DNA from: Escherichia phage vB_EcoM_Lh1B | Sequence record: OK428535.1 | Reading direction: 5' to 3' (one strand) | Length of the DNA: 64,000 nucleotides | In this document: positions 1 to 64,000 of the stretch, one piece after another | Layout: each line of letters starts with the position of its first letter | Position numbering within the stretch: the first letter of the stretch is position 1 | Translations under genes and position numbers: made by a program | Notes under the pieces: generated by a model | The model's input: the letters and a program-made list of their open reading frames with translations, nothing else | Database searches by the model: none | What the model was told of the DNA's origin: nothing

Positions 1-2
1 AA

Positions 3-260
3 ATCTTCATCACCCTCGGCATTGAGCGTCCGAAATCAACCGCATATCCGGTATCGGTTGCCAGCGTTATTCAGGAACTGGGCAAGATGCAGGAGCAGAC
101 CGTCGAAGTGAAAATCGACGAAGAGCAAATGCATATCGTTGCACAGGTACAGAAAACTCTGAACCTGGATAAACTGTACGCGGAAATCCGCAAGCAGCCG
201 AAAAAGAAACGTACTGCTGCCACAATCAAAGCAATGATGCGTGAAATTATCGGCAAGTAA
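3..260 (+). CDS. hypothetical protein, C-terminal fragment (5' end upstream of window)
   Basis: Open frame from window edge (first full codon at 3) to TAA at 258-260, followed by a strong hairpin terminator; absent from ORF track because no in-window start. Confidence 0.5.
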   Translation: MFITLGIERPKSTAYPVSVASVIQELGKMQEQTVEVKIDEEQMHIVAQVQKTLNLDKLYAEIRKQPKKKRTAATIKAMMREIIGK

Positions 261-270
261 TGCGATAAAA

Positions 271-318
271 AATAAAAGCCTACCTACTCCCAAGGGAGTA
301 GGTAGTTCTTTTTTTCTT
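271..318. terminator. bidirectional intrinsic terminator
   Basis: 12-bp stem CTACCTACTCCC / GGGAGTAGGTAG (280-305) flanked by an A-run upstream and T-run downstream, between convergent genes. Confidence 0.6.
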
Positions 319-941
319 TAATTTGTTAACCCGTTATCTTTCAGGATTTTCAACATCGCATCATTCAACGCCTGCAGTTCTTGATTCTGCTTAGTGAGTG
401 TTGCAACTTGTTCTGTCAGAGGAACCTGCTCACGGATTTTGGCTTTACGCACCGCTTCCATTTGCAAGTGTTCTTCTTCCGTCACCGTCCCTTCGTAATC
501 CATCGATGTGATGTCCACACGTGCATCGATTCCTAAACCGCGTTCTAAGATGCTTTTCAGGTCGTTCGTTAGCAGTGTGACATCGACGTATTCGGGTATT
601 AATGCCAGGTCAATAACCACCACATTGCGTCTATAATTTAACCCGTTCAGTCCAGGATACGTCTCAATGTACGTATCAGGCAACTCGTAGACTTGACCGT
701 CCCTCGACTTTAATGTTACAATCGAGGCTTCGACATTAGCGTCGCTGATATAGTCGTCACGAGTTAGGCCGACAGGTTTATAATACTTGTTATAAACGTC
801 AATATTATTACGTTGGAGTTTCGGAAAGTTCTGTACCGCGTCAACACGGTAAATCACTTTATCTGGCAACGTATAAGGTGCCTTAACCTTGAACAACCCC
901 TCAAGGTTAACCTGAGGCGTGTTAGGCAACAGTTGTGCCAT
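318..941 (-). CDS. hypothetical protein
   Basis: 207-aa ORF; GGAGGG SD-like sequence upstream of ATG; directly downstream of the 459-aa ORF on the same strand. Confidence 0.6.
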   Translation of the reverse strand: MAQLLPNTPQVNLEGLFKVKAPYTLPDKVIYRVDAVQNFPKLQRNNIDVYNKYYKPVGLTRDDYISDANVEASIVTLKSRDGQVYELPDTYIETYPGLNGLNYRRNVVVIDLALIPEYVDVTLLTNDLKSILERGLGIDARVDITSMDYEGTVTEEEHLQMEAVRKAKIREQVPLTEQVATLTKQNQELQALNDAMLKILKDNGLTN

Positions 942-951
942 TTAACCCTCC

Positions 952-2331
952 TTAGGCTTCTGGCTCTGCCNCAGGGACATCCCAAACAGCTTTGCGGGCC
1001 AAGACACGATACTCCACGTTATCGAATTCGAAGACGTAGAAGTAAACGTTAGGATCGACGTCGTCTACGAGCTTCACGATATCCAGCGGGGTGGAATGTG
1101 GGTGATACTCTTCCGCTGCGATTAACGCCTGGAAGAACAAGTCCAGCCACTCGGTGGTTTTCTTCGACATTCTCGCAATATCTGCATTGTTAGTGCCGAT
1201 TAATGCGTAGTCGGGAATCGTATCATGCAGGGTCGTTTTGCGTGAATCGTTTTCAGGGCCCGCGATAACTACAGCGTTTAGTGATTTATAGATGGACGGT
1301 AAATCCGTTACATCGGTAGTTGGAGTTGAGATTGCTCCACTATTTTTTTCCGTAATGGTTTGAACAGTCCACTCCCCAAATCGGGAGATTGCTTTGACCC
1401 AGAAATCATATGGGAGAATCGGCGAGTATAATGCCGCAACGTCTTCCTCATTTGGAANCCCACNAATTGACCAACCGGGAACAATTGTGAANTTGGNGGT
1501 CGTAAANATTTCTGGGAACACCTTGACACCCAACGCCACAGNAAAACTGGNGTTTNCCAAAATGTAATCACNNAACNCTTGTTTAATCCTGNTCGGGTTA
1601 CGACCCGCGCGTCCGTAGATGATAGCCGACATCGGTATCGGTAAGGTGGAATCAAAGTCTTCCTGGTCGTGCCAAGTATAGATGTTAGTAATCAGGCTAG
1701 TGTACGGATAACCGTCAGCTAATTCGTTAATCTTATTATGGTGATCCGGAAGGTTGAACCCTTCCATTGCCTTTTCGACTACAGATTTCACAGCCAAGAA
1801 AGTATCAACCGGTAATATCGGCATTTGGACTTCAATTTCAAATCCGGTATAGTCCTGATTGAAATCTTCATCAGCAAACCAGAGAATAATCTGGTTATTC
1901 ACATCAGATGGGTCTTCGACTTTATCTGCTGTGGTTTCAAGTTTCCAACTGACCCAACGTGGGAACCAGTTACTGTTAGTCTGAATCATCGCGCCAGACT
2001 GAACACCGCTGATGACACTATTAAATTGCCCCAACAGCAAACGCTGGAATTCAACTTCGTCGTTTCTTAAGTTGCCCAGGATAGACTGTTGGTAGATCCA
2101 TTGGGAAACAGTAAGAACGTGGTCGCTAAAGACGGCCGGGGTCTTAATAGGCAACTCGTCACGTTTAGAAGTAAAAGCAACCAGTTCCACCTGCAGATTT
2201 TCTTTAGTAAAATACTGCTTGCTTTTAGCGAACGAATATGACAGCTCAGACAACTCACCTACCGGAGCGGTGTTGCCAGGGCCATTATCAATCAGAGCCG
2301 CTATTTGAATAAAGCCTTGTAAATCATACAT
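952..2331 (-). CDS. hypothetical protein (possibly structural)
   Basis: 459-aa ORF with GGAG-like RBS; contains several N-derived ambiguous codons but frame is maintained. Confidence 0.6.
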   Translation of the reverse strand: MYDLQGFIQIAALIDNGPGNTAPVGELSELSYSFAKSKQYFTKENLQVELVAFTSKRDELPIKTPAVFSDHVLTVSQWIYQQSILGNLRNDEVEFQRLLLGQFNSVISGVQSGAMIQTNSNWFPRWVSWKLETTADKVEDPSDVNNQIILWFADEDFNQDYTGFEIEVQMPILPVDTFLAVKSVVEKAMEGFNLPDHHNKINELADGYPYTSLITNIYTWHDQEDFDSTLPIPMSAIIYGRAGRNPXRIKQXXXDYILXNXSFXVALGVKVFPEXFTTXXFTIVPGWSIXGXPNEEDVAALYSPILPYDFWVKAISRFGEWTVQTITEKNSGAISTPTTDVTDLPSIYKSLNAVVIAGPENDSRKTTLHDTIPDYALIGTNNADIARMSKKTTEWLDLFFQALIAAEEYHPHSTPLDIVKLVDDVDPNVYFYVFEFDNVEYRVLARKAVWDVPXAEPEA

Positions 2332-2349
2332 AATTAAAAACTCTCCGAG

Positions 2350-2865
2350 GTGAGCATGATAGCATCAGTTTTCAAACTGCTTCCATTCTTACAAATGCTG
2401 TGGGAAGCATTTAAACCGGGCGAGGGGGAGAAAGTAACACGAGCCGGGAAAATAGTGACACTAGTGATAGTGGCACTGATCGCGTTCTCTGCATTTGTCT
2501 CATACGCCTACATTGTTCAATACCACACACTGGTTAGCGTTCAATCGCGTACTCAGTATCTGGAGATATCCTATAAGGAGCTAAAAGAGAAGTCCGATCA
2601 TGGCGAAGTGGAGAACAATAAGTTGTACGATCGTCTCTTCACGTGCCTGGGTTCTCGACCGCCATATGATGGTACCAAATCTCCAACAGGAACAGGCACT
2701 GAGGCCGCGGTTCCGCCTGTANAAANCAANCCNGTAANNCCNCCGGCNCCGTTNAATCCNTCTANCCCNCCNNCCAAGAAATACCNGGCCNCTTCTCNCC
2801 CGGTAGGGTCGCAGGAGGCAAATGATTTCCGACAGGAGATTATCAGTACGCTTAATAATCCATGA
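2350..2865 (+). CDS. membrane protein, candidate i-spanin-like
   Basis: 171 aa; one hydrophobic segment (IVTLVIVALIAFSAFVSYAYIV) followed by a charged helical stretch and Pro/Gly-rich C-terminus; immediately precedes a lipoprotein gene. Confidence 0.35.
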   Translation: MSMIASVFKLLPFLQMLWEAFKPGEGEKVTRAGKIVTLVIVALIAFSAFVSYAYIVQYHTLVSVQSRTQYLEISYKELKEKSDHGEVENNKLYDRLFTCLGSRPPYDGTKSPTGTGTEAAVPPVXXXXVXXPXPXNXSXXXXKKYXAXSXPVGSQEANDFRQEIISTLNNP

Positions 2866-2874
2866 GGAGCATAC

Positions 2875-3354
2875 ATGAAGTTATTTTTGGTGGCGATACT
2901 GGTGCTATTGTTGACAGGATGCCCTGGAGCCATCCGTCACGTAGACCCAGATTACTCCTCAACCGGAGATTGGCCTTTTCGTCCTTTAGAACACCCACCA
3001 GTTTATGCTGGTGGGAACAGTCCTGAGGCGAAAAAGCTGGCAGGGAAAATGTTTGTTGCGGATGTGAACGCTTATGCTTATTACGTTTATCTGTACGCTA
3101 AGTCGTTGAACAATTACGCAGAAGCTAAGGGGTGGCGCACCCCGATGGCCGCACCGCTTTGTGAAGAGTTTATTCGCCCCACTCTTCATGATATACCCTC
3201 CGGGATATATCTCGACCCTGGTTCTCGTAGCCCTCAAGACATTAGTCGTGATTTGTCACGACAGATTAAGTCNCTCATTCGCAGCTATCGCGAAGACAGA
3301 GAGTCTTTTAATCATGCCTACGAACGGCACAAAAGTAGTTGCCTTGTGCAATGA
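2875..3354 (+). CDS. putative lipoprotein, candidate o-spanin-like
   Basis: N-terminal signal peptide MKLFLVAILVLLLTGC with lipobox L-T-G-C; 159 aa, longer than typical o-spanins. Confidence 0.45.
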   Translation: MKLFLVAILVLLLTGCPGAIRHVDPDYSSTGDWPFRPLEHPPVYAGGNSPEAKKLAGKMFVADVNAYAYYVYLYAKSLNNYAEAKGWRTPMAAPLCEEFIRPTLHDIPSGIYLDPGSRSPQDISRDLSRQIKXLIRSYREDRESFNHAYERHKSSCLVQ

Positions 3355-3358
3355 AAAC

Positions 3359-3397
3359 TCCCTCTTACCTTCGGGTAAGAGGGGATTTCCTTTTTTA
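3359..3397 (+). terminator. intrinsic terminator
   Basis: Stem CCTCTTACC / GGTAAGAGG with TTCG loop followed by T-tract, directly after stop of 2875..3354. Confidence 0.6.
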
Positions 3398-3413
3398 NNT
3401 TAATANTCAATAN

Positions 3414-3426
3414 TGTGATATATAAT
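3414..3426 (+). promoter_or_regulatory. candidate extended -10-like promoter element
   Basis: TGTGATATATAAT about 17 nt upstream of the 3443 start, downstream of a terminator; contains N calls nearby. Confidence 0.3.
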
Positions 3427-3442
3427 CTCNTGGNGAGTTGAA

Positions 3443-4162
3443 ATGACATATCCTAAAATTCTGCCTGTTTTAACGCCCACCGTTGTTGTTGGGACGGACT
3501 TAGAGACCCTGGCTTTACGTCCAGATGCCTACATCTTAACGTTGGCAAACGTGGCATTCGATGTTCCGACAATGAAAATGATCGGTTCATGTTACCACAA
3601 AATCGACCCCAATGATGCAAAAGCAAAAGAAATCTTCTACATCGATCCACAAACGGTCGGTTATTGGGAAGGTAAAGGCGACCCCGAATACGCACCGAGC
3701 GAGAAAGCACGTATTGAAGCGTTTTCTGGGACCACTCCACTGCCAGAAGCACTGTGGGCGGCCAAAAAATGGTTGGATGATCTGGGCAACGTGAAAATGG
3801 TTATCACCATGCGCGGTCCCGATTTCGATGCTCCAATTCTGATGAACGCATTCGCGCAGTGCGATATCCCGCCGGGCAAGTACCGCAAGTTTTCTATATT
3901 GGACTCTGACCGGACTGCAGAACGTATTGCATATGCGTTTGGCCTGGAACCGAACTGGCACGCAGAAGCGCACCATTGGACCCGTGGCAAAGAAGCGTAC
4001 GAGCATAACGCTAGCTTCGATGCTGCGAAGGAAGCGTATTCTACGGCACGCATCTATCATTTGGCCCTGGTCGCGCGTACGTACGGCTTCGAACGCATGT
4101 TAGAAGCCCACCGCGAAATGTGCACAGGTGAATACATTCCACCGCAGTTGCGAGGAGAATAA
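3443..4162 (+). CDS. DnaQ-like DEDDh 3'-5' exonuclease
   Basis: 239 aa; N-terminal VVVGTDLETLA (Exo I D-x-E) and C-terminal HNASFDA (Exo III H-x4-D) in the expected order. Confidence 0.6.
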   Translation: MTYPKILPVLTPTVVVGTDLETLALRPDAYILTLANVAFDVPTMKMIGSCYHKIDPNDAKAKEIFYIDPQTVGYWEGKGDPEYAPSEKARIEAFSGTTPLPEALWAAKKWLDDLGNVKMVITMRGPDFDAPILMNAFAQCDIPPGKYRKFSILDSDRTAERIAYAFGLEPNWHAEAHHWTRGKEAYEHNASFDAAKEAYSTARIYHLALVARTYGFERMLEAHREMCTGEYIPPQLRGE

Positions 4163-5676
4163 TGAAAGACGTCGACGTAGCGGTTATTTATACCGATGGT
4201 AGTCATACTGAGTCCCCGAAAGGTTCGGGGGCTGGTATTCATGGTTATTTATTCAACAACGGAGATTTGGAAGACAGTCAGGCTTATAGCCATCCGGGTG
4301 TTTCANAANGGATTACCACTGTTGGATANAAAAAAGNGCCGCAGGNTGNGAAGTGTCCGGNGTTGCCGGACACCGTTNAATTTNTNGACGCCGTTNTTCC
4401 CGTTCCNAAANAGTTNTNCNCAGATGTGGGNGNGTTAATCNCCTTCATCACGTTNTTTGAGAACGCGCCCTTCCGCGCGAAGAACTATATCATCTACGTG
4501 GATGCCAGTTACGTTGTAAACACTTTTAACGAGTGGATAGACGGCTGGCATAAACGTGGTTGGGTTCGTGCTGACGGTACTCCGCTGGCGAACAAAGAAC
4601 TTATTGTTCGTATCTGGGAAATCAAACAGCAGATGAAAAAAGAAGGACGGGGTGTTAAGGTTATCAAAATCAAAGGACACTCCGGCCACTACGGTAACGA
4701 CCGGGCGGACGAATTGGCTAGAAAAGGTTCAGCCATCACAGCGACCAACGACGGCGTTCCATATCAGCCGTACTGGTCGAAGGATGAGTTGCCTGCATCC
4801 GCGGAACCCGAGCCCATCGCCGCTGGGATGAACCTTGCGGCATATCCGCCTATTTGTACGGTTAAATATTGCTATCCGTTGGTGAACGAGGACCATCCTA
4901 CTGTAAAAGTGAAAGATGAAACTTTCTATTACATGTTTGGTGGCAACCATGCAAAGAACAAGGACGACTTGGTGTTTATTGGGAAAATGATTCCTGATGC
5001 ACACTTTTCCGTAATGTTCACTAAACAACCGTGGGATAACATCTACACGATTGTAAATACCCACGCCGCCCTGGCATGGAAAGATACACCGAAGATGCGG
5101 CAGTATGATCCAATCGGTGTTGTTAACAATGAGTTCGTTAAACGTAAGAAGTTCGTTGATGTGGCAGGTGATGGATTACCGGCAGACAAGATGCATTTCA
5201 GTGGAGAAGATTCCAATGTCTGGTTCTTTGAAGACCTGGCCATCTCCAGAATGCTTCGCCCGCCCTTATTGTCGTACCGTGCGCTGGATATTCGTGATGA
5301 ACTCGCTACAACGTTGCGAGATGTTCTGCATCAGGAAAAGGGTTACGTCTTAAACGACATTACCGACTTGCTATTCGACGACAAAGGTAAACCTGTCAAG
5401 GAATACTACCGTAGCGTCGATAAGTCAATAACGTTAAAGATTGACTTTCCGATGGGTAAACGACCTGTCTCGGTTATTTTGACTCGCGGTATCGATATTC
5501 CATCACGTACGGAAATCAACCGTATTAAAGAACCCGAAGGCCGTTATTACATCGCGGTGTGTCGTCCTGAAAAATACTACATCCGTTACTTCTTAATCTA
5601 TATCGGTAAAGAGTATCATGGGTTGTGGTGTGCGTATTACGCAAACCGTCGCATACTGCGAGAAGAAGAGGTGTAA
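4162..5676 (+). CDS. RNase HI-domain protein with large C-terminal extension
   Basis: 504 aa; N-terminal VAVIYTDGSH...GSGAGIHGYLF and KIKGHSGHYGNDRADELARKG match RNase HI catalytic blocks; about 350 aa of unknown function follow; N calls inside the RNase H domain. Confidence 0.65.
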   Translation: MKDVDVAVIYTDGSHTESPKGSGAGIHGYLFNNGDLEDSQAYSHPGVSXXITTVGXKKXPQXXKCPXLPDTVXFXDAVXPVXKXXXXDVXXLIXFITXFENAPFRAKNYIIYVDASYVVNTFNEWIDGWHKRGWVRADGTPLANKELIVRIWEIKQQMKKEGRGVKVIKIKGHSGHYGNDRADELARKGSAITATNDGVPYQPYWSKDELPASAEPEPIAAGMNLAAYPPICTVKYCYPLVNEDHPTVKVKDETFYYMFGGNHAKNKDDLVFIGKMIPDAHFSVMFTKQPWDNIYTIVNTHAALAWKDTPKMRQYDPIGVVNNEFVKRKKFVDVAGDGLPADKMHFSGEDSNVWFFEDLAISRMLRPPLLSYRALDIRDELATTLRDVLHQEKGYVLNDITDLLFDDKGKPVKEYYRSVDKSITLKIDFPMGKRPVSVILTRGIDIPSRTEINRIKEPEGRYYIAVCRPEKYYIRYFLIYIGKEYHGLWCAYYANRRILREEEV

Positions 5677-5677
5677 C

Positions 5678-6418
5678 ATGTTGCGAGTCGTGAGTGAATC
5701 GCTCACGCTCCACACACAAAGTCTGATTAACTGTGTGGAGCAATACGGATGGATGTCGTGGATGGCAACGAACCGTGAGTTTGGTGCTGCGCCCATGGAA
5801 GATTACGACGTGTTGTACAAGTGGGGATTTGAAGCGGCTTGTGATGTTGTGGCAGAGCTGGTTACCGAAACAATTGCGCGTTACAACGCAAGATGTGATG
5901 AACCGATGCCTAAACAAGTCCCGCCGCAAATACCTCCGCTACCGACAATCGATCGTGAGCATTGTCGAATCTGGACAATGGAAGAGTTGTACGACGAACA
6001 CGTTAGAATGCTGAAACCGAACGAGCTAATAACCGGTGCGTTGAACTGGTTCTTACATCGTTTCTGGACAGAGTTGGTCGATGTGGCGGGTGACGAAGAT
6101 AATTGTTCTCAGGTTATTTGGTACGATCGAGCGATGTTTCATCGCAGTCTTAAAGATCGTAGTCTCTGCAACCTGTATATTGTTGACCCGTGTGAAGACA
6201 TTGTAAAGGTTGCAGAAGGTAACTCTTATTCCGACTTGGTGATGCCCGTGGTAGAAAAACCGATGGGTATTTTCCTGCAGGGNGACGNTTGGGTTTTAAC
6301 GGATGATATCTCGGGCTACCTGCTGGACCCGGATGACATTCACTCGGACGAACCTGATACCATCGAGTATTTTCACTTTACAGAACAGGCAGCACGCTTC
6401 TTGCATCTCTTAAAGTAA
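5678..6418 (+). CDS. hypothetical protein
   Basis: In-frame ATG at 5678 two bases after the upstream stop with GAAGAGG SD-like sequence; preferred over the ORF-track start at 5618, which overlaps the upstream gene. Confidence 0.55.
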   Translation: MLRVVSESLTLHTQSLINCVEQYGWMSWMATNREFGAAPMEDYDVLYKWGFEAACDVVAELVTETIARYNARCDEPMPKQVPPQIPPLPTIDREHCRIWTMEELYDEHVRMLKPNELITGALNWFLHRFWTELVDVAGDEDNCSQVIWYDRAMFHRSLKDRSLCNLYIVDPCEDIVKVAEGNSYSDLVMPVVEKPMGIFLQXDXWVLTDDISGYLLDPDDIHSDEPDTIEYFHFTEQAARFLHLLK

Positions 6419-6421
6419 TCT

Positions 6422-6439
6422 GAGATAGATATTATCTAC
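6422..6439 (+). promoter_or_regulatory. candidate phage promoter motif (AT-rich TATATTAC-like family)
   Basis: GAGATAGATATTATCTAC about 33 nt upstream of 6472 start; related motifs at 14951..14978 and 46607..46634. Confidence 0.35.
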
Positions 6440-6471
6440 AGGGACGTAACCTTAAGGAGAATTTATTCACG

Positions 6472-7206
6472 ATGCTTAAAGTCGAAGTGCCAGTGCTTTT
6501 AAACCTCACGCCCCAGTTCTTTGAAGCGTTGTTCGAAAAGCATTGGCCCGCGTTCGCGAAGAACGAACTAAAGGATAACCCACAGTGGTATCCACTGCGC
6601 GATGAATTCAAGTACACAGCCATCAACGTCTGTATAGAAGTCTTCACTGCGTGGTTACAAGAGATGTACGACTGCATCAACACCGAACGGTTGTTCACGC
6701 TAGAACATGTAGAGATTAATGTTGTTGACGTCTACGAAGGTTACACCTACGAAGAAGGCATTACTGCCACGGGGTTAAGCCAACAAGACGTTGAAGAACA
6801 AATCTTTGCGTGGATCGAGTGGTTCACGGAAAAGTTGATGCTGGCTGATTTTGTCACGCAGGTGGAAGATGTATTCATCCCAATGTACGAGCGGTTAGCT
6901 GAGATACGTCGTAACCATCGTCTGCTCGGTTACTGGTATGACACTTATACCACCTCCTCAACATTGTGGTCTTCCGCTACTGCCGCATTTGGCATAACTG
7001 AAGGCGATTACGATGTCATTCATTCCGGCCCTTGGCAGTATGGTTTCGGCACCCTGTGGCACGAGCTGACCGATGCCATGTGCCTGGACTTTTATCTGTG
7101 TGGAGGTAAGTTTTACACGGATAACTGCGTGAGCCAAATTCCGAATGGTGCGATGGTGGTGATGTGTCGCATCCGTAAAGAAGTCGCTGAGAAACTAAAC
7201 TACTGA
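6472..7206 (+). CDS. hypothetical protein
   Basis: 244-aa ORF with AAGGAG RBS. Confidence 0.6.
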   Translation: MLKVEVPVLLNLTPQFFEALFEKHWPAFAKNELKDNPQWYPLRDEFKYTAINVCIEVFTAWLQEMYDCINTERLFTLEHVEINVVDVYEGYTYEEGITATGLSQQDVEEQIFAWIEWFTEKLMLADFVTQVEDVFIPMYERLAEIRRNHRLLGYWYDTYTTSSTLWSSATAAFGITEGDYDVIHSGPWQYGFGTLWHELTDAMCLDFYLCGGKFYTDNCVSQIPNGAMVVMCRIRKEVAEKLNY

Positions 7207-7219
7207 AGGAGTATTTAAA

Positions 7220-7591
7220 ATGACGCAAGACGAATTTGAAACGATGGTAAAACAGTATTACAAAGAAGGGACTATTCTGTACATAGTCGCACCCGAGAGC
7301 GAAAACTGGTTGACGTTATCGTCGCGGGTAACCACCCTACGCGGCCCAGTTTCTCAAGAAATAAGACAGATGGCTCGTATAGTTCGAGATACCGCCATCC
7401 AGGGCGGTAAAGTCGTCAGCTTCTCCCACCTCTCTCCGATCGGCCACTCTAACTTAGAAACCGAAGTTGATGTCGTTGCTACTGTTGGTTTTGATTTAGA
7501 TGGCTCTCCAGGCTCGAACCTTGTCGTGATTAAGAAATGGCGTGGATACGATGCAATCCCATCGCCAGGGGTGTGGCCGGCAACCAACTAG
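7220..7591 (+). CDS. hypothetical protein
   Basis: 123-aa ORF with AAGGAG RBS. Confidence 0.55.
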   Translation: MTQDEFETMVKQYYKEGTILYIVAPESENWLTLSSRVTTLRGPVSQEIRQMARIVRDTAIQGGKVVSFSHLSPIGHSNLETEVDVVATVGFDLDGSPGSNLVVIKKWRGYDAIPSPGVWPATN

Positions 7592-7601
7592 AGGGGTCGC
7601 T

Positions 7602-8009
7602 ATGTTAAAGGTGTATAGCGAGTCATTGATGGACTTGCAAGAGTATCTAAAGCATGTGGAAATTAACGGCAACCGTGGAATGATATACTCCATGGTTGTC
7701 GAGATTTTAATTAAAATCGTGCTTGTTTCATTCCACGTAGCAGAAAATGGCACTGCTGTACCAGGAGATGTTTATAAAGGCGTTATTAAGCATCTTAGCG
7801 AGCGCTACAGTTGTTTACGTGAACCGGATATCTTTAATGAGGTGCAGCGTGTTGTGTTGCTTATCCTCGACAACCGTGAAGACTTGGCGTACAAGCTTGC
7901 GCATGAATTGGCAGACACGTCACAGCACGGTGGACAACTGAAATATAACGTTGTGGATCTCGTAGCGTGCAGATACTGGTATACGCAGCCCGAGGTAAGT
8001 AACTTTTAA
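7602..8009 (+). CDS. hypothetical protein
   Basis: In-frame ATG at 7602 with AGGGG SD-like sequence just after the upstream stop; preferred over the overlapping ORF-track start at 7542. Confidence 0.5.
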   Translation: MLKVYSESLMDLQEYLKHVEINGNRGMIYSMVVEILIKIVLVSFHVAENGTAVPGDVYKGVIKHLSERYSCLREPDIFNEVQRVVLLILDNREDLAYKLAHELADTSQHGGQLKYNVVDLVACRYWYTQPEVSNF

Positions 8010-8019
8010 GGAGCATTAG

Positions 8020-8559
8020 ATGCAAATCGTAATTGACTTCGCTCTGTCGGAGTCGAGACGTCAGCTAGATGAAATTCTGTTAGGATTAAAACGTGACGTG
8101 GAATTTGAACTTCACGATGCGTTGGCCGTCCACGAAAATCGTTTGTCTGACGAAATAGGTTCGGGTGTAGATGTGGCTATCTGTGACACTGGGGATATGG
8201 TAAATCAGCTTATTGAACGTATGTTCACGCGGCTGCGTAACATTCTGAACTATCCCCATCGTTTTGAACTGGTAGAAGGGACGGACCAAATCACCGACTT
8301 ATTGAGTGAAGCCTTTGATAAGGTTGGTGAATCTCTGGCGGGGTTACATCAAGAGAACCTGGGCGAGACATATGTTGCTGTGGTCATTAACGGGCAAACG
8401 TCGAACGTTACGGATACGGTAACATGGTCCGATATCGTTGACCAGCCAATCATTGACAAAATCACCAAGCTGTATCNTGAGGCGGAGATGAAGGTGCTGG
8501 CTATCTGTCGTCGCGAACTGCTCTATCTCGGCGAGAAATATGGGAAACCTGTTGAATGA
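8020..8559 (+). CDS. hypothetical protein
   Basis: 179-aa ORF with AAGGAG RBS. Confidence 0.55.
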   Translation: MQIVIDFALSESRRQLDEILLGLKRDVEFELHDALAVHENRLSDEIGSGVDVAICDTGDMVNQLIERMFTRLRNILNYPHRFELVEGTDQITDLLSEAFDKVGESLAGLHQENLGETYVAVVINGQTSNVTDTVTWSDIVDQPIIDKITKLYXEAEMKVLAICRRELLYLGEKYGKPVE

Positions 8560-9098
8560 AAATATTCATTGATTTACTCGATGACGAATTTCGTGAAATA
8601 TTTCCAGCGGCGTTGTTCGAGTTTAAGCGTAAGTGTGAAGACTATCTGATACCGAAGAATATCGATCGTCAACACCTCGCTGGACTTATCTCTGCGGCGT
8701 ACGTCAATATCGCGGTAAATGAAGTTCATCAACTCGCGCAACGTATTGCGTGTTTCGAATACAACGACGAAGACATTGAAGACGGCTTCCTGCAGTCTAA
8801 GATGGGTCGCTTCTCACTCGAACTCAAGACCGATGAGGTTATTGATAAGGTCGGTAAAGCCTTTGATGAAATGAAGGACATCGAAATGATGATTAAGATG
8901 TCTGGACCGGAAGCAGGCCCATTGAAAGAAGCGTGGGAACATCTCAACCGCGACGAGTATAAAGAGATGTACATGGGTGAGTTCACCACCATGCTACGTC
9001 ACCTCGAAGCACAGGTCTGGGAGCATATCGTTTCACGTCTGAAAGAAATACTGATTGTGATTGAGCCAATGCAGCCACTCGCTATTAGTAAATTCTAG
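8556..9098 (+). CDS. hypothetical protein
   Basis: 180-aa ORF; start overlaps upstream stop (ATGA), suggesting translational coupling. Confidence 0.55.
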   Translation: MKIFIDLLDDEFREIFPAALFEFKRKCEDYLIPKNIDRQHLAGLISAAYVNIAVNEVHQLAQRIACFEYNDEDIEDGFLQSKMGRFSLELKTDEVIDKVGKAFDEMKDIEMMIKMSGPEAGPLKEAWEHLNRDEYKEMYMGEFTTMLRHLEAQVWEHIVSRLKEILIVIEPMQPLAISKF

Positions 9099-9102
9099 TT
9101 AA

Positions 9103-9137
9103 ACGGACACTCTTCGGGGTGTCCGTAGTTTTATTTT
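9103..9137 (+). terminator. intrinsic terminator
   Basis: Stem ACGGACAC / GTGTCCGT with TTCG-containing loop, then T-tract. Confidence 0.6.
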
Positions 9138-9149
9138 AATCGACCATTA
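9136..9149 (+). promoter_or_regulatory. conserved upstream element TTAATCGACCATTA
   Basis: Same 14-mer (one variant) found at 46657..46670 and 47536..47549, each 17-19 nt upstream of an ATG with AAGGA(G) RBS between. Confidence 0.3.
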
Positions 9150-9166
9150 ATCTAAAGGAGTATTAA

Positions 9167-10090
9167 ATGGACAGCTTTCTTTTTGATTTGGCAGAATCGG
9201 TAAATGTAGATGTAATCGGTATGCGCGAATCCCCGAGTAATTTCTTAAACGGTCTTACTAAAATCGACGAACGTGTGAAATCCAGAAGTGGAGATCCCGC
9301 CATCATCGAGCAATACGCAATAGCCCATTGTGGCGAGATAGGCCAGCACTTTATACCGATTGAGGCGTTCCTAAAGAACTGCTTCGCCGAAGAATGCACC
9401 GCAGACTTCCTGTCTCTTGCCTACGGCTGGCGATACGGGGGTATCCAAATGGAATTTGATCTTAATATTTTTGAACAAGTTCTACTTGGCGACGTTCTCA
9501 CTGAGATACCACGCAGCTGGATAGACAAGATTCCCGGTTGGGCCGTCTCCTTTTCAGTGTGCTATCGCGCTAAAGATATCGGTATCCAAGAAAAGACTTA
9601 CGTTTTCGGTCGGCGAATGTTTAAAGGGAAAGATTGTTTAACAATGATGATTTTTGGAAAACGTATCGAGGGGGAAACCTTTGAAATCGTGGACGTGGGT
9701 GACGGCTTTGTATCCTTGCGTGTGGCGGAAACTGGTACGCCGGCCAATGAGAAAACGTTACGCATTGTCGGCGCTACCATGTTTACATTCTCACTGATCC
9801 CGCACAACCCTACACCCGTCAAACTGAGACAATTAACTGGAAAGAAACGTATCGCCAATTACCACATTGAACCAAAATCTAAACCGACTGTCCTCTCCAC
9901 CGTAAAAGCACAAAGCGAGTATCTTGAAGAATTTGATACTGATACGGAGAAAAGAACACAAGGTAGCAGATGTGCGCATATGCGTCGTGCACACTGGTGT
10001 ACTTACTGGCTCGGTCCACGTGACGGGAATCGGACAAAGATTTTGAAATGGATACCGCCGACATTTGTCAACGGTTCTAAATGCAAATAA
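9167..10090 (+). CDS. hypothetical protein
   Basis: 307-aa ORF with AAGGAG RBS. Confidence 0.6.
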   Translation: MDSFLFDLAESVNVDVIGMRESPSNFLNGLTKIDERVKSRSGDPAIIEQYAIAHCGEIGQHFIPIEAFLKNCFAEECTADFLSLAYGWRYGGIQMEFDLNIFEQVLLGDVLTEIPRSWIDKIPGWAVSFSVCYRAKDIGIQEKTYVFGRRMFKGKDCLTMMIFGKRIEGETFEIVDVGDGFVSLRVAETGTPANEKTLRIVGATMFTFSLIPHNPTPVKLRQLTGKKRIANYHIEPKSKPTVLSTVKAQSEYLEEFDTDTEKRTQGSRCAHMRRAHWCTYWLGPRDGNRTKILKWIPPTFVNGSKCK

Positions 10091-10092
10091 AA

Positions 10093-10141
10093 TAAAGCCT
10101 ACCCACTCCCGTAAGGGGAGTGGGTACTGCTTACTTNNTNT
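10093..10141. terminator. bidirectional intrinsic terminator
   Basis: Stem TACCCACTCCC / GGGAGTGGGTA with GTAAG loop, A-run before and T-run after; near-copy of the 271..318 terminator. Confidence 0.6.
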
Positions 10142-10897
10142 TTATTTTTTGTTTGCTTTCAGGGTCTTGAGGCGATCACCGGTTACGTTCAGACATTCTG
10201 TCAGTTCATTAATCTGTTTCATAAACAGTCCGAACAGCTCAACCCAGTCAGCACCCATGTCAGCCATTTTCACTAACTCTGCCGCCACATTAGGATGGAC
10301 TTGTGAATTAGAGATAATGTCTACAGAGACGTTGATGCTTTCAACTGTACGGTCAATACCTTTCTGGAGTTTCTTAGTCACTTCCAGGTTCAGCGCTTTG
10401 GCACGATTAAACGCAACGTCAATCTCACCTGCACTGTGGTAGGTCTTTTCAATCGCACGCTGGTCGATCACATTGTTGGTGTACGACTTCGCCAGTTTTT
10501 CAACCAGGTCTTTCGGATTGATGTTTTTCAGTGGATAGTTCAGGTCTTTGAACTTAAACCNAATCGNNNGAGTTAACATGCCCNGGTCGTGTGTCATCGC
10601 GCCGAAACGTTTGTCGATGGGACTTAAAACCCCTTCCTGAATCTTCTGGAGCACAGCCCATACAGATTCCAACCGTTCTATGTGGTCCATCACATACGTG
10701 TTGAAGCCCGGTGGTACGGGTACAAGCATTCCGGTAAAGTTTAAAAACTTCTCTTGCTGCATCCACTTGGACACATCAGACATGTCGTCATAGGTGGTCA
10801 GCGCGAGTTCCTGTTGAGAGCCGCTGAAGGCTTTAGGCAGAATCGTGGATGCTTTGGCAACAAAGCCCGACAACGCTGCAAGTGGATTAACATTCAT
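10142..10897 (-). CDS. hypothetical protein
   Basis: 251-aa ORF on the opposite strand to its neighbours, bounded by a bidirectional terminator. Confidence 0.55.
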   Translation of the reverse strand: MNVNPLAALSGFVAKASTILPKAFSGSQQELALTTYDDMSDVSKWMQQEKFLNFTGMLVPVPPGFNTYVMDHIERLESVWAVLQKIQEGVLSPIDKRFGAMTHDXGMLTXXIXFKFKDLNYPLKNINPKDLVEKLAKSYTNNVIDQRAIEKTYHSAGEIDVAFNRAKALNLEVTKKLQKGIDRTVESINVSVDIISNSQVHPNVAAELVKMADMGADWVELFGLFMKQINELTECLNVTGDRLKTLKANKK

Positions 10898-10995
10898 TCT
10901 ATCAACCTCGAATATATAAGGGATTGGGCTACATAGTAAGTCTTTTACGTATCACCCAAACCTTATGTACGAGAACTGCAAAAAGGTAACACCTG

Positions 10996-11295
10996 ATGAA
11001 AATCAAATTACTGACTCGTGCTTTAACCTCTCGTATCGAACCTGAGATTTACACCACCCCGACGAAGAAGAATACCGATGGTAGTCCGATCGTGGTTGGT
11101 AAAATCCTGAACGTGACCACACGTGCTGATGGTCAACGCGTTCTGGAAATCGAAATCGACGAACGTAACCGTAACCGCTTCAAAAGCATTTCTAACATCA
11201 ATCCTAAGGATGACAACCAAGTCACCGAGTGGGCAGAAGTGCATTTCGAAGTTTGGCATAAACGTCGTCTGTTACTCCCACTGAAAAAACGCTAA
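10996..11295 (+). CDS. hypothetical protein
   Basis: 99-aa ORF, basic C-terminus; no clear SD (TAACACCTG precedes ATG). Confidence 0.5.
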   Translation: MKIKLLTRALTSRIEPEIYTTPTKKNTDGSPIVVGKILNVTTRADGQRVLEIEIDERNRNRFKSISNINPKDDNQVTEWAEVHFEVWHKRRLLLPLKKR

Positions 11296-11310
11296 TTGAC
11301 GGNGCGNTAA

Positions 11311-12804
11311 ATGGCAGGTCCAGCTAAACAAGTCATGGGTGAAGTGATTCGCCCTCGTTTTAACGTATATACCATCATGGACCACGCTCTCGGTAACTAC
11401 GAGCGCGGGGAAGATGGTTTGTACTACCTCAACGGTGGTTTTGCCCACATCATGGGCTTCGCAGGTCGTGGGAATACCTTTAAGTCTACCTTATTGGACT
11501 TCTGTATTTTCATGATTCTGCAACGTTATAATGCAGCCTGGGGATCGAAATACGATACCGAAGTTACGGCAGCATTAAGTCGTCTGGAAACGGGGTACAT
11601 TTCCGCAGCGAAAGCAAACGGATTAGAAGTATCGCCAACAGGCGGCGTGCTGGACCTGATCCACGAAGGTCGTTACAACATGGTTGGCTCGGATATCATG
11701 GCGGGTGAGGAGTATTACTCTGCTTATATCCGTGACGAAGTCGAAAAACGTTTCAAAGAGTATATGGCTGGTAAGGCACGTGAAACACCGTTCCCGGACC
11801 CAATCCGTCGCTCTGCGAAAAAGATTCTCGACCCGTGGTTGTACTCGATTGACTCCCTGTCCGAATGGCACACCTCTTCCCTGGAAGAGAAACACGCCAA
11901 ATCAGAAGTCGGTGATTCTGAACAGAACATCCTGAACGCCCACGATGCGCTGCAGAAATCGAACATGATGAGCCGTTGGCCGTCTGCGTTTGCGCGTGGT
12001 GGTTTCTATATGGGCTTCGTTGCTCAGTTGGCCGACGATGCGGGNAAAGCAATGGCGGCAGGTGGCCGGGGTGGACCGAAGGCGAACGGTAAACTGTTGG
12101 ACGATGCAGGCGATGATCTGAAGTTTGCGGGTATCCCGCGCCGTCAGTTGTCGTTCTTAACTAACTCCCTGCTGGTTGCAACCAAGTCTGGTGAGTTGAA
12201 GCAGGATCAGACTTACAACGCGAAGACCGGTGTAAACGAAGAGAAATACCCGACTGCGCGTTCGAAAGCAATGAATGCTTCGGTGAACGACCTGAAAGAA
12301 ATTGTTTTCACGCAGTACCGTGCGAAGGGTGGTCACACAGGCGTTAAGTTCAAAATGGTCTTCTCGCAGGAGATGGGTCTGCTTTATCACCTCTCTCTGT
12401 GGCATTACCTGAGCGACACACTGAAAGATGAATGGGGCTACAAACGTAGTGGTGCTAACTATACCCTCGATTTGCTACCTGGTACATCTTTCATGCGTAC
12501 CACGATTCGCGACATGTGTGACAGCAACCCGCGTTTGCGCCGTGCGTTGGAAATCACCGCCGCACTAGCGTACATGCAGAATAACTACCACCGACTGGAA
12601 ATGAAGTACCATCTCTCACCGGCGGAGCTTTATAAAGTTATCGACGAAAAGTGGGACTGGAATGAAATTCTGGACAATACAGTGGAATACTGGATGTTCA
12701 AGGATCAGGAAGTCAAAGGTGGTAAGCGTTGCTTAACAGCAATGTCATTACTGGCGATGGCCGTGGATGGTCTGGAACCTAAGTTCTTGACTAAGAAGAA
12801 ATAA
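11311..12804 (+). CDS. hypothetical protein
   Basis: 497-aa ORF; GFAGRGNTFKST is not a canonical P-loop, so no function assigned. Confidence 0.6.
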   Translation: MAGPAKQVMGEVIRPRFNVYTIMDHALGNYERGEDGLYYLNGGFAHIMGFAGRGNTFKSTLLDFCIFMILQRYNAAWGSKYDTEVTAALSRLETGYISAAKANGLEVSPTGGVLDLIHEGRYNMVGSDIMAGEEYYSAYIRDEVEKRFKEYMAGKARETPFPDPIRRSAKKILDPWLYSIDSLSEWHTSSLEEKHAKSEVGDSEQNILNAHDALQKSNMMSRWPSAFARGGFYMGFVAQLADDAXKAMAAGGRGGPKANGKLLDDAGDDLKFAGIPRRQLSFLTNSLLVATKSGELKQDQTYNAKTGVNEEKYPTARSKAMNASVNDLKEIVFTQYRAKGGHTGVKFKMVFSQEMGLLYHLSLWHYLSDTLKDEWGYKRSGANYTLDLLPGTSFMRTTIRDMCDSNPRLRRALEITAALAYMQNNYHRLEMKYHLSPAELYKVIDEKWDWNEILDNTVEYWMFKDQEVKGGKRCLTAMSLLAMAVDGLEPKFLTKKK

Positions 12805-12807
12805 GCA

Positions 12808-12834
12808 TGGGCGGGGCAACCCGCCTGTTTTTTC
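12808..12834 (+). terminator. intrinsic terminator
   Basis: Stem GGCGGG / CCCGCC with GCAA loop followed by TGTTTTTT. Confidence 0.5.
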
Positions 12835-12849
12835 CCCTNAGGATTAGCG

Positions 12850-13125
12850 ATGCGTTATCAGAAAGATATTGTAGAGCGTCTGTGTCTGGGTCTCGCTGGT
12901 ATTAGCCAGGAACTTAGCACCGCGTTCCATAACGAGTTCTCAGCACCGCGACATGCACTGTCTGAATTTAGTCATCAGGTAAATGCCCATTACGGCAACC
13001 TGATTAATGATAAACCGAAGGTTGATGCGGTCGGTGTGCCTGAACACAATGAAGATATCCCGTACTGGATTGAAGACCTGGAACGTGTGGTTCTTCCAGT
13101 GCTCCGTGAGAGGATGAAAAAATGA
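12850..13125 (+). CDS. hypothetical protein
   Basis: 91-aa ORF. Confidence 0.45.
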   Translation: MRYQKDIVERLCLGLAGISQELSTAFHNEFSAPRHALSEFSHQVNAHYGNLINDKPKVDAVGVPEHNEDIPYWIEDLERVVLPVLRERMKK

Positions 13126-13790
13126 GATTAGACCCGGCACGGCGAAAAAAAGCAGAAGCTTATGCTTTACAGTTACTGAACTTAGTTGACCCGACCGGGA
13201 TTAACGCGGAAGCTGCCAAGCGCGCTTTCTCACGAATGTCTGACGAAGAGTTCAATCGTCTGCGCGAAGGGTTGCCTGTTTACAACCCAACTGGTGNCAA
13301 GGTCAAAATTGACCATATGCGCAATATTAAAATTTGCGAAGCGATGGGACTGAACTTGTGTCAGCGCCTGTGGCTCACGGAACCGAAAACCGGTATCCTG
13401 CAGCGTACCCGTTACCCCCATTTAGTCTTCCGCCTGCCTGCACGTCGCCAGACGCAGATGCAAGAGAAGAAAATGGCGGTGGCGAAGAACGATAAAGTCC
13501 GCGATAAACTCTCAGGTCAGGTAGTAGGGCCTTCCAAAGCTTCGGGTGTTTCGTTTCCAGAAGCGTACATCATGTACTCGGATGGACACGACTCAACGCT
13601 CCAGGAGTTCCTGTGGGCGCGTGGTGGTAACGATACGTTACAACGTGCGTTCTATCAATCGCTACGGCAAACCGGTAAAGGTCGCATCAACCTGGAAGGG
13701 GCTGAGCGTACCAGTTCAAAAGCGCCGCGTACATGGTCTTCGTACTTTAAAGCAATGCACATCGGTAACAACTTAGGACGCCCGGAATGA
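13122..13790 (+). CDS. hypothetical protein
   Basis: 222-aa ORF; ATGA start/stop overlap with upstream gene. Confidence 0.55.
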   Translation: MRLDPARRKKAEAYALQLLNLVDPTGINAEAAKRAFSRMSDEEFNRLREGLPVYNPTGXKVKIDHMRNIKICEAMGLNLCQRLWLTEPKTGILQRTRYPHLVFRLPARRQTQMQEKKMAVAKNDKVRDKLSGQVVGPSKASGVSFPEAYIMYSDGHDSTLQEFLWARGGNDTLQRAFYQSLRQTGKGRINLEGAERTSSKAPRTWSSYFKAMHIGNNLGRPE

Positions 13791-14515
13791 GATTAGGACG
13801 CCGTTTCTTAGTCGATATCGACACAATCTTCGATACACGAATTGGTTGGGCGAAAGTGTTGCAGCCTGATGTATTAGAGAAGCTTGATTTAGAAGTGTAT
13901 CGGATGCGGTTCACGGATGCGTGGGCCGAAGTGGTAGGAATTCAGGACTGGAATAAAAAGTTCGCGGAGCGTGATAAACGCGCGTTGCAGAACGCGCAGC
14001 CAACAGAAATGTTGCTTACGCTAAAGAACGAAGTACAGGCAATGTTAATGACGATACAGATGCACGCTCCTATCGAGCGACCAGTCTTAACGTTTAACCT
14101 GTGGCCGTACGCCGATCTCGATGATGAAGAACGTCATGCGTTTTTGGAAGAACTGCGTTACTACTATAACGAAGTGCAAGTAGACGTCGTTGTTATTCCT
14201 CACAGCGATCTTACACCAGGACGACTTGCTTCGGCGTGGGACGGTTGGATAATGTACGACTGGTACCCGTGGATAGAACAACACGCGGGCCATTTCCAGA
14301 AACCGATTCCGGACTTCACTATTACCCGACCGAGTATGCTGACCAGCGAATTAACGGAAGAAGCCATCGCGCAAATAAAAAGAGATAAGGTGAACCCCTT
14401 TAAGGAGTCCACCCGTTTTCTTGCTCAGTACGTCGGTACTGACGTAAAGGACACTGCGCTGTTTAGTCTTCGTCGTCATCAGCAGGACGACGACTCGCAA
14501 ACGCAGACGCCATGA
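13787..14515 (+). CDS. hypothetical protein
   Basis: 242-aa ORF; ATGA overlap with upstream gene. Confidence 0.55.
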   Translation: MRLGRRFLVDIDTIFDTRIGWAKVLQPDVLEKLDLEVYRMRFTDAWAEVVGIQDWNKKFAERDKRALQNAQPTEMLLTLKNEVQAMLMTIQMHAPIERPVLTFNLWPYADLDDEERHAFLEELRYYYNEVQVDVVVIPHSDLTPGRLASAWDGWIMYDWYPWIEQHAGHFQKPIPDFTITRPSMLTSELTEEAIAQIKRDKVNPFKESTRFLAQYVGTDVKDTALFSLRRHQQDDDSQTQTP

Positions 14516-14933
14516 TCTGGTCAACGTCAATCTTTTCGCCTACTGGTGCCAACTCACCTTCTTTCGGAGGCCGTACTGCGGCAATCTGTGGGACGGTGGG
14601 TTGGTATCCGTTATTTAAATCTTCTTCATCGTCGTGACGTTTGATACCAACGCCAGCACGGGTCATTAAGAAGCCGTTTAAACTGTTGGCCAAATNTTGA
14701 GTCGCCTCAGCGCCTTTCNCAGCAGCTTTAATTTTCCGCTTCGTCATGACCTGTTTGTCGATGCCGTTGATTAGGCGTTCGATTCGGTCGACGGCTTTTA
14801 AGTCTTTGTGTACTTCACCGTCGTTCACCATATCCGTGACGAGCTTAACGCGTAGCTGTTGTGTTTGGCGGAGAAGCGAATCTTCGTTGTCCACATCTCC
14901 GTCGAACGCTTGGTATTTCACTTCTTCGCTCAT
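14463..14933 (-). CDS. hypothetical acidic protein
   Basis: 156-aa ORF on the minus strand whose 3' end overlaps the 3' end of 13787..14515 by about 50 bp. Confidence 0.45.
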   Translation of the reverse strand: MSEEVKYQAFDGDVDNEDSLLRQTQQLRVKLVTDMVNDGEVHKDLKAVDRIERLINGIDKQVMTKRKIKAAXKGAEATQXLANSLNGFLMTRAGVGIKRHDDEEDLNNGYQPTVPQIAAVRPPKEGELAPVGEKIDVDQIMASAFASRRPADDDED

Positions 14934-14950
14934 GGGATAACCTCATCTCA

Positions 14951-14978
14951 AAAAGAACTCAGACAGATATTATCTATC
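14951..14978 (+). promoter_or_regulatory. candidate phage promoter motif (AT-rich family)
   Basis: AAAAGAACTCAGACAGATATTATCTATC, near-identical in its first half to 46607..46634. Confidence 0.35.
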
Positions 14979-15009
14979 CGAGACAACATCTCATAATAGG
15001 ATAACACCT

Positions 15010-15540
15010 ATGCTTTTTAAATGGCTTTCAACACTCCTGCGTCGTAAGGCTGTAGAAGCTCGCAGACGCTCTTTGGAGGCTGAGTTTCATAAGAATACCC
15101 ATAACACCCTACACAGAGTGATGGTGGGCTTAGAACTCATTACAGAGCCTCTGGAATATAATGGGAAAGAATACCTTCCTTTTTCATTGCGTGGACAACT
15201 CGAATTACGTATTCGAGATTTTGACACGTTGGTGGAGCGATTGGAATTCTTCATTTCTGAGTATAACCGTGTATCCAGTAGCAACATTCCCAATCAACGT
15301 TGGTTAGAGTTGCCTGAGGCAATCGATAGAAAAGGAGAGAGTTCAGAACCACGATGGCTTGATCATTATTTCGGTGCATCCGATCCTGAAGTCGCGCGCG
15401 AAAAACTGCGCACAGTCTTCGCTATGTTAGAACTGTATCAGCGTGCATTTGATAAACAAACACCCGAACAGGATACGCTGTTTAATCAAACCGCACATAT
15501 CTTCCGCGAGTTAGAAGTGATAGTGGAACACTATCTCTAA
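15010..15540 (+). CDS. hypothetical protein
   Basis: 176-aa ORF. Confidence 0.55.
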   Translation: MLFKWLSTLLRRKAVEARRRSLEAEFHKNTHNTLHRVMVGLELITEPLEYNGKEYLPFSLRGQLELRIRDFDTLVERLEFFISEYNRVSSSNIPNQRWLELPEAIDRKGESSEPRWLDHYFGASDPEVAREKLRTVFAMLELYQRAFDKQTPEQDTLFNQTAHIFRELEVIVEHYL

Positions 15541-15573
15541 CTTTTAATCTATTCCCTTGTAACAAGGTGATGT

Positions 15574-16452
15574 ATGGATGATGAGAAAAAGCCGCCGCTG
15601 AATAGCACACGCGAGCAAATTTGGCACGGTACGCCACCGGCGTCAGATTCCAGCTACCCGTTAAGGAAAGCTTATTGGAATCTGGTTAAGTTGATGGGTA
15701 TTAGCGACGGGATATGGAAAGACCTTATCCGTCAACATGTCAACGACCCGGAGTATCTGAAACAGTTTCGCGACAGCAAACTGACCACGATGACCGACCG
15801 CGTTAACCGGCTGAACACCTCACTTACGGGTGGTTCGGTACGTAACCTGACAGTCGATTTTACGTGGAAACGTTTCATCGAGGGATTAGTTATCCTGGAG
15901 ATGCAAACGCTAACAGTCACCCTGCTGACTAAGCGGGGAAGCTTTGACACGAAGTGTTTTGTATTCGACAGTACGTTTGTGCGTGAGGACTTCATTAAGA
16001 ACTTACGTAATGAGAACAGGAAGAAACGTAAAGAGCGTTTCGAGCATCCTGCATCTCACGACGTTAACGAGTATGTCGCGAATATCGACCACACTATCGA
16101 ACATGTGATGAAGCACATTCTCCTGCGTTTAATCTACAAAGTTATTCGTGGGTATAAAATCGATGGTGATAAACTGGAACGGTGGACGACGAACTACGTC
16201 AACAACCCTAAGTTGTGCCCAGGCACATCATCCAAACGTGGGGACAGACGAAACAACATGAAACAGGCGATGCGTCACACCGAGGCAATCACCTGGCGTT
16301 GGTTTCTAATAATCTTACAAGCGCTGGACGTACGTGAGTTCGAAATCACTTTCAAAGTTCGTCATCGTAGTGGTAGAGAATATGAGGTCAGCGACGACGT
16401 TCCGTTAGCGACGTATAGATTCTGGAGTTCCAATGAAACTGAACAACCTTGA
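15574..16452 (+). CDS. hypothetical protein
   Basis: 292-aa ORF with AAGGTGA SD-like sequence. Confidence 0.55.
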   Translation: MDDEKKPPLNSTREQIWHGTPPASDSSYPLRKAYWNLVKLMGISDGIWKDLIRQHVNDPEYLKQFRDSKLTTMTDRVNRLNTSLTGGSVRNLTVDFTWKRFIEGLVILEMQTLTVTLLTKRGSFDTKCFVFDSTFVREDFIKNLRNENRKKRKERFEHPASHDVNEYVANIDHTIEHVMKHILLRLIYKVIRGYKIDGDKLERWTTNYVNNPKLCPGTSSKRGDRRNNMKQAMRHTEAITWRWFLIILQALDVREFEITFKVRHRSGREYEVSDDVPLATYRFWSSNETEQP

Positions 16453-17707
16453 TGGGATTACCAACCAGATAAGCAGCACAACGGGCGCAATAGAGAACAA
16501 AGTTAACGATGTTCAAAACCGTGTCCAGTCAACGATTGGTAATGCCGAGCGCGGTATTGAAAGTGCTCAAAATTTGTACAATAACGTAACCGCCAAAGCA
16601 GGGGAAACTTTCGACAAGATCTCCAACATTGGCAACACGATAAGTGAAAAATTTGGTAACGTGTTCGGGGGCGGCGACCAAGTCACGGTAGGTGGTAAAA
16701 AGGCAGCAGGTTCAGCGGCTTCCGGAGTATCGCCGCCACAACGTGTGCCTACTTTTGCTTCCAACACGAAAGAAGCGCTGCCAGTTATCGATCCACAGAA
16801 GCGCGATGTGTCTGAACCCTTTCAGAAGGTAAACCAGGAAGGGAAAACTGCACTGAGCTATCTCTCACCGGGCGGCGCAGGTAGTCTGTTAAGTAAGGGA
16901 TGGGATACACTGACTGATCTTCGCGATAGTGCTTTAAGCGCGGTCGGGACAGATTATGCGTCAGTGAAAGCTCGCCTGGAGTCCACGATGAACATCGCGG
17001 GACAGCTTGCCAAACTACCTGGTGAGGTACAGCGTGAAATCGGTAACTACGTCGATATGGCCAATAGCGCCAAGTGGCAAGTCACCGCACTGATTGACGA
17101 TGTTACGCACACGTTTGATAGCTTTAAGGACCTGGACGACTTCTTGTCTATCGACGGGATCATTGATAGCTTTACGGGCGGGAGTGGGAATTTCTCCTCG
17201 CTGGATATCAACACCTCGTCTGCGTTGATATACGGTATGTCCACAAAGCTCAATCAATACGGTCTGCCGAATCGCATCGATCCGATGATTCAGGCTATCA
17301 CCGATCCTATTGCACAACAAGCGTTGTACGGCGAACTGATGATACAGGCTGCGGCTGCGGGCAATCTCAATTCTGTTGAGTATTACTTGCCTAAACTACA
17401 GCCAGGTCAAGGTGCTGAGATTGCAGATACTGTTATTCAGAATCTTCTGATGAACCTTAACGTTGAGCCGGGGGTGGGTTACAGCACCTACGGTCAGCGA
17501 CTGTTGACGTTGTTTAATGCGCTTAATCCAAACTGGGATATCTCTAAAACGAATCCTGGAATGGTTGAGCTTAAGCTTTACACGTACGCCAACAGTAATG
17601 CGATTCAAGCACTCCTGACCACCGAGAAACGTCCGTACGTTATCGCCGGTGGTAGTGTCCAATATCAGTCTGCCAGTACGCTGGTGCAGAGCTATTTCGC
17701 CTTGTAA
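16433..17707 (+). CDS. hypothetical protein
   Basis: 424-aa ORF, Gly/Ser-rich middle, overlapping upstream gene end by 20 nt. Confidence 0.55.
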   Translation: MKLNNLDGITNQISSTTGAIENKVNDVQNRVQSTIGNAERGIESAQNLYNNVTAKAGETFDKISNIGNTISEKFGNVFGGGDQVTVGGKKAAGSAASGVSPPQRVPTFASNTKEALPVIDPQKRDVSEPFQKVNQEGKTALSYLSPGGAGSLLSKGWDTLTDLRDSALSAVGTDYASVKARLESTMNIAGQLAKLPGEVQREIGNYVDMANSAKWQVTALIDDVTHTFDSFKDLDDFLSIDGIIDSFTGGSGNFSSLDINTSSALIYGMSTKLNQYGLPNRIDPMIQAITDPIAQQALYGELMIQAAAAGNLNSVEYYLPKLQPGQGAEIADTVIQNLLMNLNVEPGVGYSTYGQRLLTLFNALNPNWDISKTNPGMVELKLYTYANSNAIQALLTTEKRPYVIAGGSVQYQSASTLVQSYFAL

Positions 17708-17716
17708 GGTACCTCT

Positions 17717-18568
17717 ATGTCGAAAGATGAAGGTAAGTTTTTGCGTAGTGCGTTGGAACGTCTACGTGTCGATGGTGCATCGGTGGATGCTTTGGCGGCT
17801 GCTTTTGGGTTTACGTTGCCCGCCTCGGTAGAAGCCACATATCCTGTTTTACGTCCCATCCTACCACCAGAAGAAAAGGAAGCCTTTGTACGCTATTTAC
17901 TGCGTATGGGTTACCAGAGTACCTTGGTGGATATCACGCCGTCTACAGACGGTCTGAATCACTTCAACATCTATTCGCAGGGGCGAACTGAGATAGGTCG
18001 GATGGCGAGTAACTTCTATGCTCGCCCTGGTGAGTATTTTGTTACCCCCCACGGACCTTTCCGGACGCTCGAAGGTTATTATCATTACCTGCGTATTCTG
18101 GATTACTTAATGCGTGAAATTNATAACCGCACTTTGGTGATGGAATTTGATATCATGNNACAGGCAGTGAACACCTGGCCTGATATTGAGAAGTTGCGTG
18201 CACTAGATGGCACCGACTGTATCCGGCTAGGTCGTAATCTGAAAGCGGAAATCTACGGAGGAACCAGTTATAAGCCCGGTTCATTTACCCCGGTTACAGA
18301 AAGCCGCTTTATCCATGCGCTGGTAAATAAACTCTTTATACTGTCGGTCGACGGGACATCGTTAGGTAATGTATTTGCAGAGATTCTGCGAGCACGTATC
18401 CCGCTTAAGCATTATTACATGATGCAAGGGCGTAAGATATTCCCAGCACACTGGGACTGGCTACCAAATCTGATTGAGATGATAGCTGAACATATCGATC
18501 CTGAGGACAGTACGTTTGATCGAACCGAACTTTTGAAGAAACTAGGAATCGATGATGGGACTATTTGA
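17717..18568 (+). CDS. hypothetical protein
   Basis: 283-aa ORF. Confidence 0.55.
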   Translation: MSKDEGKFLRSALERLRVDGASVDALAAAFGFTLPASVEATYPVLRPILPPEEKEAFVRYLLRMGYQSTLVDITPSTDGLNHFNIYSQGRTEIGRMASNFYARPGEYFVTPHGPFRTLEGYYHYLRILDYLMREIXNRTLVMEFDIMXQAVNTWPDIEKLRALDGTDCIRLGRNLKAEIYGGTSYKPGSFTPVTESRFIHALVNKLFILSVDGTSLGNVFAEILRARIPLKHYYMMQGRKIFPAHWDWLPNLIEMIAEHIDPEDSTFDRTELLKKLGIDDGTI

Positions 18569-19214
18569 TATTCTCAAAAACTTAGACGAGCAGCAGGAAA
18601 AAGAAGTCATTACTGTTGCGCGTGAGTCCATCTCTACGGAGAAGGAACGTGAGTATTGCATGTGGGTTAAACCCACTGAAGAAGGTTGGCAATGGCTGTT
18701 TGGTCAGACAGGTGAAACGTTCCTGGATGTGATTATGCCGGTCGTTAACGGCAAACGTCGTGTGCGGTTGTCCACCGATAAAACCGCAGTGTTGACGTTA
18801 AAACGGCAAGCATCTGACGGACGTATCGAAGAGAACTCGGATATCGGGTTTGCTTCGGGTCTGACCTTCTACGAAGATGGCAATCTTGCACATCTCGTGC
18901 GTCGTATCAAACTCGAACCAGGTGAACTGGCAGAGCAAGGTGCGAAGCATTGGGATATTGATCTGTTCTTTAAACTGGCAGGTCACCCAGTTATCGAATC
19001 GCAGGCAGGTTTCGAAGACCTTGTCAACGAACTGCGCGACTCCACGACATTCGGCGAGTGGGTAAAAGTCGAACTGGAAGTTGAGCGATTTGAGCTGACG
19101 TCTATCAAGGACGTATTGCCGTTTGCAGTAGAAGACGCTATTCCAGGCAACCCGTCGGATGCTGAAGCCCAGGAAGTCATTCGGAACTACTGGGATAATG
19201 AAACCCGCATCTAA
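18552..19214 (+). CDS. hypothetical protein
   Basis: 220-aa ORF. Confidence 0.55.
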   Translation: MMGLFDILKNLDEQQEKEVITVARESISTEKEREYCMWVKPTEEGWQWLFGQTGETFLDVIMPVVNGKRRVRLSTDKTAVLTLKRQASDGRIEENSDIGFASGLTFYEDGNLAHLVRRIKLEPGELAEQGAKHWDIDLFFKLAGHPVIESQAGFEDLVNELRDSTTFGEWVKVELEVERFELTSIKDVLPFAVEDAIPGNPSDAEAQEVIRNYWDNETRI

Positions 19215-19218
19215 GTCG

Positions 19219-19255
19219 TGCCCTCTCCTTCGGGAGAGGGTATCTTTATTTTTTA
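19219..19255 (+). terminator. intrinsic terminator
   Basis: Stem CCCTCTCC / GGAGAGGG with TTCG loop followed by T-tract. Confidence 0.6.
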
Positions 19256-19272
19256 TCTTAAGGAGTATGTAA

Positions 19273-19635
19273 ATGCAAATCGGCTTCTTCTTTAATCGTC
19301 ACGGAATCGTGTTTGTTTGTGGTGTTCCGGATAGTGACGGGAGACGTGTACNCANNTTAGAACTCGACGAAACATCTATGGTNGNGTGGAAAGAGAAACT
19401 TGCNCCCTTCGCAGAAGGTAAGTTTCAACTATTGCAACTCTACACGCAAGCTGCGTCGCCACGCGTGGCTTTCTCTAGGCTTGGGGACAGTGAAGACACC
19501 ACACACCTGGTTATCTTCAGTGGGCAGCCTGGTCGTGTATTGAGCGAATTATTGATGGGATTCAACCCGCCTAGCAAGCCCAGGATGAATACGTACAATG
19601 TGCACGACAGTAGTCAAATTCTTATTCTTCGATAA
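19273..19635 (+). CDS. hypothetical protein
   Basis: 120-aa ORF with AAGGAG RBS. Confidence 0.5.
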   Translation: MQIGFFFNRHGIVFVCGVPDSDGRRVXXLELDETSMXXWKEKLXPFAEGKFQLLQLYTQAASPRVAFSRLGDSEDTTHLVIFSGQPGRVLSELLMGFNPPSKPRMNTYNVHDSSQILILR

Positions 19636-19683
19636 TTTACGGCCACGGCTGTACGTATGTAAAAGACCTCAAGGAGAACTATA

Positions 19684-20103
19684 ATGAACAATATCGCGTT
19701 TGAAAAAGGCGTTGGCTTACTTCTGAACAACACCATCGTCGCTGGCACTAATAACGCNAACTGGGAAGCGTTAGCACAACGTCTCAAAGACAAGCCGGTG
19801 AAAATCGTGGTGACGAGCGAGTTACCGTTAAACGGCACAATGGCAAACTGTGGTCCAATGTTTGCAGCGTTTAATGTCGACTATGATTGCGGCTCCGCTT
19901 TCTTACAAAACGCCGCGTTACGTAGCCGTCTGTACAGCTGGCGTTTACTAGGTCCGGTAAGTAAAGCCGCAGGTCAAATGGTTAACCAGGGAACACCGAT
20001 GTCGGGTGTAGAAGACCAGACTATCGCCGTTGTCGTTTCTCGCGCAACCGGCCAGCTTAACTTTGCAATCTGCTACGCGTATCAGGAGGAGGAGTATGTT
20101 TAG
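19684..20103 (+). CDS. hypothetical protein
   Basis: 139-aa ORF with AAGGAGA RBS. Confidence 0.5.
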   Translation: MNNIAFEKGVGLLLNNTIVAGTNNXNWEALAQRLKDKPVKIVVTSELPLNGTMANCGPMFAAFNVDYDCGSAFLQNAALRSRLYSWRLLGPVSKAAGQMVNQGTPMSGVEDQTIAVVVSRATGQLNFAICYAYQEEEYV

Positions 20104-20956
20104 TATCATTCAGCAAGTTCAAGCGGTCGAAGAGTGGTTTCGGCAAGCGGATATTTACCAATACGGGACACGCGAGCAGCAGCTAGCCAAGTTCTATCGC
20201 ACATTAGGCGACGTCGCTGAAGGTGTGCAGAAGATGGACAACTTGAAAGTGGCGGCGGCCATGGGTCGCTCTCTTTGGGCGTTCGTTGGTCTGTTGCACT
20301 TCGGCAAGCACACGAACGTGGGAGATTTCGTTATTCCACTGGATGCAGCTATAAAAGACCGCACCACGGGAAACACCAAAGAGTTCCGTCTTCATAACCT
20401 TTTTGTTGTTGCCACCGAAGTGGTTGGACTCATATTGCAAGATGAGCACGAGCCCCACAGCTACGTTACCGAGCTGCATAGTTTGGCGCGACAATACCGA
20501 ATGTTGGCGCGTATCTGCGGCCTGGAATTCGGCCGTGTAATATACAACGGACATCGTGTGCTAATCAACACGAAAGGTGAAATGAACGGCATCGGGTTGT
20601 TTGTTCCCGCGTCTGATGATTTTACTGGCGATAAATTGCCTGGTTCTAGACAGATGTCTGGGCCAGCCATCTGTCTGATGTTCCAGACTGTCCTGGACAG
20701 TTGTGTCGCTACGCACCTTGCGCCCTATTGCCACCGGCCGTTTAAACGCGACGAGTTGCCGACAATCAATGCTGCACTCGCAACTACGTTAAACGAACTG
20801 CTGGACAAATATGTTCGTGACTCAGTGCGCTGGAATCGTATCCTGTTCGAACGTGTACCTGAAATAACCGCAGCCTACACAGATGGCGGTGTGAATGTGG
20901 TGATGAATGATGATCTACTTTACTTATTTGAAAGCTTAAAGAGGGATAGTATCTAA
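20096..20956 (+). CDS. hypothetical protein, translationally coupled to thymidylate synthase
   Basis: In-frame ATG at 20096 preceded by AGGAGGAGG; its stop overlaps the thyA start (TAATG). Confidence 0.55.
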
Positions 20957-21987
20957 TGAAACAGTATCTTGAAATGATGCAGAATATTCTGGATGAAGGG
21001 CATGTTAAAGGCGATCGTACTGGGACAGGGACGCTCTCCGTCTTTGGTCGCCAAATGCGTTTTGATTTGCGCAAAGGTTTCCCGTTAGTCACGACTAAGA
21101 AACTCCACCTGCGTTCTATTATTCACGAACTGCTGTGGTTCCTTAGTGGCGATACCAACACCAAATATCTGGAAGATAACGGCGTTACCATTTGGCGGGA
21201 GTGGCAAGATGAAAATGGGAACCTTGGCCCCCTGTATGGGGAACAGTGGAGACGTTGGAAAGATGTGAAACTGGTGCCTAAGAAAAATGCAGCTTTACTC
21301 GAGAAACTGCAAGATGCTGGATACGTGGATTATGGCGACGCGGACGACGGTTCACAAATGTTCGATGCGCGTGTACTTCTGAAACTACACGACCAAATCT
21401 CTAAGGTGATTGACCAACTGCGTAACGATCCTGACAGTCGCCGTATTATTGTCAGCGCATGGAATGTGGGTGAGTTGGATCAAATGGCGTTAGCGCCGTG
21501 TCATGCTTTCTTCCAATTTTACACTCGTGAGCTGTCTATCGACGAGCGGGTGAATTGGGCAGAAGATAACGATAACGAACTCTGGTCTGATTATGTCCAC
21601 AGCACGTACGTACCCGCACCTAAGCGATTAGAGTGGTTGGATAAAGCCAACGTGCCAACCCGTATGTTGTCATGTCAGCTGTATGCACGTTCCCAAGACT
21701 TCTTCCTGGGAACACCGTTCAACATCGCGTCTTACGCATTACTCGTACACATGGTAGCTCAGCAAGTTAACATGGTCCCGGGCGATTTCGTTTGGAGTGG
21801 TGGTGACGTACATCTGTACTCCAACCATCTGGAACAGGCTAAATTGCAGCTGACGCGCCAACCTTTACCTTTACCGAAACTGGTCATCAAGCGTAAACCG
21901 GATTCTATCTTCGATTATAAGTTCGAAGATTTCGAAATCCGGGATCACGTATCCCATGAAAAAATATCTGCACCTGTCGCTATCTAA
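20956..21987 (+). CDS. thyA: thymidylate synthase (ThyA-type) with two insertions
   Basis: 343 aa; [15 protein letters not shown]...[48 protein letters not shown], active-site [27 protein letters not shown] and C-terminal KISAPVAI all match bacterial ThyA blocks in order. Confidence 0.95.
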
Positions 21988-21999
21988 TTAGGAGCGTTT

Positions 22000-22536
22000 A
22001 TGGCTGACAACGTCGTTCCATTCAAACCTAAAGTGGCGGTTGCTACGGACGAACCGCCGTTTATTCCTGTCAATGGACAGAAGATCATCGAGTTTCCAGA
22101 CGAACATCGTGGACAATTGCACGTTCCACAACCGGACGGGACGATGAAAGCTATCGGTTTCCCGATAGCTGAACAAGAATGGTGGACGCTTCTGGCCATC
22201 CAGATGATGTCGCGTGGTCTGGGTGTGTCTACGGAACCTGTCGTTCGCATTAATACCGACCCGTATATCCACGAACAAGGCAGTTGGATGGAACGACGTC
22301 GGACAATGGAGATGCAGATTAGCAAAGAAACGCTTTTGCAAATCGCAGAATCCACACCTTTCATCCTGACCTCATCTTTTAACGGGGATATGGATGAAGA
22401 CCTCTACATGCACCTTTCAGGCTTAGCAGCTGAGCACCGTATTGCAGAAGAAGAGCCTATCTATACCGAAGCGATGATTATCCATCCGACCGGCTTAGAA
22501 GGTAATACCTTTAAACTGATTTGGGTGGAGCTATGA
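22000..22536 (+). CDS. hypothetical protein
   Basis: 178-aa ORF. Confidence 0.5.
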   Translation: MADNVVPFKPKVAVATDEPPFIPVNGQKIIEFPDEHRGQLHVPQPDGTMKAIGFPIAEQEWWTLLAIQMMSRGLGVSTEPVVRINTDPYIHEQGSWMERRRTMEMQISKETLLQIAESTPFILTSSFNGDMDEDLYMHLSGLAAEHRIAEEEPIYTEAMIIHPTGLEGNTFKLIWVEL

Positions 22537-22784
22537 CTGACCGACTTACTAAAACAATTCGACTACCACAAGAGCGTAATGTTCGCAAAGGCGTTGTTTT
22601 AACGGGGGAACAACGGGTTGAATTAAAGGCCCTGTTCCCGGAACAAACCGATTATCATGTCGACCAAACGGNATTAAAAGAGTTTGCAAAGAACGCTCCT
22701 GAAATGCTGCTGCGTAAGAAAGAAGAAGAACTGAATATGCTCCGTAACAGCGTAGACGTTCTCTTTAAAACAATGGAGAAATAA
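22521..22784 (+). CDS. hypothetical protein
   Basis: 87-aa ORF. Confidence 0.45.
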   Translation: MGGAMTDRLTKTIRLPQERNVRKGVVLTGEQRVELKALFPEQTDYHVDQTXLKEFAKNAPEMLLRKKEEELNMLRNSVDVLFKTMEK

Positions 22785-22785
22785 G

Positions 22786-23553
22786 ATGATGAAGCTCTTT
22801 GCGTTCTCCGATGAATTCTACACAGTGGAATTCGACGACTACGAATACGGGTTATTAGGGGCCGTCGACATGGAAGACGCTAAACGGCAGCTTCCCACTA
22901 GCGAAATAGAAATCATTGAGATTGGGGAAACTAATCTTAGTGGTATTTTGATGCTGGGGCGGCGACCNCGNCCTGNGGAACCNGNGNNGGAAAAANAGNA
23001 AANGNNANNGNTTTTTTTGGTTTTTGAGCCGAAAGACCCCGCAGCGATAGCGAAGGTAGTCGATACGTTACGGCCACAGATTGGCGTCGCGATTGAAAAT
23101 TATCGNTGGGCTCGTTTCTCAGGCGACACGCCGATATTTTCGAATAAGCACTGGTTGTTATGTATCAACAACGACACGATAATGGTACCGTTAACAGGGG
23201 AGAAGAATTTTGAAGATAACTTCGTCCCTGGCGAAGAGTCTGTTATCTTCGAGTATACCCATGTCATCGGAAAGCCGAGCTTCTACCAAGTTCTGATTGA
23301 TGTCTTGACTCACGTCGGTCGAACCATCGAATACCACTACTGGGCACGCCAGGCGCGTTCTAAATGGTTCTCGTTGACGTACGTCGAAGGTTGGGAACGT
23401 GTTGTTGAAAAGATTGACGGGCGCTATGAGCAGATTTGGTTCCTGAACCCGGCTTTCCGTGAAGAATTACCCGCATGGGTAAAAGAAGAGGCGAGCAAGC
23501 TGACGGTTGGCTTTACTAAGCAGGGCGCGCCGTATATGGTTAACTACAAATAA
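22786..23553 (+). CDS. hypothetical protein
   Basis: 255-aa ORF; contains an N-rich homopolymer-like stretch (22968-23011) without frame loss. Confidence 0.55.
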   Translation: MMKLFAFSDEFYTVEFDDYEYGLLGAVDMEDAKRQLPTSEIEIIEIGETNLSGILMLGRRXXPXEXXXEKXXXXXXFLVFEPKDPAAIAKVVDTLRPQIGVAIENYXWARFSGDTPIFSNKHWLLCINNDTIMVPLTGEKNFEDNFVPGEESVIFEYTHVIGKPSFYQVLIDVLTHVGRTIEYHYWARQARSKWFSLTYVEGWERVVEKIDGRYEQIWFLNPAFREELPAWVKEEASKLTVGFTKQGAPYMVNYK

Positions 23554-23564
23554 GGTGAAAACAG

Positions 23565-24044
23565 ATGTCTATAACTCGGATCGATTATCGTGCCGTAGTA
23601 AAAGAACTGTCCAAAGGTCTTATCGAACTGGACTCCGATGAAGCCCGCAACTGTGGCTTCCTGCCACACATTGCACTGAGTGAGTTCCGTACCATCCGTT
23701 ACGGTGCCGGTCGTCAGAAGGGCGTTACAACACACACCGTTGATATGTCAGCAAAGTTCCACGGCAGCGTTCTGTATCTGGTCCACAATGAATCGTTACG
23801 AAACGAAGTAGTGGAGAAGTTCCATGAAAAGGCTGCCGGGAACGGTTGGTTGACCGTGCACTGTAACTACTTGCCTGAGGGTTGGAAACGCGCGACAGGT
23901 GCTGGTATATCCGGCTACGAGAAATTCGGCTTGGTTATTGTCGACGAAGCGGGTTTCTTCTTCAACAAGTTCAGTTACGATAAAATCTATCGCAGTCTGG
24001 TTGACGTAGTAACGCCAGACGTTGTGATTCACCTGATTAATTAA
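23565..24044 (+). CDS. hypothetical protein
   Basis: 159-aa ORF. Confidence 0.5.
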   Translation: MSITRIDYRAVVKELSKGLIELDSDEARNCGFLPHIALSEFRTIRYGAGRQKGVTTHTVDMSAKFHGSVLYLVHNESLRNEVVEKFHEKAAGNGWLTVHCNYLPEGWKRATGAGISGYEKFGLVIVDEAGFFFNKFSYDKIYRSLVDVVTPDVVIHLIN

Positions 24045-24056
24045 GTAGAGGAAAAT

Positions 24057-24245
24057 ATGGCTGGAGAACTCGGTCGTGGGCAAGCCACAACGTTCATGTA
24101 TCGTGATGGGTTAGGTGCGGATGTAAACATGTCTCCGGATGACGAGATGGTTATCCCTGGACTTGACCCCGACGCAGGTGTGGAAGGTGGCGTTGACCCG
24201 TCGAAAGACGACGACAACTGCACTGGTGGTGCGTGCAAGATTTAA
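24057..24245 (+). CDS. hypothetical small acidic protein
   Basis: 62-aa ORF followed directly by a terminator. Confidence 0.4.
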   Translation: MAGELGRGQATTFMYRDGLGADVNMSPDDEMVIPGLDPDAGVEGGVDPSKDDDNCTGGACKI

Positions 24246-24255
24246 AATACGTATT

Positions 24256-24290
24256 AGGGTGTCCATATGGACACCCTACTTATTTTTTTG
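24256..24290 (+). terminator. intrinsic terminator
   Basis: Stem AGGGTGTCC / GGACACCCT with ATAT loop followed by T-tract. Confidence 0.6.
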
Positions 24291-24307
24291 TTTAAGGAGC
24301 TATCAAA

Positions 24308-25249
24308 ATGGGCGAACGTTTCATTATCCAGATTCCGTATAACGTTATTGTTGAACCTAATCAGTACCTGGCACAGATTAATGAGCTTCTGGCTGGATTC
24401 TGCCAACGTCAGTTTGTTAAACCGNGGTCCTTTGANAAACTNTACACCCTNTGCGNGAACAGNGAAACCGGTCACACTTACGTCGAAGGTAAAGTCTTCA
24501 NAGGCNACCAGCGTTTGGAAANAAATGATTTCGAAATGCCGTGGACGTTGGAGGGTGTCGAATATCGTGGTACGGTTGATCGCCCGCGTTACGTGCCTTT
24601 GTACACCATCCCACAATGTATTACTAACGTTATGGGTTGGTCTAAAGCGCGTGGTATTCTGGATAACGGCGTCTGGTATAGCCAAGCCACCAAACTCTAC
24701 GAAGAAGACGGTGAAGCAGCAACCGGCATCAGCAAAACCAAAGAACGTCTTATCATGGACGGCCTAGGCGATGCAATGGTGGTACTGGTTAACTTGATGG
24801 AACTCATTAAGTTTGACTCAACCGATATCACCACATACGTCAACGACGCACGTTCAAAGAAACCACACGCCGGGAACAGTCATTACCTGTTCCACAAAAT
24901 GCGTTTCCATCTTACTTGTGCAGTTGATTATATCTGGGATCAGGCAGGCATCGACTCAGCTAAGCAACTCGAATATAAACACTTCGAGAACAGCGACGCG
25001 GTAATGATCGAATGTCACTTCGCGCAGATGGTCGAATACGCCAATGCGCTGGCTAATGCGTACAACATTACCCTGGAACAGTGCTTCTCACTGGCTTGGG
25101 ATGAAATCAAAGACCGTAAGGGTTTCCTGAACGCGGACGGTATCTTCGTTAAAGAAGCAGACATGACCGCTGCTGAAATCGAAGTAAACGGTTCCCTTAC
25201 TGTAAAAGATGAGGCGCTTACCGATGGCGAAGAAACTGTTCACGGTTGA
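24308..25249 (+). CDS. hypothetical protein
   Basis: 313-aa ORF with AAGGAG RBS. Confidence 0.55.
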   Translation: MGERFIIQIPYNVIVEPNQYLAQINELLAGFCQRQFVKPXSFXKXYTXCXNXETGHTYVEGKVFXGXQRLEXNDFEMPWTLEGVEYRGTVDRPRYVPLYTIPQCITNVMGWSKARGILDNGVWYSQATKLYEEDGEAATGISKTKERLIMDGLGDAMVVLVNLMELIKFDSTDITTYVNDARSKKPHAGNSHYLFHKMRFHLTCAVDYIWDQAGIDSAKQLEYKHFENSDAVMIECHFAQMVEYANALANAYNITLEQCFSLAWDEIKDRKGFLNADGIFVKEADMTAAEIEVNGSLTVKDEALTDGEETVHG

Positions 25250-25646
25250 TTACGATGAATACGTTGATCGTTTACTGGTCAACAATATCGTCTGGGAAGA
25301 CCACGGTCTAATGCCATGGCATCTGAAACTCCTAGCGGAGCGTTCAGAACAATGCGGTGGTTTGGAGTTCGTACTCACCGACACACCAATTCCGGTACCT
25401 CATATTGCGCCGGTAGAAAATCTGTACTTCTTCGATGCTAATGTGAAGTTATTACAGCAGGTACTCTATACGCATGACTGGCGTGGTGGTTGTCAGTTCC
25501 CAGAGAACGTTCTAAAGCTCTCTGAGCGCTTCGGCACCGACATTGCATACTGTCAAACGTTCCCAAAAGACTTGGGACGAAACAGCGTGGTACTGTGGTA
25601 TTACCCTCCGGTAAAAGACATCGTGAAAGTGATTATCGAACGCTAA
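25209..25646 (+). CDS. hypothetical protein (start may be 25224)
   Basis: 145-aa ORF; a second in-frame ATG at 25224 has a GAGG SD-like sequence. Confidence 0.5.
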   Translation: MRRLPMAKKLFTVDYDEYVDRLLVNNIVWEDHGLMPWHLKLLAERSEQCGGLEFVLTDTPIPVPHIAPVENLYFFDANVKLLQQVLYTHDWRGGCQFPENVLKLSERFGTDIAYCQTFPKDLGRNSVVLWYYPPVKDIVKVIIER

Positions 25647-25701
25647 AAAATAAAAGCAAACGAGTACCCCGTAAGGGGTACTCGCGTTACTTATTTTTTT
25701 T
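25647..25701. terminator. bidirectional intrinsic terminator
   Basis: Stem GAGTACCCC / GGGGTACTC with GTAA loop, A-run before and T-run after, at a convergent junction. Confidence 0.6.
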
Positions 25702-25702
25702 G

Positions 25703-26254
25703 TTACGCTTGAGTCATGTCGGAGATGTCATAAACCAGACCGTTCAACTCAGTAACGGTGATCAGTTTACTGATATCGACACCATCGCTCGGAACTTCGG
25801 TCAAATAAACTTCAACCGTACCCGTCCACGCCAGTGACTTTCCATTGAAACGCAAATTGTGTTTCGTGGAAGACGTCATTGACTCGTTTGCGTAGATCTC
25901 CGATACGTCAATCATCCAGTTATACTTAGCCTGCAATAACGGGACAAGATCAGCAGCAGTAGATGCGCTACTACCGTCCACAGACAGCACCACGTTTTCA
26001 AACAGGTGGGCTACGTCCAATCGACGGTAAGTAAGACCCATCTTACCAAACGTACCTTTCTCAACGATACCAGAAACATCGAGACTGGTGTTCAGTCTGG
26101 TGTACTGTTCTGGGTCAGGATCGGCTGCGGTGATGTGCGACGGGTTACCGAACGACAATTTATCGATGGTCACGCCCTTACCAGTCAGTCCGGGATTCTG
26201 GGACACGATAAGATCGTAAACCAACTCTTTTGCGGTCTTTCCAAATAAACTCAT
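25703..26254 (-). CDS. hypothetical protein, likely virion-associated
   Basis: 183-aa ORF, last gene of the minus-strand block containing the giant SLT protein. Confidence 0.5.
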   Translation of the reverse strand: MSLFGKTAKELVYDLIVSQNPGLTGKGVTIDKLSFGNPSHITAADPDPEQYTRLNTSLDVSGIVEKGTFGKMGLTYRRLDVAHLFENVVLSVDGSSASTAADLVPLLQAKYNWMIDVSEIYANESMTSSTKHNLRFNGKSLAWTGTVEVYLTEVPSDGVDISKLITVTELNGLVYDISDMTQA

Positions 26255-26276
26255 AATGCGCTACCTCTGTGGTGTA

Positions 26277-28499
26277 TTATCGCGCTTGTGGTAGGAAAAT
26301 GTTCGCGATTTGTCGTGCCGGTATGATATCTAACGCGGCGTTGACGATGCTGCCCTGTGACCAGGNACTTGCCCNNTTCTNCGCCCAGATAGACGCGTTG
26401 ATTTTAGCCTGCGCGATACCGTTGGTACGCTCGTAAAGCGTGGCAGCACCCAACACAGACATAAATTCACTGAACTTGTTATCATCATCAAACACACCAA
26501 TATCAGTTACAATCGGCATGTACATAACACGCGACAGGTCGCGAATAGTTACCTGTATATCACACGACAACGGCAGACCGTCAGCACGCCACCCTAACCC
26601 ACCTGTACCAAACTGGAGACTCAAGTTAGTTACCATGGCATTACGCATGGAATAACGACCACGAGAATAACACTCCAGATAGAACGGGTGCGTAAACGAT
26701 TGTTTACCGGTTGCTAACGGGCAAACTGCCGCTAACCAGAACGACAACGGGACAATCAGATCCTGGAACACATCTAAGTCGTTACCCGACCAACAGCGAA
26801 GAGGAATGCTTAGCGAGATATCGTCACCTGAGGTGTCTGAGGAGTCCCACACTTCCGGGAAGTCAATCACTGACGAGTTGTACAGCGACATAATCCCTGA
26901 TAAATGCAAGAAATCGAGTGCGCCTGTAAAGGCGGACTTCAACCCAGTAATGAGACCATCGACTGCGTCGAAACCAGTCTTACCACCAGAGAGGTTTACT
27001 TCCAAAGAACGTGCTTTCTGTGTGGCGGAGTTAACCGTGCCAGAGATTTCAGGTTCTTTGGTGGTGTTGGAGAACGAACGCCCTACGGTATCACGTCCAT
27101 CAACACGCCAAGTAATCCACTGCGAACCATTGCGTATCTCCGAAGCGATGTTCGAAGTTAACCCATCCATAGCGCCTTCTAAAATATCGATATAGTCTTT
27201 GAAGACGCTACCGACAGATTCTTTCTGGCCTTGGTCCATCCAGTTTTCAATCTTCCCAATGTCGAGATTATTCTCATCCATTGAGTTTGCTTCGGTCTGA
27301 CTTTTAGCAACCTGAGCCTGGTTCTTTTCAACCTGTGCCATACGCTCGGCAAGCTCTTTACGTTGCGCATCACCTTCGTTTTCGAAGTTTTCAGCTTTAC
27401 CTCCTTGTGACTGAGCATCCTGAATGCTTCCGTTCATCCCTGCTACCAGTTCGTCTTCTTTGTTATCGACGTTTTCAAAACCGGCATCGTACCCTTTACC
27501 GGCTTTGGCTACGTATTCAAGGTTACGTAAAGAAACCTCGTACTGCGCAGCTTTCTCCAAATGGGTTGTTGAGTACGTCGCTTCCAGATAGAAGTTTCGC
27601 AAACGTCGAGCCATGTCCTCTTCGTTACTCGACTCTTTACGAATTTTATCGATGGTTTTCGCCTGGTAGTTGGCTAATGTTTGGTAGCGGTTAATCATTC
27701 GATAGATATCGAACTCACCATCAGCTGTCCAGATTTCTGGCAGCATGGAGTACCACTCTTTGCGGTCGCCGTTGTACTTATTAGCAGTACCGCCTTTCTC
27801 AGACCCATCTACAGCATTAGCAAGCTGGAAAGTCCCTAACACACCCGTTGGTACCAATCGGCGATAAACTAACTGGGTGTTGACCATATTCTGCACAGCG
27901 CGCAGATACAAGTGCATTGTCGGTTTCACGTAGTAGTAGCGAGAAGTCTGCTTGTTCAGCACCATCTTCAACATACGTGGTGTAATTAGAATAACCGCAA
28001 AGGCAACCGTACCTACCGCGGCCCATATTGCTGCGGCGGCAACATACGTCCCCATCGCACGTAACATACCTGGGTAGTCACCTGTGCGCGCCAGATACGC
28101 TAGGTTGGAATCGTACATATTCGCGAAGAATGCAGCGACCCCGATATATCGAGGTTTACCGAAACGACAATGAAGATAAAAACTGTTTTGGTTAATAGCT
28201 TCGTAATAGAAAGTACCTAGACGATAGGAACCACGTTGGTCTTGACCTTTAACGTACTTTGAGTACGAGCCACGACCTGCATCAGGTTGTGCAAAAGCAC
28301 CTGTTGAACTCGGATCAGCAAACATCGTAAACTGCGGCGGCGCATTTAACGCTTGCGAACCACCCATCGTGGTATCTTCAAACGAGAGCATCGCGTTAGA
28401 GTAACGACGCAAACCCAGGAAACGCTCATCGCGTTGTGCGGTTGTACCGCCAAACAGGCCGGTTACCCANCCNNAATCTTTTAGTTGTCTTGCTTCCAT
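26277..28499 (-). CDS. large membrane-associated protein, probable virion/ejection protein
   Basis: About 740 aa from in-frame ATG at 28497-28499 with GAGAGG RBS (ORF track uses a GTG at 28538); hydrophobic segment TYVAAAAIWAAVGTVAFAVILI and a charged coiled-coil-like middle. Confidence 0.6.
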   Translation of the reverse strand: MEARQLKDXXWVTGLFGGTTAQRDERFLGLRRYSNAMLSFEDTTMGGSQALNAPPQFTMFADPSSTGAFAQPDAGRGSYSKYVKGQDQRGSYRLGTFYYEAINQNSFYLHCRFGKPRYIGVAAFFANMYDSNLAYLARTGDYPGMLRAMGTYVAAAAIWAAVGTVAFAVILITPRMLKMVLNKQTSRYYYVKPTMHLYLRAVQNMVNTQLVYRRLVPTGVLGTFQLANAVDGSEKGGTANKYNGDRKEWYSMLPEIWTADGEFDIYRMINRYQTLANYQAKTIDKIRKESSNEEDMARRLRNFYLEATYSTTHLEKAAQYEVSLRNLEYVAKAGKGYDAGFENVDNKEDELVAGMNGSIQDAQSQGGKAENFENEGDAQRKELAERMAQVEKNQAQVAKSQTEANSMDENNLDIGKIENWMDQGQKESVGSVFKDYIDILEGAMDGLTSNIASEIRNGSQWITWRVDGRDTVGRSFSNTTKEPEISGTVNSATQKARSLEVNLSGGKTGFDAVDGLITGLKSAFTGALDFLHLSGIMSLYNSSVIDFPEVWDSSDTSGDDISLSIPLRCWSGNDLDVFQDLIVPLSFWLAAVCPLATGKQSFTHPFYLECYSRGRYSMRNAMVTNLSLQFGTGGLGWRADGLPLSCDIQVTIRDLSRVMYMPIVTDIGVFDDDNKFSEFMSVLGAATLYERTNGIAQAKINASIWAXXXASXWSQGSIVNAALDIIPARQIANIFLPQAR

Positions 28500-28547
28500 G
28501 TAAAACCTCTCTGTAAGATGATTAGGGGGTGTTGCCACCCCCTACGA

Positions 28548-31500
28548 TTAGCTTGCTTTCCGACTTACGTTTAACGACGGTGTCGGTTGGGTTATTTCCT
28601 GCCTACGTGCAGCTGAGCCCGGAGGAGGCACATTTGCCGCTTGCTGGATACTACCACCCCGTGTGTCGTTTGCCGCTCTTGGATTTGATTTCAAAATATC
28701 ACGAATCTCTTTCAAGTAATCGCGAGACTGAATCAGTACCTTGAGCTGCTGAACATCTATCGGGTCACCATTCAGCGTTGGCGTCGATGCTGTAGCATCA
28801 GAAGTTGGGGCGGCAATTGGACGAGCTGCTGCGTTAACCTGCGCTTCCGCGCCTGCTTTCACTTTAGCAACATCCGTCNCAGACAATCCTTCTGCTGCAG
28901 CTTGCGACGCTACGGTTTCGGCCGTTGTTGAGGCATCGGATGTTCCGGTACCGCCTGTGGTTGGNGTAGGTGCTGCTGGTCCTACATTACCTGCGGCGGT
29001 AGCCATTGCATCTTGTGCCGCCATGGCCCCTTTCTGCGTCAATGCGTCATCACGACGATTAGCATTATCTGCTGGCAGGTTATCTGCNGGCGACAGACTC
29101 GGGTCATTAGCGGCCGGTGCACCCATTGCCGCTGCCGGGTTAGTTGGTGAATTAGGCGACAATCCTGCAACCATATCCTTCGTCTTGCTCGGAACGGCAG
29201 CGACTTCGTTGGCGGAAATTGCGCCCATGCGGCGGTTCAGTTCCTGAATAACCCCGTCTACGCTACGTATACGACCGTTGCTGTAGAAGACGTTGGCATT
29301 CCCTCTCAGTATTGCGGATGTAATCCCAGGAGCACTCGATGCCGCCATATTCGGATTACGCTTCCATGCTTCCAGGAATTTCTTACCGCCGCCTGCACCC
29401 AGGAAGTGGTACAGATAAGCCACGGCTGGNGGNGGTGCTTTACCACCCAGGTCACGTTGTGCTTTTTGGATGTTGTCACGAATGAACTGTACACCCAAAA
29501 TANCATNCNCCCNCGGGNCCNTCTGGTTAACACGCGGAANACCNAACTTCCNCGAANACCCCTTCATCATCCCGTCCCACGNGCCGTTAACAAACTGGAA
29601 CAACCCAGATGCCGAAGCATACGGGTTTTTAGCGGTGTAGTTAAATCCGGACTCCNCCTTAGCCATTGCTAACGCCACTGCAGGTGGCACGCCCATCATG
29701 TTCGCTGCATCGGTAATCAATGCTTTGATATTCGGAACGTTCAACGCACCCTTTCTACCCAACATTTCTATCGGGTATTTTTCAGCCAGTGACTTATAAT
29801 CACCGTCTTTCACTTCACTCAGGTTAATCGAAGACGAACCAGTGGTCATTGCAGCGTAGTTCCGCACACCGCCAACCGCATCGACGACTTGACCCAAGTT
29901 ACCCGGCACACCACCACTCGTACCCGATGGAATGTAGCCTGAGGCGCGAGCACCGTCAGATGACAAAGAATCTCCCGAACTGATGTTCGAGTCTTCTTCA
30001 TCTTCACCGGTAACTTCCAGAGAACTGCGGTTCTTGTTACGATCCTTCCAGCGTGCACGCTTGCCATTATTTTTAATGGCTTTAATCATGTTACGCACGG
30101 CAAGGTCAGCTTCTTTTGACAACAGCTTCAGCGTTTCCAGCTCGGCTTTGATAGACGATGGGTTCGTGTTAGCATCGCCCCCTAGTGGGTTGATGTTCAC
30201 TTCCCACACCGACTGTCTTATACCGCCTTTCAGGCTGTAGGCAGTTGACATCATCAGACTGATTTCGTACAGGTAGCCGCCGGTCAGTTTCAAGTTCAGC
30301 GGATCGGCTGTTGGCAGGTAACGCTTCACCCCAACCAAATACGTCATGAATACCGGTAAGAAGCGGTCAAAGAACCACCGTTTCAAACGATCTTCTTTCG
30401 GTGTGCCGATAGCGTCTGGAACCATCGAGGCGATGGCTTTCTTCCAGTCACCTTTATAGCTTGCGGTTTTCACGTCGATGTCTTTGATGACGTTCTTCTC
30501 GAATACCGTAATCAACGTGCGTGTGGCGTTGTCGATGGTGGTAAAACCATAAGTCTTCCAACGCACCGACTCCATCGCATTCATGTCTTTCTGGTCGAGC
30601 ACCGCGTTCCAGTCTACCTGAATCTGAACCTGCTCTGTTCCGTCTTCCCAACCTTCTACCTTCGCCAGATTTTTATTACGTTCGTTATCCAACTGTCCAA
30701 GTTTGTTGATAGCTTCATCAACACCCGCGGACTTAATCCCCTCCACGGCCGGTGCCATTCCGTACTTACGNGCTTTCTTATCGTCCATTCTGAACTTGAT
30801 TGCACNCNCGACTTCATTCTGCACTTCCATAACCTCTTCACCGCTCAAAAACTCCTTCGGTGTAAAGGTTACAACGTCCCAGGCTTTCGAGAAGAAGCCT
30901 TGGTTGACTTTGCGTGGGTCTGTTAACGAAGAGAACGCTTTTGCATCCTTAGTCATCTTCATTTTGTTGAAGAGTGTCTGCATGTCCTCTTTCGATACTT
31001 TCTTAGCATCGCCGACGTCAGCCAACTGGATACTATTCGGCATTGATTTCAGTGCCGNAATCCAGCGGAGATAAATCGGAATAAAGCGCTGAAGCATAAA
31101 CGCTTGGAAGGCCAACATCTCGCCTTTTTCCTCGACGTTAATACCGAACCCTTCAGCTAACTTCTGAACGTCTTTTCCACCTAGCCCACGGAGACTGGCT
31201 TGGCCATCTTCCGCGTAAGACACATACTCACGCAATGCGTCTTCTAAGTAACGCGCTTTCGCCCCGTCATCCGACGACCACTTATCGTAATCACGGAAAC
31301 CGTACTGAGCTAAACGCATCTTATCCAGGTACTGGGTATAGGTAGTCGTTGCGATCTTGTACNCGGCGTAACCNNCCNCGGNGNNCNCNCCACCGATAAG
31401 AATTGCCGGCCAACCCACCGCAGTCACGACGGCAGAGGCCCCGGTTCCCACNNCGGNCACCNCGGGTGCCNCCAAACGGGTTACTGCGAACTTACCAACA

Positions 31501-34500
31501 TTCCACGCAGCCTTACCTAAAAGACCTACGGGTTTTAACACACCCCATTTCGTGATAGAACCGAGTATATTACCCACAGTTCCCAAGATACTGACGATGG
31601 GGCCGATGATAGGTAAGCCTTTCACCATATCCCACAGACCGCCAGATTTCCCTTTGGAGCCCTGCNCTTTCTCTTTCTTCNCCTTNCNTTTCNCACNCCA
31701 ACNTTTGAAGAAGTTAAAGTAGTCGCGTTTTTCATCACCTTCAGGCGGCTTGTTACGTTTACCGAACTTCGCAAACATGGTACGAATAATACCATCGTCG
31801 CCACCTGCACGGGATACTGATTCGCGCATGGTGTTAAACCACGACATCTCTTGCAAGCCAATCATTCGGTCCAAGCGTTCGAATAACCTTGCACCTGCTG
31901 ACTTGGCGGCATTCTTCCCTTTGTTGATAACCCTCCCTGCTGCATCACGGGCGGTCTCAAGGTCTTCCTTCGCATCGCCGTAGACTTTACGGCCAGAAAG
32001 GCCACCTTTCGCGTTCAAATGGCTGCGATAAAACTCAGCAACATCGTCATCGCGTCCAGCCAACCGACGTTCAACTTCGTAACGTGTAGCAATGTCGTGT
32101 CGTGCTCCACGATATCCATCGAGCATATCCCCAGCCCGGCCTCGGAAACCACTGAACCAACCNCGCAGGCNGTCGCGTCCACGACCAAAGAACGCTTTTG
32201 TTCTTGACCAACGTCCACCAAAACGTTCAGACAATGACGATTTCGCACGATCATACGCCCCGCGTACTGCACGACCGATCGTACTACCGCCACCCCCGAC
32301 GCCCTTCTCCATTTCCTCTGTCCAACTTTCGTCTTCCGGATCTCCCGGTAAACGTTGGTTCAACAGTTTATAGATACGGATAAGGATGTGGTTGGTTTTC
32401 TTGCCGGTTGATGAGAAGAGACTGAAACCACCACCCCCACCATCTTTACGGCCTTTCCACCAACGCGTCAGTGGGTTGTCGGTAANCATGTCTTTCAGAC
32501 GATCGACACCACGTTTCGCAAAACCGAGCACTTTACCCGGTAAGCTCGTTACACGGTTGAACGCTTTCTGGAGACGTGTCTTTTCTTCGCCTTCCGGAAT
32601 CTCGTTCAGCCAGTCCTTAATCTTACCAACGATGCTGCCTGCTTTCGGTGACAGGAAATCCAGGAACCGCTTCGGTAGCTTAGCCACCTTATTAAAGCCT
32701 AAGCCAATCTTACTGGCCAGACCTTGGGTCAGTGCTTGGATTTTCCCGCCTTTATAGTAGCGGAGTTTACCCGCAGCGGCTAAGTCAGCGGCTGCTAATA
32801 CCAGATTACCTGCGGAGTCAACAATATCACTCCCCAGTTTGATGTCGTCCAGCGTTTTCAGCTGAACCATTTTACCATCAATGACCTGATAGTATTCTCC
32901 AGCTTCCAGACGTGCACCTTGCAGAACAACGTTACCGTGGTCATCGTAAACATCGCGGATACCCAGTAGTCCTTTACCGAAGGAACTTACCGCTTCAAAA
33001 CCACCACGGACACTACCACTGATAAGGCCACGCATCCGGGTTAAGAAACCAGGACCTTCGCCACCTCCCATGCCTGCGACTTTACCGCGTGCCCAACCAC
33101 CGAACTGGTTCAGTTTATTCCAGGCACCCTTAACACCACGTTTCGCAAAGCCGCCGATTCCTGCTGCGGTGTCGAACAANACACCGCCCCAACGACGAAT
33201 AAGCCCATCCTCACCGATGATAATACGACGGCGTCTACCGCCACCGCTACCACCACCAGGGCGAGGCGGACCCATTTCTTCATCACCAGAACCAGCACCC
33301 CCTGCTAACGAAGCCAGAAGAACCCCTTCTTCGTCCATACTTCTGACGTGTTCCAGAATTTTCTGGAGGGTGTCACTGTTGTTGTTACCACGAATCGCTT
33401 CGATGATACCGTCAAAGTTATTCCGTGGTGCTTCTTCGCCGCGGTTACGTTGACTCAACAATTCAACAAAGTTAGTCGAGGTTTTACCGTAGAGAACTGC
33501 GGCTAACTGCCGAGGCGACATTCCGCGGCCTTTACCACCGCCACGTAAANCNGGNGGTAACGACGTGTCATCGGCACCACCACTTGCCCCTTGGTTCATT
33601 CGGCGCAGATAGTCGCCTAACGCCGAACCATTTTGCAGCTTACGTTGAATCTCCTGGTCACGAGTCAATGCGCGCCCGCTGCGTGTCTTACCCATCGCCA
33701 AGTCATTAAACAAGGTATAGGGATCGGACAGGTCTTTATCCACGCCGAAGGTGTCACTCTTCGCGTCGTAGTTAAAGATACCCGCATCACGCAACGCTCG
33801 CTCGCCGTAAATATTCACCGCCTCGTCGATAATTGCCTGACGTTGGGTGATAGATGACTGCACTGTGGAGATTTTGCGAGCCAGTTCGTTACTTAATTCG
33901 TTGCTACCACCGAGTAAGCTGTCTGAATGCCCCTGTAACGCTTCCTTAATGCGTTCTGCGGCGTTTCCTGGCATATACCGATGAAGATGCATCGGGTCTT
34001 TCAGAATCGCTTCTACGTCGAATGCGCGGCCCTGCGAGGCACGTGACTCGATATAGTCGGCAAGATGCTGTCGATCCTTCTGCGAGAGCGTTTTGCCACG
34101 GTCAACAAAATCCACAGTGCTGTTAATGGAATTTTGGAGACGCAGGCGCTGCTCATCGTTTGCAACCGCTTTGCGTACACGGTTACCGACCACTTTGCGG
34201 TCTACGAAACCACGACTGGTGATGTCGTATTCCAGATCGGCATGTTCGCCATAGCCACGACGAACAGATTTGTTAATCTCTGCCAGCCAGGCAGGAATAA
34301 CTTCAACCAGGCTAAGATACGCTTTACGGTCAAACTTCGCCGAACGACTTAACGTTTCGCCATTACGCTCATCGAGGAAGGCTTTCTCACGGTTTAACGG
34401 TTGGACAATACCGAGTTCATTCAGTACCCGGAACAAATCCGCCAACGGTCCTTGTGTTTCGCCTGCGATAGCTGAGTTCGAGATAGAGGAAAGATTACCA

Positions 34501-35522
34501 AAGGTGAACGCGCCCTTCTGCAGGCGTTTCATGACCTCTGGATTTTTCTCCATCTCCTCACGAGTCCATTTCTGGAGTTTCTCGATTTGTGGGCCGAGTA
34601 GTTTCTTCGCAAGGAATCCGCTACCCCATGCAGTTGCTTTATCGCGAGCATTTGTTTTGCGACGTTCGGCAGTCAACGAAGAGCTGTCGCTCATGCCGAA
34701 ATCGTCTTCAACACCCATGCCGAGAACAGACTCTAACAAACCACGACCTTCGCCAAATATACCAGAAATTTTCTTCTTGGTATTTTCGCGAATCATGTCC
34801 ATAAACCCGTCAGCATAACGCAANGGGTTCATCCATTCCGCAGCCTGGCGTTTAACGTTTGCCCAACGGACTTCTGAGAAATCTTCCTTCGCGTAGTCTG
34901 GCAGCGCCGTGTTCTTCACGATGGCTTCTAAAGCAGGCGTGTTACGATCGAACTCCGACTGCTTCATCTTCACGATGTCTTGAATGGCGAACAGGGTACG
35001 GTATTGCAATTCGAGTTTCTTACGCTCGATGTTTAAGAATACCCCACGGCTTAACCCGGTTAGCAGGTTAATGTCTTTCGCCATCCCAATCATGGTTTGG
35101 TGCATTGCATCCGCGCGCATCTCTTTGATGCTGTCGCGGAGCTTATCCTCTACCATGCGGTCCTGCAGTTGACGTTGTTCGTCGGCGTCCTTTGGCACGC
35201 CTGAGAAAACGTCGCCCAGTTCACGATCCATCAATGCCTGATTAGGATCGTAATTTTGGTAATCCAACTGGTCAGATTTTGACCACTTGTCGATGCGCTT
35301 AGTAACTGCATCCGGCAAGTATTTCTTCATCGTCGGACCGAGTTGGCGCGCTTGCATCTTCAGCGTGCGCTCGGTCTTCTCAAGCTCCCCTTTCGTATGG
35401 GCGTAAATGTCCTTTGCTGCAGCTGCCGCTGACTGATAACCCTCGTATGCATCAGCTGCCGGCTTAGGCATCCCCTTGAGGATAACTTGGTCGCGTTTCC
35501 CTTCTGGCCAGATAGTTGACAT
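28548..35522 (-). CDS. giant virion protein with lytic transglycosylase (SLT) domain
   Basis: About 2,324 aa from ATG at 35520-35522 (AGGAAG RBS); SLT signature AVALAMAK-x-ESGFNYTAKNPYASASGLFQF at about 29550-29700; Gly-rich linkers, hydrophobic segments and Ala/Pro-rich C-terminal tail. Confidence 0.8.
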   Translation of the reverse strand: MSTIWPEGKRDQVILKGMPKPAADAYEGYQSAAAAAKDIYAHTKGELEKTERTLKMQARQLGPTMKKYLPDAVTKRIDKWSKSDQLDYQNYDPNQALMDRELGDVFSGVPKDADEQRQLQDRMVEDKLRDSIKEMRADAMHQTMIGMAKDINLLTGLSRGVFLNIERKKLELQYRTLFAIQDIVKMKQSEFDRNTPALEAIVKNTALPDYAKEDFSEVRWANVKRQAAEWMNXLRYADGFMDMIRENTKKKISGIFGEGRGLLESVLGMGVEDDFGMSDSSSLTAERRKTNARDKATAWGSGFLAKKLLGPQIEKLQKWTREEMEKNPEVMKRLQKGAFTFGNLSSISNSAIAGETQGPLADLFRVLNELGIVQPLNREKAFLDERNGETLSRSAKFDRKAYLSLVEVIPAWLAEINKSVRRGYGEHADLEYDITSRGFVDRKVVGNRVRKAVANDEQRLRLQNSINSTVDFVDRGKTLSQKDRQHLADYIESRASQGRAFDVEAILKDPMHLHRYMPGNAAERIKEALQGHSDSLLGGSNELSNELARKISTVQSSITQRQAIIDEAVNIYGERALRDAGIFNYDAKSDTFGVDKDLSDPYTLFNDLAMGKTRSGRALTRDQEIQRKLQNGSALGDYLRRMNQGASGGADDTSLXXXLRGGGKGRGMSPRQLAAVLYGKTSTNFVELLSQRNRGEEAPRNNFDGIIEAIRGNNNSDTLQKILEHVRSMDEEGVLLASLAGGAGSGDEEMGPPRPGGGSGGGRRRRIIIGEDGLIRRWGGXLFDTAAGIGGFAKRGVKGAWNKLNQFGGWARGKVAGMGGGEGPGFLTRMRGLISGSVRGGFEAVSSFGKGLLGIRDVYDDHGNVVLQGARLEAGEYYQVIDGKMVQLKTLDDIKLGSDIVDSAGNLVLAAADLAAAGKLRYYKGGKIQALTQGLASKIGLGFNKVAKLPKRFLDFLSPKAGSIVGKIKDWLNEIPEGEEKTRLQKAFNRVTSLPGKVLGFAKRGVDRLKDMXTDNPLTRWWKGRKDGGGGGFSLFSSTGKKTNHILIRIYKLLNQRLPGDPEDESWTEEMEKGVGGGGSTIGRAVRGAYDRAKSSLSERFGGRWSRTKAFFGRGRDXLXGWFSGFRGRAGDMLDGYRGARHDIATRYEVERRLAGRDDDVAEFYRSHLNAKGGLSGRKVYGDAKEDLETARDAAGRVINKGKNAAKSAGARLFERLDRMIGLQEMSWFNTMRESVSRAGGDDGIIRTMFAKFGKRNKPPEGDEKRDYFNFFKXWXXKXKXKKEKXQGSKGKSGGLWDMVKGLPIIGPIVSILGTVGNILGSITKWGVLKPVGLLGKAAWNVGKFAVTRLXAPXVXXVGTGASAVVTAVGWPAILIGXXXXXXGYAXYKIATTTYTQYLDKMRLAQYGFRDYDKWSSDDGAKARYLEDALREYVSYAEDGQASLRGLGGKDVQKLAEGFGINVEEKGEMLAFQAFMLQRFIPIYLRWIXALKSMPNSIQLADVGDAKKVSKEDMQTLFNKMKMTKDAKAFSSLTDPRKVNQGFFSKAWDVVTFTPKEFLSGEEVMEVQNEVXXAIKFRMDDKKXRKYGMAPAVEGIKSAGVDEAINKLGQLDNERNKNLAKVEGWEDGTEQVQIQVDWNAVLDQKDMNAMESVRWKTYGFTTIDNATRTLITVFEKNVIKDIDVKTASYKGDWKKAIASMVPDAIGTPKEDRLKRWFFDRFLPVFMTYLVGVKRYLPTADPLNLKLTGGYLYEISLMMSTAYSLKGGIRQSVWEVNINPLGGDANTNPSSIKAELETLKLLSKEADLAVRNMIKAIKNNGKRARWKDRNKNRSSLEVTGEDEEDSNISSGDSLSSDGARASGYIPSGTSGGVPGNLGQVVDAVGGVRNYAAMTTGSSSINLSEVKDGDYKSLAEKYPIEMLGRKGALNVPNIKALITDAANMMGVPPAVALAMAKXESGFNYTAKNPYASASGLFQFVNGXWDGMMKGXSXKXGXPRVNQXXPXXXXILGVQFIRDNIQKAQRDLGGKAXXPAVAYLYHFLGAGGGKKFLEAWKRNPNMAASSAPGITSAILRGNANVFYSNGRIRSVDGVIQELNRRMGAISANEVAAVPSKTKDMVAGLSPNSPTNPAAAMGAPAANDPSLSXADNLPADNANRRDDALTQKGAMAAQDAMATAAGNVGPAAPXPTTGGTGTSDASTTAETVASQAAAEGLSXTDVAKVKAGAEAQVNAAARPIAAPTSDATASTPTLNGDPIDVQQLKVLIQSRDYLKEIRDILKSNPRAANDTRGGSIQQAANVPPPGSAARRQEITQPTPSLNVSRKAS

Positions 35523-35698
35523 CGCCGACTTCCTGGCAACATTCAGGGTACTGAGTATCGGGCTTCGTTTTTTCTCGTCTTTGGGACGGGGNGGTTCNCC
35601 NAAANCNTCCCANTCGTCGANTNTATCTAAATCNATATCATCNAAACCNTCTTTNCCTCTTTTTGCCNTAANNTTTNTTCCAATTNAGGAGNTTAAAA

Positions 35699-37312
35699 AT
35701 GACAAAGCTAAAATGGGTTNACTTTTACTTGTTAAACNNCAACAAGTCCCTGGTGTCGCATTTAAAACCAGTTACAACAACAGACACCTTTCAGGGACTG
35801 ACGAAAAACTTTCACCCTGAAGGACTGTATTCAACCGAAATTTTTGGCCTCACAGGGAGCGAAGCACGAGACTCAACGTTCTCGTACATTGATATCAAAC
35901 TGGATATCATTTCGCCGACCGTTTGTTTGGCATTGTTCCAGCTGAAACAGCTGTACGAAGAAATCTGTTCCGGGAAGCGATTCGCTATCTGGAATGAGAA
36001 AGAAAAAGATTTCGAGCCGGCTCTGCCCAGTGATAAAGGTGCAGACACCGGCTTCAACTTCTTCCTACGCTACTACGAACAACTGACACCGGGACGCAAC
36101 GAATCGATGCGTCGCGACGAGACAGTCGATTTCTTCAATAAGTTCCGTCCGGTCAGTCTCAGCCGCTATGTGCTGGTTCTGCCTGCGGGATTACGTGATT
36201 TGGTCATTCGTCAGGATGGCCGCGACCAAGAAGAAGAGATTGGCGGACTCTACCGTCGTCTGATTTCTCTGGCGCGTGCAATCCCCGACCGCAGTACGCG
36301 AACGGAACTGACTGACCCGGTTCGCTGGAAGCTCCAACAAACCTTTAATGATATCTGGATGTACTTCTTCAACATCCAGGATGGTAAAGGTGGTTTTGCA
36401 CGTCGTAAAGTGACGTCACGTAAGTTAATGAACGGTACGCGTAACGTACTGTCTTCATTCTCAACCGGTTCCAAGGTCATGGGTCGCGAAGATGCGATTC
36501 GTCCAACGGATACCCGTATCGGTTTGTACCAAACCCTGAAGGCATTACTGCCTGTGGCTCAATACCACATCCGTGAACGTTACCTCAGTAACATCCGGGC
36601 AGGGGACGGCAACTTATACGGCGTTAACACCAAAACACTCAAGCGTGAGTTCCTGGAAGTCTCCGGGCGGGTGTATGACCTTTTCACTACCGACGATGGC
36701 ATCGAAACACTCATCAACAGAATGGAAGCGCGCGAGCTTCGACATAAACCGCTGATGATTGATCCGGACCATTACGTGGCATTAATCTACCAGGACAAAC
36801 GCAGCTTCAAAATCTTTTACGATATTGAAGACCTGCCGGAAGGACGTGACCGCAAGCTTGTCCGCGGACTGAGCTTAGCAGAACTCCTCTATTTGTCAGG
36901 TTACGATATTTGGAATGACTACTTCTCGTTCATCACGCGTTATCCGGTTACGGGACGCGGTTCGACTTACTCCTCGACCATAAGATTGGAGACCACCACC
37001 TCTTCCCTCTATTTGCATGAACTGGAAGACGATTGGGNCACGTTAAAAGANAAGGGNGCAATTNGNTTCCCTGACCGTACCGTGAAAACNTTTGTGGAAT
37101 CCATGGCACCACATCCANCCCNATTAGGGGGNTTGGGNGGNGACNACGANGGNGACACCGGCNCANCAAANAGCCCGATGTCAACCGAAGCGCTCGNGGA
37201 AAATCGGAAGTGGGTCAGTTCGAAAAACTACTGGTTTGCAACAGACGGCAGTTTCAAAATCAATCCGGTTAACAACGTGATTAAAAGAACGACTGCTGCG
37301 CTGTTGAAATGA
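35699..37312 (+). CDS. RNA polymerase beta-prime-like subunit, N-terminal-half homologue
   Basis: 537 aa; ordered blocks VLVLPAGLRDLV, GGLYRRLI, GKGGFARRKVTSRKLMNGTRNVL, ITRYPVTGRGS, K.AI.FP and GGD-x-[D/E]-GDTG (37142..37156) match beta-prime lid/rudder/DPBB/catalytic-loop blocks; AGGAG RBS. Confidence 0.6.
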   Translation: MTKLKWVXFYLLNXNKSLVSHLKPVTTTDTFQGLTKNFHPEGLYSTEIFGLTGSEARDSTFSYIDIKLDIISPTVCLALFQLKQLYEEICSGKRFAIWNEKEKDFEPALPSDKGADTGFNFFLRYYEQLTPGRNESMRRDETVDFFNKFRPVSLSRYVLVLPAGLRDLVIRQDGRDQEEEIGGLYRRLISLARAIPDRSTRTELTDPVRWKLQQTFNDIWMYFFNIQDGKGGFARRKVTSRKLMNGTRNVLSSFSTGSKVMGREDAIRPTDTRIGLYQTLKALLPVAQYHIRERYLSNIRAGDGNLYGVNTKTLKREFLEVSGRVYDLFTTDDGIETLINRMEARELRHKPLMIDPDHYVALIYQDKRSFKIFYDIEDLPEGRDRKLVRGLSLAELLYLSGYDIWNDYFSFITRYPVTGRGSTYSSTIRLETTTSSLYLHELEDDWXTLKXKXAIXFPDRTVKXFVESMAPHPXXLGXLXXDXXXDTGXXXSPMSTEALXENRKWVSSKNYWFATDGSFKINPVNNVIKRTTAALLK

Positions 37313-37330
37313 TACCCATAAGGCACATGT

Positions 37331-40300
37331 ATGATTTTTCTGAAACAGTTTAACCAGCGCTTTACCGTGCGCAAGACCGATGAGTTCGGTCGTCCGCGTA
37401 TTATCCCGCTGGAGAAGCTCCAGCTCCCACGTGGTTCTATCTACCACACCATCGATTTAGACCAGGTGGTTTTAGCACCACCGTTAACTACACCGTNTTT
37501 TGNCCNGGTGGAAAAACCGGCGATGATTCGCCACCACTTCCAGCTGCCTGAAGACGGCATTATTGGCCACCCGCGTAAGAAACCGGTTGTTGGCCAAGAA
37601 CGTCAAATCTTCCAGTACCATCGTAACAATCGTCGTATTCGTCGCATGATTGAAGACGGCGTGGTACGTTCCGATCCGAAAGTGCTGCTCATCGAAAACT
37701 ACACCCCGATGCTGCCGCATTATTTCTACCCTGATACTCTGATGTCCTGGTACGAACGTCTGCACAACATTCAGCTGCTGATAACTAACCAGATGAAAAC
37801 TGACTCACGTGAGTACATGCGTCAGAACTACTACATCATCGAACTGGGTAACGTACTGCCTTCTTTCGATCGTTTTAAAATGACGTATAACGATCGTGTT
37901 AAAACCAAACTGGAGCGCTTTAAAGACTTTAACCTGCTGTGGTTACTGGAGTTGTTCGGTTGGGTGTACGGCGATCAGCAAGCAACACTGTTTGACGGTA
38001 TGGACATGAACCAGCTGTCACGTGTGAACTTTATCTTCACACACAACGGTGGTTTTACATCCATGAACATGGGTGTAATTGAAAGAATGCGTAAGTCTGC
38101 CGGTGGTCGTTTGACTGACGTGCAGATGGGCAGAATGTTCTACCGTACACTGACTACTGTGATGACCACACCGCCGTCTACCGACTACGAAGATGACGAG
38201 TTCGTTACACCGGAAGGGGATGAACGCGTACATCTGGGAGAGGACGACGATGCTGTTGAAACCGTTGCCAGTAAACCGGAAGAAAGCCTCGATATCGTCG
38301 ACGATGAAGCAACACAAAGCGACAACGTTGACGATACATTGAACGATCATGAGTTCGATGAGAAAGAAGATCTGGTCATCGAAGCGCCGAAAGAAGATGT
38401 CAAACCAACCACCATCGTCGTAGAACGCACCATCCCACACGATGCTGTGATTAAACAAGAAGTTGAGCGCCTGGCNGAAGCGGGCCGCGTCACCGCCAAA
38501 GCGTATCAGTTCCTGAACGAATCTTCTAAACGTTTCGTAAACTTACCCAACCCGTACAATCCTAAAGAGACGTACGGCGAAGGTCTGACCATCGATCCGA
38601 AGAAACTCGAAGTTAAAGCCGAGCCTAAGAAGATTGAACGCTTAGTTACGGATGAAGCCTGGGCGGAAAATACCACCGACCAAATCATTCGTCAGTACAA
38701 CCAGGAAATCTTCCCGAAAGATATTCTGGGGGCAGTAGCGTCATCTCAGCGTCTCGGTTTGGCGATTCACAATCACACTGTTNAGAAAGAGATTTCCGTT
38801 ACCGGGAATATCGAACACCACACGTTGCGTATTCAGCCGATTGGCGGAGAACCAACCACGGTACGTTTCTCAATTCCTGCATTAACCGAAGACGGTACTT
38901 GGGTTGCGAATGGTGTGGAATATACAATGCGTCGTCAGCGTGTTGATCTTCCCATCCGTAAAGTGTCCCACGATACTGTAGCGTTAACCACTGCCTACGG
39001 GAAGAACTTTGTCCGTCGCAGTGATAAAGTCGTCAATGATTACGGACGTTGGCTCACTAACGCGATTATTACTCGCGCGGTCGATCCAAAGAACACCGAA
39101 ATCACTGATGCAAAACTGGCGAATGTGTTCGATCCGCTGTCTAAACTGCCGCGTCAGTACACCGAGGTGGCACGTCGTGTAGCAGCATTCAACGCAATTG
39201 GGTACCAATGGAACTTTGACATTAAACAGAAAGCGGCATTCTTTAACGAAGGGCAACTGGCAGATGCGGACCGTGTCGAGCTGGTACCTGTGGCGAAGAA
39301 ACCGCGGAGTCATGTCATCGTCGGTATGGATAAAAACTCCCAGCTTTATCGAGTGGATAAGGATAAGACCGAACCACTGGGTACACTCGCCGAGGTCTTT
39401 GGCGTGGACACCTCTAAGGCTCCACGTGAAATGACCGAACTGTCACTGATGGGCAAATCAATCTCGCTGGGCTTTGTGTTTGCGTACTATCTCGGATTAA
39501 CCGGGATGTTGAAACACTTTGGTATCAGTTACGAGGTTCTCTCTGTCGGACAACGTATCGATAAAGGTCAGTTCGACTCCATTATTCGTCTCCAGGATGC
39601 GAAAATTGCAATTGTCTGCGAGAACGATCAACAGAGGATGATTGTCAACGGCTTAGACCGTTACATTAAACACTTTACCACGTATACCGAGTCGGAAGTT
39701 GACCGGGAAGACATTTACCTGAACCTGTTACGTGATGCAGATGGGCTAACACCACGCTACATCAAAGAGCTGAAACTGATGCGGACCGCATTTGTTGACG
39801 ACATGCACGCGCGTATCCTCAGGAAAATGGGCGAGCCGGNAACCTTTATCGGCTTACTGGAGCGTTCTAACGAACTGCTGCAGACGGACCACACGTTACC
39901 GGAAATTAACGGTGACGAAATGATGTTCATCGGGAACCAACGTATTTCGTATCACATCTACACCGCGATGGTGCGGGCGATGCGTAACTACAACAACGCG
40001 CCTAACTCGAATCGTAAGTTTGAGTTGACGCAGGACATGGTCTGGGGTGCAATTAACTCCGACCCGTCTGTTCTACTGGCTCCTGGTGCAAACCCGGTAC
40101 AGAACATCAAAGAAAAAGATGTTGTTACCATGGGCGGTACAGGTGGTCGTAACCGCAAGACCATGGTCTACAGTACCCGTGAATTCCAACCGAGCGACCT
40201 GGGGATTGTCTCCGGTAACACGGTCGATAACGGCGATGTAGGTATCACCGCCTTTGCAACAAACAATCCGCGTTACGACACCGTGGACGGCACGACCTTT

Positions 40301-41536
40301 AAAAAGGACCTCGATAAACTGAAGCCAGGTGAGGCACTGTCATTTATTGATGGCTTGGTGCCGGATACCCTGATGGACGATGCTAAGCGTCAGAACTTCG
40401 TTGGGATTCAATTCGGTTCTGCGACCAGTTGTGTTGGCGCAACCACCACACCGTATCGTACCGAGCAAGAAAAGTTCGTGGCACACCGTACTTCTGTGAA
40501 GCACGCACGCGTAATCGATAAACCTGGCAAGATTGTGGAGGTTCTTAACGACCACGTTAAAATCAAATACGACGACGGAGAGGAAGAAGCTTTCCCACTG
40601 GGCCGTTGGTTCGGTCCGCACGAAGGGACTTACTACCCACACACCCTGGTAACGAAATGGAAGCGCGGAGATAAACTCCCTGCCGGTGCCGTTATCACGT
40701 ACAACGAACAACACTTTGAACCAGACATCTACGATCCAACGCAGGTCAGTTTTAAAAACGGGATACTGGCAACTGTCGCTTTGATTGAAGGGGAAGAAGT
40801 AATTGAGGACTCCAACGCCATTAGTGAGCGGTTCGCTGCTAAGGCTGAAGCCGATGTTACCAAACTCAAAGAAGTCACAATGACGTTTACCCAGAACCTG
40901 TTGGAGATGGTAAAAGAAGGGGACCACGTAGACGTGGATTCAATTCTATGCACCTTCACCGACAACCTGACCGGCGATATGAGCGGGTTCAGTAAAGAAG
41001 CAGCGGAAACGCTGCGTGAGTTAAGCTCCTTTGCACCACGCTCTGGTGTTCGTGGGTTTATCGACAAAATCGAAGTGGTTTACCACGGCGAGGTGGAAGA
41101 TATGACCCCGTCTTTGGCGGAGATGGTTCGTAAATACGACCGTATACGTCGGAAGACTGCGCTGGCTCTCAAACGTGACGAGCCGAAGGATGGTCGAGTC
41201 AACGGTGATTTTCGTGTTGAGGGGGTGCCGTTAGCGTACAATAGCCTGTGTGTCCGATTCTACATCACACACCGGGTAGAGATGGCAGCAGCGGATAAGA
41301 TGGTTATTGCTAACCAGCTGAAAACGACGGTTCAGGAAGTGATGTATGGAACCAACAAAACGGAAGACGGGCAGGAACTCGACATTATCTTTGGTCGTGA
41401 TTCCGTCGACGCACGTATCGTAGGTTCTATCATGCGCATCGGAACCACCAACGCTGTCGGGTATCGTGGTGGGGAGAATATCGGACGCATCTTAGATGGT
41501 GAAGACGTCCCAGCCTTGCCGGCTAAAATCAACTAA
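37331..41536 (+). CDS. large protein, possible partner RNAP subunit (unconfirmed)
   Basis: 1,401-aa ORF in the same frame as the upstream gene, separated by TGA and TAA; only weak RNAP-like blocks (GAVASSQRLG, VVTMGGTGGRNRKTMV); acidic low-complexity insert. Confidence 0.55.
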   Translation: MIFLKQFNQRFTVRKTDEFGRPRIIPLEKLQLPRGSIYHTIDLDQVVLAPPLTTPXFXXVEKPAMIRHHFQLPEDGIIGHPRKKPVVGQERQIFQYHRNNRRIRRMIEDGVVRSDPKVLLIENYTPMLPHYFYPDTLMSWYERLHNIQLLITNQMKTDSREYMRQNYYIIELGNVLPSFDRFKMTYNDRVKTKLERFKDFNLLWLLELFGWVYGDQQATLFDGMDMNQLSRVNFIFTHNGGFTSMNMGVIERMRKSAGGRLTDVQMGRMFYRTLTTVMTTPPSTDYEDDEFVTPEGDERVHLGEDDDAVETVASKPEESLDIVDDEATQSDNVDDTLNDHEFDEKEDLVIEAPKEDVKPTTIVVERTIPHDAVIKQEVERLXEAGRVTAKAYQFLNESSKRFVNLPNPYNPKETYGEGLTIDPKKLEVKAEPKKIERLVTDEAWAENTTDQIIRQYNQEIFPKDILGAVASSQRLGLAIHNHTVXKEISVTGNIEHHTLRIQPIGGEPTTVRFSIPALTEDGTWVANGVEYTMRRQRVDLPIRKVSHDTVALTTAYGKNFVRRSDKVVNDYGRWLTNAIITRAVDPKNTEITDAKLANVFDPLSKLPRQYTEVARRVAAFNAIGYQWNFDIKQKAAFFNEGQLADADRVELVPVAKKPRSHVIVGMDKNSQLYRVDKDKTEPLGTLAEVFGVDTSKAPREMTELSLMGKSISLGFVFAYYLGLTGMLKHFGISYEVLSVGQRIDKGQFDSIIRLQDAKIAIVCENDQQRMIVNGLDRYIKHFTTYTESEVDREDIYLNLLRDADGLTPRYIKELKLMRTAFVDDMHARILRKMGEPXTFIGLLERSNELLQTDHTLPEINGDEMMFIGNQRISYHIYTAMVRAMRNYNNAPNSNRKFELTQDMVWGAINSDPSVLLAPGANPVQNIKEKDVVTMGGTGGRNRKTMVYSTREFQPSDLGIVSGNTVDNGDVGITAFATNNPRYDTVDGTTFKKDLDKLKPGEALSFIDGLVPDTLMDDAKRQNFVGIQFGSATSCVGATTTPYRTEQEKFVAHRTSVKHARVIDKPGKIVEVLNDHVKIKYDDGEEEAFPLGRWFGPHEGTYYPHTLVTKWKRGDKLPAGAVITYNEQHFEPDIYDPTQVSFKNGILATVALIEGEEVIEDSNAISERFAAKAEADVTKLKEVTMTFTQNLLEMVKEGDHVDVDSILCTFTDNLTGDMSGFSKEAAETLRELSSFAPRSGVRGFIDKIEVVYHGEVEDMTPSLAEMVRKYDRIRRKTALALKRDEPKDGRVNGDFRVEGVPLAYNSLCVRFYITHRVEMAAADKMVIANQLKTTVQEVMYGTNKTEDGQELDIIFGRDSVDARIVGSIMRIGTTNAVGYRGGENIGRILDGEDVPALPAKIN

Positions 41537-41583
41537 TGTAGGGCGGGTCGCTCCCGCCCGGTAAATAAACTCCGGAGTTAATA

Positions 41584-41877
41584 ATGGGAATTTTAGATAC
41601 GCTCAAGCAGCAGCATGGGATTCCGGTGGGTCGTAATAGCACGAATCCGGAAACGGAAGGTTATTCCCCACAGCAACGCATGAACTTTGTTGTTCTGGGC
41701 AATGCGGTTGAATTGGCCACCGAAATTATTCACGGACTGCTGAAGGGCAGCAATGGCCTGTCTGACCGCATGGGCGATCAGCGTTTGCTGAAACGAGACA
41801 TCGCTGATATGGTGGGTGCGCGTATTACTGGTCGCATCCAGGATTCTATCAGCACCAAAAACGGGGGTCAGGCATGA
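41584..41877 (+). CDS. hypothetical protein
   Basis: 97-aa ORF. Confidence 0.45.
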   Translation: MGILDTLKQQHGIPVGRNSTNPETEGYSPQQRMNFVVLGNAVELATEIIHGLLKGSNGLSDRMGDQRLLKRDIADMVGARITGRIQDSISTKNGGQA

Positions 41878-43349
41878 TCAACTTATATTCACTTAATGCT
41901 GTCACCAACGCAATGAAACTGGCGAAACAACACCAGGTTCGTTTGGAAGCTGACGTTGACAGTCCTGTTGGTCTACTGACAAAAGCGACTACGCAGCAGA
42001 GCGTTTTCGATACGCAGATAACTGACGAAGAGTTCTTCCAGTCTCTGCCGGATATCACTGCACTGAAAACACCACAATCTGGCACGGGCGAAGCGTCTGT
42101 AATCGCAGATACTGCAGCGGGTCCAGAAACGCTGAACGTCGAAGACCACGAACCGACACTGTTCGAACTGAAACGTATGGCTATCCAACGTTGTCAGGGT
42201 ATGCTTGACTTTGCCCGTAACGTTATTCAGCCGTTTGTTCAACTGGTTATCCAAAACAACCAGGGTATTGAAAACCNGGCNGTTNGNGAANAATGGGNAC
42301 TTGTGCCTGCAGGTATGGACCCGGCGTTGAACTCCCCGGTGGTACAGGCATTAATTGATTCGGTAGAAAACCCGCTGGGCAATGGTACTACGCACCCTGC
42401 AGTTAAAGCCAACGTCCCTGCTGATATCGAACTGCCAGAAACCGGCAGCAAAGCTTACGACGATCTGGTTAAAGAACTGTTGAATGCGCTGGGTTGGAAT
42501 ATCAACGAAGCCGTTCGCAACATGCTCGAAGGGAACATGCTCTCTCCGGTAAGCGACCAGGCACCACACAACCTGAAACGCAACATTCTGTTTATGCTNC
42601 TTTCTGGCTNCTACCTGGAAATGCCGTGGAAAGACTCTGGTCTGAATAGCGGGCAGTGGAAAGCACAGATGCTGCCGTTGCATTACAGCTATATCGGTTG
42701 GGTTTACGCCTACACCCAGAACATCGTTACCCGCATCAAGACCGGTAACATTGTCTTCGGATACGACAACGTTGAGAAGAAAGTGTATATCTGTCAGGAA
42801 GTGATGGACGACTATCTGGAAAAAGGCGGTAGCGTTGAAGCGTTACTGGGCGCTATCTACCAGCTGGACGAAGGTGACACCAATGTCTCCACGCGTGTAG
42901 CTTCACTGTTGGAAAAACAGAAAGACTACATCGCTGCCTGGGGCCACCGTTCTGCGATTCAGCGTGCTAAGCTCGACAGCAGTTGGGTAACACGCAATCG
43001 CCAGTCACTGAAACAAGCGTTTAACGTGGCTATCGATGCGACCGATCCTGAACTGTTCTGGCGTGGACAGGACGGTCAGGTAGCAACGCCGGAGTTCGTT
43101 AAGAAATCAACGGCAAGCTTCATCGATTCGTTCTTCACCACCGACACCACAGACATCACTGAGTTCGTTATCAAGGTCTCCGCGACTGAGGTCTTCGGTG
43201 AATACGAACTGTCCAAGCTGATGCTGGATATTCATCGTGGTATGATTGCTAACCGTCAACCTGACGAGGTGGCAACCGACTGGATGATTAACTACGTCCT
43301 GGATTGGATTTGTGGCGGTGTGGTTATTTCTGTACCGAGCAAAGTTTAA
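41874..43349 (+). CDS. hypothetical protein
   Basis: 491-aa ORF; ATGA overlap with upstream gene. Confidence 0.55.
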   Translation: MINLYSLNAVTNAMKLAKQHQVRLEADVDSPVGLLTKATTQQSVFDTQITDEEFFQSLPDITALKTPQSGTGEASVIADTAAGPETLNVEDHEPTLFELKRMAIQRCQGMLDFARNVIQPFVQLVIQNNQGIENXXVXEXWXLVPAGMDPALNSPVVQALIDSVENPLGNGTTHPAVKANVPADIELPETGSKAYDDLVKELLNALGWNINEAVRNMLEGNMLSPVSDQAPHNLKRNILFMXLSGXYLEMPWKDSGLNSGQWKAQMLPLHYSYIGWVYAYTQNIVTRIKTGNIVFGYDNVEKKVYICQEVMDDYLEKGGSVEALLGAIYQLDEGDTNVSTRVASLLEKQKDYIAAWGHRSAIQRAKLDSSWVTRNRQSLKQAFNVAIDATDPELFWRGQDGQVATPEFVKKSTASFIDSFFTTDTTDITEFVIKVSATEVFGEYELSKLMLDIHRGMIANRQPDEVATDWMINYVLDWICGGVVISVPSKV

Positions 43350-43358
43350 TAAAGAGAG

Positions 43359-44087
43359 GTGGTCATGAGCGCCATTGAAACAGCACGTCGTGACGCGACG
43401 AAAATTCATGCAGATTTAGTGGACCAAGGCACGGCCACCATCACCAAAGGGGGATGTTACATTTACATCCCTGTTGGCTTCGTGGCTAAAGAGCTGGCGG
43501 TAATTTCTTCGCAAGTCGAAATCGTCGGCATTTTCGCTATCTCCACTGACCGCAAAACCTACGGGGTATCGAACGTCACGACGTTCATTGAAATTACCCC
43601 GTCGGCGTTTGAGGAAATTGACGTTCAGGGTGTGCCGTATTACGAGTTCCGTTTTGACCCCGGCACGGTGGTGTTCCCCAACCGAATGCTGCAAGTGCTA
43701 TCCTCGCCAGTCTACAACATCGCTTCGTACATCTACGACTTCGGAAACCGGCCTTTCTGGTACACCGCAGTAGATGACGCTGAGCTATTGTCTGACACTA
43801 AGACGTGGAACGGCTTTACGGTCTTTAACGACCAGATCACCGCTGACTGTTATGCTGCCCACACACAGCGTAAGGTTGGCGACCCGCGGACGTATTTCCG
43901 CTACACCCTGAAAAAAGACAGCGATTTGATGAATCGGGTGCAGTTTATTCCGCTGCGTTCAGGTTCATTGAACAAAACTTCCCGGTTGGCCAAGATTGCA
44001 GATGTGGAACTGAAACAGGGTATCCGTTCTGCACTCCAGGTCGATCCGGTACGTGCAGAGCCACTCGAGGATTTGTATATGAGGTAA
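43359..44087 (+). CDS. hypothetical protein
   Basis: 242-aa ORF with GAGAGG RBS. Confidence 0.55.
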   Translation: MVMSAIETARRDATKIHADLVDQGTATITKGGCYIYIPVGFVAKELAVISSQVEIVGIFAISTDRKTYGVSNVTTFIEITPSAFEEIDVQGVPYYEFRFDPGTVVFPNRMLQVLSSPVYNIASYIYDFGNRPFWYTAVDDAELLSDTKTWNGFTVFNDQITADCYAAHTQRKVGDPRTYFRYTLKKDSDLMNRVQFIPLRSGSLNKTSRLAKIADVELKQGIRSALQVDPVRAEPLEDLYMR

Positions 44088-44149
44088 CTGAGGTAGGGTT
44101 ATTGTACGTCCCCAATAACCCGCTTCGGTAATAACAACTGGGGAAACCA

Positions 44150-44953
44150 ATGGAAAACTTGTCACTACGTTATAACTGCGTGGCACTCGCTGGGGTCAAT
44201 AAAGGGGCAACGCTAAAGAAAGATGCGGACGGATATTACTACGTCCTGTTAGGTGCATTGAATATTTTCAACTCTGAGAATATTTACTACGCCTATAACG
44301 AGTCAAAACATGTCTTCGAGCGCTCTAACGTTTTCATGCGTAAAGTTTTGGCGGGGAATCTCTTCGGTGAAGAAGACCATCCGCAATACGAACAAGGCAT
44401 GAGCGAAGCCCAGTGGATCGAACGTAACGAATGGATCGAAACGCGTAACGTGTGTATGCACATTCGCGAAGTAGAAGTGAAGCCGACCGACCAGATGTGT
44501 AACGGTCTGCCGGTGATGGAAATTTGGGGTTGGATTAAACCTAACCGTGAACGTGGTCCGCTTCTGGCGGAAGCACTAGAGAACCCACATCAGAACGTGT
44601 GTTTCTCACTGCGTGCTATCGTTCGTGAAGGTCGTCTGGGTACGACAATCGTACGCCGCATCGATAAACTGGTCACCTTTGACTGGGTTATTGAAGATGG
44701 TCTGCAAATCTGTAACAAATACTCTGCGATTCAACGCGGTAGTAAAGTGGCACAGGAATCCACTCGCACTTACGTCGACCGTCCTATTAGTCGTCAGGTG
44801 CTGGAAGACATCCTGTACAATCCGACAACGACCAGCGCTGTTGCCACTGAGTCCCGTCGTGGCGCTCTCCAGCAACTCGCGCAGGAATACCTGCAGCTGG
44901 CTCCGAAAGTGTCCAATCTGCGGGTAATGGGCATGGGTGTAAGGAGCTGGTAA
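44150..44953 (+). CDS. hypothetical protein
   Basis: 267-aa ORF. Confidence 0.55.
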   Translation: MENLSLRYNCVALAGVNKGATLKKDADGYYYVLLGALNIFNSENIYYAYNESKHVFERSNVFMRKVLAGNLFGEEDHPQYEQGMSEAQWIERNEWIETRNVCMHIREVEVKPTDQMCNGLPVMEIWGWIKPNRERGPLLAEALENPHQNVCFSLRAIVREGRLGTTIVRRIDKLVTFDWVIEDGLQICNKYSAIQRGSKVAQESTRTYVDRPISRQVLEDILYNPTTTSAVATESRRGALQQLAQEYLQLAPKVSNLRVMGMGVRSW

Positions 44954-44956
44954 AAA

Positions 44957-45586
44957 ATGGCAGAACATGTCGACCCGTCATTAGAGCGGTGGTGTGAACG
45001 CCAGATGCCGCACGTCGCCAAAAAGTTGACGTTACGTAAACTGACTGAACAGCCGCTGCATTTAAGCAAGTGTAAGATACCGACGTTTTCGCCGCGTATC
45101 CCACTTTCGTGCGCGCCAGATGAAGACAAGACCGTGCCCAGGATTTGCTGCTCGGTAGATTTAGAGCGAGCGATTAAGGGTGCACGTCACAACTTCTCTG
45201 CAATCGAAATACCCACACGATTGTATCTTTACGGTTTTGATGAACGTGATGTAGCGCAGCCTTCGGTCAACCTGACACAGGAACCGAATCGGGCGGGTGA
45301 AGTATGGATTGTACCACACCGCATGTCGAACTGGGATATCAAACCGATTTACCTGGGCGAGATGCGATTGTCAGAACTTCGCAACGGTGGTCATGTTTTT
45401 GTCTATCACTTAAGTTTCGGACAAGATGTGCGCCTGTCTACCAGTCAACTGCTGAAAGCCGGCGAGTTTTATCGGCTGATTATCAGCGTCAACTGGGAGC
45501 GCGGTGAAGTTAAGGTCTCGGAGGCGGTCGCCACTGCGCGTACTGCTTTTGATAACGCACTGAACGAATACGTCGTTTCACCGTAG
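44957..45586 (+). CDS. hypothetical protein
   Basis: 209-aa ORF with AAGGAG RBS. Confidence 0.5.
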   Translation: MAEHVDPSLERWCERQMPHVAKKLTLRKLTEQPLHLSKCKIPTFSPRIPLSCAPDEDKTVPRICCSVDLERAIKGARHNFSAIEIPTRLYLYGFDERDVAQPSVNLTQEPNRAGEVWIVPHRMSNWDIKPIYLGEMRLSELRNGGHVFVYHLSFGQDVRLSTSQLLKAGEFYRLIISVNWERGEVKVSEAVATARTAFDNALNEYVVSP

Positions 45587-45641
45587 TGCCTAGTTCGTGG
45601 TCTGCAAATCACAACTAAAAACCACTACAGTAGGGGGACGC

Positions 45642-45941
45642 ATGAAGGTCGTTAACATCGCAATACCTCCGACCCTTCGTTGTTTGACGCCGGAAGAACT
45701 GAAAGCGTTAGCGATCTACGCTATCCAAGGAAAGGCTGGTAAAGAAGTGCTTGCCGAAATCTTATCGAAACGTTTTGATACAAAACGCAAGGTTAATAAC
45801 ATTATCTCCGGAATCGCGTCGCTAGATATCATGGCACTCTATTGCGACATTAAAGAGGCTGGAGTGACAATCGACTATCGCCGTACTTACTTTCTACTCA
45901 CTGAGCCGTATCGTTCGAATATGGCAATAAAGCAGATGTAA
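45642..45941 (+). CDS. hypothetical protein
   Basis: In-frame ATG at 45642 preceded by AGGGGGA; preferred over the ORF-track start at 45597. Confidence 0.45.
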   Translation: MKVVNIAIPPTLRCLTPEELKALAIYAIQGKAGKEVLAEILSKRFDTKRKVNNIISGIASLDIMALYCDIKEAGVTIDYRRTYFLLTEPYRSNMAIKQM

Positions 45942-45994
45942 TTTTTTACATGACGTTGGTTTCATGTGTTGGGGAACAAAATAAGGACAAGAAA

Positions 45995-46543
45995 ATGTTT
46001 TATCTGGATAGCGATGGCGTTTTTGCACGCTGGCGTAAATACGTTTTATCCACACATTTTCCCGGAANGACGATTAAAGAGTTTAACGCATTACCTGAAC
46101 TCCGCCGTCGTAGTTTGGTTCGTTCGATGTATCAGAACGATCCTGACTTGTTTTACAAACTCGAACCAATTGAGGGTGTAGAGCGAATCCTGGAAACGGT
46201 AGATAGACTTTGCGACAGTTGGGCAATACTCACCTCTGGGTCAGAAGATCACTACGACCACCAATTGGTTGTGGATTCAAAACAACGGTGGTTCATGAAG
46301 CACTTTGGGGTACCAGCTGACAAAGTCATCGTCACCGAAAGTTCAGGGCAGAAGAAAGCTTACGCCTCGCGAGGTAATTTGCTTGTCGACGATTATGGTC
46401 GTAACTGTCGAGAATGGATTTTGCAAGGTGGTGCGGCGATATGGTCGCGAACTGAAGAACCGAACATTGATGGCATTTGCCTCCAGTGTGAAGCGTTCTA
46501 CAATGACCCGATTACTCACTCGGGGACACTACTGCAAGTCTAA
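45995..46543 (+). CDS. HAD-superfamily nucleotidase-like protein (candidate 5'(3')-deoxyribonucleotidase)
   Basis: N-terminal FYLDSDGV matches HAD motif I (hhhDxDG[TV]); in-frame ATG at 45995 with AAGGA RBS. Confidence 0.45.
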   Translation: MFYLDSDGVFARWRKYVLSTHFPGXTIKEFNALPELRRRSLVRSMYQNDPDLFYKLEPIEGVERILETVDRLCDSWAILTSGSEDHYDHQLVVDSKQRWFMKHFGVPADKVIVTESSGQKKAYASRGNLLVDDYGRNCREWILQGGAAIWSRTEEPNIDGICLQCEAFYNDPITHSGTLLQV

Positions 46544-46552
46544 GCTCTACTA

Positions 46553-46596
46553 GGCTCATCCTATCTTCGGATACGGGTGAGCCTTTTTATTTTATT
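46553..46596 (+). terminator. intrinsic terminator
   Basis: Long hairpin GGCTCATCC-TATC-TTCG-GATA-C-GGGTGAGCC followed by TTTTTATTTTATT. Confidence 0.6.
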
Positions 46597-46606
46597 AATT
46601 GCATTC

Positions 46607-46634
46607 AAAAAGAACTGAGATATATATTACTTAG
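46607..46634 (+). promoter_or_regulatory. candidate phage promoter motif containing TATATTAC
   Basis: AAAAAGAACTGAGATATATATTACTTAGG between a terminator and the next gene. Confidence 0.4.
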
Positions 46635-46656
46635 GTGAGCGTTACACGTTAACGCT

Positions 46657-46670
46657 TTAATCGACTATTA
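46657..46670 (+). promoter_or_regulatory. conserved upstream element TTAATCGACTATTA
   Basis: Variant of the 14-mer at 9136 and 47536; 19 nt upstream of ATG with AAGGAG between. Confidence 0.3.
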
Positions 46671-46689
46671 CCCAGAAGGAGTATTTACA

Positions 46690-47088
46690 ATGACTAACCA
46701 ACTACGCCAAGACCCGTTTGTTGCCATGATGCTTTGTGCTAAAGCCGAGAGCAACGAAGCCGATTTAATTCGTCTGTTGACTGATGACGAATACCTTATC
46801 TCTGAACGTGATAAACGTTTAGAAGAACTCTATAAGCCAGAAACCGGTGAATCGCTCGGTAATCAAAACGCCTGGAAATTTCTTATTCTCGTAGCTGATG
46901 AAAAATGGCGAGCAGAAAATCCCATCGTCTGCGATATTACAGACTTACCGTACAAATACGGCGGACTCATCACTAGCGACCTGCATCTTAAAGCGTTCTT
47001 TGCTGGTGAAGCAATTCAAGAACTGCAAGATGTTCTTGTTACAGCAACAAACACTTTGAGACGTTTACGCGCTGAGCAGCTAATCTGA
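46690..47088 (+). CDS. hypothetical protein
   Basis: 132-aa ORF with AAGGAG RBS. Confidence 0.5.
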   Translation: MTNQLRQDPFVAMMLCAKAESNEADLIRLLTDDEYLISERDKRLEELYKPETGESLGNQNAWKFLILVADEKWRAENPIVCDITDLPYKYGGLITSDLHLKAFFAGEAIQELQDVLVTATNTLRRLRAEQLI

Positions 47089-47142
47089 TCCCTCAAAAAT
47101 AACGAATCGTACAAATCCTTTGACTGTGTAGGAAGGAATAAA

Positions 47143-47532
47143 ATGAAAATCGCAGAGGGGTTAGTAGATGCGTGCAGAGACCCATTCACGCTATGGGTTC
47201 TTTGTGGCTTGCGCCGAGACGATCGTTTCGGTGAGTTTGTTCGAAATCCAGATGCTTTACTAAGCTTCGTAGAAAGCGAGGAGAAGCGTTTAGAGGAGAT
47301 TAAAGAGGAAAGTAGTACCCTTACACCAGATATGGTGGTTTATAGCCGTATGACGTCACACAGGTGGCGTACGACCCATCGGCTGAAGGGAACCTCAATG
47401 AAGGAATTGATTGAAGGGTTATCAAAGGCGCTTTCGTCTGATAACATTATCTGGCCGGTGGTGTATACCAACGAAGACCATTCTGATAACGTGAAGGTTA
47501 CACTGACACGTTGTTATCACACATTCTCGTAG
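47143..47532 (+). CDS. hypothetical protein
   Basis: 129-aa ORF. Confidence 0.5.
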   Translation: MKIAEGLVDACRDPFTLWVLCGLRRDDRFGEFVRNPDALLSFVESEEKRLEEIKEESSTLTPDMVVYSRMTSHRWRTTHRLKGTSMKELIEGLSKALSSDNIIWPVVYTNEDHSDNVKVTLTRCYHTFS

Positions 47533-47535
47533 TAG

Positions 47536-47549
47536 TTAATCGACCATTA
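47536..47549 (+). promoter_or_regulatory. conserved upstream element TTAATCGACCATTA
   Basis: Identical 14-mer to 9136..9149; 17 nt upstream of ATG. Confidence 0.3.
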
Positions 47550-47566
47550 TCGTAAGGAATATTTAC

Positions 47567-48238
47567 ATGCAGGGCACTGAACTCAACAAACTTTGGGAAA
47601 AACTGGTTCGTCAATTCCGCGACTTCTATCGTTATACCGATAGTGCGCATCGCATGGATCACATCAACTCAGTTAAATCAAATGCGATTCGTATCGCGTA
47701 TATGCTTGGGCAAACCGAACACCTGAAGCTGATACTGATTGCGGTGGCAGCTCACGATATCTTCTCTACCAAAGAAGACCGTGCGTCGCACCACATCAAA
47801 GGGTATAGCTGGATACTGGATAACAAGCCAGTGCTCAAACGTAAGTATAAACTTACCGATGATGAATGTTTGACGATTGCCCATGCAGTCTTAGAACACC
47901 GCAGTTCTCACAAAGGGAACTACAACGGGATTGTCTCTGAGATAGTTGCCGCAGCTGACCGTGGCATACCGTCTGTAGATGACGTGAGTAATTACATGCA
48001 CCGTTCTTATCTGTTTGCCCGTGAACAGGGTAAAAGTAAAGGCGATGCAAAATTCCATGCCGTTGGTCACGTCCAACAGAAGTTCGGACGCAACGGTGTT
48101 AGTAATATCCCTAGTTGGTACGGTACGCTCTTCGCAGAGCGCATTCTGGAACGCAGGGATTTCGTGGAGCAGCTAGATATTAGCTATTTCACAGATACCA
48201 TTATCGATGACCTCGAAGCTCGTCTTTCTCATAACTGA
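47567..48238 (+). CDS. HD-domain phosphohydrolase
   Basis: 223 aa; H...HD...H...D pattern (HRMDHINSV, AVAAHDIFS, AHAVLEHR, AAADRG). Confidence 0.5.
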   Translation: MQGTELNKLWEKLVRQFRDFYRYTDSAHRMDHINSVKSNAIRIAYMLGQTEHLKLILIAVAAHDIFSTKEDRASHHIKGYSWILDNKPVLKRKYKLTDDECLTIAHAVLEHRSSHKGNYNGIVSEIVAAADRGIPSVDDVSNYMHRSYLFAREQGKSKGDAKFHAVGHVQQKFGRNGVSNIPSWYGTLFAERILERRDFVEQLDISYFTDTIIDDLEARLSHN

Positions 48239-48258
48239 TCATAGGGAGTTTACCGAAA

Positions 48259-48753
48259 ATGAAAATGGCACAAGTAACATCTATTAAAGAATTGAACAAA
48301 ATGATTGCTGAATTAGAATCTCCGGCAGCAACTCTTTCAGACGATCTTGCGCTCAATGCTGAGCCGCTCGTCGAGCTATATACTTCCACGCTCCCCGTAA
48401 CGAAAGTGGGCGATGTGGACTATCGTTTCACGCTGGAAGACGCGGATGCGCTGCGTCAGCACGACGCAAACTTCACTGAACTGTTTGGTGGTGTTGCCGG
48501 TGGTCTGATTGCCGAACGTGCAAAAGCGGACAGCGATGTCGGTGCACTGGACTTAACGCTCGATATCGGCAACGCAGCATTCTCTACCGTGTTCTCTCGC
48601 CCGGTTACTGAAAACCCAACTCAGAAAGAATGGGCAGCGTCCATCTCTTACGGTTTCGGTTCTCCGAAGNNTAAGGNGTTGGAAGGCAAACNGCGTAAAG
48701 AGTTTGCCAAATCCATGATGGCAACTGATGAAGAAGACGAAGACGACGAATAA
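48259..48753 (+). CDS. hypothetical protein with acidic C-terminus
   Basis: 164-aa ORF with AGGGAG RBS. Confidence 0.5.
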   Translation: MKMAQVTSIKELNKMIAELESPAATLSDDLALNAEPLVELYTSTLPVTKVGDVDYRFTLEDADALRQHDANFTELFGGVAGGLIAERAKADSDVGALDLTLDIGNAAFSTVFSRPVTENPTQKEWAASISYGFGSPKXKXLEGKXRKEFAKSMMATDEEDEDDE

Positions 48754-48956
48754 TGATTCCGTCCAGCCCAAAGGAACTCGCTGAGCTACTCGGGGCTAAA
48801 GTGGAGTGCCATCCTAATGTGAATCCGGCTACTGGGTTACGTTGGGATGGTACCATTGCGCCACACGAGGAAATCGGTCTCACCGTCACCTTCCCTAAAC
48901 CCATGCCGAAGCCGCTGCAGTTAGAAGGGCTTGCTTCGCTATACGGTCGGAAGTAG
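48753..48956 (+). CDS. hypothetical small protein
   Basis: 67-aa ORF overlapping upstream stop. Confidence 0.4.
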   Translation: MIPSSPKELAELLGAKVECHPNVNPATGLRWDGTIAPHEEIGLTVTFPKPMPKPLQLEGLASLYGRK

Positions 48957-48964
48957 TAAACAAT

Positions 48965-48998
48965 GGGGTGGTCTTATGACTGCCCTATTTTTTTTTTG
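48965..48998 (+). terminator. probable intrinsic terminator
   Basis: Imperfect hairpin with two wobble pairs followed by a 10-nt T-run. Confidence 0.45.
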
Positions 48999-49012
48999 AT
49001 TTTGGAGCTACA

Positions 49013-49555
49013 ATGAAGCAACTTAATACTCTCGGTCAGGATGATATCAAACCGATTCCATCTGATATGAAACGTGAAGACATTATTCGCCACATCAATC
49101 AGATCGGTGACGTGTTTACGTTGTCCATGAAAGCTATACTGGAAGATGCTTTCGAAACCATTGCCGAATATCCGGTTGAGATTATTCCGCACACCATCAA
49201 CGGCTACCAGCGTTTTCTCGACACGATCACCAAAGGTAGTAGCGGTCGTATTATCGCGGGCTTTATCATCCGCTTTAAGTGCCTGTTGCAAGTAGAGCTG
49301 GGTGACGATGTACTCCGTCGGCTGGAACACGAACTCATTAGCATGTCCGCCAACGACATTCTCGCGGCAGAATCAGGACAAGGTTATAAAGACGGGATGT
49401 CTCTCTGGAAGATTGCCCACCCTGACTTGGGCGATGTTCAACCGCCGTCTGAATTCGATGTGCTTGTAACTTATCTGTTATTGCTGCAAATCAAGAACTT
49501 GTTGATTCGTGCCAATGCGCAGCGTGAAATCGATGCTGGTCAACCGAAAAAATAA
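49013..49555 (+). CDS. hypothetical protein
   Basis: 180-aa ORF. Confidence 0.5.
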   Translation: MKQLNTLGQDDIKPIPSDMKREDIIRHINQIGDVFTLSMKAILEDAFETIAEYPVEIIPHTINGYQRFLDTITKGSSGRIIAGFIIRFKCLLQVELGDDVLRRLEHELISMSANDILAAESGQGYKDGMSLWKIAHPDLGDVQPPSEFDVLVTYLLLLQIKNLLIRANAQREIDAGQPKK

Positions 49556-49603
49556 AACGTACCTCTCTCCAAATGGAGAGAGGTAACGCTTGTTTTTTTT
49601 TTG
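49556..49603. terminator. bidirectional intrinsic terminator
   Basis: Perfect 10-bp stem ACCTCTCTCC / GGAGAGAGGT with AAAT loop, A-run before and 11-nt T-run after. Confidence 0.65.
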
Positions 49604-49605
49604 TC

Positions 49606-50481
49606 TTAGCGCATCTGGTTGGCCATCTGCTCGTCGGAGACAGAGTTGTAGCCACCTGGGGTTGCGTTGACGTCCGGGTTGATACCATCGGTCTGCTGAG
49701 ACGGAGTAAGCCACAGTTTGCGTTCGTAAGGACGCAGACCGTACAGCTTCATACGATCCAGCTCTTTCGCAGCGGCCTGCATCGGACCCCAACCTGTCCA
49801 TTGCTGGGNGGTAAAGGCGATTGACAGTTCGTTAATCTGCGGACCGGTGTTGGTTTCACGCTCACCNATATCCTGGCCAGCGGTTTCCGGAATCATGTTC
49901 GTTAACCACCACGCGTTCTGCGGTTTACGCTGATACGCATCTGGCTCGATGAACAGCACGGTCATGCTGTACATATCCGGCAGGTGGTCAGGAACGTTCG
50001 GGTTGATTGCGGCCAGGCCTGGGTGACCAGTCTGGGGATCACAAACACCGTAAACCAGCCACGCCCACAGCATGTTTTGGTACACCTTCCCGAGTTTATC
50101 CGGGGTGGTGAAGGTAACAGAGGACAGTGCTTCCGTTACCAGACCAGCTTCATACTGGGTACGGTTGTTACGACCCTGCTGAGTTTCAACAGCCGCATGG
50201 CTCAGGGTTTTATCCAGGCCAGTAATCTCGGAGTGAACCTCGATAAAGGACTTGATAGCCTGACGCCACATCTGCGGGTTCGGCATGTAATCCACCCAAC
50301 GAGGGAATTCCATGACGCGCGCGATGACGTTACGACGCAGACGAGAGGCGTTAGTAACGAACTTGCCAACCTGTCCAACCGGGCCGTTTTGGCCCGAGGA
50401 GAACGCGTTGACCATATCGTACTGGCCGCCGTCGACGTGCAGACCCTGATCAGGCAAAATGAGACGATCTTTGATTGCCAT
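49606..50481 (-). CDS. structural protein, possibly tail tube-like
   Basis: 291-aa ORF immediately downstream of the 681-aa major structural gene; assignment is by gene order and size only. Confidence 0.55.
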   Translation of the reverse strand: MAIKDRLILPDQGLHVDGGQYDMVNAFSSGQNGPVGQVGKFVTNASRLRRNVIARVMEFPRWVDYMPNPQMWRQAIKSFIEVHSEITGLDKTLSHAAVETQQGRNNRTQYEAGLVTEALSSVTFTTPDKLGKVYQNMLWAWLVYGVCDPQTGHPGLAAINPNVPDHLPDMYSMTVLFIEPDAYQRKPQNAWWLTNMIPETAGQDXGERETNTGPQINELSIAFTXQQWTGWGPMQAAAKELDRMKLYGLRPYERKLWLTPSQQTDGINPDVNATPGGYNSVSDEQMANQMR

Positions 50482-50484
50482 CTA

Positions 50485-52530
50485 TTAGCTCTCCCGACGG
50501 TAAACTTTGATAGTGGTGTTGAACTGGGTGAGCAGCACACCGCCTTCAGCGATCAGGTCCAGCGTCACAGAGTAACCATTGGATTTATCGTCTGCAGTGA
50601 AGTACGCCTTCGGAGTGACGACAGCAACGTTATCGAGACGGCCTTCCAGACGTTCGATAATTTTGTTCTCAATCATCTTCGCACGTTCATCATCCGTCAT
50701 GGCCGCTTCGCCAGACATGTCCGCCCATACACGGTCGGAAACACGATAGACGTAGGTCATCATGAAGTTGAACAGGGCGTTGTTCAGTACAGAACGATCT
50801 TCGCTGTAGATTGACTGAATCGCCGGAATGAACAAGCGATAGTAGTCGTAGGAACGGGCAGTGATCAGCGACACATCCCAGTCAGACGCATACACTTCGT
50901 TGCCTTTCCACGGCATACTCAGGTCAGTCAGATCTTCGATAATCGTCAGTTCGCCACGGCTGAAACGATAAGCCGGTTTTGCACGACCGTCGCCTGCACC
51001 CAGGTACTTCGAGAAGAAGTTCGCCAGGGAGTAGTTCATCGGAACAGGCTTCTTGTAGGAAGAGTTCTTGATGAACGCCGATTGGCCGGTGACCATACCA
51101 CGTGCAGCCGGAGTGCCGTAATAGGCAGATTCCGGTACCGCTGTGATCAATTCGATCAGGGCGATTTTTGNACTTTCTTCTGTCTGCTCATCGTTACGGC
51201 CTTGGCTGTAAACGTGAGTCGCCAGCGTCAAGAAGGTGTTACGTGAACGACCGATGAAGTTCACGAGCGCAGCTTTAGTATCGAAGCTAAAGCCAGAGTC
51301 CCAGAAACAACCCAGCGAGTATTTCAGCTCGTTGTCGTAACGGACTTTACCGCCATCCGGGAACAGCAGCATTTCACGGCGAACGAGTTCGTCGTAAACG
51401 TCGTTGTTCATGGTACCATCGCTACCACCTTGCAGGTAGTGGATGTTGGATGCGGAGAACACAACTTTACCGGTTTCAGTAGCCGGGTTTACCTGAAGAC
51501 CATCGTAAGGCTGGCCCAGTAAATCATAGCCGCCAAAGATGTCAACCATATACGGGTCAGCAGGCGCATCAGTTGTGATAGCGGCCTGAGCCAAGCCCAG
51601 TACAGTTTCCAGGTTCTCGCGATACAGATAGAACTGCTCGAAAGGACCATAATCTGGCAGCTCGCCAATGTCAGGCATCGTCTGACGATATGCATCCGCA
51701 ACAACAACTTCGAAGTCGAGTTGCGTTCTCATCGGCTGATAGTATGCATCGGGCTTAAAGCTAAAATTGATGCTACTCATGCCAGTGAGAGTTTTCCACA
51801 CTACCGGAGAAGTCACGCCTGCCAGGGTTTCGAACCATTGCAGGGTGTAAACACGACCACCGACTTCATTTTGATAGGAGGAGGTCAGAGCCGGGCTGGA
51901 TTTCTCGCTGAGTGGGATCAGTTTGAAACCGAAACCGTTGACGTCAGCACCCGCATACGGGCCTGCGATATCGAACAACGGATACAGCTTCGATTTCGTG
52001 CCGCCTTCGCCAGTCATCGTCCCCTCGATAACCACACCTGCGCCGATGGCCGGGGTAGTTTCGTCGATTACGACAGAACGGAAGACGATTACCAAACCGT
52101 CAACTTGTTCTTTGATCTTGGGCTTGCCCGAGTTGTCGTACTGAACGATCCCGTTGCTGTCGCGTTCGTAGGACGGAACTTTCGTTTCGAGTACGTCGGC
52201 GAATACGCGAACACTTGCGGTTTTCGCATCTTCAGGGATCAAGCGCTGATACATACACTCGTTTGCGTTAGCGTTGAACATCGCCTGATAGGGCGTGTTG
52301 AACGTCGCGTAGGGGCCTCGCAAGTCAAAGACATTGCGACCAAGCAGAGACAGTGCATTATCCCCGGTTAACGGGAACGCCTCGTTGTCTACCCCGCGCG
52401 CGGCAAAGGTGAAGATCAGCGGCTTATGAATTGCGTCACCCGTAGGGGTACGCNCAAGCTCGGGGACAGAGTTATCCTGCCAACCTTGCTTGTTATTCAA
52501 CGGCGCGCCGTTTCGTGGAATAAAAGTCAT
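50485..52530 (-). CDS. major structural protein, possibly tail sheath-like (or capsid)
   Basis: 681-aa ORF, no enzyme motifs, followed by a ~290-aa partner as in sheath/tube pairs; sheath versus capsid not resolved. Confidence 0.6.
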   Translation of the reverse strand: MTFIPRNGAPLNNKQGWQDNSVPELXRTPTGDAIHKPLIFTFAARGVDNEAFPLTGDNALSLLGRNVFDLRGPYATFNTPYQAMFNANANECMYQRLIPEDAKTASVRVFADVLETKVPSYERDSNGIVQYDNSGKPKIKEQVDGLVIVFRSVVIDETTPAIGAGVVIEGTMTGEGGTKSKLYPLFDIAGPYAGADVNGFGFKLIPLSEKSSPALTSSYQNEVGGRVYTLQWFETLAGVTSPVVWKTLTGMSSINFSFKPDAYYQPMRTQLDFEVVVADAYRQTMPDIGELPDYGPFEQFYLYRENLETVLGLAQAAITTDAPADPYMVDIFGGYDLLGQPYDGLQVNPATETGKVVFSASNIHYLQGGSDGTMNNDVYDELVRREMLLFPDGGKVRYDNELKYSLGCFWDSGFSFDTKAALVNFIGRSRNTFLTLATHVYSQGRNDEQTEESXKIALIELITAVPESAYYGTPAARGMVTGQSAFIKNSSYKKPVPMNYSLANFFSKYLGAGDGRAKPAYRFSRGELTIIEDLTDLSMPWKGNEVYASDWDVSLITARSYDYYRLFIPAIQSIYSEDRSVLNNALFNFMMTYVYRVSDRVWADMSGEAAMTDDERAKMIENKIIERLEGRLDNVAVVTPKAYFTADDKSNGYSVTLDLIAEGGVLLTQFNTTIKVYRRES

Positions 52531-52587
52531 GGAACGTCTCCATATATTCGTCTTAAAGACCTGATGGTCATACTAAGGATCATACTC

Positions 52588-53493
52588 ATGGCACTCGAAA
52601 ACGCTTACAGCGGTAATCCCTTTAATGCACTTGACCTTACTCGCACCAAGGCAGACCTGGAATTAGCCCGTAAACTTAACCAAACTGTCGCACAGTCCGA
52701 TGAAGTTCATTACGTTGTTGAGACCGCTGATGTAAAACCGTTTCCTTTGCCGATTGTTATCGGCGACGACGTTTATGTATACGCAGCCACGTTTACCACG
52801 CTGGATAAGACCAACGAGCTAAAAATACGAAACCCAGTCGAACACGCATTGCGTCTCGACCAGGCTCGCTGGGAATTGGTGTGGAAACGGAGTAATGGTA
52901 AGCTTGCTGCACTGATGGCACAGATGCCCTACCACCATGAGATTTTCAGCAAATGGGTGTCGGATGCGATTACCCACACGTTTGCACTTGCTCCATATCA
53001 AAGTGGGCAAATCAAAGCGTTGGCTGCATTGTTCTCTGTGGGACAGTTCTATAATCACGTCGAAGATGATGTGAAAGCTTTACGTTTGCAGCAGATGCTG
53101 GAGCAACAATTAGGCTTACCTGCGGAACTGTTTGAATCAGTGACAGGCCACACAGAATATCTTTTCCCGCGTAATATCGCAGAATTCGTCGAAATGGTGC
53201 AGGCTGCAGATATCACTCCGCGGGTGCGTGACCTGAGCATTCTGTCTCTGCAGCAGATGTTGAATACCAGCTTCTTCGGGGTGAGTTATGAAAAACAACT
53301 CGCTACTAGCGCCATCGAATATCCGCCTAGTCTCTTCGTTATGATTAAGGCTTGTCTGGATAATAACATGTTTAACCGCAGTCGGTTAGGTGGGATTGTG
53401 AAGAAGTCAGACACCGCTAAGAAACGCGATAAGTTTGAATTCACCTACAACCTTCTGATGAATCAAAACACCAAACCACTGAACATCAAGTAA
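52588..53493 (+). CDS. hypothetical protein
   Basis: In-frame ATG at 52588 with AAGGA RBS; the ORF-track start at 52426 would overlap the divergent gene. Confidence 0.5.
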   Translation: MALENAYSGNPFNALDLTRTKADLELARKLNQTVAQSDEVHYVVETADVKPFPLPIVIGDDVYVYAATFTTLDKTNELKIRNPVEHALRLDQARWELVWKRSNGKLAALMAQMPYHHEIFSKWVSDAITHTFALAPYQSGQIKALAALFSVGQFYNHVEDDVKALRLQQMLEQQLGLPAELFESVTGHTEYLFPRNIAEFVEMVQAADITPRVRDLSILSLQQMLNTSFFGVSYEKQLATSAIEYPPSLFVMIKACLDNNMFNRSRLGGIVKKSDTAKKRDKFEFTYNLLMNQNTKPLNIK

Positions 53494-53503
53494 GAGGCCC
53501 ACT

Positions 53504-56017
53504 ATGGAGAACTGGCTGGTCGCTCACGCCGTTAAAAATGCGTGGCAGCGTCCGTACCTCGATGGGGTGTTGAACATTGCGCCTTTTCGATTAACTGAAA
53601 AGACCGGAGCGATCGGGTTTTTCAAGCACGGGCGTAATCCGATTCCTTNACNGGGCGNGGGGTGGTGGNACGCGTTTGTAATTGACAAGCTCCACCTCAA
53701 CTACGGCAACTTGAGTATCCCTCCTGAGCGCTGGAAGAAACTTACTACGTGTGTAAATAACTTCCATGCGTGGATGCAGGTGTACAACGAAGATGGGACA
53801 ATTATCCCGTCGAACTCTGTGTATTTCTGGCGGACACTCTCTGGTCAGATTTACATGGCGATTCCGCAAACGGAACGCTACAAGTGGTTAGACGACACGC
53901 CGTGTTATCTACGCATTTATGCTGGTAATGATGGCGGCGAAAACGCTCCTGTTGTTAAACCGACGTTCATCGAACCGTATAATCCGCCGAACCCACAACA
54001 GATCCAGATCGTCTTAGACCGTTATAATCTGTTGAAAGGCCAGAAAATCGGCTATGTCGATTTCTGGGTAAACGGAAAGATGATTGCTGATCCTAAGCCC
54101 GCGGATATCAAAGCATGGGATGATGTTGAAATTCGTGTCGACGGCCGCATTCGTCGTGTAATTGAATACCGTTGTGGGGATTTGCAAACGTTCTACTCAA
54201 CGCTTGACCAAACACGAAAATACCTGCTGCACATTCCAAAAGGGGATGGCATTTGGATTTTCAACAACGACTGTGAAATTCAGTTGTTGTGGAAAGGCGA
54301 AGGGCGTTACTACCACCGCCACCGTCATCAGGCCGTGCGTCAATTGACGTGGAACGATATATCGATTCCGTCGATGCGGATTTCGAAATACCGCACCGCT
54401 TTCACTAACCCAATGAATGATATCGACGAACTAACGATTCGTTTATTGATACGTGACGATTTCCTTGACCTGAAGCCGTTGTATAACTCCACCCACACAC
54501 ATGACCTCTATCGTCTTAGTGACGAGCAGATCATCGGTGCGATGGTGGGGGCAAACTCCAACGTACCAGAGTGGACCGCAGCAGCGCTCGAGGAATCGGC
54601 AGCGAATCGGTTAGCGGCAGCCAAACTCCGGAACATCACACGCGATCTCTGCACTGATGCGTACGGCTACAATGCCGCCGCACGTTACAGTGCCGACACT
54701 CCACAGCGTCTGGAACTTACATCCGGTGGCTATCGCGGTACTTTGCCCGACTTACTGGCAACGCTGTCAACTGTATACGAGTACGATGCCGATGGGTTGC
54801 TGTTAGAACATCACCGTAATGCAGGCTACGATGTTTACATCCCTCGCAATCCAGAAGCACGAATCATCGAGGCTATTGCGGGTGAAGTCTCGGATGCGGT
54901 GAAGATTGTTGACAACGCTCCTGACTTTGAAATTGAGCCAGGTTCAAACGTTGGGTTGTGGATTCGAATGGTCATCGGGGAAGTTCCAACCAACGACTAC
55001 TACAAAGCCGAGGAAGGAACGGATTATACTCGCGACGGAAATAAAATCACCTGGACCGTAGATCGGACACGACGTCACCCGACAGTGATTTACGACGACT
55101 TCCATCTGTTCTTCGAAGTGGATGTTAAGGTGTCGGAAGGTCAGATACGTATTCCGATTGTAGCACGCAACCAAGACGGGCAGCAGCGCACGCTGTGGCT
55201 ACCGATGGAAACGGTTGAAGTGTGGTTGAACAACCACCCACTGGTGCACGGTATCGATTACCACACCCGCTGGCCGGAAATTGTGGNGGTTTGTAAAGCG
55301 TGGATGGCGGACGGGGATACAAATAAAGTCTCAGTGCGTTGTCGTGGCGTGACCGGTGAACTCCGTATTCCTAAACATGGTTTCGTGTCAAGCGGACTGC
55401 TGTCTAATAACAGCCAGTTTGATTGCCGTGACGACAAAGTGATTCGTGTCGTGGGTGGCGGCTCACTGCTATTGCGTGACGAAGTCGTGTTCCGTGAAGA
55501 CAACACTGTAGGTGTTGACATCGTGCAAGACGGGTTCCCATACTCGGTCGACGATCCGACTATTCCGTTGCGGACGCTGGTAAGCGGCGATACGTACGAC
55601 TTGCGCGACACNNCCCGTNNTTTNGNCACNCNCGTCGAGGCTTACCTGTCTAACTGGTTCCCGACACCTCCGCCGGTTAACCCGGTACCGTTGCCGTATC
55701 TGTATCACCTCTATTCGCCAACCCTGAACAAAATCTTGTGGGACTACTTGCAAGGTATTCTGATTCTGCGGGAAGACGATCCGGAGTATCGTATCTCGAC
55801 ATCACAGCTGGATGACATCATGGAGCGTTATAAAGACCTCCTGCCGTTTGACCCGGCCTATATCGGTTACGATAAAGCGTTTGTGAAACTGCATCCGCAT
55901 GTGAAGTACGAAACGGTAGAAATCAACGAACTTGGCTTTGCCTTCTTAGACCGCGTCAATGAACGTTATCTGAATGGCGAAGTGCAGCTTAATCAGTATC
56001 TGATAATCAAGGGTTAA
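53504..56017 (+). CDS. hypothetical large protein, likely structural
   Basis: 837-aa ORF with AAGAGG RBS. Confidence 0.6.
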   Translation: MENWLVAHAVKNAWQRPYLDGVLNIAPFRLTEKTGAIGFFKHGRNPIPXXGXGWWXAFVIDKLHLNYGNLSIPPERWKKLTTCVNNFHAWMQVYNEDGTIIPSNSVYFWRTLSGQIYMAIPQTERYKWLDDTPCYLRIYAGNDGGENAPVVKPTFIEPYNPPNPQQIQIVLDRYNLLKGQKIGYVDFWVNGKMIADPKPADIKAWDDVEIRVDGRIRRVIEYRCGDLQTFYSTLDQTRKYLLHIPKGDGIWIFNNDCEIQLLWKGEGRYYHRHRHQAVRQLTWNDISIPSMRISKYRTAFTNPMNDIDELTIRLLIRDDFLDLKPLYNSTHTHDLYRLSDEQIIGAMVGANSNVPEWTAAALEESAANRLAAAKLRNITRDLCTDAYGYNAAARYSADTPQRLELTSGGYRGTLPDLLATLSTVYEYDADGLLLEHHRNAGYDVYIPRNPEARIIEAIAGEVSDAVKIVDNAPDFEIEPGSNVGLWIRMVIGEVPTNDYYKAEEGTDYTRDGNKITWTVDRTRRHPTVIYDDFHLFFEVDVKVSEGQIRIPIVARNQDGQQRTLWLPMETVEVWLNNHPLVHGIDYHTRWPEIVXVCKAWMADGDTNKVSVRCRGVTGELRIPKHGFVSSGLLSNNSQFDCRDDKVIRVVGGGSLLLRDEVVFREDNTVGVDIVQDGFPYSVDDPTIPLRTLVSGDTYDLRDXXRXXXXXVEAYLSNWFPTPPPVNPVPLPYLYHLYSPTLNKILWDYLQGILILREDDPEYRISTSQLDDIMERYKDLLPFDPAYIGYDKAFVKLHPHVKYETVEINELGFAFLDRVNERYLNGEVQLNQYLIIKG

Positions 56018-56019
56018 TC

Positions 56020-57663
56020 ATGGCGAAGATTGCGTCCAAATTAATCGACAAGGATCGCGGGTTCGAAGTCTGGGACCCGAGTGAATTGTACGAACCAAAC
56101 AAACCAACAGGTTACGTACCTAACCCACGTGACCTTATCGTGAACGACATGACCTCCGGCTTTGACCGCGTGGTTAGCGTAAACTATTCGGTACCGTCGT
56201 GGGAAACAGAACCGTTCGGTGGCGTTGGTGTGGCAAACCAAGACGGGCGTCTTAATGGTCACTACCCACTACGCTCTGACAGATATCGCGTCTACGTGGA
56301 CAGCACCAAACTTCCACCGACGATGGTTATCGATGATGCCGTCACTTTCAACGGTCCCGATATCGACGGTGTGCGTATCCTGCGTGGGTCATCTGTAAAC
56401 GATGATGCGGAAATCCTGTCTGGTTATTACAAAGACGGGGTTCTGAAAAAGAACTATCTGCCGGTGCAGACTATCAGTGCGGCTGACGCAGAAACTGTGG
56501 TGAAACAAGCGATTCCTGGGAGCTGTCTGGCTGAAGTCAGTAACGGTGAAGAGTGTACTTTCCTGGTTTACTCTGACACCGGTAACGTTGTTCAGATCGC
56601 CCACGGTCACATCATCAAGACCAATCTGGTGATGGCGCAAGAGACTCCGTCTCGCACTGTGCTAGGTATTAAACTGGTTTCACCGTTCCTGGTAGACGAC
56701 AATGGTACTACGCTGACGCTGCCGATTAACATCCCGCTGGAATCTATTCCGCTGTGGTGTGACATCCAGTACAGCGACGGAACCAAACGCCTACCTATCG
56801 ATGGTTCGCGTGTGAAGTTTAACGGTCTGCGTAACTCTGGTGCACATGACACGTTTTACATCGCTTCAAATGCCGGTAATGAGTTACCTTGCCAGTTAAG
56901 CTATCAGTTGGCTCGCGGTGAAACCTACGGTGGTACTGACATTGTTAAAGATACAATTGTCAAAGACTACACCGCTGTAACCGAAACAGTCGATGGTGCT
57001 TATTCCATGAAGCTGTTTGTGGTTCCGCGTTGGTTGGATGCGAACCGTGGTTATCGTCTGTCGTTCCTGCTGTACAACCTGACACGCGGCCAAGTCTACG
57101 ACGCGACCGCAAACATCCAGTACACCACAGGGACTACATTCGACCCACTATTGATGGGTGTGAAACAGCGTCTGAATGTGCAGGTGGATATCAGCAAAGT
57201 AAATCCACAATTCCGCGCTTTCATCCAGGCGCAGTCTTTCGCCATCACGTTAGTGAACCCAGGTAACGAGTTGAATACCAACTTCCTTATCGAATACCTG
57301 CCTGATGGGCTGGTCTACGGTAATGAAATTTGGGCGGAGTTCAAATACTCTAACGTCAACTACTCCACGCTGAACCTTCGTTGTGGTTGTGCCTCTAAAG
57401 CCGAGTGGCTTAAAGCGTTGTACGAGCCGATTTATCCGCTCTACGATCGTCGTAATGAATCTGAGGCTCCCGAGCCTACACACTTTGAGGTGCATGTCGG
57501 TGGTAAGGTTTACACCCACAGCATCGATGAGTGGTTAAATGAGCAAACGGTAGATTATCGTATCGCTCTGGACGATTCGTTAGTTATTCGCTGGATTCGT
57601 CGCACTCCTACGGATACGCTTAACCTCGCGGCTACGCCAATGCTGGCGCACCACATCGAGTAA
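56020..57663 (+). CDS. hypothetical protein, likely structural
   Basis: 547-aa ORF directly upstream of terminase large subunit. Confidence 0.6.
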   Translation: MAKIASKLIDKDRGFEVWDPSELYEPNKPTGYVPNPRDLIVNDMTSGFDRVVSVNYSVPSWETEPFGGVGVANQDGRLNGHYPLRSDRYRVYVDSTKLPPTMVIDDAVTFNGPDIDGVRILRGSSVNDDAEILSGYYKDGVLKKNYLPVQTISAADAETVVKQAIPGSCLAEVSNGEECTFLVYSDTGNVVQIAHGHIIKTNLVMAQETPSRTVLGIKLVSPFLVDDNGTTLTLPINIPLESIPLWCDIQYSDGTKRLPIDGSRVKFNGLRNSGAHDTFYIASNAGNELPCQLSYQLARGETYGGTDIVKDTIVKDYTAVTETVDGAYSMKLFVVPRWLDANRGYRLSFLLYNLTRGQVYDATANIQYTTGTTFDPLLMGVKQRLNVQVDISKVNPQFRAFIQAQSFAITLVNPGNELNTNFLIEYLPDGLVYGNEIWAEFKYSNVNYSTLNLRCGCASKAEWLKALYEPIYPLYDRRNESEAPEPTHFEVHVGGKVYTHSIDEWLNEQTVDYRIALDDSLVIRWIRRTPTDTLNLAATPMLAHHIE

Positions 57664-57671
57664 CAAACCTT

Positions 57672-57695
57672 CCTCCACCCCTTCGGGGGTGGAGG
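57672..57695 (+). promoter_or_regulatory. GC-rich stem-loop occluding the terL Shine-Dalgarno
   Basis: Perfect 10-bp stem CCTCCACCCC / GGGGTGGAGG with TTCG loop, no T-tract; right arm contains the GGAGG 12 nt before the terL ATG. Confidence 0.4.
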
Positions 57696-57707
57696 TATGG
57701 AGATTGT

Positions 57708-59819
57708 ATGATACTGCGAAAAAACGATTGGCGACACTATCCGGGGGCGATTGTTGACGACGTCACACCAAACGTGCACTTCCTTCAATTCGCCACAACA
57801 CTACAAGGATTAGGTGTCCAGCATTGGTACGTCCACCTGGCATTACACAATCCCGAACTCCGTGGTGTTGATCCGTTTAGCCCGGATTTAACACTCGAAC
57901 AAAAAGCGATGATTGTTACGGAGTGTGCGGAAAACCCATGGTACTTCTTCCGTGAGTGTGTCCGGGTCCCTGCGGATGGTGTAAAGAACGGGATGCCGTT
58001 TCGTCTAGACCGCGGTAACTTTTCGATGTATTGGATTTTCTTCAACAACATCGACGCCGCTATCGAGTTTCTCCGTCAGCATGGTAAGACTGTCGGGATG
58101 TCCGCATTGCTATTGTGGCTGATGCGCTTCCTGGAGAACTCACGTACGATTCTTATCACGAAGGGTCCTGCCCTGCGTGAAGAAACTATCAACAAAATGA
58201 AACAACTGCGTAACGCGTTACCGGATTATCTCTGGCCTCATCACCCGGACGATCCTGATAACCGTGAGACATTTGCATGTCTAGCGNAGGGTAACAAACT
58301 TATCACCGGCATCGGTCAAAACGATAAGGAAGCTGCGAACGGGGTAGGCCGTGGACTCACAGCCGGACGCCTGTTCTCGGATGAAGGACCGTTTACCAAC
58401 AACATCCACCATATCCTCCCTGCTGCACTAGCATCGGGTACCGCGGCGCGTCGTATTAACGAAGCCGAAGGTGTTCCATACGGCAACGTCTTCGCAACAA
58501 CGCCTGGGGATTTGGCGACAGAAGAAGGCGAGTACATGTACAGCCTGATGACGTCGGGGATTTCGTGGGATGAACGGTATATCGACATTCCGACTCGTGC
58601 ACAACTGATTGACATGATTCGCAAAGGCTCTACTGCGAAGATTCCACGTATCATGTTCTACGTGAAATACAACCACCGCCAACTCGGTACCACGGACGAA
58701 GAACTCGCAGATATGATTGCGAACGCCCCAGGTACACCAGACCAAATCCGCCGTGACTTCGGTGGTGAATGGACAACCGGTGGTTACAACAAACCGTTCT
58801 CAGGCGATGATGCAAGACGTATGAACGCCTCGCGTATTCGGGCAGCACAGAAAATTATCTCTGCTTCCAACTACGTAACGGATTGGTATTACACCGAAGA
58901 ACAGATGCTGGTTAAAATGCAAGACCGCCACATCATCGGTTTGGATACTTCCGAAGCCGTGGGACGTGACGCCATTGCCATGTCAATCGTCAACTCTGTC
59001 ACTGCCGAATATGCCGGCAAGCTCACCGTGAACGAAACAAACGTCATCGGGTTTGCGATTCACCTAGCAGACTTCATGATCGAATATCCGAACACGGTAC
59101 TCATTCTGGAACGACGGTCTACCGGCTCCTCGGTAGCAGATGCCATCATACTGCAGCTGCAATCTAAGGTTCGCGATTTGCATCGTCGTTTGTACGTGAA
59201 AGTGACCCAGGATTACTCAAGGAACGATGAACTTTACAAAGAGTTCCATCGTGGCCCTGTGGGCAGTCCAGAGCGCTTCTGGGACAAATTCCGTAAATAC
59301 ATCGGTTTCTCAACCGACCAGGATAAACGCCGTAAGTTGTATGGTGAAGTATTTACCACGGCGTTGCGTCTTTCTGCGGACTTACTGCGGTCAGGCGAAT
59401 TGATCGACCAAATCCTCGGTCTCGTCGAACGAAACGGGCGCATAGACCACCGTGCATCCGGTCACGATGACCTGGTAATATCCTGGCTCCTGGCAATGTG
59501 GTTACTTCTGTTCGGCAACAACTTAGGCCACTACGGTATAAGTAACAGCCGACTGATGATGCGCAACCGCAATATGCTCGGGGGCACGGCAGGTGAATTC
59601 GATGAAGAGGCTGCAGTCGAGGAAGAAGAAAAGCAACAACAACTGATGGGGCAAATTGAAACGATGATTAGGCAGAGTCAAGTTGTAGCCGACCCGGTAC
59701 AACAGCTCATGTACAAGAATCGTATTCAAGCGCTCGTCTCTCAACTCAACACTGACGTTCGTAACGTCGCATCGATGGAAAGCTTGAAAGAGCTAATCCA
59801 ACGACAGAGGATGAAGTGA
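57708..59819 (+). CDS. terminase large subunit
   Basis: 703 aa; deviant Walker A LRQHGKT (as I recall, T4 gp17 has SRQLGKT), C-terminal RNase H-like nuclease blocks IIGLDTSEAVGRDAIAMSIV and GHDDLVISWLLA. Confidence 0.8.
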   Translation: MILRKNDWRHYPGAIVDDVTPNVHFLQFATTLQGLGVQHWYVHLALHNPELRGVDPFSPDLTLEQKAMIVTECAENPWYFFRECVRVPADGVKNGMPFRLDRGNFSMYWIFFNNIDAAIEFLRQHGKTVGMSALLLWLMRFLENSRTILITKGPALREETINKMKQLRNALPDYLWPHHPDDPDNRETFACLAXGNKLITGIGQNDKEAANGVGRGLTAGRLFSDEGPFTNNIHHILPAALASGTAARRINEAEGVPYGNVFATTPGDLATEEGEYMYSLMTSGISWDERYIDIPTRAQLIDMIRKGSTAKIPRIMFYVKYNHRQLGTTDEELADMIANAPGTPDQIRRDFGGEWTTGGYNKPFSGDDARRMNASRIRAAQKIISASNYVTDWYYTEEQMLVKMQDRHIIGLDTSEAVGRDAIAMSIVNSVTAEYAGKLTVNETNVIGFAIHLADFMIEYPNTVLILERRSTGSSVADAIILQLQSKVRDLHRRLYVKVTQDYSRNDELYKEFHRGPVGSPERFWDKFRKYIGFSTDQDKRRKLYGEVFTTALRLSADLLRSGELIDQILGLVERNGRIDHRASGHDDLVISWLLAMWLLLFGNNLGHYGISNSRLMMRNRNMLGGTAGEFDEEAAVEEEEKQQQLMGQIETMIRQSQVVADPVQQLMYKNRIQALVSQLNTDVRNVASMESLKELIQRQRMK

Positions 59820-60058
59820 TGACTCAACTCTACTACGCAATCGTGCTGGTAATGTGGATTTGCCTATACTTTGGCTTACGCCACACCATCGAAGTAATAC
59901 GCATACACGCACAAAGCCACGATGTCTGCACACGCACAATGCGGCTCGGACAGATTATCTGTAGCTTTGGCGTATTGCTTATCGGTGGACTATCAACCGC
60001 GGGGCTACACGTTGTGTATACCCTACATCAAGTTGCCGTATCGGGAGCACTCGCCTGA
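59816..60058 (+). CDS. small two-pass membrane protein
   Basis: 80 aa with two hydrophobic segments; start overlaps terL stop (ATGA). Confidence 0.4.
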   Translation: MMTQLYYAIVLVMWICLYFGLRHTIEVIRIHAQSHDVCTRTMRLGQIICSFGVLLIGGLSTAGLHVVYTLHQVAVSGALA

Positions 60059-60071
60059 ATCAACTTTAACT

Positions 60072-60130
60072 CGAAAAAATACGACGTAGCCACCTCTCCG
60101 AAACTGGAGAGGTGGCATTTTATTTTATTT
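60072..60130. terminator. bidirectional intrinsic terminator
   Basis: 11-bp stem GCCACCTCTCC / GGAGAGGTGGC with GAAACT loop, A-run before and ATTTTATTTTATTT after. Confidence 0.65.
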
Positions 60131-61501
60131 CTGCAAAGAGCGGATCAAGAAGTACAACAGTAACGCATTACGTAAGGCAGCCAGAGCGGCCTCATGACGG
60201 ATGTGTGTTTCCCGTGCGGCCAGTTTCTCAATCCGTTCACGCAACGATAACACGTATGGGTTAGGGGACTTCGAAGCCTGGTACAACGAACGCATACGCA
60301 GTAGAACCGTACTCGCATCGTTAAAGTTCAGACGAGAGGTAACAATTTCATCGAACGCGTGCGATAGCGTGTCCTCCATGATAGCGTTAATCTCATCACG
60401 CTTTTTGCCAAGCGGTAGACTTGCAATATACGCCAGCAAAGTTTTCAGTGCCGCGGGAGATGCTTTGGGTACTAGCTCCAACACCACTTTTGCTAATTGC
60501 TCTTTGTAAAGATTGTTGATATCGTAAGACGCATCGAACAGATTCTGCTTAGCGATATCCAGCGCACCCACTTTGTCACGAATAATCGATTCGCCGTCTA
60601 ACTCTATACGAGTTGACTGCGTAATCACACGGCTATTATCGCGACGTACTTTGTCCAGTACCGCGTAATAGTCCTTCACGGTTTGTTTGGTACGGGTGTT
60701 CAAGTCGGTGATGAAGCGCAGCACCAAATCCGGCGTATCGAAGCGTTTAACCGCATCGTAGTTTGGGTACTCTGGGGAACAGAAGTATTCTGAACGCTCC
60801 TGCATGTGCAAGCCCCAGTTACCTAAACGTCGAATATCGAACTTTAACGACAGCATTGAATACGCAGCGTCGGCGGCGGCCATGTCGACCGGCTTGGGGA
60901 AGAAGTGGTAATATATACTGGAGTAGAATTTGAATTGCAGAAGCGTTACTAACGATACAGCCGCGGCGTGGATTTCACGATCGGCGAATTTCGACATCAT
61001 TCGATGTAGAGTATACACCGTAGAGAGGTTATACGGATCACCCGCCACTGCCCAGTCGGTGTTAATCGTGCCCGATTCTTTAATCATCTCGAACAGATAG
61101 TCTTCGTCGACTTTCAAGACATCTTCAAAAAAGCGGTTACGGTCAGAATCGTAGAAACGAATGGTGTGGACGCCTAATAGATTAGACCCTAGCCACTCCA
61201 CATTGCCTTCACGTTTAAGGATGTTGTCTACGTGAAGTTGAATTTGCTTTGCAAAACGACGATCGATGACGACGTGTTTAAAGCATTCGTCAAACACTTT
61301 ACGTAATCGGTCATTCTTCATGGCTTCTGCAGCAACCACCAGTCCCATCGGGACGTAGCCGCCAAAACCATAGTCGTAATACAAGCCCGTAGAATACGTG
61401 TCATCGTCGAAGAATGGGTCACGTCCGAATGATTCGACGGCAACCTTCACTCCGGTATCACGATAACAACCGGCACTGAAATCATAAACCAGTTCAGACA
61501 T
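60125..61501 (-). CDS. hypothetical protein
   Basis: 458-aa ORF on minus strand. Confidence 0.6.
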   Translation of the reverse strand: MSELVYDFSAGCYRDTGVKVAVESFGRDPFFDDDTYSTGLYYDYGFGGYVPMGLVVAAEAMKNDRLRKVFDECFKHVVIDRRFAKQIQLHVDNILKREGNVEWLGSNLLGVHTIRFYDSDRNRFFEDVLKVDEDYLFEMIKESGTINTDWAVAGDPYNLSTVYTLHRMMSKFADREIHAAAVSLVTLLQFKFYSSIYYHFFPKPVDMAAADAAYSMLSLKFDIRRLGNWGLHMQERSEYFCSPEYPNYDAVKRFDTPDLVLRFITDLNTRTKQTVKDYYAVLDKVRRDNSRVITQSTRIELDGESIIRDKVGALDIAKQNLFDASYDINNLYKEQLAKVVLELVPKASPAALKTLLAYIASLPLGKKRDEINAIMEDTLSHAFDEIVTSRLNFNDASTVLLRMRSLYQASKSPNPYVLSLRERIEKLAARETHIRHEAALAALRNALLLYFLIRSLQK

Positions 61502-61573
61502 GGCACTAAACCTCTAAAAATTTACGGATATATGTTATCATACTGAGAGTATACCTGAAGGAGATTTTACCCA

Positions 61574-62707
61574 ATGATGAACTATGAACGTAAGCACGCG
61601 TGGCAAGAAAAGCTACGCACGGGGCAGATACATTCTGCCCAACAAGTGAAGATGTGGGTGCTGCCGCACGGCGTCATCTGCGAAATGGTCCAGGTCGGGG
61701 GATTACCTATTCTTCGAAATGGCAAATACGATTCGATGAACACGGTACTCGCGCGCTTGCTGGCCGATGCAGGCATAATGGGTACCGTGATTTTATATTC
61801 AACCGCAACGATTCCTCAGAACCTTTCTCGCTGGTTAACACATTGGCTTTCCAATGACCCTAGCGAGGACGATCCGTGGCTACGTTCGATGACAGTGACA
61901 ACAATGGGTCAACGGCCGACGAAACCCCTCCCATTCCAGGTCAATGTAATTGAACCAGCTATTCTGGAAGCGGGTGAAGTGTTTGAAGCAATCAAACATC
62001 GATCTCGCGATGTTAGCATCAGTCAGTTTCTTATCGAAGCGAATGATGTGACTTACCGGCTGGAGCCTGTACGACGTATGGACGCTCGTATCGTCGACTG
62101 CACAGAGTTCGGTTATGTCTTGCGTACACAGGGCAACCATACCTTCCTGGCATCGATGCTCTCTCGCCGCGTGCAGGGACAGTTAGCACACTACAAAGTG
62201 TCCCCTGCTGACCTCGTCGGTACCGACGTTAAGGTCGAATACACAATGTTTACCGAAGGGAATCGACTGTGTAATTTTAAGTCTCCGGTAGTCTATCGGA
62301 GTAAGGCACTTGATGCCTTAGGCGACCAGAATGTCCCGACATACGATGGCCCCTATCCGTTTAAATCGCAAGCATCTGCAAACCGTGCGCTCCTTACGGT
62401 AACTCGGTGTAAACGCGCAGCGATCACGCGGACCGACGGGGAAATTTATGGTAAGGACACTGAGTCTGACGCAAAACTCTTTTCGTTCCGGCGTGGTGTG
62501 AAACCTGGATTGTATGCCGCGACGTTTGAAAAGGGGGATGACGTCGAGTTCTGGCAGTTCGACAGCGATTTTGCAGTAGATGCGATTGACCCAGATGCGT
62601 TAGTGAGTGTCATCACAGACCAAATCTTTTACGCGACGGGTATGAGCCTGCTGGAAATCTTTTTAATGTACGATGCCAGATTACCTTCACAGTCAGTCAA
62701 AACGTAA
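61574..62707 (+). CDS. hypothetical protein
   Basis: 377-aa ORF with GAAGGAG RBS. Confidence 0.55.
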   Translation: MMNYERKHAWQEKLRTGQIHSAQQVKMWVLPHGVICEMVQVGGLPILRNGKYDSMNTVLARLLADAGIMGTVILYSTATIPQNLSRWLTHWLSNDPSEDDPWLRSMTVTTMGQRPTKPLPFQVNVIEPAILEAGEVFEAIKHRSRDVSISQFLIEANDVTYRLEPVRRMDARIVDCTEFGYVLRTQGNHTFLASMLSRRVQGQLAHYKVSPADLVGTDVKVEYTMFTEGNRLCNFKSPVVYRSKALDALGDQNVPTYDGPYPFKSQASANRALLTVTRCKRAAITRTDGEIYGKDTESDAKLFSFRRGVKPGLYAATFEKGDDVEFWQFDSDFAVDAIDPDALVSVITDQIFYATGMSLLEIFLMYDARLPSQSVKT

Positions 62708-62717
62708 GGAGCCTCCT

Positions 62718-63227
62718 ATGTTTACTGCGCCAACCGTGCAGGTGGGGCAAGGTCTTAACCTGGTGGTACACGACCAGCGGTTAATCGACCTCTGCGACAC
62801 AAGCATAATTACTGCGATGATGGACCATAACCCTTTAGGTGACTACGGAAATACCAGCGAGATTTTGGCTGTTGCTGCCGTCCTCCGTCGTATTTACGGT
62901 CAAATAACCATCGTAGATCTCTGTAACTTCATTGACAACCACAGAGATTTAACTAAAGGGTTGGTCGCACTTACTCAAGATGGGGTGTCAAGTTTTGACA
63001 GTTCTCTTGGTAATTTCCTAGACATCGGTTCCGGGTTCGACTCCGGGCTAATGTTCATCACTCGTGAACGCTACGTCGCCGTCTGGGAATTTCTGCAACG
63101 CATGGGTGTGCATGTTCCTGCAAAGATCATGCATTACCAAACTTACGACCTGAATATTTTCGGGGAGCCAGGGTTATGGATAAAACCAGTACACCTTGGC
63201 CTTGATGGCTACACCATCAAGTGTTAA
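62718..63227 (+). CDS. hypothetical protein
   Basis: In-frame ATG at 62718 with AAGGAG RBS; preferred over ORF-track start 62673. Confidence 0.5.
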   Translation: MFTAPTVQVGQGLNLVVHDQRLIDLCDTSIITAMMDHNPLGDYGNTSEILAVAAVLRRIYGQITIVDLCNFIDNHRDLTKGLVALTQDGVSSFDSSLGNFLDIGSGFDSGLMFITRERYVAVWEFLQRMGVHVPAKIMHYQTYDLNIFGEPGLWIKPVHLGLDGYTIKC

Positions 63228-63236
63228 GTCACTAGG

Positions 63237-63290
63237 CGTACTCTCTTCGGGGAGTACNCCAATNTTNTTTTTTTTGTTTTTTTAACCAAC
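63237..63290 (+). terminator. intrinsic terminator
   Basis: Stem GTACTCTC / GGGAGTAC with TTCG loop followed by a long T-tract (contains N calls). Confidence 0.55.
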
Positions 63291-63872
63291 CGGTTAAAGG
63301 GGTCTGGGAAGCATCAGAAAACGATTAGGTGGTATCGACGTAGGGTAGCTCGTTTTTGGCAGTTTATCGTTTTCTAGGGTCAGTTACGTGCGTTTTAGAG
63401 GGGGTTATGTATCGAGACAGAGAATTTATTTTTGTCGGGGCGAGGAAATTCAGGGAATGGGGATTCAGGATTGTATGTTTTTTAACCAGTTATTAAAAAC
63501 GCTCTAGAAAGCGCTAGAACGAGATTTGTACCAGACCCAGTACACTTGGGTTCCCCCTACCGGAAAATCGCGCCAGCGGGCCGCTGAGAGCGCGAGAGTG
63601 CCATTCCCGTTTCGGTTCCGAGGTGACGGTCGCGGCCGGCGACGACGATCACACGTTGGGTAGCACTTCGTGCCATGTCTGGGTGAAAACTGGATCGTTC
63701 TGTAACCGACACACACTGTCGGTTACTTACGAGTTCTTTGGGTTGTTTAACTCGCTCTAAAATCCCCCTTAGGGGATAATTTAATCTAATTCTCAAAATT
63801 TCTTTTTAAAACAATCACTTAGATTGTTTTTTAGATTGATCCTGTGGATCGGGTCGAAGACCCTTTCCTTAT

Positions 63873-64000
63873 ACGCGTGCGCGTGCGCACACCCGTATCC
63901 TCCAGGATCTTTTAAAATATATAATAATATTAAATATAATAATACCTTTAGGTATTATATTTAATTATTATAATTATTTATATAAATAAATATATTAATA
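63873..64000. other. alternating purine-pyrimidine tract followed by an extremely AT-rich region
   Basis: ACGCGTGCGCGTGCGCACAC (63873-63892) then about 85 bp almost entirely A/T with short inverted repeats, running to the window edge; no coding potential. Confidence 0.4.

Follow-up and report, generated by a model that had tools for sequence, protein, structure and literature searches.

The stretch of DNA analysed here, referred to as the window, comprises 64,000 nucleotides of Escherichia phage vB_EcoM_Lh1B (OK428535.1). On its plus strand lie two long open reading frames (ORFs) that resemble genes for RNA polymerase subunits. Direct reading of the sequence places the upstream ORF at 35699..37312 (537 aa) and the downstream ORF at 37331..41536 (1401 aa), and both occupy the same reading frame, as positions 35699 and 37331 are each 2 mod 3. 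A Shine-Dalgarno sequence, AGGAG, is found at 35687..35691 (AGGAGnTTAAAAATG), 7 nt 5' of the upstream ATG, and the upstream gene closes with a TGA stop codon at 37310..37312. This is followed by an 18-nt intercistronic spacer at 37313..37330 (tacccaTAAGGcacatgt), which, taken codon by codon, reads tac cca TAA ggc aca tgt before the ATG at 37331. The TAA at 37319-37321 provides a second in-frame stop, and it is also the beginning of a TAAGG motif at 37319..37323, considered below as the Shine-Dalgarno sequence of the downstream gene.

The original prediction had described two ORFs in one frame, 18 nt apart and separated by in-frame stops at 37310 and 37319, and each of these features was verified by direct reading. 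It had further noted N-rich sequence roughly 110 nt upstream. This patch is real and consists of 18 single-base Ns between 37038 and 37197, all of them ambiguous base calls that leave the length unchanged. They span 113-272 nt upstream of the TGA, while the junction itself is free of Ns. Across the whole window there are 247 Ns in 225 runs, the longest of which is at most 3.

Identity of the two genes

The upstream ORF matches PHROG 2986 over its full length (E=7e-226; residues 5-536 on profile positions 4-538 of 539) and aligns without gaps to gp240 of Salmonella phage SPN3US, previously assigned as the N-terminal portion of the virion RNA polymerase (vRNAP) β′ subunit (Thomas et al. 2016, PMC5105663). 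Neither ORF matched any Pfam family at E<=0.01, and phmmer searches of PDB sequences with single-sequence queries returned no match. As single-sequence searches were insufficient, profiles of the gp240 family (A1) and the gp241 family (A2) were built from the loci of relatives. The PDB matches of A1 are β′ chains only, and include the AR9 nvRNAP β′ subunit (7s01_d, 1.2e-20), the catalytic region of bacterial β′ (about 3e-11) and, among the better matches, plastid and cyanobacterial RpoC1/γ chains (8qma_T, 8xzv_C, 8w9z_C). Profile positions 467-527 align with the NADFDGD region of bacterial β′, the AR9 β′ motif is aligned likewise, and residues D482, D484, G485 and D486 are invariant in the A1 alignment. 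In the window, the codons of this catalytic Asp-x-Asp-Gly-Asp motif occupy 37142..37156 on the plus strand (DYDGD in SPN3US, residues 482-486). Here Ns at 37145, 37150 and 37153 leave two of the five motif codons masked, and the translation reads GGDXXGDTG. These matches identify the upstream ORF, as judged from sequence, as the gene for the β′ N-terminal fragment of a phiKZ-like jumbo phage virion RNA polymerase, carrying the catalytic DxDGD motif and orthologous to SPN3US gp240 and phiKZ gp180.

The downstream ORF matches PHROG 3148 (E=0 over residues 1-1391), and the PDB matches of A2 are β chains only (for example 1iw7_C at 3.8e-10). The conserved N-terminus of the family, M(I/L)..KQFNQRF, begins at the ATG at 37331. 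By the same kind of evidence, this ORF is assigned as the larger, N-terminal fragment of β in the phiKZ-like virion polymerase, and as the orthologue of SPN3US gp241 and phiKZ gp178. The window is thereby classified as an SPN3US-like Salmonella jumbo phage (Seoulvirus) and the two ORFs as its gp240 and gp241. Their lengths (537 and 1401 aa) equal those in SPN3US, the 18-nt spacer is the same base for base, and an ungapped comparison over 5838 nt gives 120 non-N mismatches and no indels. In contrast to SPN3US, the start codon here is ATG rather than GTG, the first residues differ slightly, and ambiguous bases are present; these are allelic differences. The length of gp240 is given as 519 aa in the published study (PMC5105663), as opposed to 537 aa in RefSeq and in the window.

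In SPN3US, gp240 and gp241 were each detected in virions by mass spectrometry, reported as spectral counts per protein and not as a search for junction peptides. The virion-associated gp241 is essential, as judged from the amber mutant 241(am11), and the remaining pieces of β and β′ (gp42, gp218 and gp244) are encoded elsewhere in the genome (PMC5105663). The two-gene arrangement is therefore already known, since the published proteomics and amber mutant treat gp240 and gp241 as separate proteins. The original prediction had offered a genuine split subunit arrangement as one possibility. The genes are genuine and there are two of them, but they are not halves of one subunit: one encodes β′ N and the other β N. 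Because the ORFs are homologues of different cellular subunits, joining them would restore no single ancestral gene, and their sequences indicate descent from different ancestral subunits rather than from one gene that was split. Accordingly, the proper annotation of the locus is two CDSs, one for the β′ N and one for the β N fragment, and neither a pseudogene nor “beta subunit” twice. The outcome confirms an SPN3US-like genome with intact genes for two virion RNA polymerase subunits, and its importance extends little beyond annotation hygiene.

The junction in related phages

The 120 nt around the junction are 100% identical in 10 records, which represent nine distinct phage genomes from various laboratories and hosts (SPN3US, SEGD1, EC001, Proteus phage 7, MET_P1_082_240, SPLA1a/3/5c and 1252). 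In 12 further records a single base differs across this segment, and both stops are found in at least 22 other records. Given this identity in 10 records and near identity in 12 more, both stops are real sequence. In the genera Seoulvirus, Erskinevirus, Machinavirus and Wellingtonvirus the locus is annotated as two genes, which was verified; the upstream gene there always has 537 codons, followed by TGA, TAA or TAG, and the spacer measures 9, 15, 18, 19, 20 or 21 nt. More distant phages also carry two genes, with spacers of 58 nt in pVa-21, 16 in FBKp24, 11 in RAY, 7 in PhiEaH1, 3 in Goslar and 2 in both RP31 and phiKZ. In EL the genes share a 4-nt ATGA overlap, where the junction reads GAG GTA TGA and overlaps the ATG. 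In JM-2012, AR9 and a Staphylococcus phage the genes for β′ N and β N are not linked. All relatives examined, down to about 33% protein identity, carry two genes. Among 1.84 billion proteins, the best 150 representatives of 819 clusters of gp240 homologues range from 456 to 854 aa, and gp241-like sequence is absent from all 150 of them; the eight longer homologues (674-854 aa) were checked and have no gp241-like extension.

The reading frame is shared at the junctions of Seoulvirus, Erskinevirus, the ChrisDB-like and Wellington-like phages, and Goslar. It differs in Machina (20-nt spacer), Caitlin (19 nt), pVa-21, PhiEaH1, RAY, RP31, FBKp24, phiKZ and EL, and because it is lost in these phages the shared frame is without significance. 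From base composition, the probability of a common frame is 1/3 and that of at least one more in-frame stop within six spacer codons is 0.26, which gives a joint chance of about 0.09 per gene pair. Within the window, 11 of 30 closely spaced ORF pairs on the same strand also share a frame. The combination of same frame and extra stop is thus no commoner than chance, and the shared frame is a coincidence. Since the type of stop, the length of the spacer (-4 to 58 nt) and the relative frame all vary, there is no conserved product of fusion or readthrough.

The second stop is likewise accounted for by the signal in which it lies. TAAGG makes up the 5' portion of the consensus Shine-Dalgarno sequence UAAGGAGG and is placed 7 nt ahead of the downstream ATG. 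It is kept at the junction in 13 of 13 close relatives, across differing spacers and frames, and in Wellington and pEa_SNUABM_11 its TAA itself serves as the stop codon of the upstream gene. The motif also serves as a Shine-Dalgarno sequence elsewhere in the window and is enriched at a distance of 4-10 nt 5' of ORF starts. It occurs 80 times in the window, and in 11 cases (10 on the plus strand, the junction included) it precedes the ATG with which an ORF no shorter than 80 aa begins, a rate of 14% as compared with 1-9% for control pentamers. To describe the site as only a weak AAGG, as had been done, understates it: the motif is TAAGG, and this Shine-Dalgarno sequence is not weak. An in-frame second stop can thus be merely the UAA of a UAAGG Shine-Dalgarno sequence, a pattern met more than once in the phage, by which those who read sequence only could be misled.

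Alternative readings of the shared frame

The arrangement is almost certainly that of two separate, intact and adjacent SPN3US-like jumbo phage genes for a virion-packaged multisubunit RNA polymerase, with a coincidental frame and no fusion protein. The other possibility raised originally, that of a single long gene broken in this isolate or by an error of assembly or base calling, perhaps tied to the N-rich stretch, draws on the common frame, the 18-nt distance and the ambiguous bases upstream of the TGA. The probability of this is close to nil. The junction is N-free and identical in nine distinct genomes, the N patch requires no indel relative to SPN3US, and the two ORFs match different cellular subunits. 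Moreover, two genes were found in every relative, and no homologue of fusion length occurs among the best 150 of the 819 clusters. With both stops present in many independently sequenced genomes and related phages showing two genes at this position, the disrupted-gene proposal is refuted by the standard that the original prediction had itself set, and its counterpart, two genuine genes, is upheld.

Two further explanations accept both genes and differ in what they make of the spacer. One supposes that programmed recoding, by readthrough of the double stop or by frameshifting, yields a minor β′-N/β-N fusion beside the separate proteins; the junction of a hypothetical double-readthrough product would read …TTAALLK-X-YP-X-GTCMIFLKQFNQR… (…AALLK-X-YP-X-GTCMIFLK…). 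Among stop codons, UGA is the one most prone to leak in enterobacteria, and the frame is shared in the five groups named above. Readthrough of two stops would nevertheless be required, TGA and then TAA-G, and UAA followed by G is a strong termination context. Neither the frame relation nor the identity of the stop codon is kept among relatives, the in-frame fraction is near the one-third expected by chance and resembles that of other gene pairs in the window, and folding of a 100-nt junction RNA predicts no stimulatory structure (MFE z=0.54 versus shuffles). Recoding of this kind is highly improbable, if marginally less so than a broken gene, and even a trace of fusion protein through double readthrough is very unlikely. 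The other explanation is that the spacer marks a scar left when a mobile element, for instance a group I intron encoding a homing endonuclease, was lost from between or within the genes. It takes its appeal from phiKZ, EL and Goslar, in which a group I intron, confirmed by Rfam, lies together with an HNH ORF between the annotated β′ N and β N genes. These introns are not at the junction but inside β′ N, at DxDGD, about 50 codons before the stop, and the short exon 2 that follows ends 2 nt (phiKZ) or 3 nt (Goslar) before the β N start, or overlaps it by 4 nt (EL). The SPN3US-type gene, by comparison, is colinear through the motif; no intron remnant is visible, and the spacing of stop, Shine-Dalgarno sequence and start accounts for all 18 nt. 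Such a scar may be dismissed with virtually the same assurance as a disrupted gene. An Rfam scan of 35000-42000 gave as its sole match a Glutamine-II riboswitch at 36924-36984 (score 17.4 bits, gathering threshold 33, E=0.91), which was taken as chance.

Expression of the gene pair and comparison with other polymerase loci

For the favoured arrangement of two intact genes, translation of the first would terminate at the TGA at 37310, and ribosomes would initiate the second at the ATG at 37331 by means of UAAGG, the Shine-Dalgarno sequence 7 nt before it. That the TAA of this motif is in frame with the upstream gene is happenstance. The geometry is that of coupled cistrons: the genes are on the same strand, the spacer is 18 nt, and the downstream TAAGG is near the end of the upstream gene. 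Of the 14 linked junction types that were compared, 13 have a very tight junction, of -4 to 21 nt, and from this geometry we infer that the two genes are co-transcribed and probably also translationally coupled. Scans for sigma-70 promoters and intrinsic terminators found none at the junction, with counts at the level of shuffled sequences, and a hairpin in the 58-nt spacer of pVa-21 fails the criteria for a terminator. The tight, reversed-order junction seen from EL and phiKZ to SPN3US could tentatively be ascribed to obligatory translational coupling or to co-translational assembly of the catalytic fragments, though this is doubtful. Coupling is not obligatory in that pVa-21 has a spacer of 58 nt and the genes are not linked at all in three phages.

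The locus resembles that of Pseudomonas phage phiKZ, where gp180 and gp178 share about 33% protein identity with gp240 and gp241, occur in the same order downstream of a divergent giant tail-associated lysin gene (phiKZ gp181), and meet at a tight stop/start junction. It differs from phiKZ, EL and Goslar in being free of the group I intron and HNH ORF (phiKZ gp179) that interrupt their β′ N gene at the catalytic motif. The view that phiKZ gp179, EL ORF185 and Goslar gp206 are independent genes separating the polymerase genes was rejected. The insertion instead lies inside the β′ N gene, as shown by the Rfam group I intron, the HNH domains and a short, unannotated exon 2, coding for FDGDT…, that ends right at the β N start.

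In bacteria, rpoB and rpoC form an operon, and they are naturally fused in Helicobacter and Wolbachia. As in the bacterial operon, the phage genes are adjacent and co-oriented, encode portions of the two catalytic RNA polymerase subunits, and are separated by a short intergenic region. Their order, however, is reversed, the β′ fragment preceding the β fragment, and both subunits are further fragmented. Unlike the loci of Helicobacter and Wolbachia, no fused form is found among the best 150 of the 819 gp240-homologue clusters. In the rpoC1/rpoC2 genes of cyanobacteria and plastids and in the archaeal A′/A″ subunits, too, an N-terminal β′ polypeptide terminates beyond the catalytic Asp motif. 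There the following gene supplies the remainder of β′, whereas here it encodes β, and thus the junction does not divide a single subunit.

Junction geometry and the second stop codon

Two virion RNA polymerase (vRNAP) genes lie in succession on the plus strand: gp240 (35699..37312; 537 codons), with its TGA stop at 37310-37312, and gp241 (37331..41536; 1401 codons), which starts with ATG at 37331. The 18-nt spacer between them (37313-37330), tac cca TAA ggc aca tgt, carries an in-frame TAA at 37319-37321, referred to here as the second stop. Both ORFs begin at positions that are 2 mod 3 and so share a reading frame, and the original prediction described the ORFs, the TGA and the TAA accurately, as direct reading of the sequence confirms. 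The N-rich stretch that it placed nearby consists of 18 isolated Ns from 37038 to 37197, with no Ns within the junction itself. Given the base composition of the window, the probability of a stop is 0.049 per random triplet, and a further stop is expected in 26% of six-codon spacers; combined with a shared frame (1/3), the joint probability is ~9% per gene pair. Eleven of 30 same-strand ORF pairs lying close together in the window likewise share a frame. The combination of shared frame and second stop at gp240/gp241 is not beyond chance. Structure in the 100-nt junction RNA did not exceed that of shuffled controls (z=0.54), and an Rfam scan of 35000-42000 returned no credible match.

The original prediction had weighed a genuine split subunit arrangement against a single gene disrupted in this isolate or its assembly. 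A 2-kb query across the junction retrieved 33 SPN3US-like jumbo phages (Seoulvirus) of Salmonella, Escherichia and Proteus at 95-99% identity, and a further 29 records at 71-79% (27 Erwinia phages, SPAsTU and pSal-SNUABM-04). RefSeq annotates SPN3US (NC_027402) with a separate CDS for each ORF, the lengths and the 18-nt spacer being identical to those of the window. Over 120 nt centred on the junction, 10 records show 100% identity; as SPN3US is entered twice, they represent nine distinct genomes (SPN3US, SEGD1, EC001, Proteus phage 7, MET_P1_082_240, SPLA1a, SPLA3, SPLA5c and phage 1252). A single base differs in each of 12 additional records. The nine genomes were sequenced independently by various groups and come from various hosts and countries. 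Both stops are real, and because they are common to many independent genomes, the finding that the original prediction itself had named as a refutation, the idea of a disrupted gene or assembly artefact is refuted. Joining gp240 to gp241 would, moreover, restore no ancestral gene, since the two derive from different subunits.

Descent of the two polymerase fragments

The two proteins belong, over their full lengths, to distinct RNAP families in PHROGs, 2986 (gp240) and 3148 (gp241). Family alignments built from fetched loci served as profile queries in a search of PDB sequences. Matches of the gp240 profile were confined to beta-prime chains, including those of the AR9 non-virion RNAP (7s01_d, E=1.2e-20) and of bacteria, whose NADFDGD catalytic region aligns to profile positions 467-527. 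The gp241 profile matched beta chains only, among them that of Thermus (1iw7_C, E=3.8e-10; regions 533-656 and 821-880). These matches agree with the assignment of gp240 as the beta-prime N fragment and gp241 as the beta N fragment, the latter with a ~400-residue N-terminal domain without cellular counterpart (Thomas et al. 2016; PMC5105663), and together they establish different descent. The remaining polymerase pieces, gp42, gp218 and gp244, are encoded at other genome sites; gp240 and gp241 were each detected separately by mass spectrometry of virions, and the amber mutant 241(am11) showed gp241 to be essential and required for incorporation of the other subunits (PMC5105663). Earlier work had already described the two-gene arrangement in SPN3US and related phages; the original observation is confirmed but ordinary. 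The phage order, beta-prime fragment then beta, is opposite to that of cellular rpoB-rpoC.

Over the segment 35699-35752 (SPN3US fetched locus 3400-3453), gp240 begins with ATG, MTKLKWV…, in the window and with GTG, VRKLNWV…, in SPN3US. The protein is listed as 519 aa in PMC5105663 and is 537 aa in RefSeq and the window; its start was apparently annotated differently over time.

A phmmer search with gp240 of the window against 1.84 billion cluster representatives gave 819 matches. The best 150 of these span 456-854 aa (median 541), and among them the extensions of the eight representatives exceeding 600 aa held no gp241 similarity (all E>0.2). These eight (P0016, P0020, P0022, P0038, P0060, P0069, P0103 and P0114; 674-854 aa) are extended C-terminally, except for P0060, which is extended N-terminally. 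The P0103 extension could continue into further beta-prime sequence, giving a less fragmented beta-prime.

Junction variation and the TAAGG motif

Thirteen close genomes from four genera (Seoulvirus, Erskinevirus, Machinavirus and Wellingtonvirus) were compared. The gp240 homologue has 537 codons in all 13, followed by TGA, TAA or TAG and a spacer of 9, 15, 18, 19, 20 or 21 nt; Machina, with a 20-nt spacer, and Caitlin, with one of 19 nt, lack the shared frame. Farther afield, the junction measures 58 nt in pVa-21, 16 nt in FBKp24, 11 nt in RAY, 7 nt in PhiEaH1, 3 nt in Goslar, 2 nt in both RP31 and phiKZ, and is a 4-nt ATGA overlap in EL. No gp241 homologue follows the gp240 homologue in JM-2012, AR9 or a Staphylococcus jumbo phage. 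Because stop, spacer and frame vary and the genes are unlinked in some phages, conservation of a fusion or readthrough product is excluded. Within the unusually long pVa-21 spacer (fetched locus 7615-7672) lies a perfect hairpin, AGGTGTCCC tgtta GGGACACCT, which the terminator scan did not class as a terminator; one of its arms is matched by the RAY spacer (fetched locus 7552-7562), TAAGGTGTCCC.

The pentamer TAAGG, the 5' portion of the Shine-Dalgarno consensus UAAGGAGG, is kept at 13 of 13 close junctions and lies 7 nt upstream of the gp241 ATG. Its TAA doubles as the stop of the gp240 homologue in Wellington and pEa_SNUABM_11, and is the second stop in SPN3US-like phages. Within the window, 11 of 80 TAAGG occurrences (14%, versus 1-9% for control pentamers) fall 4-10 nt before the ATG of an ORF of at least 80 aa. 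The conservation of TAAGG at junctions and its use as a Shine-Dalgarno sequence in the window identify the second stop as a by-product of the ribosome-binding site. In three cases (8007-8011, 17705-17709 and 23551-23555) TAAGG begins with the preceding ORF's TAA stop and the next ATG lies 7-9 nt on, the layout of the Wellington-type gp240/gp241 junction.

Comparison thus shows two intact genes with real stops, a conserved Shine-Dalgarno sequence and a non-conserved frame. A scan found no promoter-like or terminator-like sites at the junction, which suggests that gp240 and gp241 are co-transcribed. Of the 14 linked junction types, 13 measure between -4 and 21 nt, which points to probable translational coupling of gp241 to gp240; such coupling would help to balance the output of two fragments that must be assembled into a single enzyme ahead of packaging.

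Introns, the divergent lysin gene and ambiguous bases

In phiKZ, EL and Goslar, an additional ORF (gp179, ORF185 and gp206, respectively) lies between the annotated homologues. These were rejected as intergenic genes, as each carries HNH_3 domains of HNH endonucleases and is directly followed by an Rfam RF00028 group I intron match (92, 51 and 68 bits). In public annotations, gp180, ORF184 and gp205 are closed by a stop codon within the intron (fetched loci: phiKZ 8441-9880, EL 7450-9210, Goslar about 7450-9470), the annotated beta-prime N ending at …LGAD (phiKZ) and …LGGD (Goslar). An unannotated exon 2 of ~60-70 codons lies 3' of the intron core, with FDGDTVS… and a tail homologous to the gp240 C-terminus. 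The intron, which carries the HNH endonuclease ORF, thus interrupts beta-prime N exactly at the catalytic DxDGD motif, in contrast to the SPN3US-like window, which is without it. Exon 2 runs up to the beta N start, and the close stop/start spacing is thus kept in these phages too. The intron is partly covered by existing literature: introns in vRNAP subunits are marked in Fig. 7 of PMC5105663, and a prediction of 2002 is cited in PMC10914365, where long-read RNA-seq did not detect splicing under that study's conditions.

Upstream, just 29 nt (35670-35698) separate the gp240 start from that of the divergent, minus-strand gene for the giant tail-associated lysin (2385 aa; gp239 orthologue, SLT domain), so both promoters must sit either within the coding sequence of the adjacent gene or at a large distance upstream. 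phiKZ (gp181/gp180) and most relatives share this divergent pair.

Across the whole window, 247 Ns fall into 225 runs, none exceeding 3 bases, that are clustered in patches. An ungapped alignment to SPN3US over 5838 nt has 120 non-N mismatches and requires no indels, and thus the Ns conceal no frame changes; the patches are a base-calling quality issue, not biology. Ns at 37142-37156 mask two codons of the gp240 catalytic DYDGD motif. Another, at 35667-35669, masks the middle base of the lysin start codon (CAT to CNT on the plus strand), and an ORF finder consequently extends the lysin gene to TTG at 35705, in apparent overlap with gp240.

Follow-up and report, generated by a model that had tools for sequence, protein, structure and literature searches.

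An NT5C-like HAD protein and a YedJ/2pq7/YpgQ-type HD protein, candidate nucleotide-pool enzymes of an SPN3US-like phage

The locus and its transcription signals

We analysed a stretch of 64,000 nucleotides from Escherichia phage vB_EcoM_Lh1B (OK428535.1; hereafter, the window), the DNA of which is about 96% identical to that of the Salmonella jumbo phage SPN3US, and we refer to its genes by their SPN3US homologues. An earlier note, made from the sequence alone, had described a nucleotide-salvage-like cluster downstream of the RNAP block at 45995-48238, which is the exact span from the ATG of a HAD ORF (MFYLDSDGV...) to the stop codon of an HD ORF. The location is correct, although the RNAP block and the HAD gene are kept apart by head genes, among them that of the S80 prohead protease (44150-44953). 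Both genes carry existing GenBank annotation, and the gp248 and gp251 homologues that they encode are ordinary, previously annotated accessory genes of nucleotide metabolism; we found no functional data on SPN3US gp248 or gp251 in the literature searched. The features discussed below are as follows:

20956..21987, + strand: ThyA (SPN3US gp229; Pfam Thymidylat_synt, 2.3e-110; SPN3US annotation)
45995..46543, + strand: HAD-superfamily NT5C-like 5'(3')-deoxyribonucleotidase homologue (SPN3US gp248), 182 aa, assigned from Pfam, PHROG, motifs and a structural model
46552..46594, + strand: intrinsic terminator ending the unit that holds the HAD gene; 14-bp stem, UUCG loop, then UUUUUAUUUU
46615..46640 (about 46620), + strand: early-type phage promoter motif GAGATATATATTACTTAGGTGAGC, assigned from the motif count in SPN3US
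46658..46689, + strand: leader element TAATCGACTATTACC, then AAGGAG, ahead of gp249
46690..47088, + strand: gp249 homologue, 132 aa (PHROG 27024)
47143..47532, + strand: gp250 homologue, 129 aa (PHROG 23206)
47537..47566, + strand: second leader copy TAATCGACCATTATC, then AAGGAA, directly ahead of the HD gene
47567..48238, + strand: HD-superfamily metal-dependent phosphohydrolase homologue (SPN3US gp251), 223 aa, YedJ/2pq7/YpgQ type
48259-48753, + strand: gp252 homologue (ORF; PHROG 7952; SPN3US annotation)
48753-48956, + strand: gp253 homologue (ORF; SPN3US annotation)
48962..48999, + strand: intrinsic terminator closing the gp249-gp253 unit (-24 kcal/mol, z = -4.2, then 10 U)

The terminator behind the HAD gene folds at -21 kcal/mol (z = -5.4), and none of 200 shuffled sequences folded equally well; Phobos and ChrisDB have an equivalent hairpin, followed by a T-run, between their HAD and HD genes. 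The promoter motif at 46615..46640, the reading of which as an early promoter rests on a review (PMC7598289), is presumably read by the virion RNA polymerase. As its extended pattern, ATATATTACYTAGGTGA, had a single match in the window, we used a looser core, ATA[TGA]AT[AG]TTA[TC], on the whole SPN3US genome, where it occurs 19 times (1.9 expected), each time on the + strand and shortly before a gene. Three copies of the core lie in the window, and the early-type motif also precedes HD in ChrisDB. A full-text literature search with the core TATATTAC returned irrelevant papers only, and a sigma-70 scan found sites no more numerous than in shuffled sequence. Downstream of the promoter motif, gp249 and the HD gene have in common a leader element, AATCGACYATTA-N-AAGGAG, of which SPN3US holds at least 7 copies, each immediately 5' of a start codon. 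Thus, of the conserved upstream elements that the earlier note had assigned to both genes, the HD gene has the leader, with the promoter further upstream at about 46620, whereas the HAD gene has neither the leader element nor an early-type promoter.

Because a strong terminator and an early-type promoter stand between them in the window, in Phobos and in ChrisDB, HAD and HD do not form a co-regulated cluster, and we rejected a single co-transcribed HAD-HD operon. The HAD gene is the last gene of the upstream unit, and the HD gene belongs to a presumed early operon, gp249-gp253, of which gp252 and gp253 would be the last genes. What stands of the proposed cluster is the proximity of the two genes, which lie 83-1027 bp apart in at least 10 phages of several genera and directly adjoin each other in related Erwinia phages; as a terminator and a promoter intervene, the two products need not act together. 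Vibrio phage pVa-21 has HAD without HD, and CF8, OBP and DT01 have HD without an adjacent HAD. Two unrelated small genes lie between HAD and HD in this phage and none in Phobos or ChrisDB; gp249 occupies this place only in the SPN3US group and has no match in Pfam, NCBIfam or PADLOC. gp250 is possibly a paralogue of gp249, as suggested by a weak N-terminal similarity (BLASTP E = 0.008 over 42 aa).

The HAD protein

By its sequence, gp248 is a nucleotidase-like protein of the HAD superfamily with conserved catalytic residues, in agreement with the earlier note. It matches Pfam NT5C (PF06941) at 3.3e-8 with 34.0 bits, above the gathering cut-off of 24.8, as does its pVa-21 homologue (26.3 bits), and the Phobos homologue scores below it (21.3 bits). 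PHROG 2643 ('5'-3' deoxyribonucleotidase') matches gp248 at 8e-19, and PHROG 420 matches too; NCBIfam gave no match for gp248 and its neighbours. HAD motif I reads LDSDG(V), with D5 as the nucleophile and D7 as the acid/base residue, and motifs II, III and IV correspond to T80/S81, K120 and D132-D133, respectively; all of these residues are unchanged in an alignment of 15 homologues. The best PDB sequence matches (phmmer) were the cdN/mdN structures 2jao and 2i7d at about 0.008, with motifs II-IV lined up with the corresponding cdN/mdN segments, and a profile of the HAD family performed worse against the PDB than the single gp248 sequence. Codon 25 of the ORF contains an N at 46068 and codes for Met in SPN3US.

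The AF2 model of gp248 (pLDDT 94.9) has a Rossmann-like core, with strands at residues 2-4, 76-81, 111-114, 129-132 and 147-150, and a four-helix cap inserted at 13-55, between motifs I and II. Its top Foldseek match is the deoxyribonucleotidase-like 3bwv (4.7e-5), and all top matches are HAD enzymes. gp248 therefore has in common with cdN/mdN (2jao, 2i7d) and 3bwv the HAD Rossmann-like core, the four-helix cap and the four catalytic motifs, whereas identity to these proteins is only about 16-22%, and the phage-encoded gp248 is a putative deoxyribonucleotidase. As a Mg2+-dependent HAD phosphatase of the NT5C family, it would convert dNMP to deoxynucleoside and Pi: Asp5 would attack the phosphate, yielding an aspartyl-phosphate intermediate, with Asp7 as the acid/base residue, and the phosphate would be held by Thr80/Ser81 and Lys120 and the metal by Asp132/Asp133.

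Some related proteins bear names that suggest another activity, since HAD homologues in Wellington, Kwan, pVa-21 and OLIVR1 are entered in GenBank as, for example, 'putative DNA repair exonuclease'. The two might accordingly serve DNA or RNA repair, the HAD protein as a polynucleotide 3'-phosphatase and the HD protein as a nuclease or as a phosphatase that heals ends; RNA repair in jumbo phages does involve HAD and HD enzymes (PMC7824862), and the HD nucleases YhaM and Cas3 are among the weak fold and family matches of the HD protein. We regard such a role as very improbable, because gp248 scores above the NT5C threshold, has a deoxyribonucleotidase-like protein as its best fold match, and has neither a fused kinase or ligase domain nor neighbours of that kind, and because YhaM and Cas3 come out far behind 2pq7, YedJ and YpgQ.

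The HD protein and its family

Used alone, gp251 had no Pfam match at E <= 1, HD (PF01966) included, and a single-sequence phmmer search of the PDB found nothing; family profiles were therefore needed. The gp251 family comprises 1090 cluster representatives at E <= 1e-3, mainly from jumbo phages, and its profile matches PDB 2pq7 at 7e-13, YedJ at 4e-11 and YpgQ at 4e-4. The same three proteins are the best matches by both sequence profile and fold of this all-alpha HD protein of about 200-220 aa. Among 84 homologues (25-55% identity), 35 match Pfam HD at E <= 0.01, with scores above the cut-off of 22 in CF8 (27.2 bits) and OBP (36.7 bits), and the only Pfam models matched were HD, HD-CE, Ppx-GppA_III and four stray families. 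Residues H28, H32, H63-D64, H75, H111 and D131 are invariant in gp251 and all 84 homologues. They include H32...H63-D64...H75...H111...D131, which corresponds to H...HD...H...H...D, the extended motif of dinuclear HD enzymes (PMC8177086); H32, H63-D64 and D131 are the putative metal ligands, and H75 and H111 complete the dinuclear-type signature. Judged from these residues and profiles, gp251 is an HD phosphohydrolase of the YedJ/2pq7/YpgQ branch with conserved catalytic residues. The profile searches that the earlier note had proposed as a check thus bore out both of its enzyme calls, with the HAD protein passing NT5C and the HD family profile matching known HD proteins, and the catalytic residues of both are present and invariant in alignment.

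Within this branch, gp251 is a distant relative of YedJ and not its orthologue, because against the YedJ equivalog (NCBIfam NF007515 / PRK10119) it reached 23.9 bits (E = 2.5e-5) relative to a curated cut-off of 286; 48 of the 84 homologues have the YedJ model as their top NCBIfam match, but none comes near 286 bits. YpgQ, a (d)NTP pyrophosphohydrolase that depends on Mn2+, has the substrate residues H25, R136, F140 and H158 (PMC8177086). In an HMM alignment, R146 and F150 of gp251 align with an Arg and a Phe of YpgQ, taken to be R136 and F140; H28 lies four residues before the metal ligand H32, the same spacing as from H25 to H29 in YpgQ, and H164/H168 were matched to YpgQ H158 by spacing only. 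Likewise, R146-F150 and H168-K172 of gp251 repeat, by spacing and not by alignment, R140-F144 and H174-K178 of PenF, a YpgQ-like HD enzyme that acts as an arabinonucleoside 5'-monophosphatase (nucleoside monophosphatase) (PMC11592144). We predict that H28, R146, F150, H168 and K172 bind the nucleotide. Like YedJ, 2pq7 and YpgQ, gp251 has the H-x3-H...HD...D residues and, after the last Asp, an Arg with an aromatic residue four positions later. Unlike YpgQ, which has no His at these places in the profile alignment, it has the two extra invariant His residues H75 and H111; both are present in 2pq7, and at least the second in YedJ. The C-terminal 60 residues of gp251 are family-specific.

The YpgQ/YedJ clade also contains AtCN-PDE1, a plant cGMP phosphodiesterase (PMC6692503). 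As gp251 has the same scaffold as PenF and AtCN-PDE1, which show that monoesterase and cyclic-diesterase chemistry are both possible on it, the chemistry of gp251 cannot be read from its fold. gp251 might act early in counter-defence, as a phosphodiesterase that destroys immune signals of the host made of cyclic mono-, di- or oligonucleotides, or alarmones, with gp248 either unrelated or degrading the linear products. The cGMP activity of AtCN-PDE1, the dinuclear H...HD...H...H...D signature, typical of HD phosphodiesterases (PMC8177086), the resemblance of the fold to class-I cyclic-nucleotide phosphodiesterases and the place of the gene in a presumed early operon all point in this direction; moreover, Iyer et al. 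2021 have already proposed such a role for a homologue in the Aeromonas phage CF8, QDB70412.1, listed there as an 'HD-GYP' counter-nucleotide enzyme (PMC7824862). This protein does belong to the gp251 family (33% identity, pairwise E = 1e-21). However, the HD-GYP-specific Pfam model, which we take to be HD_5 (PF13487), matched none of the 84 family members, no GYP of the HHExxDGxGYP motif is visible in the family, and solved HD-GYP structures are more distant from gp251 in fold comparison than YedJ or YpgQ. Given the lack of the motif and of a model match, we rejected gp251 as an HD-GYP phosphodiesterase. PADLOC-DB models likewise had no match at E <= 1 to gp248, gp249, gp250 or gp251, and the fusions and neighbours of distant homologues are MazG, ThyX and Tmk (see below), not defence or anti-defence genes. 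We consider a counter-defence function of gp251 unlikely.

A candidate role in the nucleotide pool

Three distant HD homologues connect the family to known enzymes: in P0114, HD is fused to MazG; P0214 joins HD to an intein-containing ThyX within one ORF of 780 aa, which is present on at least 2 chimallivirus contigs (where a chimallin gene lies close by) and on a third contig, which is short; and a thymidylate kinase gene is found 1.2 kb from P0081. The neighbourhoods of the homologues in CF8, OBP, DT01 and three metagenomic loci (L020-L022) are nearly all hypothetical or unannotated and were uninformative. The MazG and ThyX fusions and the nearby thymidylate kinase link the HD family to dNTP and thymidylate metabolism. 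SPN3US itself encodes ThyA, DHFR and Tmk, the latter two just downstream of the early-type promoter motif; ThyA, which the earlier note had recognized elsewhere in the window, is 24 kb distant from the HAD/HD locus. Neither annotation nor tblastn revealed a dUTPase or MazG in SPN3US, the tblastn test for a dUTPase, made with one Dut sequence, being insensitive.

Together with the recurrent proximity of HAD and HD, these ties make a nucleotide-pool role the best-supported reading of the two proteins. We lean, by a modest degree, towards gp248 and gp251 being separately transcribed accessory enzymes that dephosphorylate free (deoxy)nucleotides and thereby reshape the dNTP pool. This retains the pool remodelling suggested in the earlier note and drops the term 'salvage', which is a misnomer for two enzymes that remove phosphates. 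The substrates, expression timing and physiological role that we infer are as follows. gp251 would be a metal-dependent HD enzyme of the YedJ/2pq7/YpgQ type; the bacterial enzymes characterised from that clade convert (d)NTP to (d)NMP and PPi. gp251 is probably an early product, transcribed from a promoter of the virion-RNAP type. With ThyA, DHFR and Tmk, gp248 and gp251 would then reshape the pool, for example by converting dUTP to dUMP or by removing an unwanted dNTP or dNMP. A pair of enzymes that both strip phosphates would run counter to the phage's own demand for dNTPs, unless they acted on specific substrates.

Several phages edit their dNTP pools, by means of the T4 gp56 dCTPase/dUTPase, phage MazG, the S-2L HD-domain dATPase DatZ and T5 Dmp. 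The role proposed here for gp248 and gp251 follows a like logic, in that an enzyme encoded by the phage would hydrolyse particular (d)NTPs or dNMPs and so remove or convert them; it differs in that there is no evidence of modified DNA for this phage. T5 Dmp dephosphorylates dNMPs from degraded host DNA, and gp248 and gp251 might in the same manner dispose of the dNMPs released by host DNA breakdown, which would leave the pool once dephosphorylated. The NT5C membership and intact active site of gp248 would suit this purpose, as would a neighbouring HD enzyme with conserved, predicted nucleotide-binding residues. Nonetheless, we have no evidence here for early host DNA degradation by this phage, the HAD gene lies outside the presumed early unit, and a phage with a 240-kb genome is expected to reuse nucleotides rather than discard them; we consider disposal improbable.

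The placement of the gp251 family in the YedJ/2pq7/YpgQ branch, not in HD-GYP, and its fusion to MazG and ThyX narrow the candidate substrates to two groups, namely dUTP and further dNTPs, and cyclic nucleotides. With the latter as substrates, gp251 and its family of roughly 1000 clusters could represent a new HD-fold class of early phage counter-defence phosphodiesterases, with the HAD protein clearing the linear products; the immune signals targeted could be the cyclic nucleotides of CBASS, Pycsar or type III CRISPR. In a milder version, gp251 could be a non-canonical HD-fold dUTPase analogue that feeds ThyA/ThyX in chimalliviruses without Dut. We give little credence to this proposal, its milder version included; should gp251 turn out to replace Dut or to degrade immune signals, its interest for jumbo-phage biology would be moderate. 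The practical value of the finding is modest, and an amber-mutant genetic system exists for SPN3US, which makes functional tests of gp248 and gp251 feasible.

Gene order around the HAD and HD genes

Over the 3.3 kb surrounding these two genes, identity is 96-97% with the Salmonella jumbo phage SPN3US and with ~30 close relatives in the genus Seoulvirus; the 247 scattered N bases of the 64-kb window lower the apparent value. These Ns are isolated but clustered (e.g., 2722-2798, 4306-4455, 35592-35738, 37038-37197, and 48671-48693), resemble polymorphic sites masked in an assembly that is mixed or a consensus, a pattern also present in several SPFM phage records, and place X residues in many ORFs, including at HAD gene codon 25 (N at 46068). 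We obtained the gene order by mapping the window onto SPN3US records, whose gp numbers are used here.

Genes in mapped order (window coordinates)
gp240, gp241: virion RNA polymerase beta subunits, first in the order, then gp242 to gp244
44150-44953: gp245, S80 prohead protease (Pfam, 1e-84)
gp246, gp247: between gp245 and gp248
45995-46543: gp248, HAD protein
46690-47088: gp249
47143-47532: gp250
47567-48238: gp251, HD protein
gp252 to gp254: after the HD gene; then tail tube and sheath genes, other strand

The interval 45995-48238, read in an earlier sequence-only note as a nucleotide-salvage-like cluster, matches HAD ORF start to HD ORF stop exactly. Because gp249 and gp250 have an N-terminal segment in common (DPF..LC...KRLEE; BLASTP E = 0.008, 42 aa), they may be tandem paralogues; they separate HAD from HD only in the SPN3US group, with zero genes between the two in Phobos and ChrisDB.

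Active sites and family placement of gp248 and gp251

gp248 passes the gathering score of Pfam NT5C, the 5'(3')-deoxyribonucleotidase family (34 versus 24.8 bits), and matches PHROG 2643 ("5'-3' deoxyribonucleotidase"); its only meaningful PDB sequence matches are the cytosolic and mitochondrial deoxyribonucleotidases. Its confident AF2 model (pLDDT 94.9) comprises a HAD core and a four-helix cap, and the best Foldseek match is 3bwv, a deoxyribonucleotidase-like protein. Among 15 homologues, the most distant at 52% identity, there is no variation at the nucleophile D5, the acid/base D7, T80/S81, K120, or D132/D133.

By itself, gp251 matched nothing in Pfam, or in the PDB by phmmer. Its family is nevertheless large, with 1090 cluster representatives (E <= 0.001) among 1.84 billion proteins, found with a profile built from 24 homologues. 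In 84 aligned homologues drawn from these representatives (each sharing 25-55% of residues with the window's gp251), H28, H32, H63, D64, H75, H111, and D131 are invariant and R72, R112, R146, H168, and K172 nearly so. Thus, the loss of catalytic residues that the earlier note had named as refuting its reading is seen in neither protein. Pfam HD is matched by 35 of the 84, and the E. coli YedJ model PRK10119 is the top NCBIfam match for 48, far under its cut-off. The family profile retrieved 2pq7 (7e-13), YedJ (4e-11), 3djb, 3b57, and YpgQ (4e-4) from the PDB; Foldseek with the AF2 model (pLDDT 91.7) ranked 2pq7, 2pjq, YpgQ, SE1688, BH2835, and YedJ at the top. Placing the gp251 family with YedJ, 2pq7, and YpgQ is a useful addition.

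A review of the HD superfamily describes YpgQ as a mononuclear (d)NTP pyrophosphohydrolase that uses Mn2+, bound by H29, H58, D59, and D124, and whose substrate-site residues are H25, R136, F140, and H158 (PMC8177086). In the HMM alignment, gp251 R146 and F150 are paired with an Arg and a Phe of YpgQ that we identify, judging by their distance from the last Asp, as R136 and F140; H25 lies four residues ahead of H29, as does gp251 H28 ahead of H32. By spacing alone, R140-F144 and H174-K178 of PenF (PMC11592144) are mirrored in gp251 R146-F150 and H168-K172. In the HMM alignment YpgQ lacks two further conserved His, whereas gp251 (H75, H111) and 2pq7 have both and YedJ has at least the second (the H111 equivalent). 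In gp251 these two complete the H...HD...H...H...D signature, treated as diagnostic of a dinuclear site (PMC8177086).

This signature, together with a resemblance to class-I phosphodiesterases, makes phosphodiesterase chemistry conceivable, and the main rival reading, raised as a possibility in the earlier note, is that gp251 is a counter-defence phosphodiesterase. Such a role is already in print for this family: the CF8 homologue QDB70412.1, which shares 33% identity with gp251, appears in Iyer et al. 2021 as a jumbo-phage "HD-GYP" enzyme (PMC7824862); PADLOC, however, returned no match. Reported clade members include the (d)NTP pyrophosphohydrolases YpgQ and YedJ, the nucleoside 5'-monophosphatase PenF, and the plant cGMP phosphodiesterase AtCN-PDE1 (PMC6692503). 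Because all act on nucleotides, a nucleotide is the predicted, well-supported substrate of gp251, whereas this support does not extend to which bond it cleaves.

Transcription boundary between the two genes

A strong intrinsic terminator (46552-46594; -21 kcal/mol, z = -5.4) lies just after the HAD gene, and GAGATATATATTACTTAGGTGAGC sits downstream of it. The core ATA[TGA]AT[AG]TTA[TC] occurs at 19 sites in the SPN3US genome (1.9 expected), each on the + strand and 30-60 nt upstream of a gene; the fuller form is (A/T-rich)-AGATA[T/G]AT[A/G]TTAYCT-N2-GTGA, with two sub-types, GATATATATTACYTAGGTGAG and GATAGATATTATCT.

Conserved upstream elements in the window
6425, 46620, 61528, + strand: promoter-like core
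9137-9170, 46658-46692, 47537-47569: leader element

Each RNAP-encoding jumbo phage is described as having a conserved AT-rich motif that its virion RNA polymerase reads, placed before presumed early operons (PMC7598289); on that basis, this motif is probably the early promoter consensus of the SPN3US group. The unit downstream of 46620 comprises gp249, gp250, gp251, gp252, and gp253 and is closed by a second terminator (48962-48999); the SPN3US DHFR and Tmk genes also lie just downstream of motif copies.

A leader element, TAATCGACYATTA plus Shine-Dalgarno, precedes gp249, the HD gene, and at least 5 other SPN3US genes. Its pattern, TAATCGAC[CT]ATTA-N5-7-AAGGAG-N6-8-ATG, has at least 7 SPN3US copies, all directly before start codons; possible roles are translational operator and RNA-processing site. 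Many copies come after the GATATATATTAC promoter sub-type, yet the element also occurs inside the operon before the HD gene. The earlier view that each gene stands behind conserved upstream elements therefore applies to the HD gene, which has the leader element; the HAD gene has neither element upstream.

The short HAD-HD gap of ChrisDB and Phobos, in which the two genes adjoin directly, also has a hairpin with a T-run and a promoter-like motif. HAD and HD are thus conserved neighbours flanking a conserved transcription boundary. The earlier note's observation is correct, and its interpretation as a salvage cluster is partly supported: nucleotide-pool enzymes are supported, given family relationships and fusions, but a co-regulated HAD-HD cluster is rejected because of terminator 46552-46594 and the motif at ~46620. 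Further downstream, the gp254 and tail-tube genes converge on a perfect 11-bp palindromic hairpin (49560-49585; TACCTCTCTCCAAATGGAGAGAGGTA), a probable bidirectional terminator.

Fusions, pairing, and proposed function

Two fused distant homologues tie the HD family to dNTP metabolism: P0114 is a MazG-HD fusion, and P0214 is a single uninterrupted 780-aa ORF in which the HD domain precedes a ThyX that contains an intein, present on two chimallin-gene contigs and a third short contig. On metagenomic chimallivirus contig L008 (6001-8343; also L009 and L010), ThyX of this ORF is split by a Hint/LAGLIDADG intein, with a chimallin gene 4 kb upstream and an IS605 OrfB/Cas12f-like gene 700 bp downstream. 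A thymidylate kinase gene lies 1.2 kb from homologue P0081; the remaining surroundings (CF8, OBP, DT01, and loci L020-L022) are phage-like and uninformative.

HAD-HD spacing is 83-141 bp in Derbicus, Phobos, ChrisDB, and Wellington, ~320 bp in Huxley, Machina, and Caitlin, ~580 bp in Asesino and phiEaH2, and 1027 bp in SPN3US. The two genes do not always occur as a pair: in Vibrio phage pVa-21 the equivalent slot carries HAD but no HD, and CF8, OBP, and DT01 have HD without an adjoining HAD.

The best-supported reading is that gp248 and gp251 are two accessory nucleotide phosphohydrolases. gp248 would be a dNMP 5'-nucleotidase and gp251 an early nucleotide phosphohydrolase, most likely a (d)NTP pyrophosphohydrolase; together with ThyA, DHFR, and Tmk, the two would influence the make-up of the dNTP pool. 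The SPN3US annotation includes ThyA, DHFR, and thymidylate kinase, and no dUTPase, dCMP deaminase, ribonucleotide reductase, or MazG; tblastn of SPN3US with E. coli Dut (one query sequence) and a MazG domain, a weak test, gave nothing significant. More specifically, the HD-ThyX fusion suggests that gp251 could make dUMP from dUTP, replacing the missing Dut.

Both genes are publicly annotated members of well-known superfamilies (gp251 in GenBank as "putative HD domain protein", a gp248 homologue as "NT5C" in one record, SPFM19); added here are the family placement of gp251, its relatives' fusions to MazG and ThyX, and the operon boundary separating HAD from HD. Beyond the window, two adjoining SPN3US genes annotated as radical-SAM-domain (140024-142139) may be relevant to the modification of nucleotides or DNA.

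Follow-up and report, generated by a model that had tools for sequence, protein, structure and literature searches.

Probable phiKZ-type early promoters in Escherichia phage vB_EcoM_Lh1B, an SPN3US-like jumbo phage

Introduction

A characteristic AT-rich motif can be found in every jumbo phage that encodes RNA polymerase, and wherever it has been tested or transcripts have been profiled it is an early promoter (PMC7598289). The class is defined by a highly conserved element, some 10 nt long and with its centre near -10, which reads TATATTAC or ATATTAT (PMC7598289; PMC7058600), and the early promoters of phiKZ and 201phi2-1 show conservation at -10, -20 and -30 (PMC11512511; PMC8244752). Between 28 and 32 such promoters have been mapped in phiKZ, where they share the TATATTAC consensus and have been assigned to the virion RNA polymerase. 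Early motifs are reported to have been predicted for every phage of this kind in the description of the AR9 genome by Lavysh in 2016. The early sites of phiKZ are found on the leading strand, in front of early operons (PMC8244752), and in both phiKZ and phiR1-37 the distance from the element to the transcript start is 6 nt (PMC5312081).

The early promoters of the Bacillus jumbo phage AR9, mapped by dRNA-seq and primer extension, have the form AAATATATATTAT-N6-G+1, and one deviation from this consensus can silence a predicted site (PMC5312081). AR9 does not need protein synthesis for its early transcription, which has been attributed to the virion polymerase (PMC5312081). As of that paper, in 2017, no virion polymerase of the group had been purified, and direct promoter recognition is a deduction even in the model phages (PMC5312081).

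Here we analysed a stretch of 64,000 nucleotides, given as one strand, from Escherichia phage vB_EcoM_Lh1B (sequence record OK428535.1), hereafter the window. An initial annotation had noticed four related AT-rich motifs in front of gene blocks and proposed them as candidate promoters for a phage RNA polymerase, of the phiKZ early type. This proposal is supported by a match with the published consensus, by the enrichment of the motif in Salmonella phage SPN3US and by the virion polymerase subunits that the window encodes. The consensus named for phiKZ on that occasion, TATATTAC, agrees with the literature (PMC7058600 Table 2; PMC8244752). The four sites are, in our view, very probably early promoters of an SPN3US-like jumbo phage.

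Results

The phage and its polymerase genes

The window is about 97-98% identical over its length to SPN3US and close relatives. Its position 1 corresponds to about 177,620 in SPN3US (NC_027402), and it spans the last quarter of that genome. Judged by its sequence, the phage is an SPN3US-like (Seoulvirus) jumbo phage; members of this genus are phiKZ-related jumbo phages with genomes of about 240 kb. Besides virion RNA polymerase genes, the window carries genes for a prohead protease, a tail sheath and a terminase. The three polymerase subunit genes listed in Table 1 matched RNA-polymerase beta families in a PHROGs search, and a further part of the virion polymerase is encoded at 43365-44087. 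In SPN3US, gp218, gp240, gp241, gp42 and gp244 are head-associated polymerase subunits, as found in heads analysed by mass spectrometry (PMC5105663). A Pfam search returned no match for the ten window proteins tried, polymerase subunits among them, and no Rfam family matched anywhere in the window. The early-promoter motif described below is absent upstream of the virion polymerase genes in the window, including those at 35699-41536.

The record contains 247 single N characters scattered through the window (for example at 35660-35700, 31000-32000 and 37000-38000), some of them in gene start regions, as around 35666-35698. They resemble masked or ambiguous base calls rather than gaps, and none falls in the four promoter cores.

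Table 1. Features in the window, with positions counted from its first letter; one row, marked as such, gives SPN3US positions
Feature	Position	Strand	Details
Site A	46603-46639	+	class 1, ATTCAAAAAGAACTGAGATATATATTACTTAGGTGAG; ATATTAC core 46624-46630; predicted start G 46637; 41.7 bits
Site B	14945-14982	+	class 2, ...CTCAAAAAGAACTCAGACAGATATTATCTATCCGAG; ATATTAT core 14967-14973; predicted start G 14980; 29.7 bits
Site C	6408-6444	+	class 2, TCTTAAAGTAATCTGAGATAGATATTATCTACAGGGA; ATATTAT core 6429-6435; predicted start G 6442; 32.5 bits
Site D	61511-61547	+	class 2, ...CTCTAAAAATTTACGGATATATGTTATCATACTGAGAG; ATGTTAT core 61532-61538; predicted start G 61545; 31.3 bits
Predicted unit A	46637 to about 48990	+	gene 46690-47088 and next four genes; predicted leader 53 nt
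Predicted unit B	from 14980	+	15010-19214, ends about 19243; predicted leader 30 nt
Predicted unit C	from 6442	+	6472-9098, ends about 9126; predicted leader 30 nt
Predicted unit D	61545 to beyond 63227	+	61574-63227; predicted leader 29 nt
Intrinsic terminator, end of unit A	48962-48997	+	strong; terminator scan
Intrinsic terminator, end of unit B	19218-19253	+	terminator scan
Intrinsic terminator, end of unit C	9103-9136	+	terminator scan
Intrinsic terminator closing the unit upstream of site A	46552-46597	+	stem 46552-46584 and U-run; -21 kcal/mol, z -5.9
Hairpin at predicted 5' end of transcript A	46637-46657	+	GAGCGUUA-CACGU-UAACGCUU; begins at predicted +1
Other SPN3US class-1 leaders with 5' hairpin	starts 4446, 56313, 65432, 94258, 114005, 165706 (SPN3US)		
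Box copy 1	46659-46670 (extended repeat 46656-46685)	+	AATCGACTATTA; leader of gene 46690; CGAC 28 nt before ATG
Box copy 2	9138-9149 (extended repeat 9135-9164)	+	AATCGACCATTA; just after terminator 9103-9126, before gene 9167-10090
Box copy 3	47538-47549 (extended repeat 47535-47564)	+	AATCGACCATTA; before HD-domain gene 47567-48238, inside unit A
Two virion RNA polymerase subunit genes	35699-37312 and 37331-41536	+	homologues of SPN3US gp240, gp241; phrog_2986, phrog_3148
Virion RNA polymerase beta C-terminal subunit gene	13122-13790	+	homologue of SPN3US gp218; phrog_3233

Four copies of one oriented motif

The four strings that had been pointed out are present in the window (AAAAAGAACTGAGATATATATTACTTAGG from 46607, AAAAGAACTCAGACAGATATTATCTATC from 14951, GAGATAGATATTATCTAC from 6422 and GATATATGTTATCATACTGAGAG from 61527), and the one correction to make is that the first ends at 46635, one base beyond the 46634 that had been given. 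An exact TATATTAC lies within site A at 46623-46630. When aligned on the core, the sites are copies of one oriented motif of about 35-45 bp, with an A-run, (T)TTCAGATA(G/T), ATATTA(C/T), six variable bases and a G, usually within GAG, as their common parts. In terms of blocks, an A-tract occupies -29 to -24, TTTCAGATAK -23 to -14 and ATATTAY -13 to -7, followed by six bases and an invariant G; the blocks near -20 and -30 are thus present as in phiKZ-type early promoters. The initial annotation was right that the strings are related and underestimated their extent, which runs from about -32 to +3 with more positions in common than described. It had also called the fourth string looser, a description that does not hold, since site D, with 31 bits, belongs fully to the family. 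The -10 element reads ATATTAY or ATGTTAY in 4/4 window sites and its columns are nearly invariant over 23 SPN3US sites, and the G stands exactly 6 nt after ATATTAY in 4/4 and 23/23 of them, respectively.

These copies are far more numerous than expected by chance. The degenerate pattern AGAYAKATRTTAY-N6-G, with at most one mismatch, matches exactly the four sites, with 0.18 matches expected and 0/100 shuffles reaching four. We also scanned the window on both strands with a 48-column weight matrix built from 17 SPN3US sites outside the region homologous to the window. Beneath the four sites (scores in Table 1), the next score, 20.1 bits, belongs to the palindromic site B read in reverse, and everything else is at or below 1.1 bits; in 200 random 64-kb sequences the best score averages 2.4 with a maximum of 16.5. 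Since only these four sites score high, the list in the initial annotation is the complete set of the motif in the window. An unbiased repeat finder returned the same motif as the top and largest direct-repeat family of the whole window (family D1).

Sites B and D each open a + strand block in a divergent intergenic region, and site C begins where the gene before it ends, at its stop codon. On the - strand, the genes pointing away from the early promoters are for the most part virion genes, and no common motif could be recognised for them in the divergent regions 2332-2394, 10898-10995 and 52531-52587. Some of them have TATG, the start motif of phiKZ late promoters, as at 61536-61543 in site D, where it is not conserved in the Erskinevirus relatives.

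The core of site B is embedded in a 25-nt imperfect palindrome (14958-14982). Read on the - strand, this palindrome scores 16-20 bits, more than any random match, with one mismatch in the core (ATAATAT) and a G 6 nt downstream; from this G it is 27 nt to the start of 14463-14933, the lone gene on the - strand there. From its sequence, this reverse reading could be a weak promoter in the opposite direction. The terminator scan also flags the palindrome, as a hairpin followed by a T-run.

Genome-wide distribution in SPN3US

The genome of SPN3US was assembled with its 264 annotated genes for a genome-wide count. Enrichment of the motif upstream of genes, a check that had been set beforehand, is present: ATATTAY-N6-G occurs 24 times on both strands, 18 of them within the non-coding 6.4% of the genome, and the full matrix gives 23 oriented sites of at least 27.8 bits, the next best match having 15.8 bits. 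All 23 lie on the + strand and are co-directional with the next annotated + strand gene. Their cores are non-coding with one exception (site 25232, inside a coding sequence), and the distance from core to next start codon is mostly 39-148 nt, with three sites farther away at 246-274 nt. Site D and the other variant sites might be weak, because ATGTTAT replaces ATATTAT in site D and single deviations can silence sites in AR9, although the G variant recurs at three other SPN3US sites.

None of the 23 sites stands directly before an annotated virion-structural gene (about 50 of the 264), for which the probability is about 0.01 with 21 random genes. Two polymerase genes are among the genes downstream: 29014-33356 is directly preceded by one site, and 17704-19299 belongs to an operon with its start at 15768 that has two sites upstream. 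By elimination, these two genes would be those of the non-virion polymerase, because they are missing from the list of virion subunits in PMC5105663. The non-virion polymerase is an early product in phiKZ and AR9 (PMC7598289). The genes behind the SPN3US sites are presumed to be early as well.

Conservation in diverged relatives

Syntenic regions were compared in SPAsTU and pEa_SNUABM_29 (divergent Seoulvirus, about 76% identity) and in Asesino and phiEaH2 (Erskinevirus, about 70-74%). All four of these phages have sites A and D at the orthologous positions, with 25-42 bits, and sites B and C are likewise retained in both phages compared for them (pEa_SNUABM_29 and Asesino in the case of site B). 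Across the two genera, the promoter block is invariant or nearly so in the alignments and the flanks diverge. At site C, essentially just the motif and the ribosome-binding site are conserved in the alignment with two diverged relatives.

Comparison with early promoters of other phages

We scanned phiKZ DNA from 1 to 50000 and obtained AAAAA..TTTaAGAt.TATATTAC-N6-G, that is an A-run, TTnAGAT at about -20, TATATTAC at about -10, six bases and a G, the same layout as in the motif of the SPN3US group. Applied to phiKZ, the SPN3US matrix scores the TATATTAC motif that lies 80 nt upstream of PHIKZ054 at 30 bits. For this gene a primary start site with an early motif has been reported (PMC8244752), the agreement being at the level of the gene. 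The SPN3US lineage differs from phiKZ in that the core ends in C or T, the -20 block is CAGATAK and there are two subclasses. In addition, the start sites of phiKZ have been mapped experimentally, whereas those of the SPN3US group are predicted from sequence.

A further match comes from other genera on other hosts. Pseudomonas phage OBP and Klebsiella phage N1M2 have predicted early promoters of the form …WWWWWTTTYARRYAKATATTATYWWADTG, to be set against AAAAwwTTTCAGATAKATATTAYCTWRGTG in the SPN3US group, and the OBP consensus TTTYARRYAKATATTATYWWADTG is compatible with the SPN3US consensus TTTCAGATAKATATTAYCTWRGTG at 24/24 aligned positions (PMC7058600 Table 2). The OBP and N1M2 sites are bioinformatic predictions too, so that the match stands for a common motif and not for common experimental proof. 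The consensus of 201phi2-1, TATATTACDWHDGTG (…TTTRARR.BTATATTACDWHDGTG), also fits site A, through TATATTAC-TTAG-GTG (PMC7058600). AR9 is alike in its ATATTAT core, its 6-nt spacer and its initiating G, and differs in having uracil-containing DNA, no phage nucleus and no CAGATA block at -20.

A parallel is also offered by phage N4, whose virion polymerase is a single-subunit enzyme acting on hairpin-forming promoters. The concept is alike, with a virion-carried polymerase that transcribes early genes from phage-specific promoters (cf. PMC4496689). Unlike in N4, the enzyme would be multisubunit here, and just the class-2 sites are even partly palindromic. A literal search of a library of papers for the motif strings matched only unrelated primer sequences.

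Predicted transcription units and terminators

Predicted units A, B and C are about 2.4 to 4.3 kb long, carry genes of unknown function and have strong intrinsic terminators at their ends, with 48962-48989, 19218-19243 and 9103-9126, respectively, as narrower limits; for unit D no terminator was identified. The unit upstream of site A is closed by a terminator hairpin of which both stem arms differ from those of the relatives in a compensating way.

A further hairpin family (D3, AAAAAATAAAAGCCTACCYACTCCC...), with T-runs on both sides, occurs at 267-305, 10086-10126 and 25645-25669. The latter two copies lie in convergent intergenic regions, and the D3 hairpins are likely bidirectional terminators. 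The gene 9167-10090 (307 codons) is found in the window and in phage EC001 and is missing from SPN3US, where the homologue of 8556-9098 is directly followed by that of 10142-10897. Its presumed counterpart in Erwinia phage Asesino, by position and size, is gp235 (927 nt). This gene stands behind a junction of terminator and box, the latter being described below.

Two classes of predicted promoter and the class-1 leader module

The 23 SPN3US sites split into two classes. Class 1 (CAGATATATATTACYTAGGTGAG) comprises seven sites, window site A included, with leaders of 50-77 nt and about 25 nearly identical bases in common. Class 2 (AGATAGATATTATCT), to which sites B, C and D of the window belong among others, has leaders of mostly 26-42 nt with little structure; as exceptions, several SPN3US leaders of this class measure 59-261 nt, and a few fold significantly.

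The hairpin predicted at the 5' end of transcript A has equivalents, with different stem sequences, at all six other SPN3US class-1 promoters and at four orthologues, and is missing from class-2 leaders. Every class-1 fold ranks within the 5% tail of its shuffles or below it, and in 9/11 class-1 leaders (orthologues counted) the first paired base of a significant hairpin is the predicted +1 G, which speaks for that prediction, this evidence being that of single-sequence folds with shuffles, which is weaker than true covariation counts. The stems vary between copies (GAGAGTT, GAGCGTTA, GATAGA, GAGATGAG, GAGATTA). RNAalifold did not recover the 5' hairpin from five orthologous site-A leaders, because the stems differ by a compensated insertion and the MAFFT alignment is out of register. 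We considered whether a 5'-terminal hairpin is general to virion-polymerase transcripts and rejected this, as it was significant in just one of the seven phiKZ early leaders folded.

After the class-1 hairpin and upstream of the ribosome-binding site comes a box, AATCGACYATTA, with CGAC 25-28 nt before the ATG. The box forms the second-largest direct-repeat family in the window (D2) and is conserved in five phages whose hairpin sequences differ. In SPN3US, 8/13 copies of CGACYATYA fall in the non-coding 6.4%, and nearly all are inside early-promoter units. The box also precedes some internal genes of early units, and at two places, window 9138 and SPN3US 167595, it directly follows a terminator, so that it may act either as a leader element or as a second promoter. 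The middle promoter of phiKZ has a TACT motif centred at -22 (PMC8244752). As a middle promoter of this type the box was rejected, since a start 22 nt downstream would coincide with the start codon and the conserved ribosome-binding site would be lost.

Discussion

Our results describe a family of oriented sites, matching the early-promoter consensus published for related phages, in front of gene blocks of an SPN3US-like phage. We infer from them the start sites, the early timing and the virion polymerase as the reader of the motif. The words "early" and "virion polymerase" rest on homology, because our literature search found no mapping of transcript 5' ends, time course or rifampicin experiment on SPN3US-like phages. 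If the homology with phiKZ and AR9 holds, a multisubunit RNA polymerase would be packaged in the virion and ejected with the DNA. It would recognise the region from -32 to +3 in one orientation, through the A-tract, TTTCAGATAK, ATATTAY and the start G, and would do so independently of the host sigma-70 polymerase and of new protein synthesis. Transcripts would then start at the conserved G of each site, and blocks of small genes, assigned to PHROGs of unknown function, would be transcribed.

Other explanations of the motif have to be weighed. The core TATTAT matches TATAAT at five of six positions and an A-rich stretch lies upstream of it, so that the sites might be promoters of the host sigma-70 RNA polymerase, with TATTAT as a -10-like hexamer and the A-tract as an UP element. 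The initial annotation had seen no convincing sigma-70 -35/-10 pair, and our consensus scan bears this out, with no + strand pair of 16-18 nt spacing overlapping any of the four sites. Sigma-70-like matches in these parts of the window are not above those of shuffles (20 vs 24.9 and 14 vs 23.0), and neither the strongly conserved CAGATAK (-20 to -14) nor the G at +1 is a sigma-70 determinant. Moreover, phiKZ-type phages develop independently of the host polymerase (PMC13282480; PMC7598289). Host promoters thus appear highly improbable here. It is also conceivable that the motif serves above all as the operator of a DNA-binding regulator of the phage, such as a dimeric repressor of early genes that binds the class-2 core AGATA-N5-TATCT, possibly besides a promoter role. 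The inverted repeats of the class-2 cores, above all the palindrome of site B, would suit such a protein, and in SPN3US the gene of an HTH DNA-binding protein (94310-94675) stands right behind one site. However, a symmetric operator need not be oriented, whereas 23/23 sites have the same orientation relative to their genes; the conserved flanks are asymmetric, with the A-tract upstream and GTGAG downstream, and class-1 sites (TATATTACYTAGG) belong to the same family and have no palindrome. In view of this strict orientation, these asymmetric flanks and the non-palindromic class 1, promoter function is argued to be primary; the motif also equals the experimentally validated early-promoter consensus of relatives, and a mainly regulatory operator seems to us unlikely, although the sites may have both roles.

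T4-type phages carry promoter-early-stem-loop elements, and by analogy the repeats could be boundaries of mobile or recombining gene cassettes, that is junctions of terminator and repeat and not determinants of transcription. At site A a terminator hairpin is indeed followed at once by the repeat, the class-1 copies are nearly identical over about 25 bases, and the 1-kb gene 9167-10090, absent from SPN3US, sits behind such a junction with the box. Against this, the sites occupy orthologous positions in syntenic genomes of two genera and not variable junctions, and their conservation is position-specific and promoter-like rather than a simple repeat identity. We consider cassette boundaries to be hardly credible as an explanation, and early promoters remain the reading that we adopt.

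It was already known (PMC7598289) that this class of motif exists, that it is linked to the virion polymerase and that every jumbo phage encoding a polymerase has it. The class-1 leader module is the sole part of this work that may be undescribed. The two promoter classes differ in their leaders, and tentatively we suggest that the class-1 hairpin and the single-stranded box AAUCGACYAUUA together could control some of the early genes after transcription, in a way so far undescribed, by stabilising the mRNA or by serving as an operator or enhancer of translation; alternatively, the box could be a second (middle-class) promoter. We regard this proposal as possible and somewhat less than probable.

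To conclude, the sites described here belong to a known, well-described class and add nothing conceptually new to it. They mark the expected starts of the first transcripts of the phage, with four early units in the window, of which three have a terminator that could be identified; in the whole SPN3US genome there are 23 such promoters. They may be of use for annotating early genes of unknown function, for the design of reporters and knock-downs in the SPN3US genetic system and for infection-inducible expression cassettes. Finally, the near-identical consensus in Salmonella and Erwinia phages and in the Pseudomonas phage OBP suggests that promoter recognition by the virion polymerase would be highly conserved across the family.

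Follow-up and report, generated by a model that had tools for sequence, protein, structure and literature searches.

Tail sheath and tail tube proteins of phiKZ-related jumbo phages have already been identified through virion proteomics and cryo-EM. In the Salmonella phage SPN3US, the tail sheath is gp256 (YP_009153550) and the tail tube is gp255 (YP_009153549). Mass spectrometry of SPN3US virions yielded 669 spectra for gp256 and 209 for gp255, with an estimated 264 or so copies of each; the major capsid protein is gp75 (83.9 kDa, 1560 copies), whose gene lies outside this pair (PMC5694885). In phiKZ, which infects another host and belongs to another genus, the corresponding proteins are gp29 (695 aa; PDB 3SPE, 3J0H and 9XPF) and gp30 (293 aa; 9XPF). 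[quoted passage not shown]

Solved structures are also available for the sheath and tube of phiKp24 (gp118/gp119; 8AU1/8BFK) and Goslar (11EI, 36ZA and 11EC), two phages that are distant in sequence and represent other jumbo-phage lineages. In the phiKp24 sheath, extensions at the N-terminus (M1-S21) and C-terminus (A667-G689) link successive rings, and the identities of the solved sheath and tube entries are confirmed in the same study (PMC9700779). On a broader scale, these proteins play the same mechanical role as T4 gp18/gp19 and other canonical contractile-tail proteins, and the sheath fold is conserved with that of canonical sheaths (Aksyuk 2011, cited in PMC9700779).

Genomic context and organization of the gene pair

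The 64,000-nucleotide stretch of DNA analyzed here (hereafter referred to as the window) comes from an SPN3US-like (Seoulvirus) Salmonella jumbo myophage. At the DNA level, the closest records are the SPFM phages (99.6% identity for SPFM4), SPN3US stands at 98.7%, and the entire 64-kb window is collinear with the SPN3US virion genome at 96-97% identity. The window contains 247 N at 225 sites, four of which fall within the gene pair (49809, 49867, 51171 and 52454) and give rise to four X residues.

Open reading frames of 681 and 291 aa had been described on the same strand by the first-pass annotation, and their coordinates proved exact, with both genes on the minus strand (Table 1). The gene boundaries agree with the RefSeq annotation of SPN3US, in which the protein lengths, the 3-nt spacing between the genes, the flanking genes, the terminator and the divergent upstream region are all alike. 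Sheath-then-tube order is likewise common to phiKZ, and the order and orientation of the pair are retained in seven relatives from six genera, with the sheath gene directly preceding the tube gene in a shared orientation. Neighboring genes match phiKZ gp28 (Pfam PF25614, 9.7e-65; a PDB sequence search with this protein returned no match at 1e-3), gp27 (PDB 9xqd_G, 1e-47) and gp26 (PDB 9xqd_a, 4.6e-66). Judged by these sequence matches, the neighborhood is syntenic with the phiKZ gp26-gp30 block. The pair anchors the tail module of an SPN3US-like genome, and its presence bears out that the window belongs to a phiKZ-related jumbo phage.

Table 1. Features of the tail sheath and tail tube locus, in window coordinates unless protein residues are stated
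Feature	Position	Strand	Description
Bidirectional intrinsic terminator hairpin	49560..49585	both	11-bp stem, 4-nt loop
Tail tube gene	49606..50481	-	291 aa, 32.7 kDa; SPN3US gp255 / phiKZ gp30 ortholog
Tail sheath gene	50485..52530	-	681 aa, 75.7 kDa; SPN3US gp256 / phiKZ gp29 ortholog
Shine-Dalgarno-like GGGAGAG of the tube gene	50489..50495	-	within the final codons of the sheath gene, 7 nt from the tube ATG
Outer protease-resistant gp29PR domain	sheath residues 143-372		PF20961
Inner sheath region	sheath N-terminal region and residues 373-681		
Divergent intergenic region, 57 nt	52531..52587	-	between the sheath ATG and the ATG of the gp28-like gene
GGAG Shine-Dalgarno of the sheath gene	52538..52541	-	
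TATG, candidate late-promoter start	52569..52572	-	

Sheath-tube pairs are found in all contractile injection systems, and on these grounds the two genes could also be read as the sheath and tube of a non-phage system (tailocin, eCIS or T6SS-like) residing in a bacterial genome. Such an origin has a vanishingly small probability, considering that the window is collinear with SPN3US throughout, that it encodes a prohead protease (Pfam Peptidase_S80, 1e-84), a large terminase (PHROG) and RNA polymerase beta-subunit genes (according to the SPN3US annotation), and that every match is to jumbo phages.

Identification of the tail sheath and tail tube proteins

On the basis of homology, the 681-aa protein is identified as the tail sheath, the ortholog of SPN3US gp256 and phiKZ gp29. 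It matches PHROG 3242 'tail sheath' over residues 1-681 (1.7e-296), and its outer domain matches Pfam phiKZ_gp29PR at 4.2e-79 (profile positions 1-231 of 231). Among solved structures, the best relative is phiKp24 gp118 (8au1, 1.2e-72), followed by the Goslar sheath (11ei and 36za, 3e-69) and phiKZ gp29 (9xpf, 3.2e-58), all of which align over about residues 14-678, and the phiKZ gp29 fragment (3j0h/3spe) matches at 9e-19. The nearly full-length phiKp24 alignment, covering 14-678 of 681, extends into the equivalents of the M1-S21 and A667-G689 extensions. Although phiKZ gp29 shares only approximately 26% identity with this sheath (PSI-BLAST, PMC5105663), the homology is full-length and the domain plan, an outer gp29PR domain and an inner region formed by the N- and C-terminal parts, is common to both. 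The Pfam scan of the sheath at E<=1 returned phiKZ_gp29PR and one chance match, with no T4/P2-type canonical sheath domain; kinship to T4/P2-type sheaths is structural, drawn from the literature, with no match at the level of sequence.

The 291-aa protein is similarly identified as the tail tube, the ortholog of SPN3US gp255 and phiKZ gp30, by a match to Pfam PF23806 (Phage_TTP_14) at 1.4e-90 and 304.1 bits (cut-off 27), which aligns residues 4-290 with positions 5-288 of the 292-position profile. Its top solved relative is the Goslar tube (11ec, 1e-34), ahead of phiKZ gp30 (9xpf_G, 4.6e-23), a full-length homolog, and phiKp24 (8bfk, 1.9e-17), and canonical tube families in Pfam gave no match to it at E<=1. 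T4 gp19 has approximately 160 aa, and the tube protein encoded in the window is much larger. The best PDB alignment extends to residue 260 of 291, which leaves the last ~30 residues uncovered. When modeled with AlphaFold2 from its sequence alone, the tube protein gave an all-helical artefact (pLDDT 33.4, pTM 0.22).

Both proteins are nearly identical to their SPN3US counterparts. The sheath has 99.1% amino acid identity to gp256, differing by six substitutions (SPN3US to window: E321D, T324A, S360A, A450T, A513G and E514D) and two X residues, and the tube shows no substitution relative to gp255, with two X positions only. The computed masses equal those published for gp256 and gp255 (PMC5694885). 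By analogy with this 99-100% identical phage, both proteins would be expected to be present and abundant in virions of the source phage, an expectation taken from the literature on SPN3US.

The possibility had been raised that the 681-aa protein could equally be an HK97-fold major capsid protein, with the 291-aa protein as a capsid partner (decoration or scaffold). Its size and lack of enzymatic motifs are compatible with that idea (the latter was borne out, as Pfam gave structural families only), and PHROGs places the family of the 291-aa protein in the category 'head and packaging / virion structural protein'. However, profile searches matched sheath and tube families and, both in PHROGs and in Pfam at E<=1, no capsid family, and PDB matches consisted of tail sheaths and tail tubes only. 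In SPN3US, moreover, the major capsid protein is the product of another gene, gp75 (PMC5694885), and the tailless particles of a gp64 amber mutant kept the capsid and portal proteins but had fully lost gp255 and gave only 8 spectra of gp256, against 686 otherwise (PMC5105663). The capsid assignment of the 681-aa protein is refuted by the missing capsid match and the identity of the SPN3US capsid gene, and a capsid role for the pair as a whole is exceedingly improbable.

Another reading comes from the records of Proteus phage 7 (MT679221) and Salmonella phage MET_P1_082_240 (OQ383623), which label the pair 'tail connector protein' and 'baseplate wedge protein'. These two labels are automatic and are contradicted by solved structures, and the other annotated records that match the pair carry the labels 'tail sheath' and 'virion structural protein'. 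In addition, the full-length homology is to helical sheath and tube models from three cryo-EM studies, and a copy number of ~264 does not suit a connector or a wedge, leaving this reading very unlikely.

Taken with the profiles, the solved structures, the near-identity to SPN3US and the published virion proteomics (PMC5694885, PMC5105663), the preferred interpretation of the first-pass annotation, a sheath/tube pair of a contractile-tailed jumbo phage, was upheld. It is almost certain that the locus encodes, in this order, the tail sheath and the tail tube of an SPN3US-like jumbo myophage. Given that the identity of these proteins is established in related phages, the assignment has little import beyond correct annotation; in public records, the ortholog labels 'virion structural protein', 'head and packaging', 'tail connector' and 'baseplate wedge' should be replaced by tail tube and tail sheath.

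Proposed tail assembly

Homology with the phiKZ and phiKp24 tails suggests that hexameric rings of the tube protein would pile up on the baseplate to form a conduit for DNA and proteins, around which hexameric sheath rings would polymerize; with approximately 44 rings, each of the two proteins would be present in ~264 copies. The inner sheath domains and the N- and C-terminal extensions would knit the rings into a mesh, and the outer gp29PR domain (residues 143-372) would face outward without making assembly contacts. Triggering of the baseplate would then be expected to cause contraction of the sheath and to drive the tube through the cell envelope.

Terminator and proposed expression signals

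The pair had also been described as bracketed by strong bidirectional terminators. This holds downstream of the tube gene (49560..49585) and fails upstream of the sheath gene, where the terminator scan of 52531..52587 finds no hairpin and folding is no better than that of shuffled sequences (z = 0.19 and -0.54). A scan of the whole window against Rfam at gathering thresholds gave 0 matches.

What this upstream region does contain is a block conserved in eight genomes from six genera. Located before the sheath gene and opposite the gp28-like gene, which begins on the plus strand at 52588, it reads in the sheath sense CCTTAGTATGACC-N4-GGTCTTTAAGACGAAT..TATGGAGA, or, in its extended form, CCTTAGTATGACC-N4-GGTCTTTAAGAC, with two small palindromes. 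The block includes TATG, and late promoters of the phiKZ nvRNAP carry TATG, with G = +1 (PMC4666361). The extended motif is unique within the window. As a recurrent promoter class, TTAGTATGAC was rejected, given three matches with at most one mismatch against 3.0 expected and an exact match at the sheath site only; the merged pattern TTARTMKGACCAT was likewise rejected as a recurrent motif (five matches against 7.4 expected). Since these counts are near expectation, it is the TATG and the conservation across genera that speak for a promoter. No relevant transcriptome or promoter map of SPN3US emerged from a literature search. The block is put forward only tentatively, at less than even confidence: in Seoulvirus and Erwinia jumbo phages, it may act as a late promoter or regulatory site. 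If this is true, the 'TATG, G = +1' rule of the phiKZ nvRNAP would extend to enterobacterial jumbo phages, and the block might reveal extra promoter determinants that work on phiKZ could not define.

Between the two genes, only 3 nt separate the TAA stop of the sheath gene from the ATG of the tube gene, a gap that suggests co-transcription and probable translational coupling. The junction is kept in the seven relatives, with the Shine-Dalgarno variants GGGAGAG, GGGGGTG or CAGGAG. The sheath and tube genes seem to make up a single late transcription unit, which probably begins in the 57-nt divergent region, with the conserved TATG as candidate nvRNAP late promoter. Translation of the tube gene would probably proceed by coupling across the gap, using the Shine-Dalgarno sequence within the sheath gene, and the unit would terminate at the conserved bidirectional terminator, which may also serve the convergent plus-strand gene.

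This terminator sits in a 50-nt gap between the tube gene and the convergent 180-aa gene on the plus strand, lies between an A-run (49546..49556) and a T-run (49590..49602), and is scored on both strands by the terminator scan. Its folding energies are -26.2 and -26.5 kcal/mol (z = -7.9 and -7.1), with none of 200 shuffled sequences folding as well. Hairpins with differing stem sequences occur in SPN3US, SPAsTU, Asesino, Huxley, Kwan, EarlPhillipIV and CR5; five pairs show compensatory changes, and the structure is kept in five other genera. The MAFFT alignment of the terminator is out of perfect structural register for Kwan, so pair counts understate the conservation, for which the folds of individual sequences provide better evidence. 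Compared with SPN3US, the window has 2 nt more in the T-run of this terminator. Studies that map late transcription in Seoulvirus phages can use both the conserved terminator and the block upstream of the sheath gene as landmarks.

Identity of the sheath and tube proteins

The two same-strand ORFs singled out by the first-pass annotation were recovered with identical coordinates in the ORF listing, and its reading of them as the sheath and tube genes of a contractile-tailed jumbo phage proved right, with matches in Pfam, PHROGs and PDB pointing to these two functions. The 681-aa protein covers the entire Pfam profile PF20961 "Bacteriophage phiKZ gp29PR" (4.2e-79, residues 143-372) and aligns over residues 1-681 with the PHROGs family phrog_3242 "tail sheath" (1.7e-296). 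Its only matches among PDB sequences are tail sheath proteins, namely phiKp24 gp118 (8au1, 1.2e-72, residues 14-678), Goslar (11ei and 36za, about 3e-69), phiKZ gp29 (9xpf, 3.2e-58) and the phiKZ gp29PR fragment (3j0h and 3spe, 9e-19). Likewise, the 291-aa protein matches PF23806 "Phage tail tube protein" (Phage_TTP_14; 1.4e-90, residues 4-290), and only tail tubes were found among PDB sequences: Goslar (11ec, 1e-34), phiKZ gp30 (9xpf_G, 4.6e-23) and phiKp24 (8bfk, 1.9e-17). In phiKp24, 8AU1 is the outer sheath and 8BFK the inner tube (PMC9700779). A single-sequence AlphaFold2 model of the tube protein was unusable (pLDDT 33).

The first-pass annotation had also proposed that the 681-aa protein could be the major capsid protein. 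Since a capsid match, an outcome that would count against a sheath/tube pair, was obtained for neither protein in Pfam, PHROGs or PDB at any threshold used, this alternative falls. Published experiments on the type phage SPN3US assign gp256 to the tail sheath (75.7 kDa, 669 spectra, about 264 copies), gp255 to the tail tube (32.7 kDa, 209 spectra, about 264 copies) and the major capsid protein to gp75 (1560 copies) (PMC5694885). In tailless particles of an SPN3US gp64 amber mutant, gp255 is missing altogether and 8 of 686 sheath spectra are left, with capsid and portal proteins still present (PMC5105663). The computed masses of the present pair, 75.7 and 32.7 kDa, equal the gp256 and gp255 values.

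Coordinates of the gene pair, flanking features and segments differing from SPN3US
Feature	Coordinates	Strand	Evidence or remark
Tail sheath gene, 681 aa	50485..52530	-	ORF listing over 46-56 kb
Tail tube gene, 291 aa	49606..50481	-	ORF listing over 46-56 kb
Convergent gene, 180 aa	49013..49555	+
Hairpin, 11-bp stem, 4-nt loop	49560..49585	both	terminator scan, folding
Divergent intergenic region, 57 nt	52531..52587		sheath ATG to + strand ATG 52588
TATG	52569..52572
phiKZ gp28 homolog	52588..53493	+	Pfam PF25614, 9.7e-65
phiKZ gp27 homolog	53504..56017	+	DUF7193; PDB 9xqd_G 1e-47; Goslar 11pb_C 1.1e-100
phiKZ gp26 homolog	56020..57663	+	PDB 9xqd_a 4.6e-66
Insertion, ~987 bp	9098..10084		relative to SPN3US
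ORF, 307 aa	9167..10090	+	PHROG 6160 (unknown function), 7e-40; no Pfam match
Segments without megablast-level match to SPN3US	20162..20956; 21549..21714
Last ~256 bases	63745..64000		beyond the end of SPN3US

The public labels of orthologs are inconsistent: PHROG 3185 places the tube family in "head and packaging", RefSeq uses "virion structural protein", and in Proteus phage 7 and MET_P1_082_240 the two genes are annotated "tail connector protein" and "baseplate wedge protein". Solved structures identify their products as tail tube and tail sheath.

Relationship to SPN3US and other phages

The 3.3-kb region containing the pair shares 99.6% identity with nine Salmonella SPFM phages and 98.7% with SPN3US (genus Seoulvirus), whose RefSeq record NC_027402 has equal gene boundaries and the labels "tail sheath" and "virion structural protein". 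Compared with SPN3US, the sheath differs at six residues (321, 324, 360, 450, 513 and 514), and the tube is identical save for two X positions. These are well-characterised genes of a known phage species group. Sheath/tube pairs also belong to bacterial contractile injection systems; against such an origin, the entire window is collinear with SPN3US 177623..240413 (96-97% identity), encodes a prohead protease (Pfam Peptidase_S80, 1e-84) and a large terminase (PHROG), and corresponds to an SPN3US stretch with annotated RNA polymerase beta-subunit genes. The window is therefore phage genome.

Several segments depart from SPN3US. The insertion, which among 33 matching Seoulvirus-like records occurs in just two (EC001 and JN03), carries the 307-aa ORF, an accessory or mobile gene. 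The two segments without megablast-level match have either been replaced locally or diverged strongly. A MazG-like 308-aa ORF (PHROG 10269, 8e-79) overlaps the first, and the second falls inside the ORF that corresponds by collinearity to thymidylate synthase in SPN3US. The last bases of the window overrun the end (240413) of the linear SPN3US record, and the source record is thus permuted or extended relative to it.

Within the pair, the sheath stop codon (TAA, 50485..50487) is separated by 3 nt from the tube ATG at 50481, and a Shine-Dalgarno-like GGGAGAG lies 7 nt ahead of this ATG, within the final sheath codons. Four single N bases inside the pair produce four X residues. Across the window there are 247 N at 225 sites, mostly single-base and densest at 0-8 kb and 28-40 kb, leaving many ORFs with X; they seem to reflect the quality of the assembly or consensus and not the biology. 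Matches to the public SPFM7, 8, 9, 12 and 14 records that exceed 1.6 kb are likewise broken into 26-27 pieces, a fragmentation suggesting that these sequences are similarly interrupted.

Synteny and sheath conservation

Because homologs of phiKZ gp28, gp27 and gp26 diverge from the sheath gene, the phiKZ gp26-gp30 block is preserved. A PDB sequence search with the gp28-like protein gave no match at 1e-3. In phiKZ, gp27 serves as the framework protein in the outer baseplate (PMC13250141) and gp26 as its cross-linker, and gp28 belongs to a vertex-binding protein family. One arrangement, in which a plus-strand gene converges on tube/sheath and gp28-like and gp27-like genes diverge from the sheath, is common to SPN3US, SPAsTU, Asesino, Huxley, Kwan and EarlPhillipIV (five genera). 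CR5 (unclassified Derbicusvirus) keeps this order, but has no annotated plus-strand gene beside the tube gene.

SPN3US gp256 and the phiKZ sheath share about 26% identity (PMC5105663). The phiKZ tail contains 43 tube rings inside 44 hexameric sheath rings; its outer sheath region makes no within-ring contacts, and the inner region, which comprises the N- and C-terminal domains together with two extensions, provides a mesh that keeps the sheath together in contraction (PMC13250141). In all diverged relatives, conservation is lower in the outer gp29PR domain than in the C-terminal inner region (60.7% versus 73.9% in CR5; 79.1% versus 87.3% in Asesino), a pattern that fits an exposed domain dispensable for assembly.

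Flanking regulatory regions

Strong bidirectional terminators had been proposed on both sides of the pair, of which only the tube-side one was found. The hairpin there, in the 50-nt gap between the tube gene and the convergent gene, lies between an A-run and a T-run and is called on both strands by the terminator scan. Its folding energies are -26.2 and -26.5 kcal/mol, compared with about -8.5 in shuffles (z = -7.9 and -7.1; 0 of 200 shuffles fold as well). Every relative carries a strong hairpin with adjoining A- and T-runs at the equivalent site, with stems differing in sequence (CCTCTCTCC, CCTCACTCC, CCCACTCC, CCCCACTC and CGACCCC), and RNAalifold retains the stem with compensatory changes at five pairs despite imperfect alignment. 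Together, the compensatory changes and the recurrence in every relative support a functional bidirectional terminator.

On the sheath side, the scan detected no terminator-like site in the 57 nt, and folding was not better than in shuffles (z = 0.19 and -0.54); the segment separates two divergent genes and is not a terminator. In the same relatives (six genera), the region measures 57-59 nt and is conserved on the sheath-sense (minus) strand, with the consensus CCTTAGTATGACC-N4-GGTCTTT(A)AAGACGAAT..TATGGAGA-N7-ATG and the minus-strand core CCTTAGTATGACC-N4-GGTCTTTAAGAC. Within this block are two small palindromes, GACC/GGTC and GTCTT/AAGAC, together with a conserved TATG resembling the phiKZ late-promoter start. 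Since late promoters of the phiKZ non-virion RNA polymerase require TATG, with its G as +1 (PMC4666361), this TATG might, by analogy, tentatively be regarded as a candidate late start, from which transcription would yield a 39-nt leader. The block is a candidate late promoter or operator, a promoter reading limited by the shortness of TATG and by the occurrence of the extended motif only once in the window. Part of the block may instead be conserved as the Shine-Dalgarno sequence of the opposite gene. A literature search found no SPN3US transcript map.

Other recurring motifs

The 14-mer TTAATCGACCATTA occurs three times on the plus strand (9136, 46657 and 47536; one copy with 1 mismatch), compared with 0.45 matches expected. 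The copies end about 18-20 nt before the start codons at 9167, 46690 and 47567, which suggests a promoter class. The near-palindrome GATAGATATTATCT (5 matches versus 0.23 expected) recurs at 6424..6437 and 14962..14978, in intergenic sequence upstream of the plus-strand gene 6472 and between the divergent genes 14463 (-) and 15010 (+), with weaker copies at 23978 and 48172; it may represent a second promoter or operator class.
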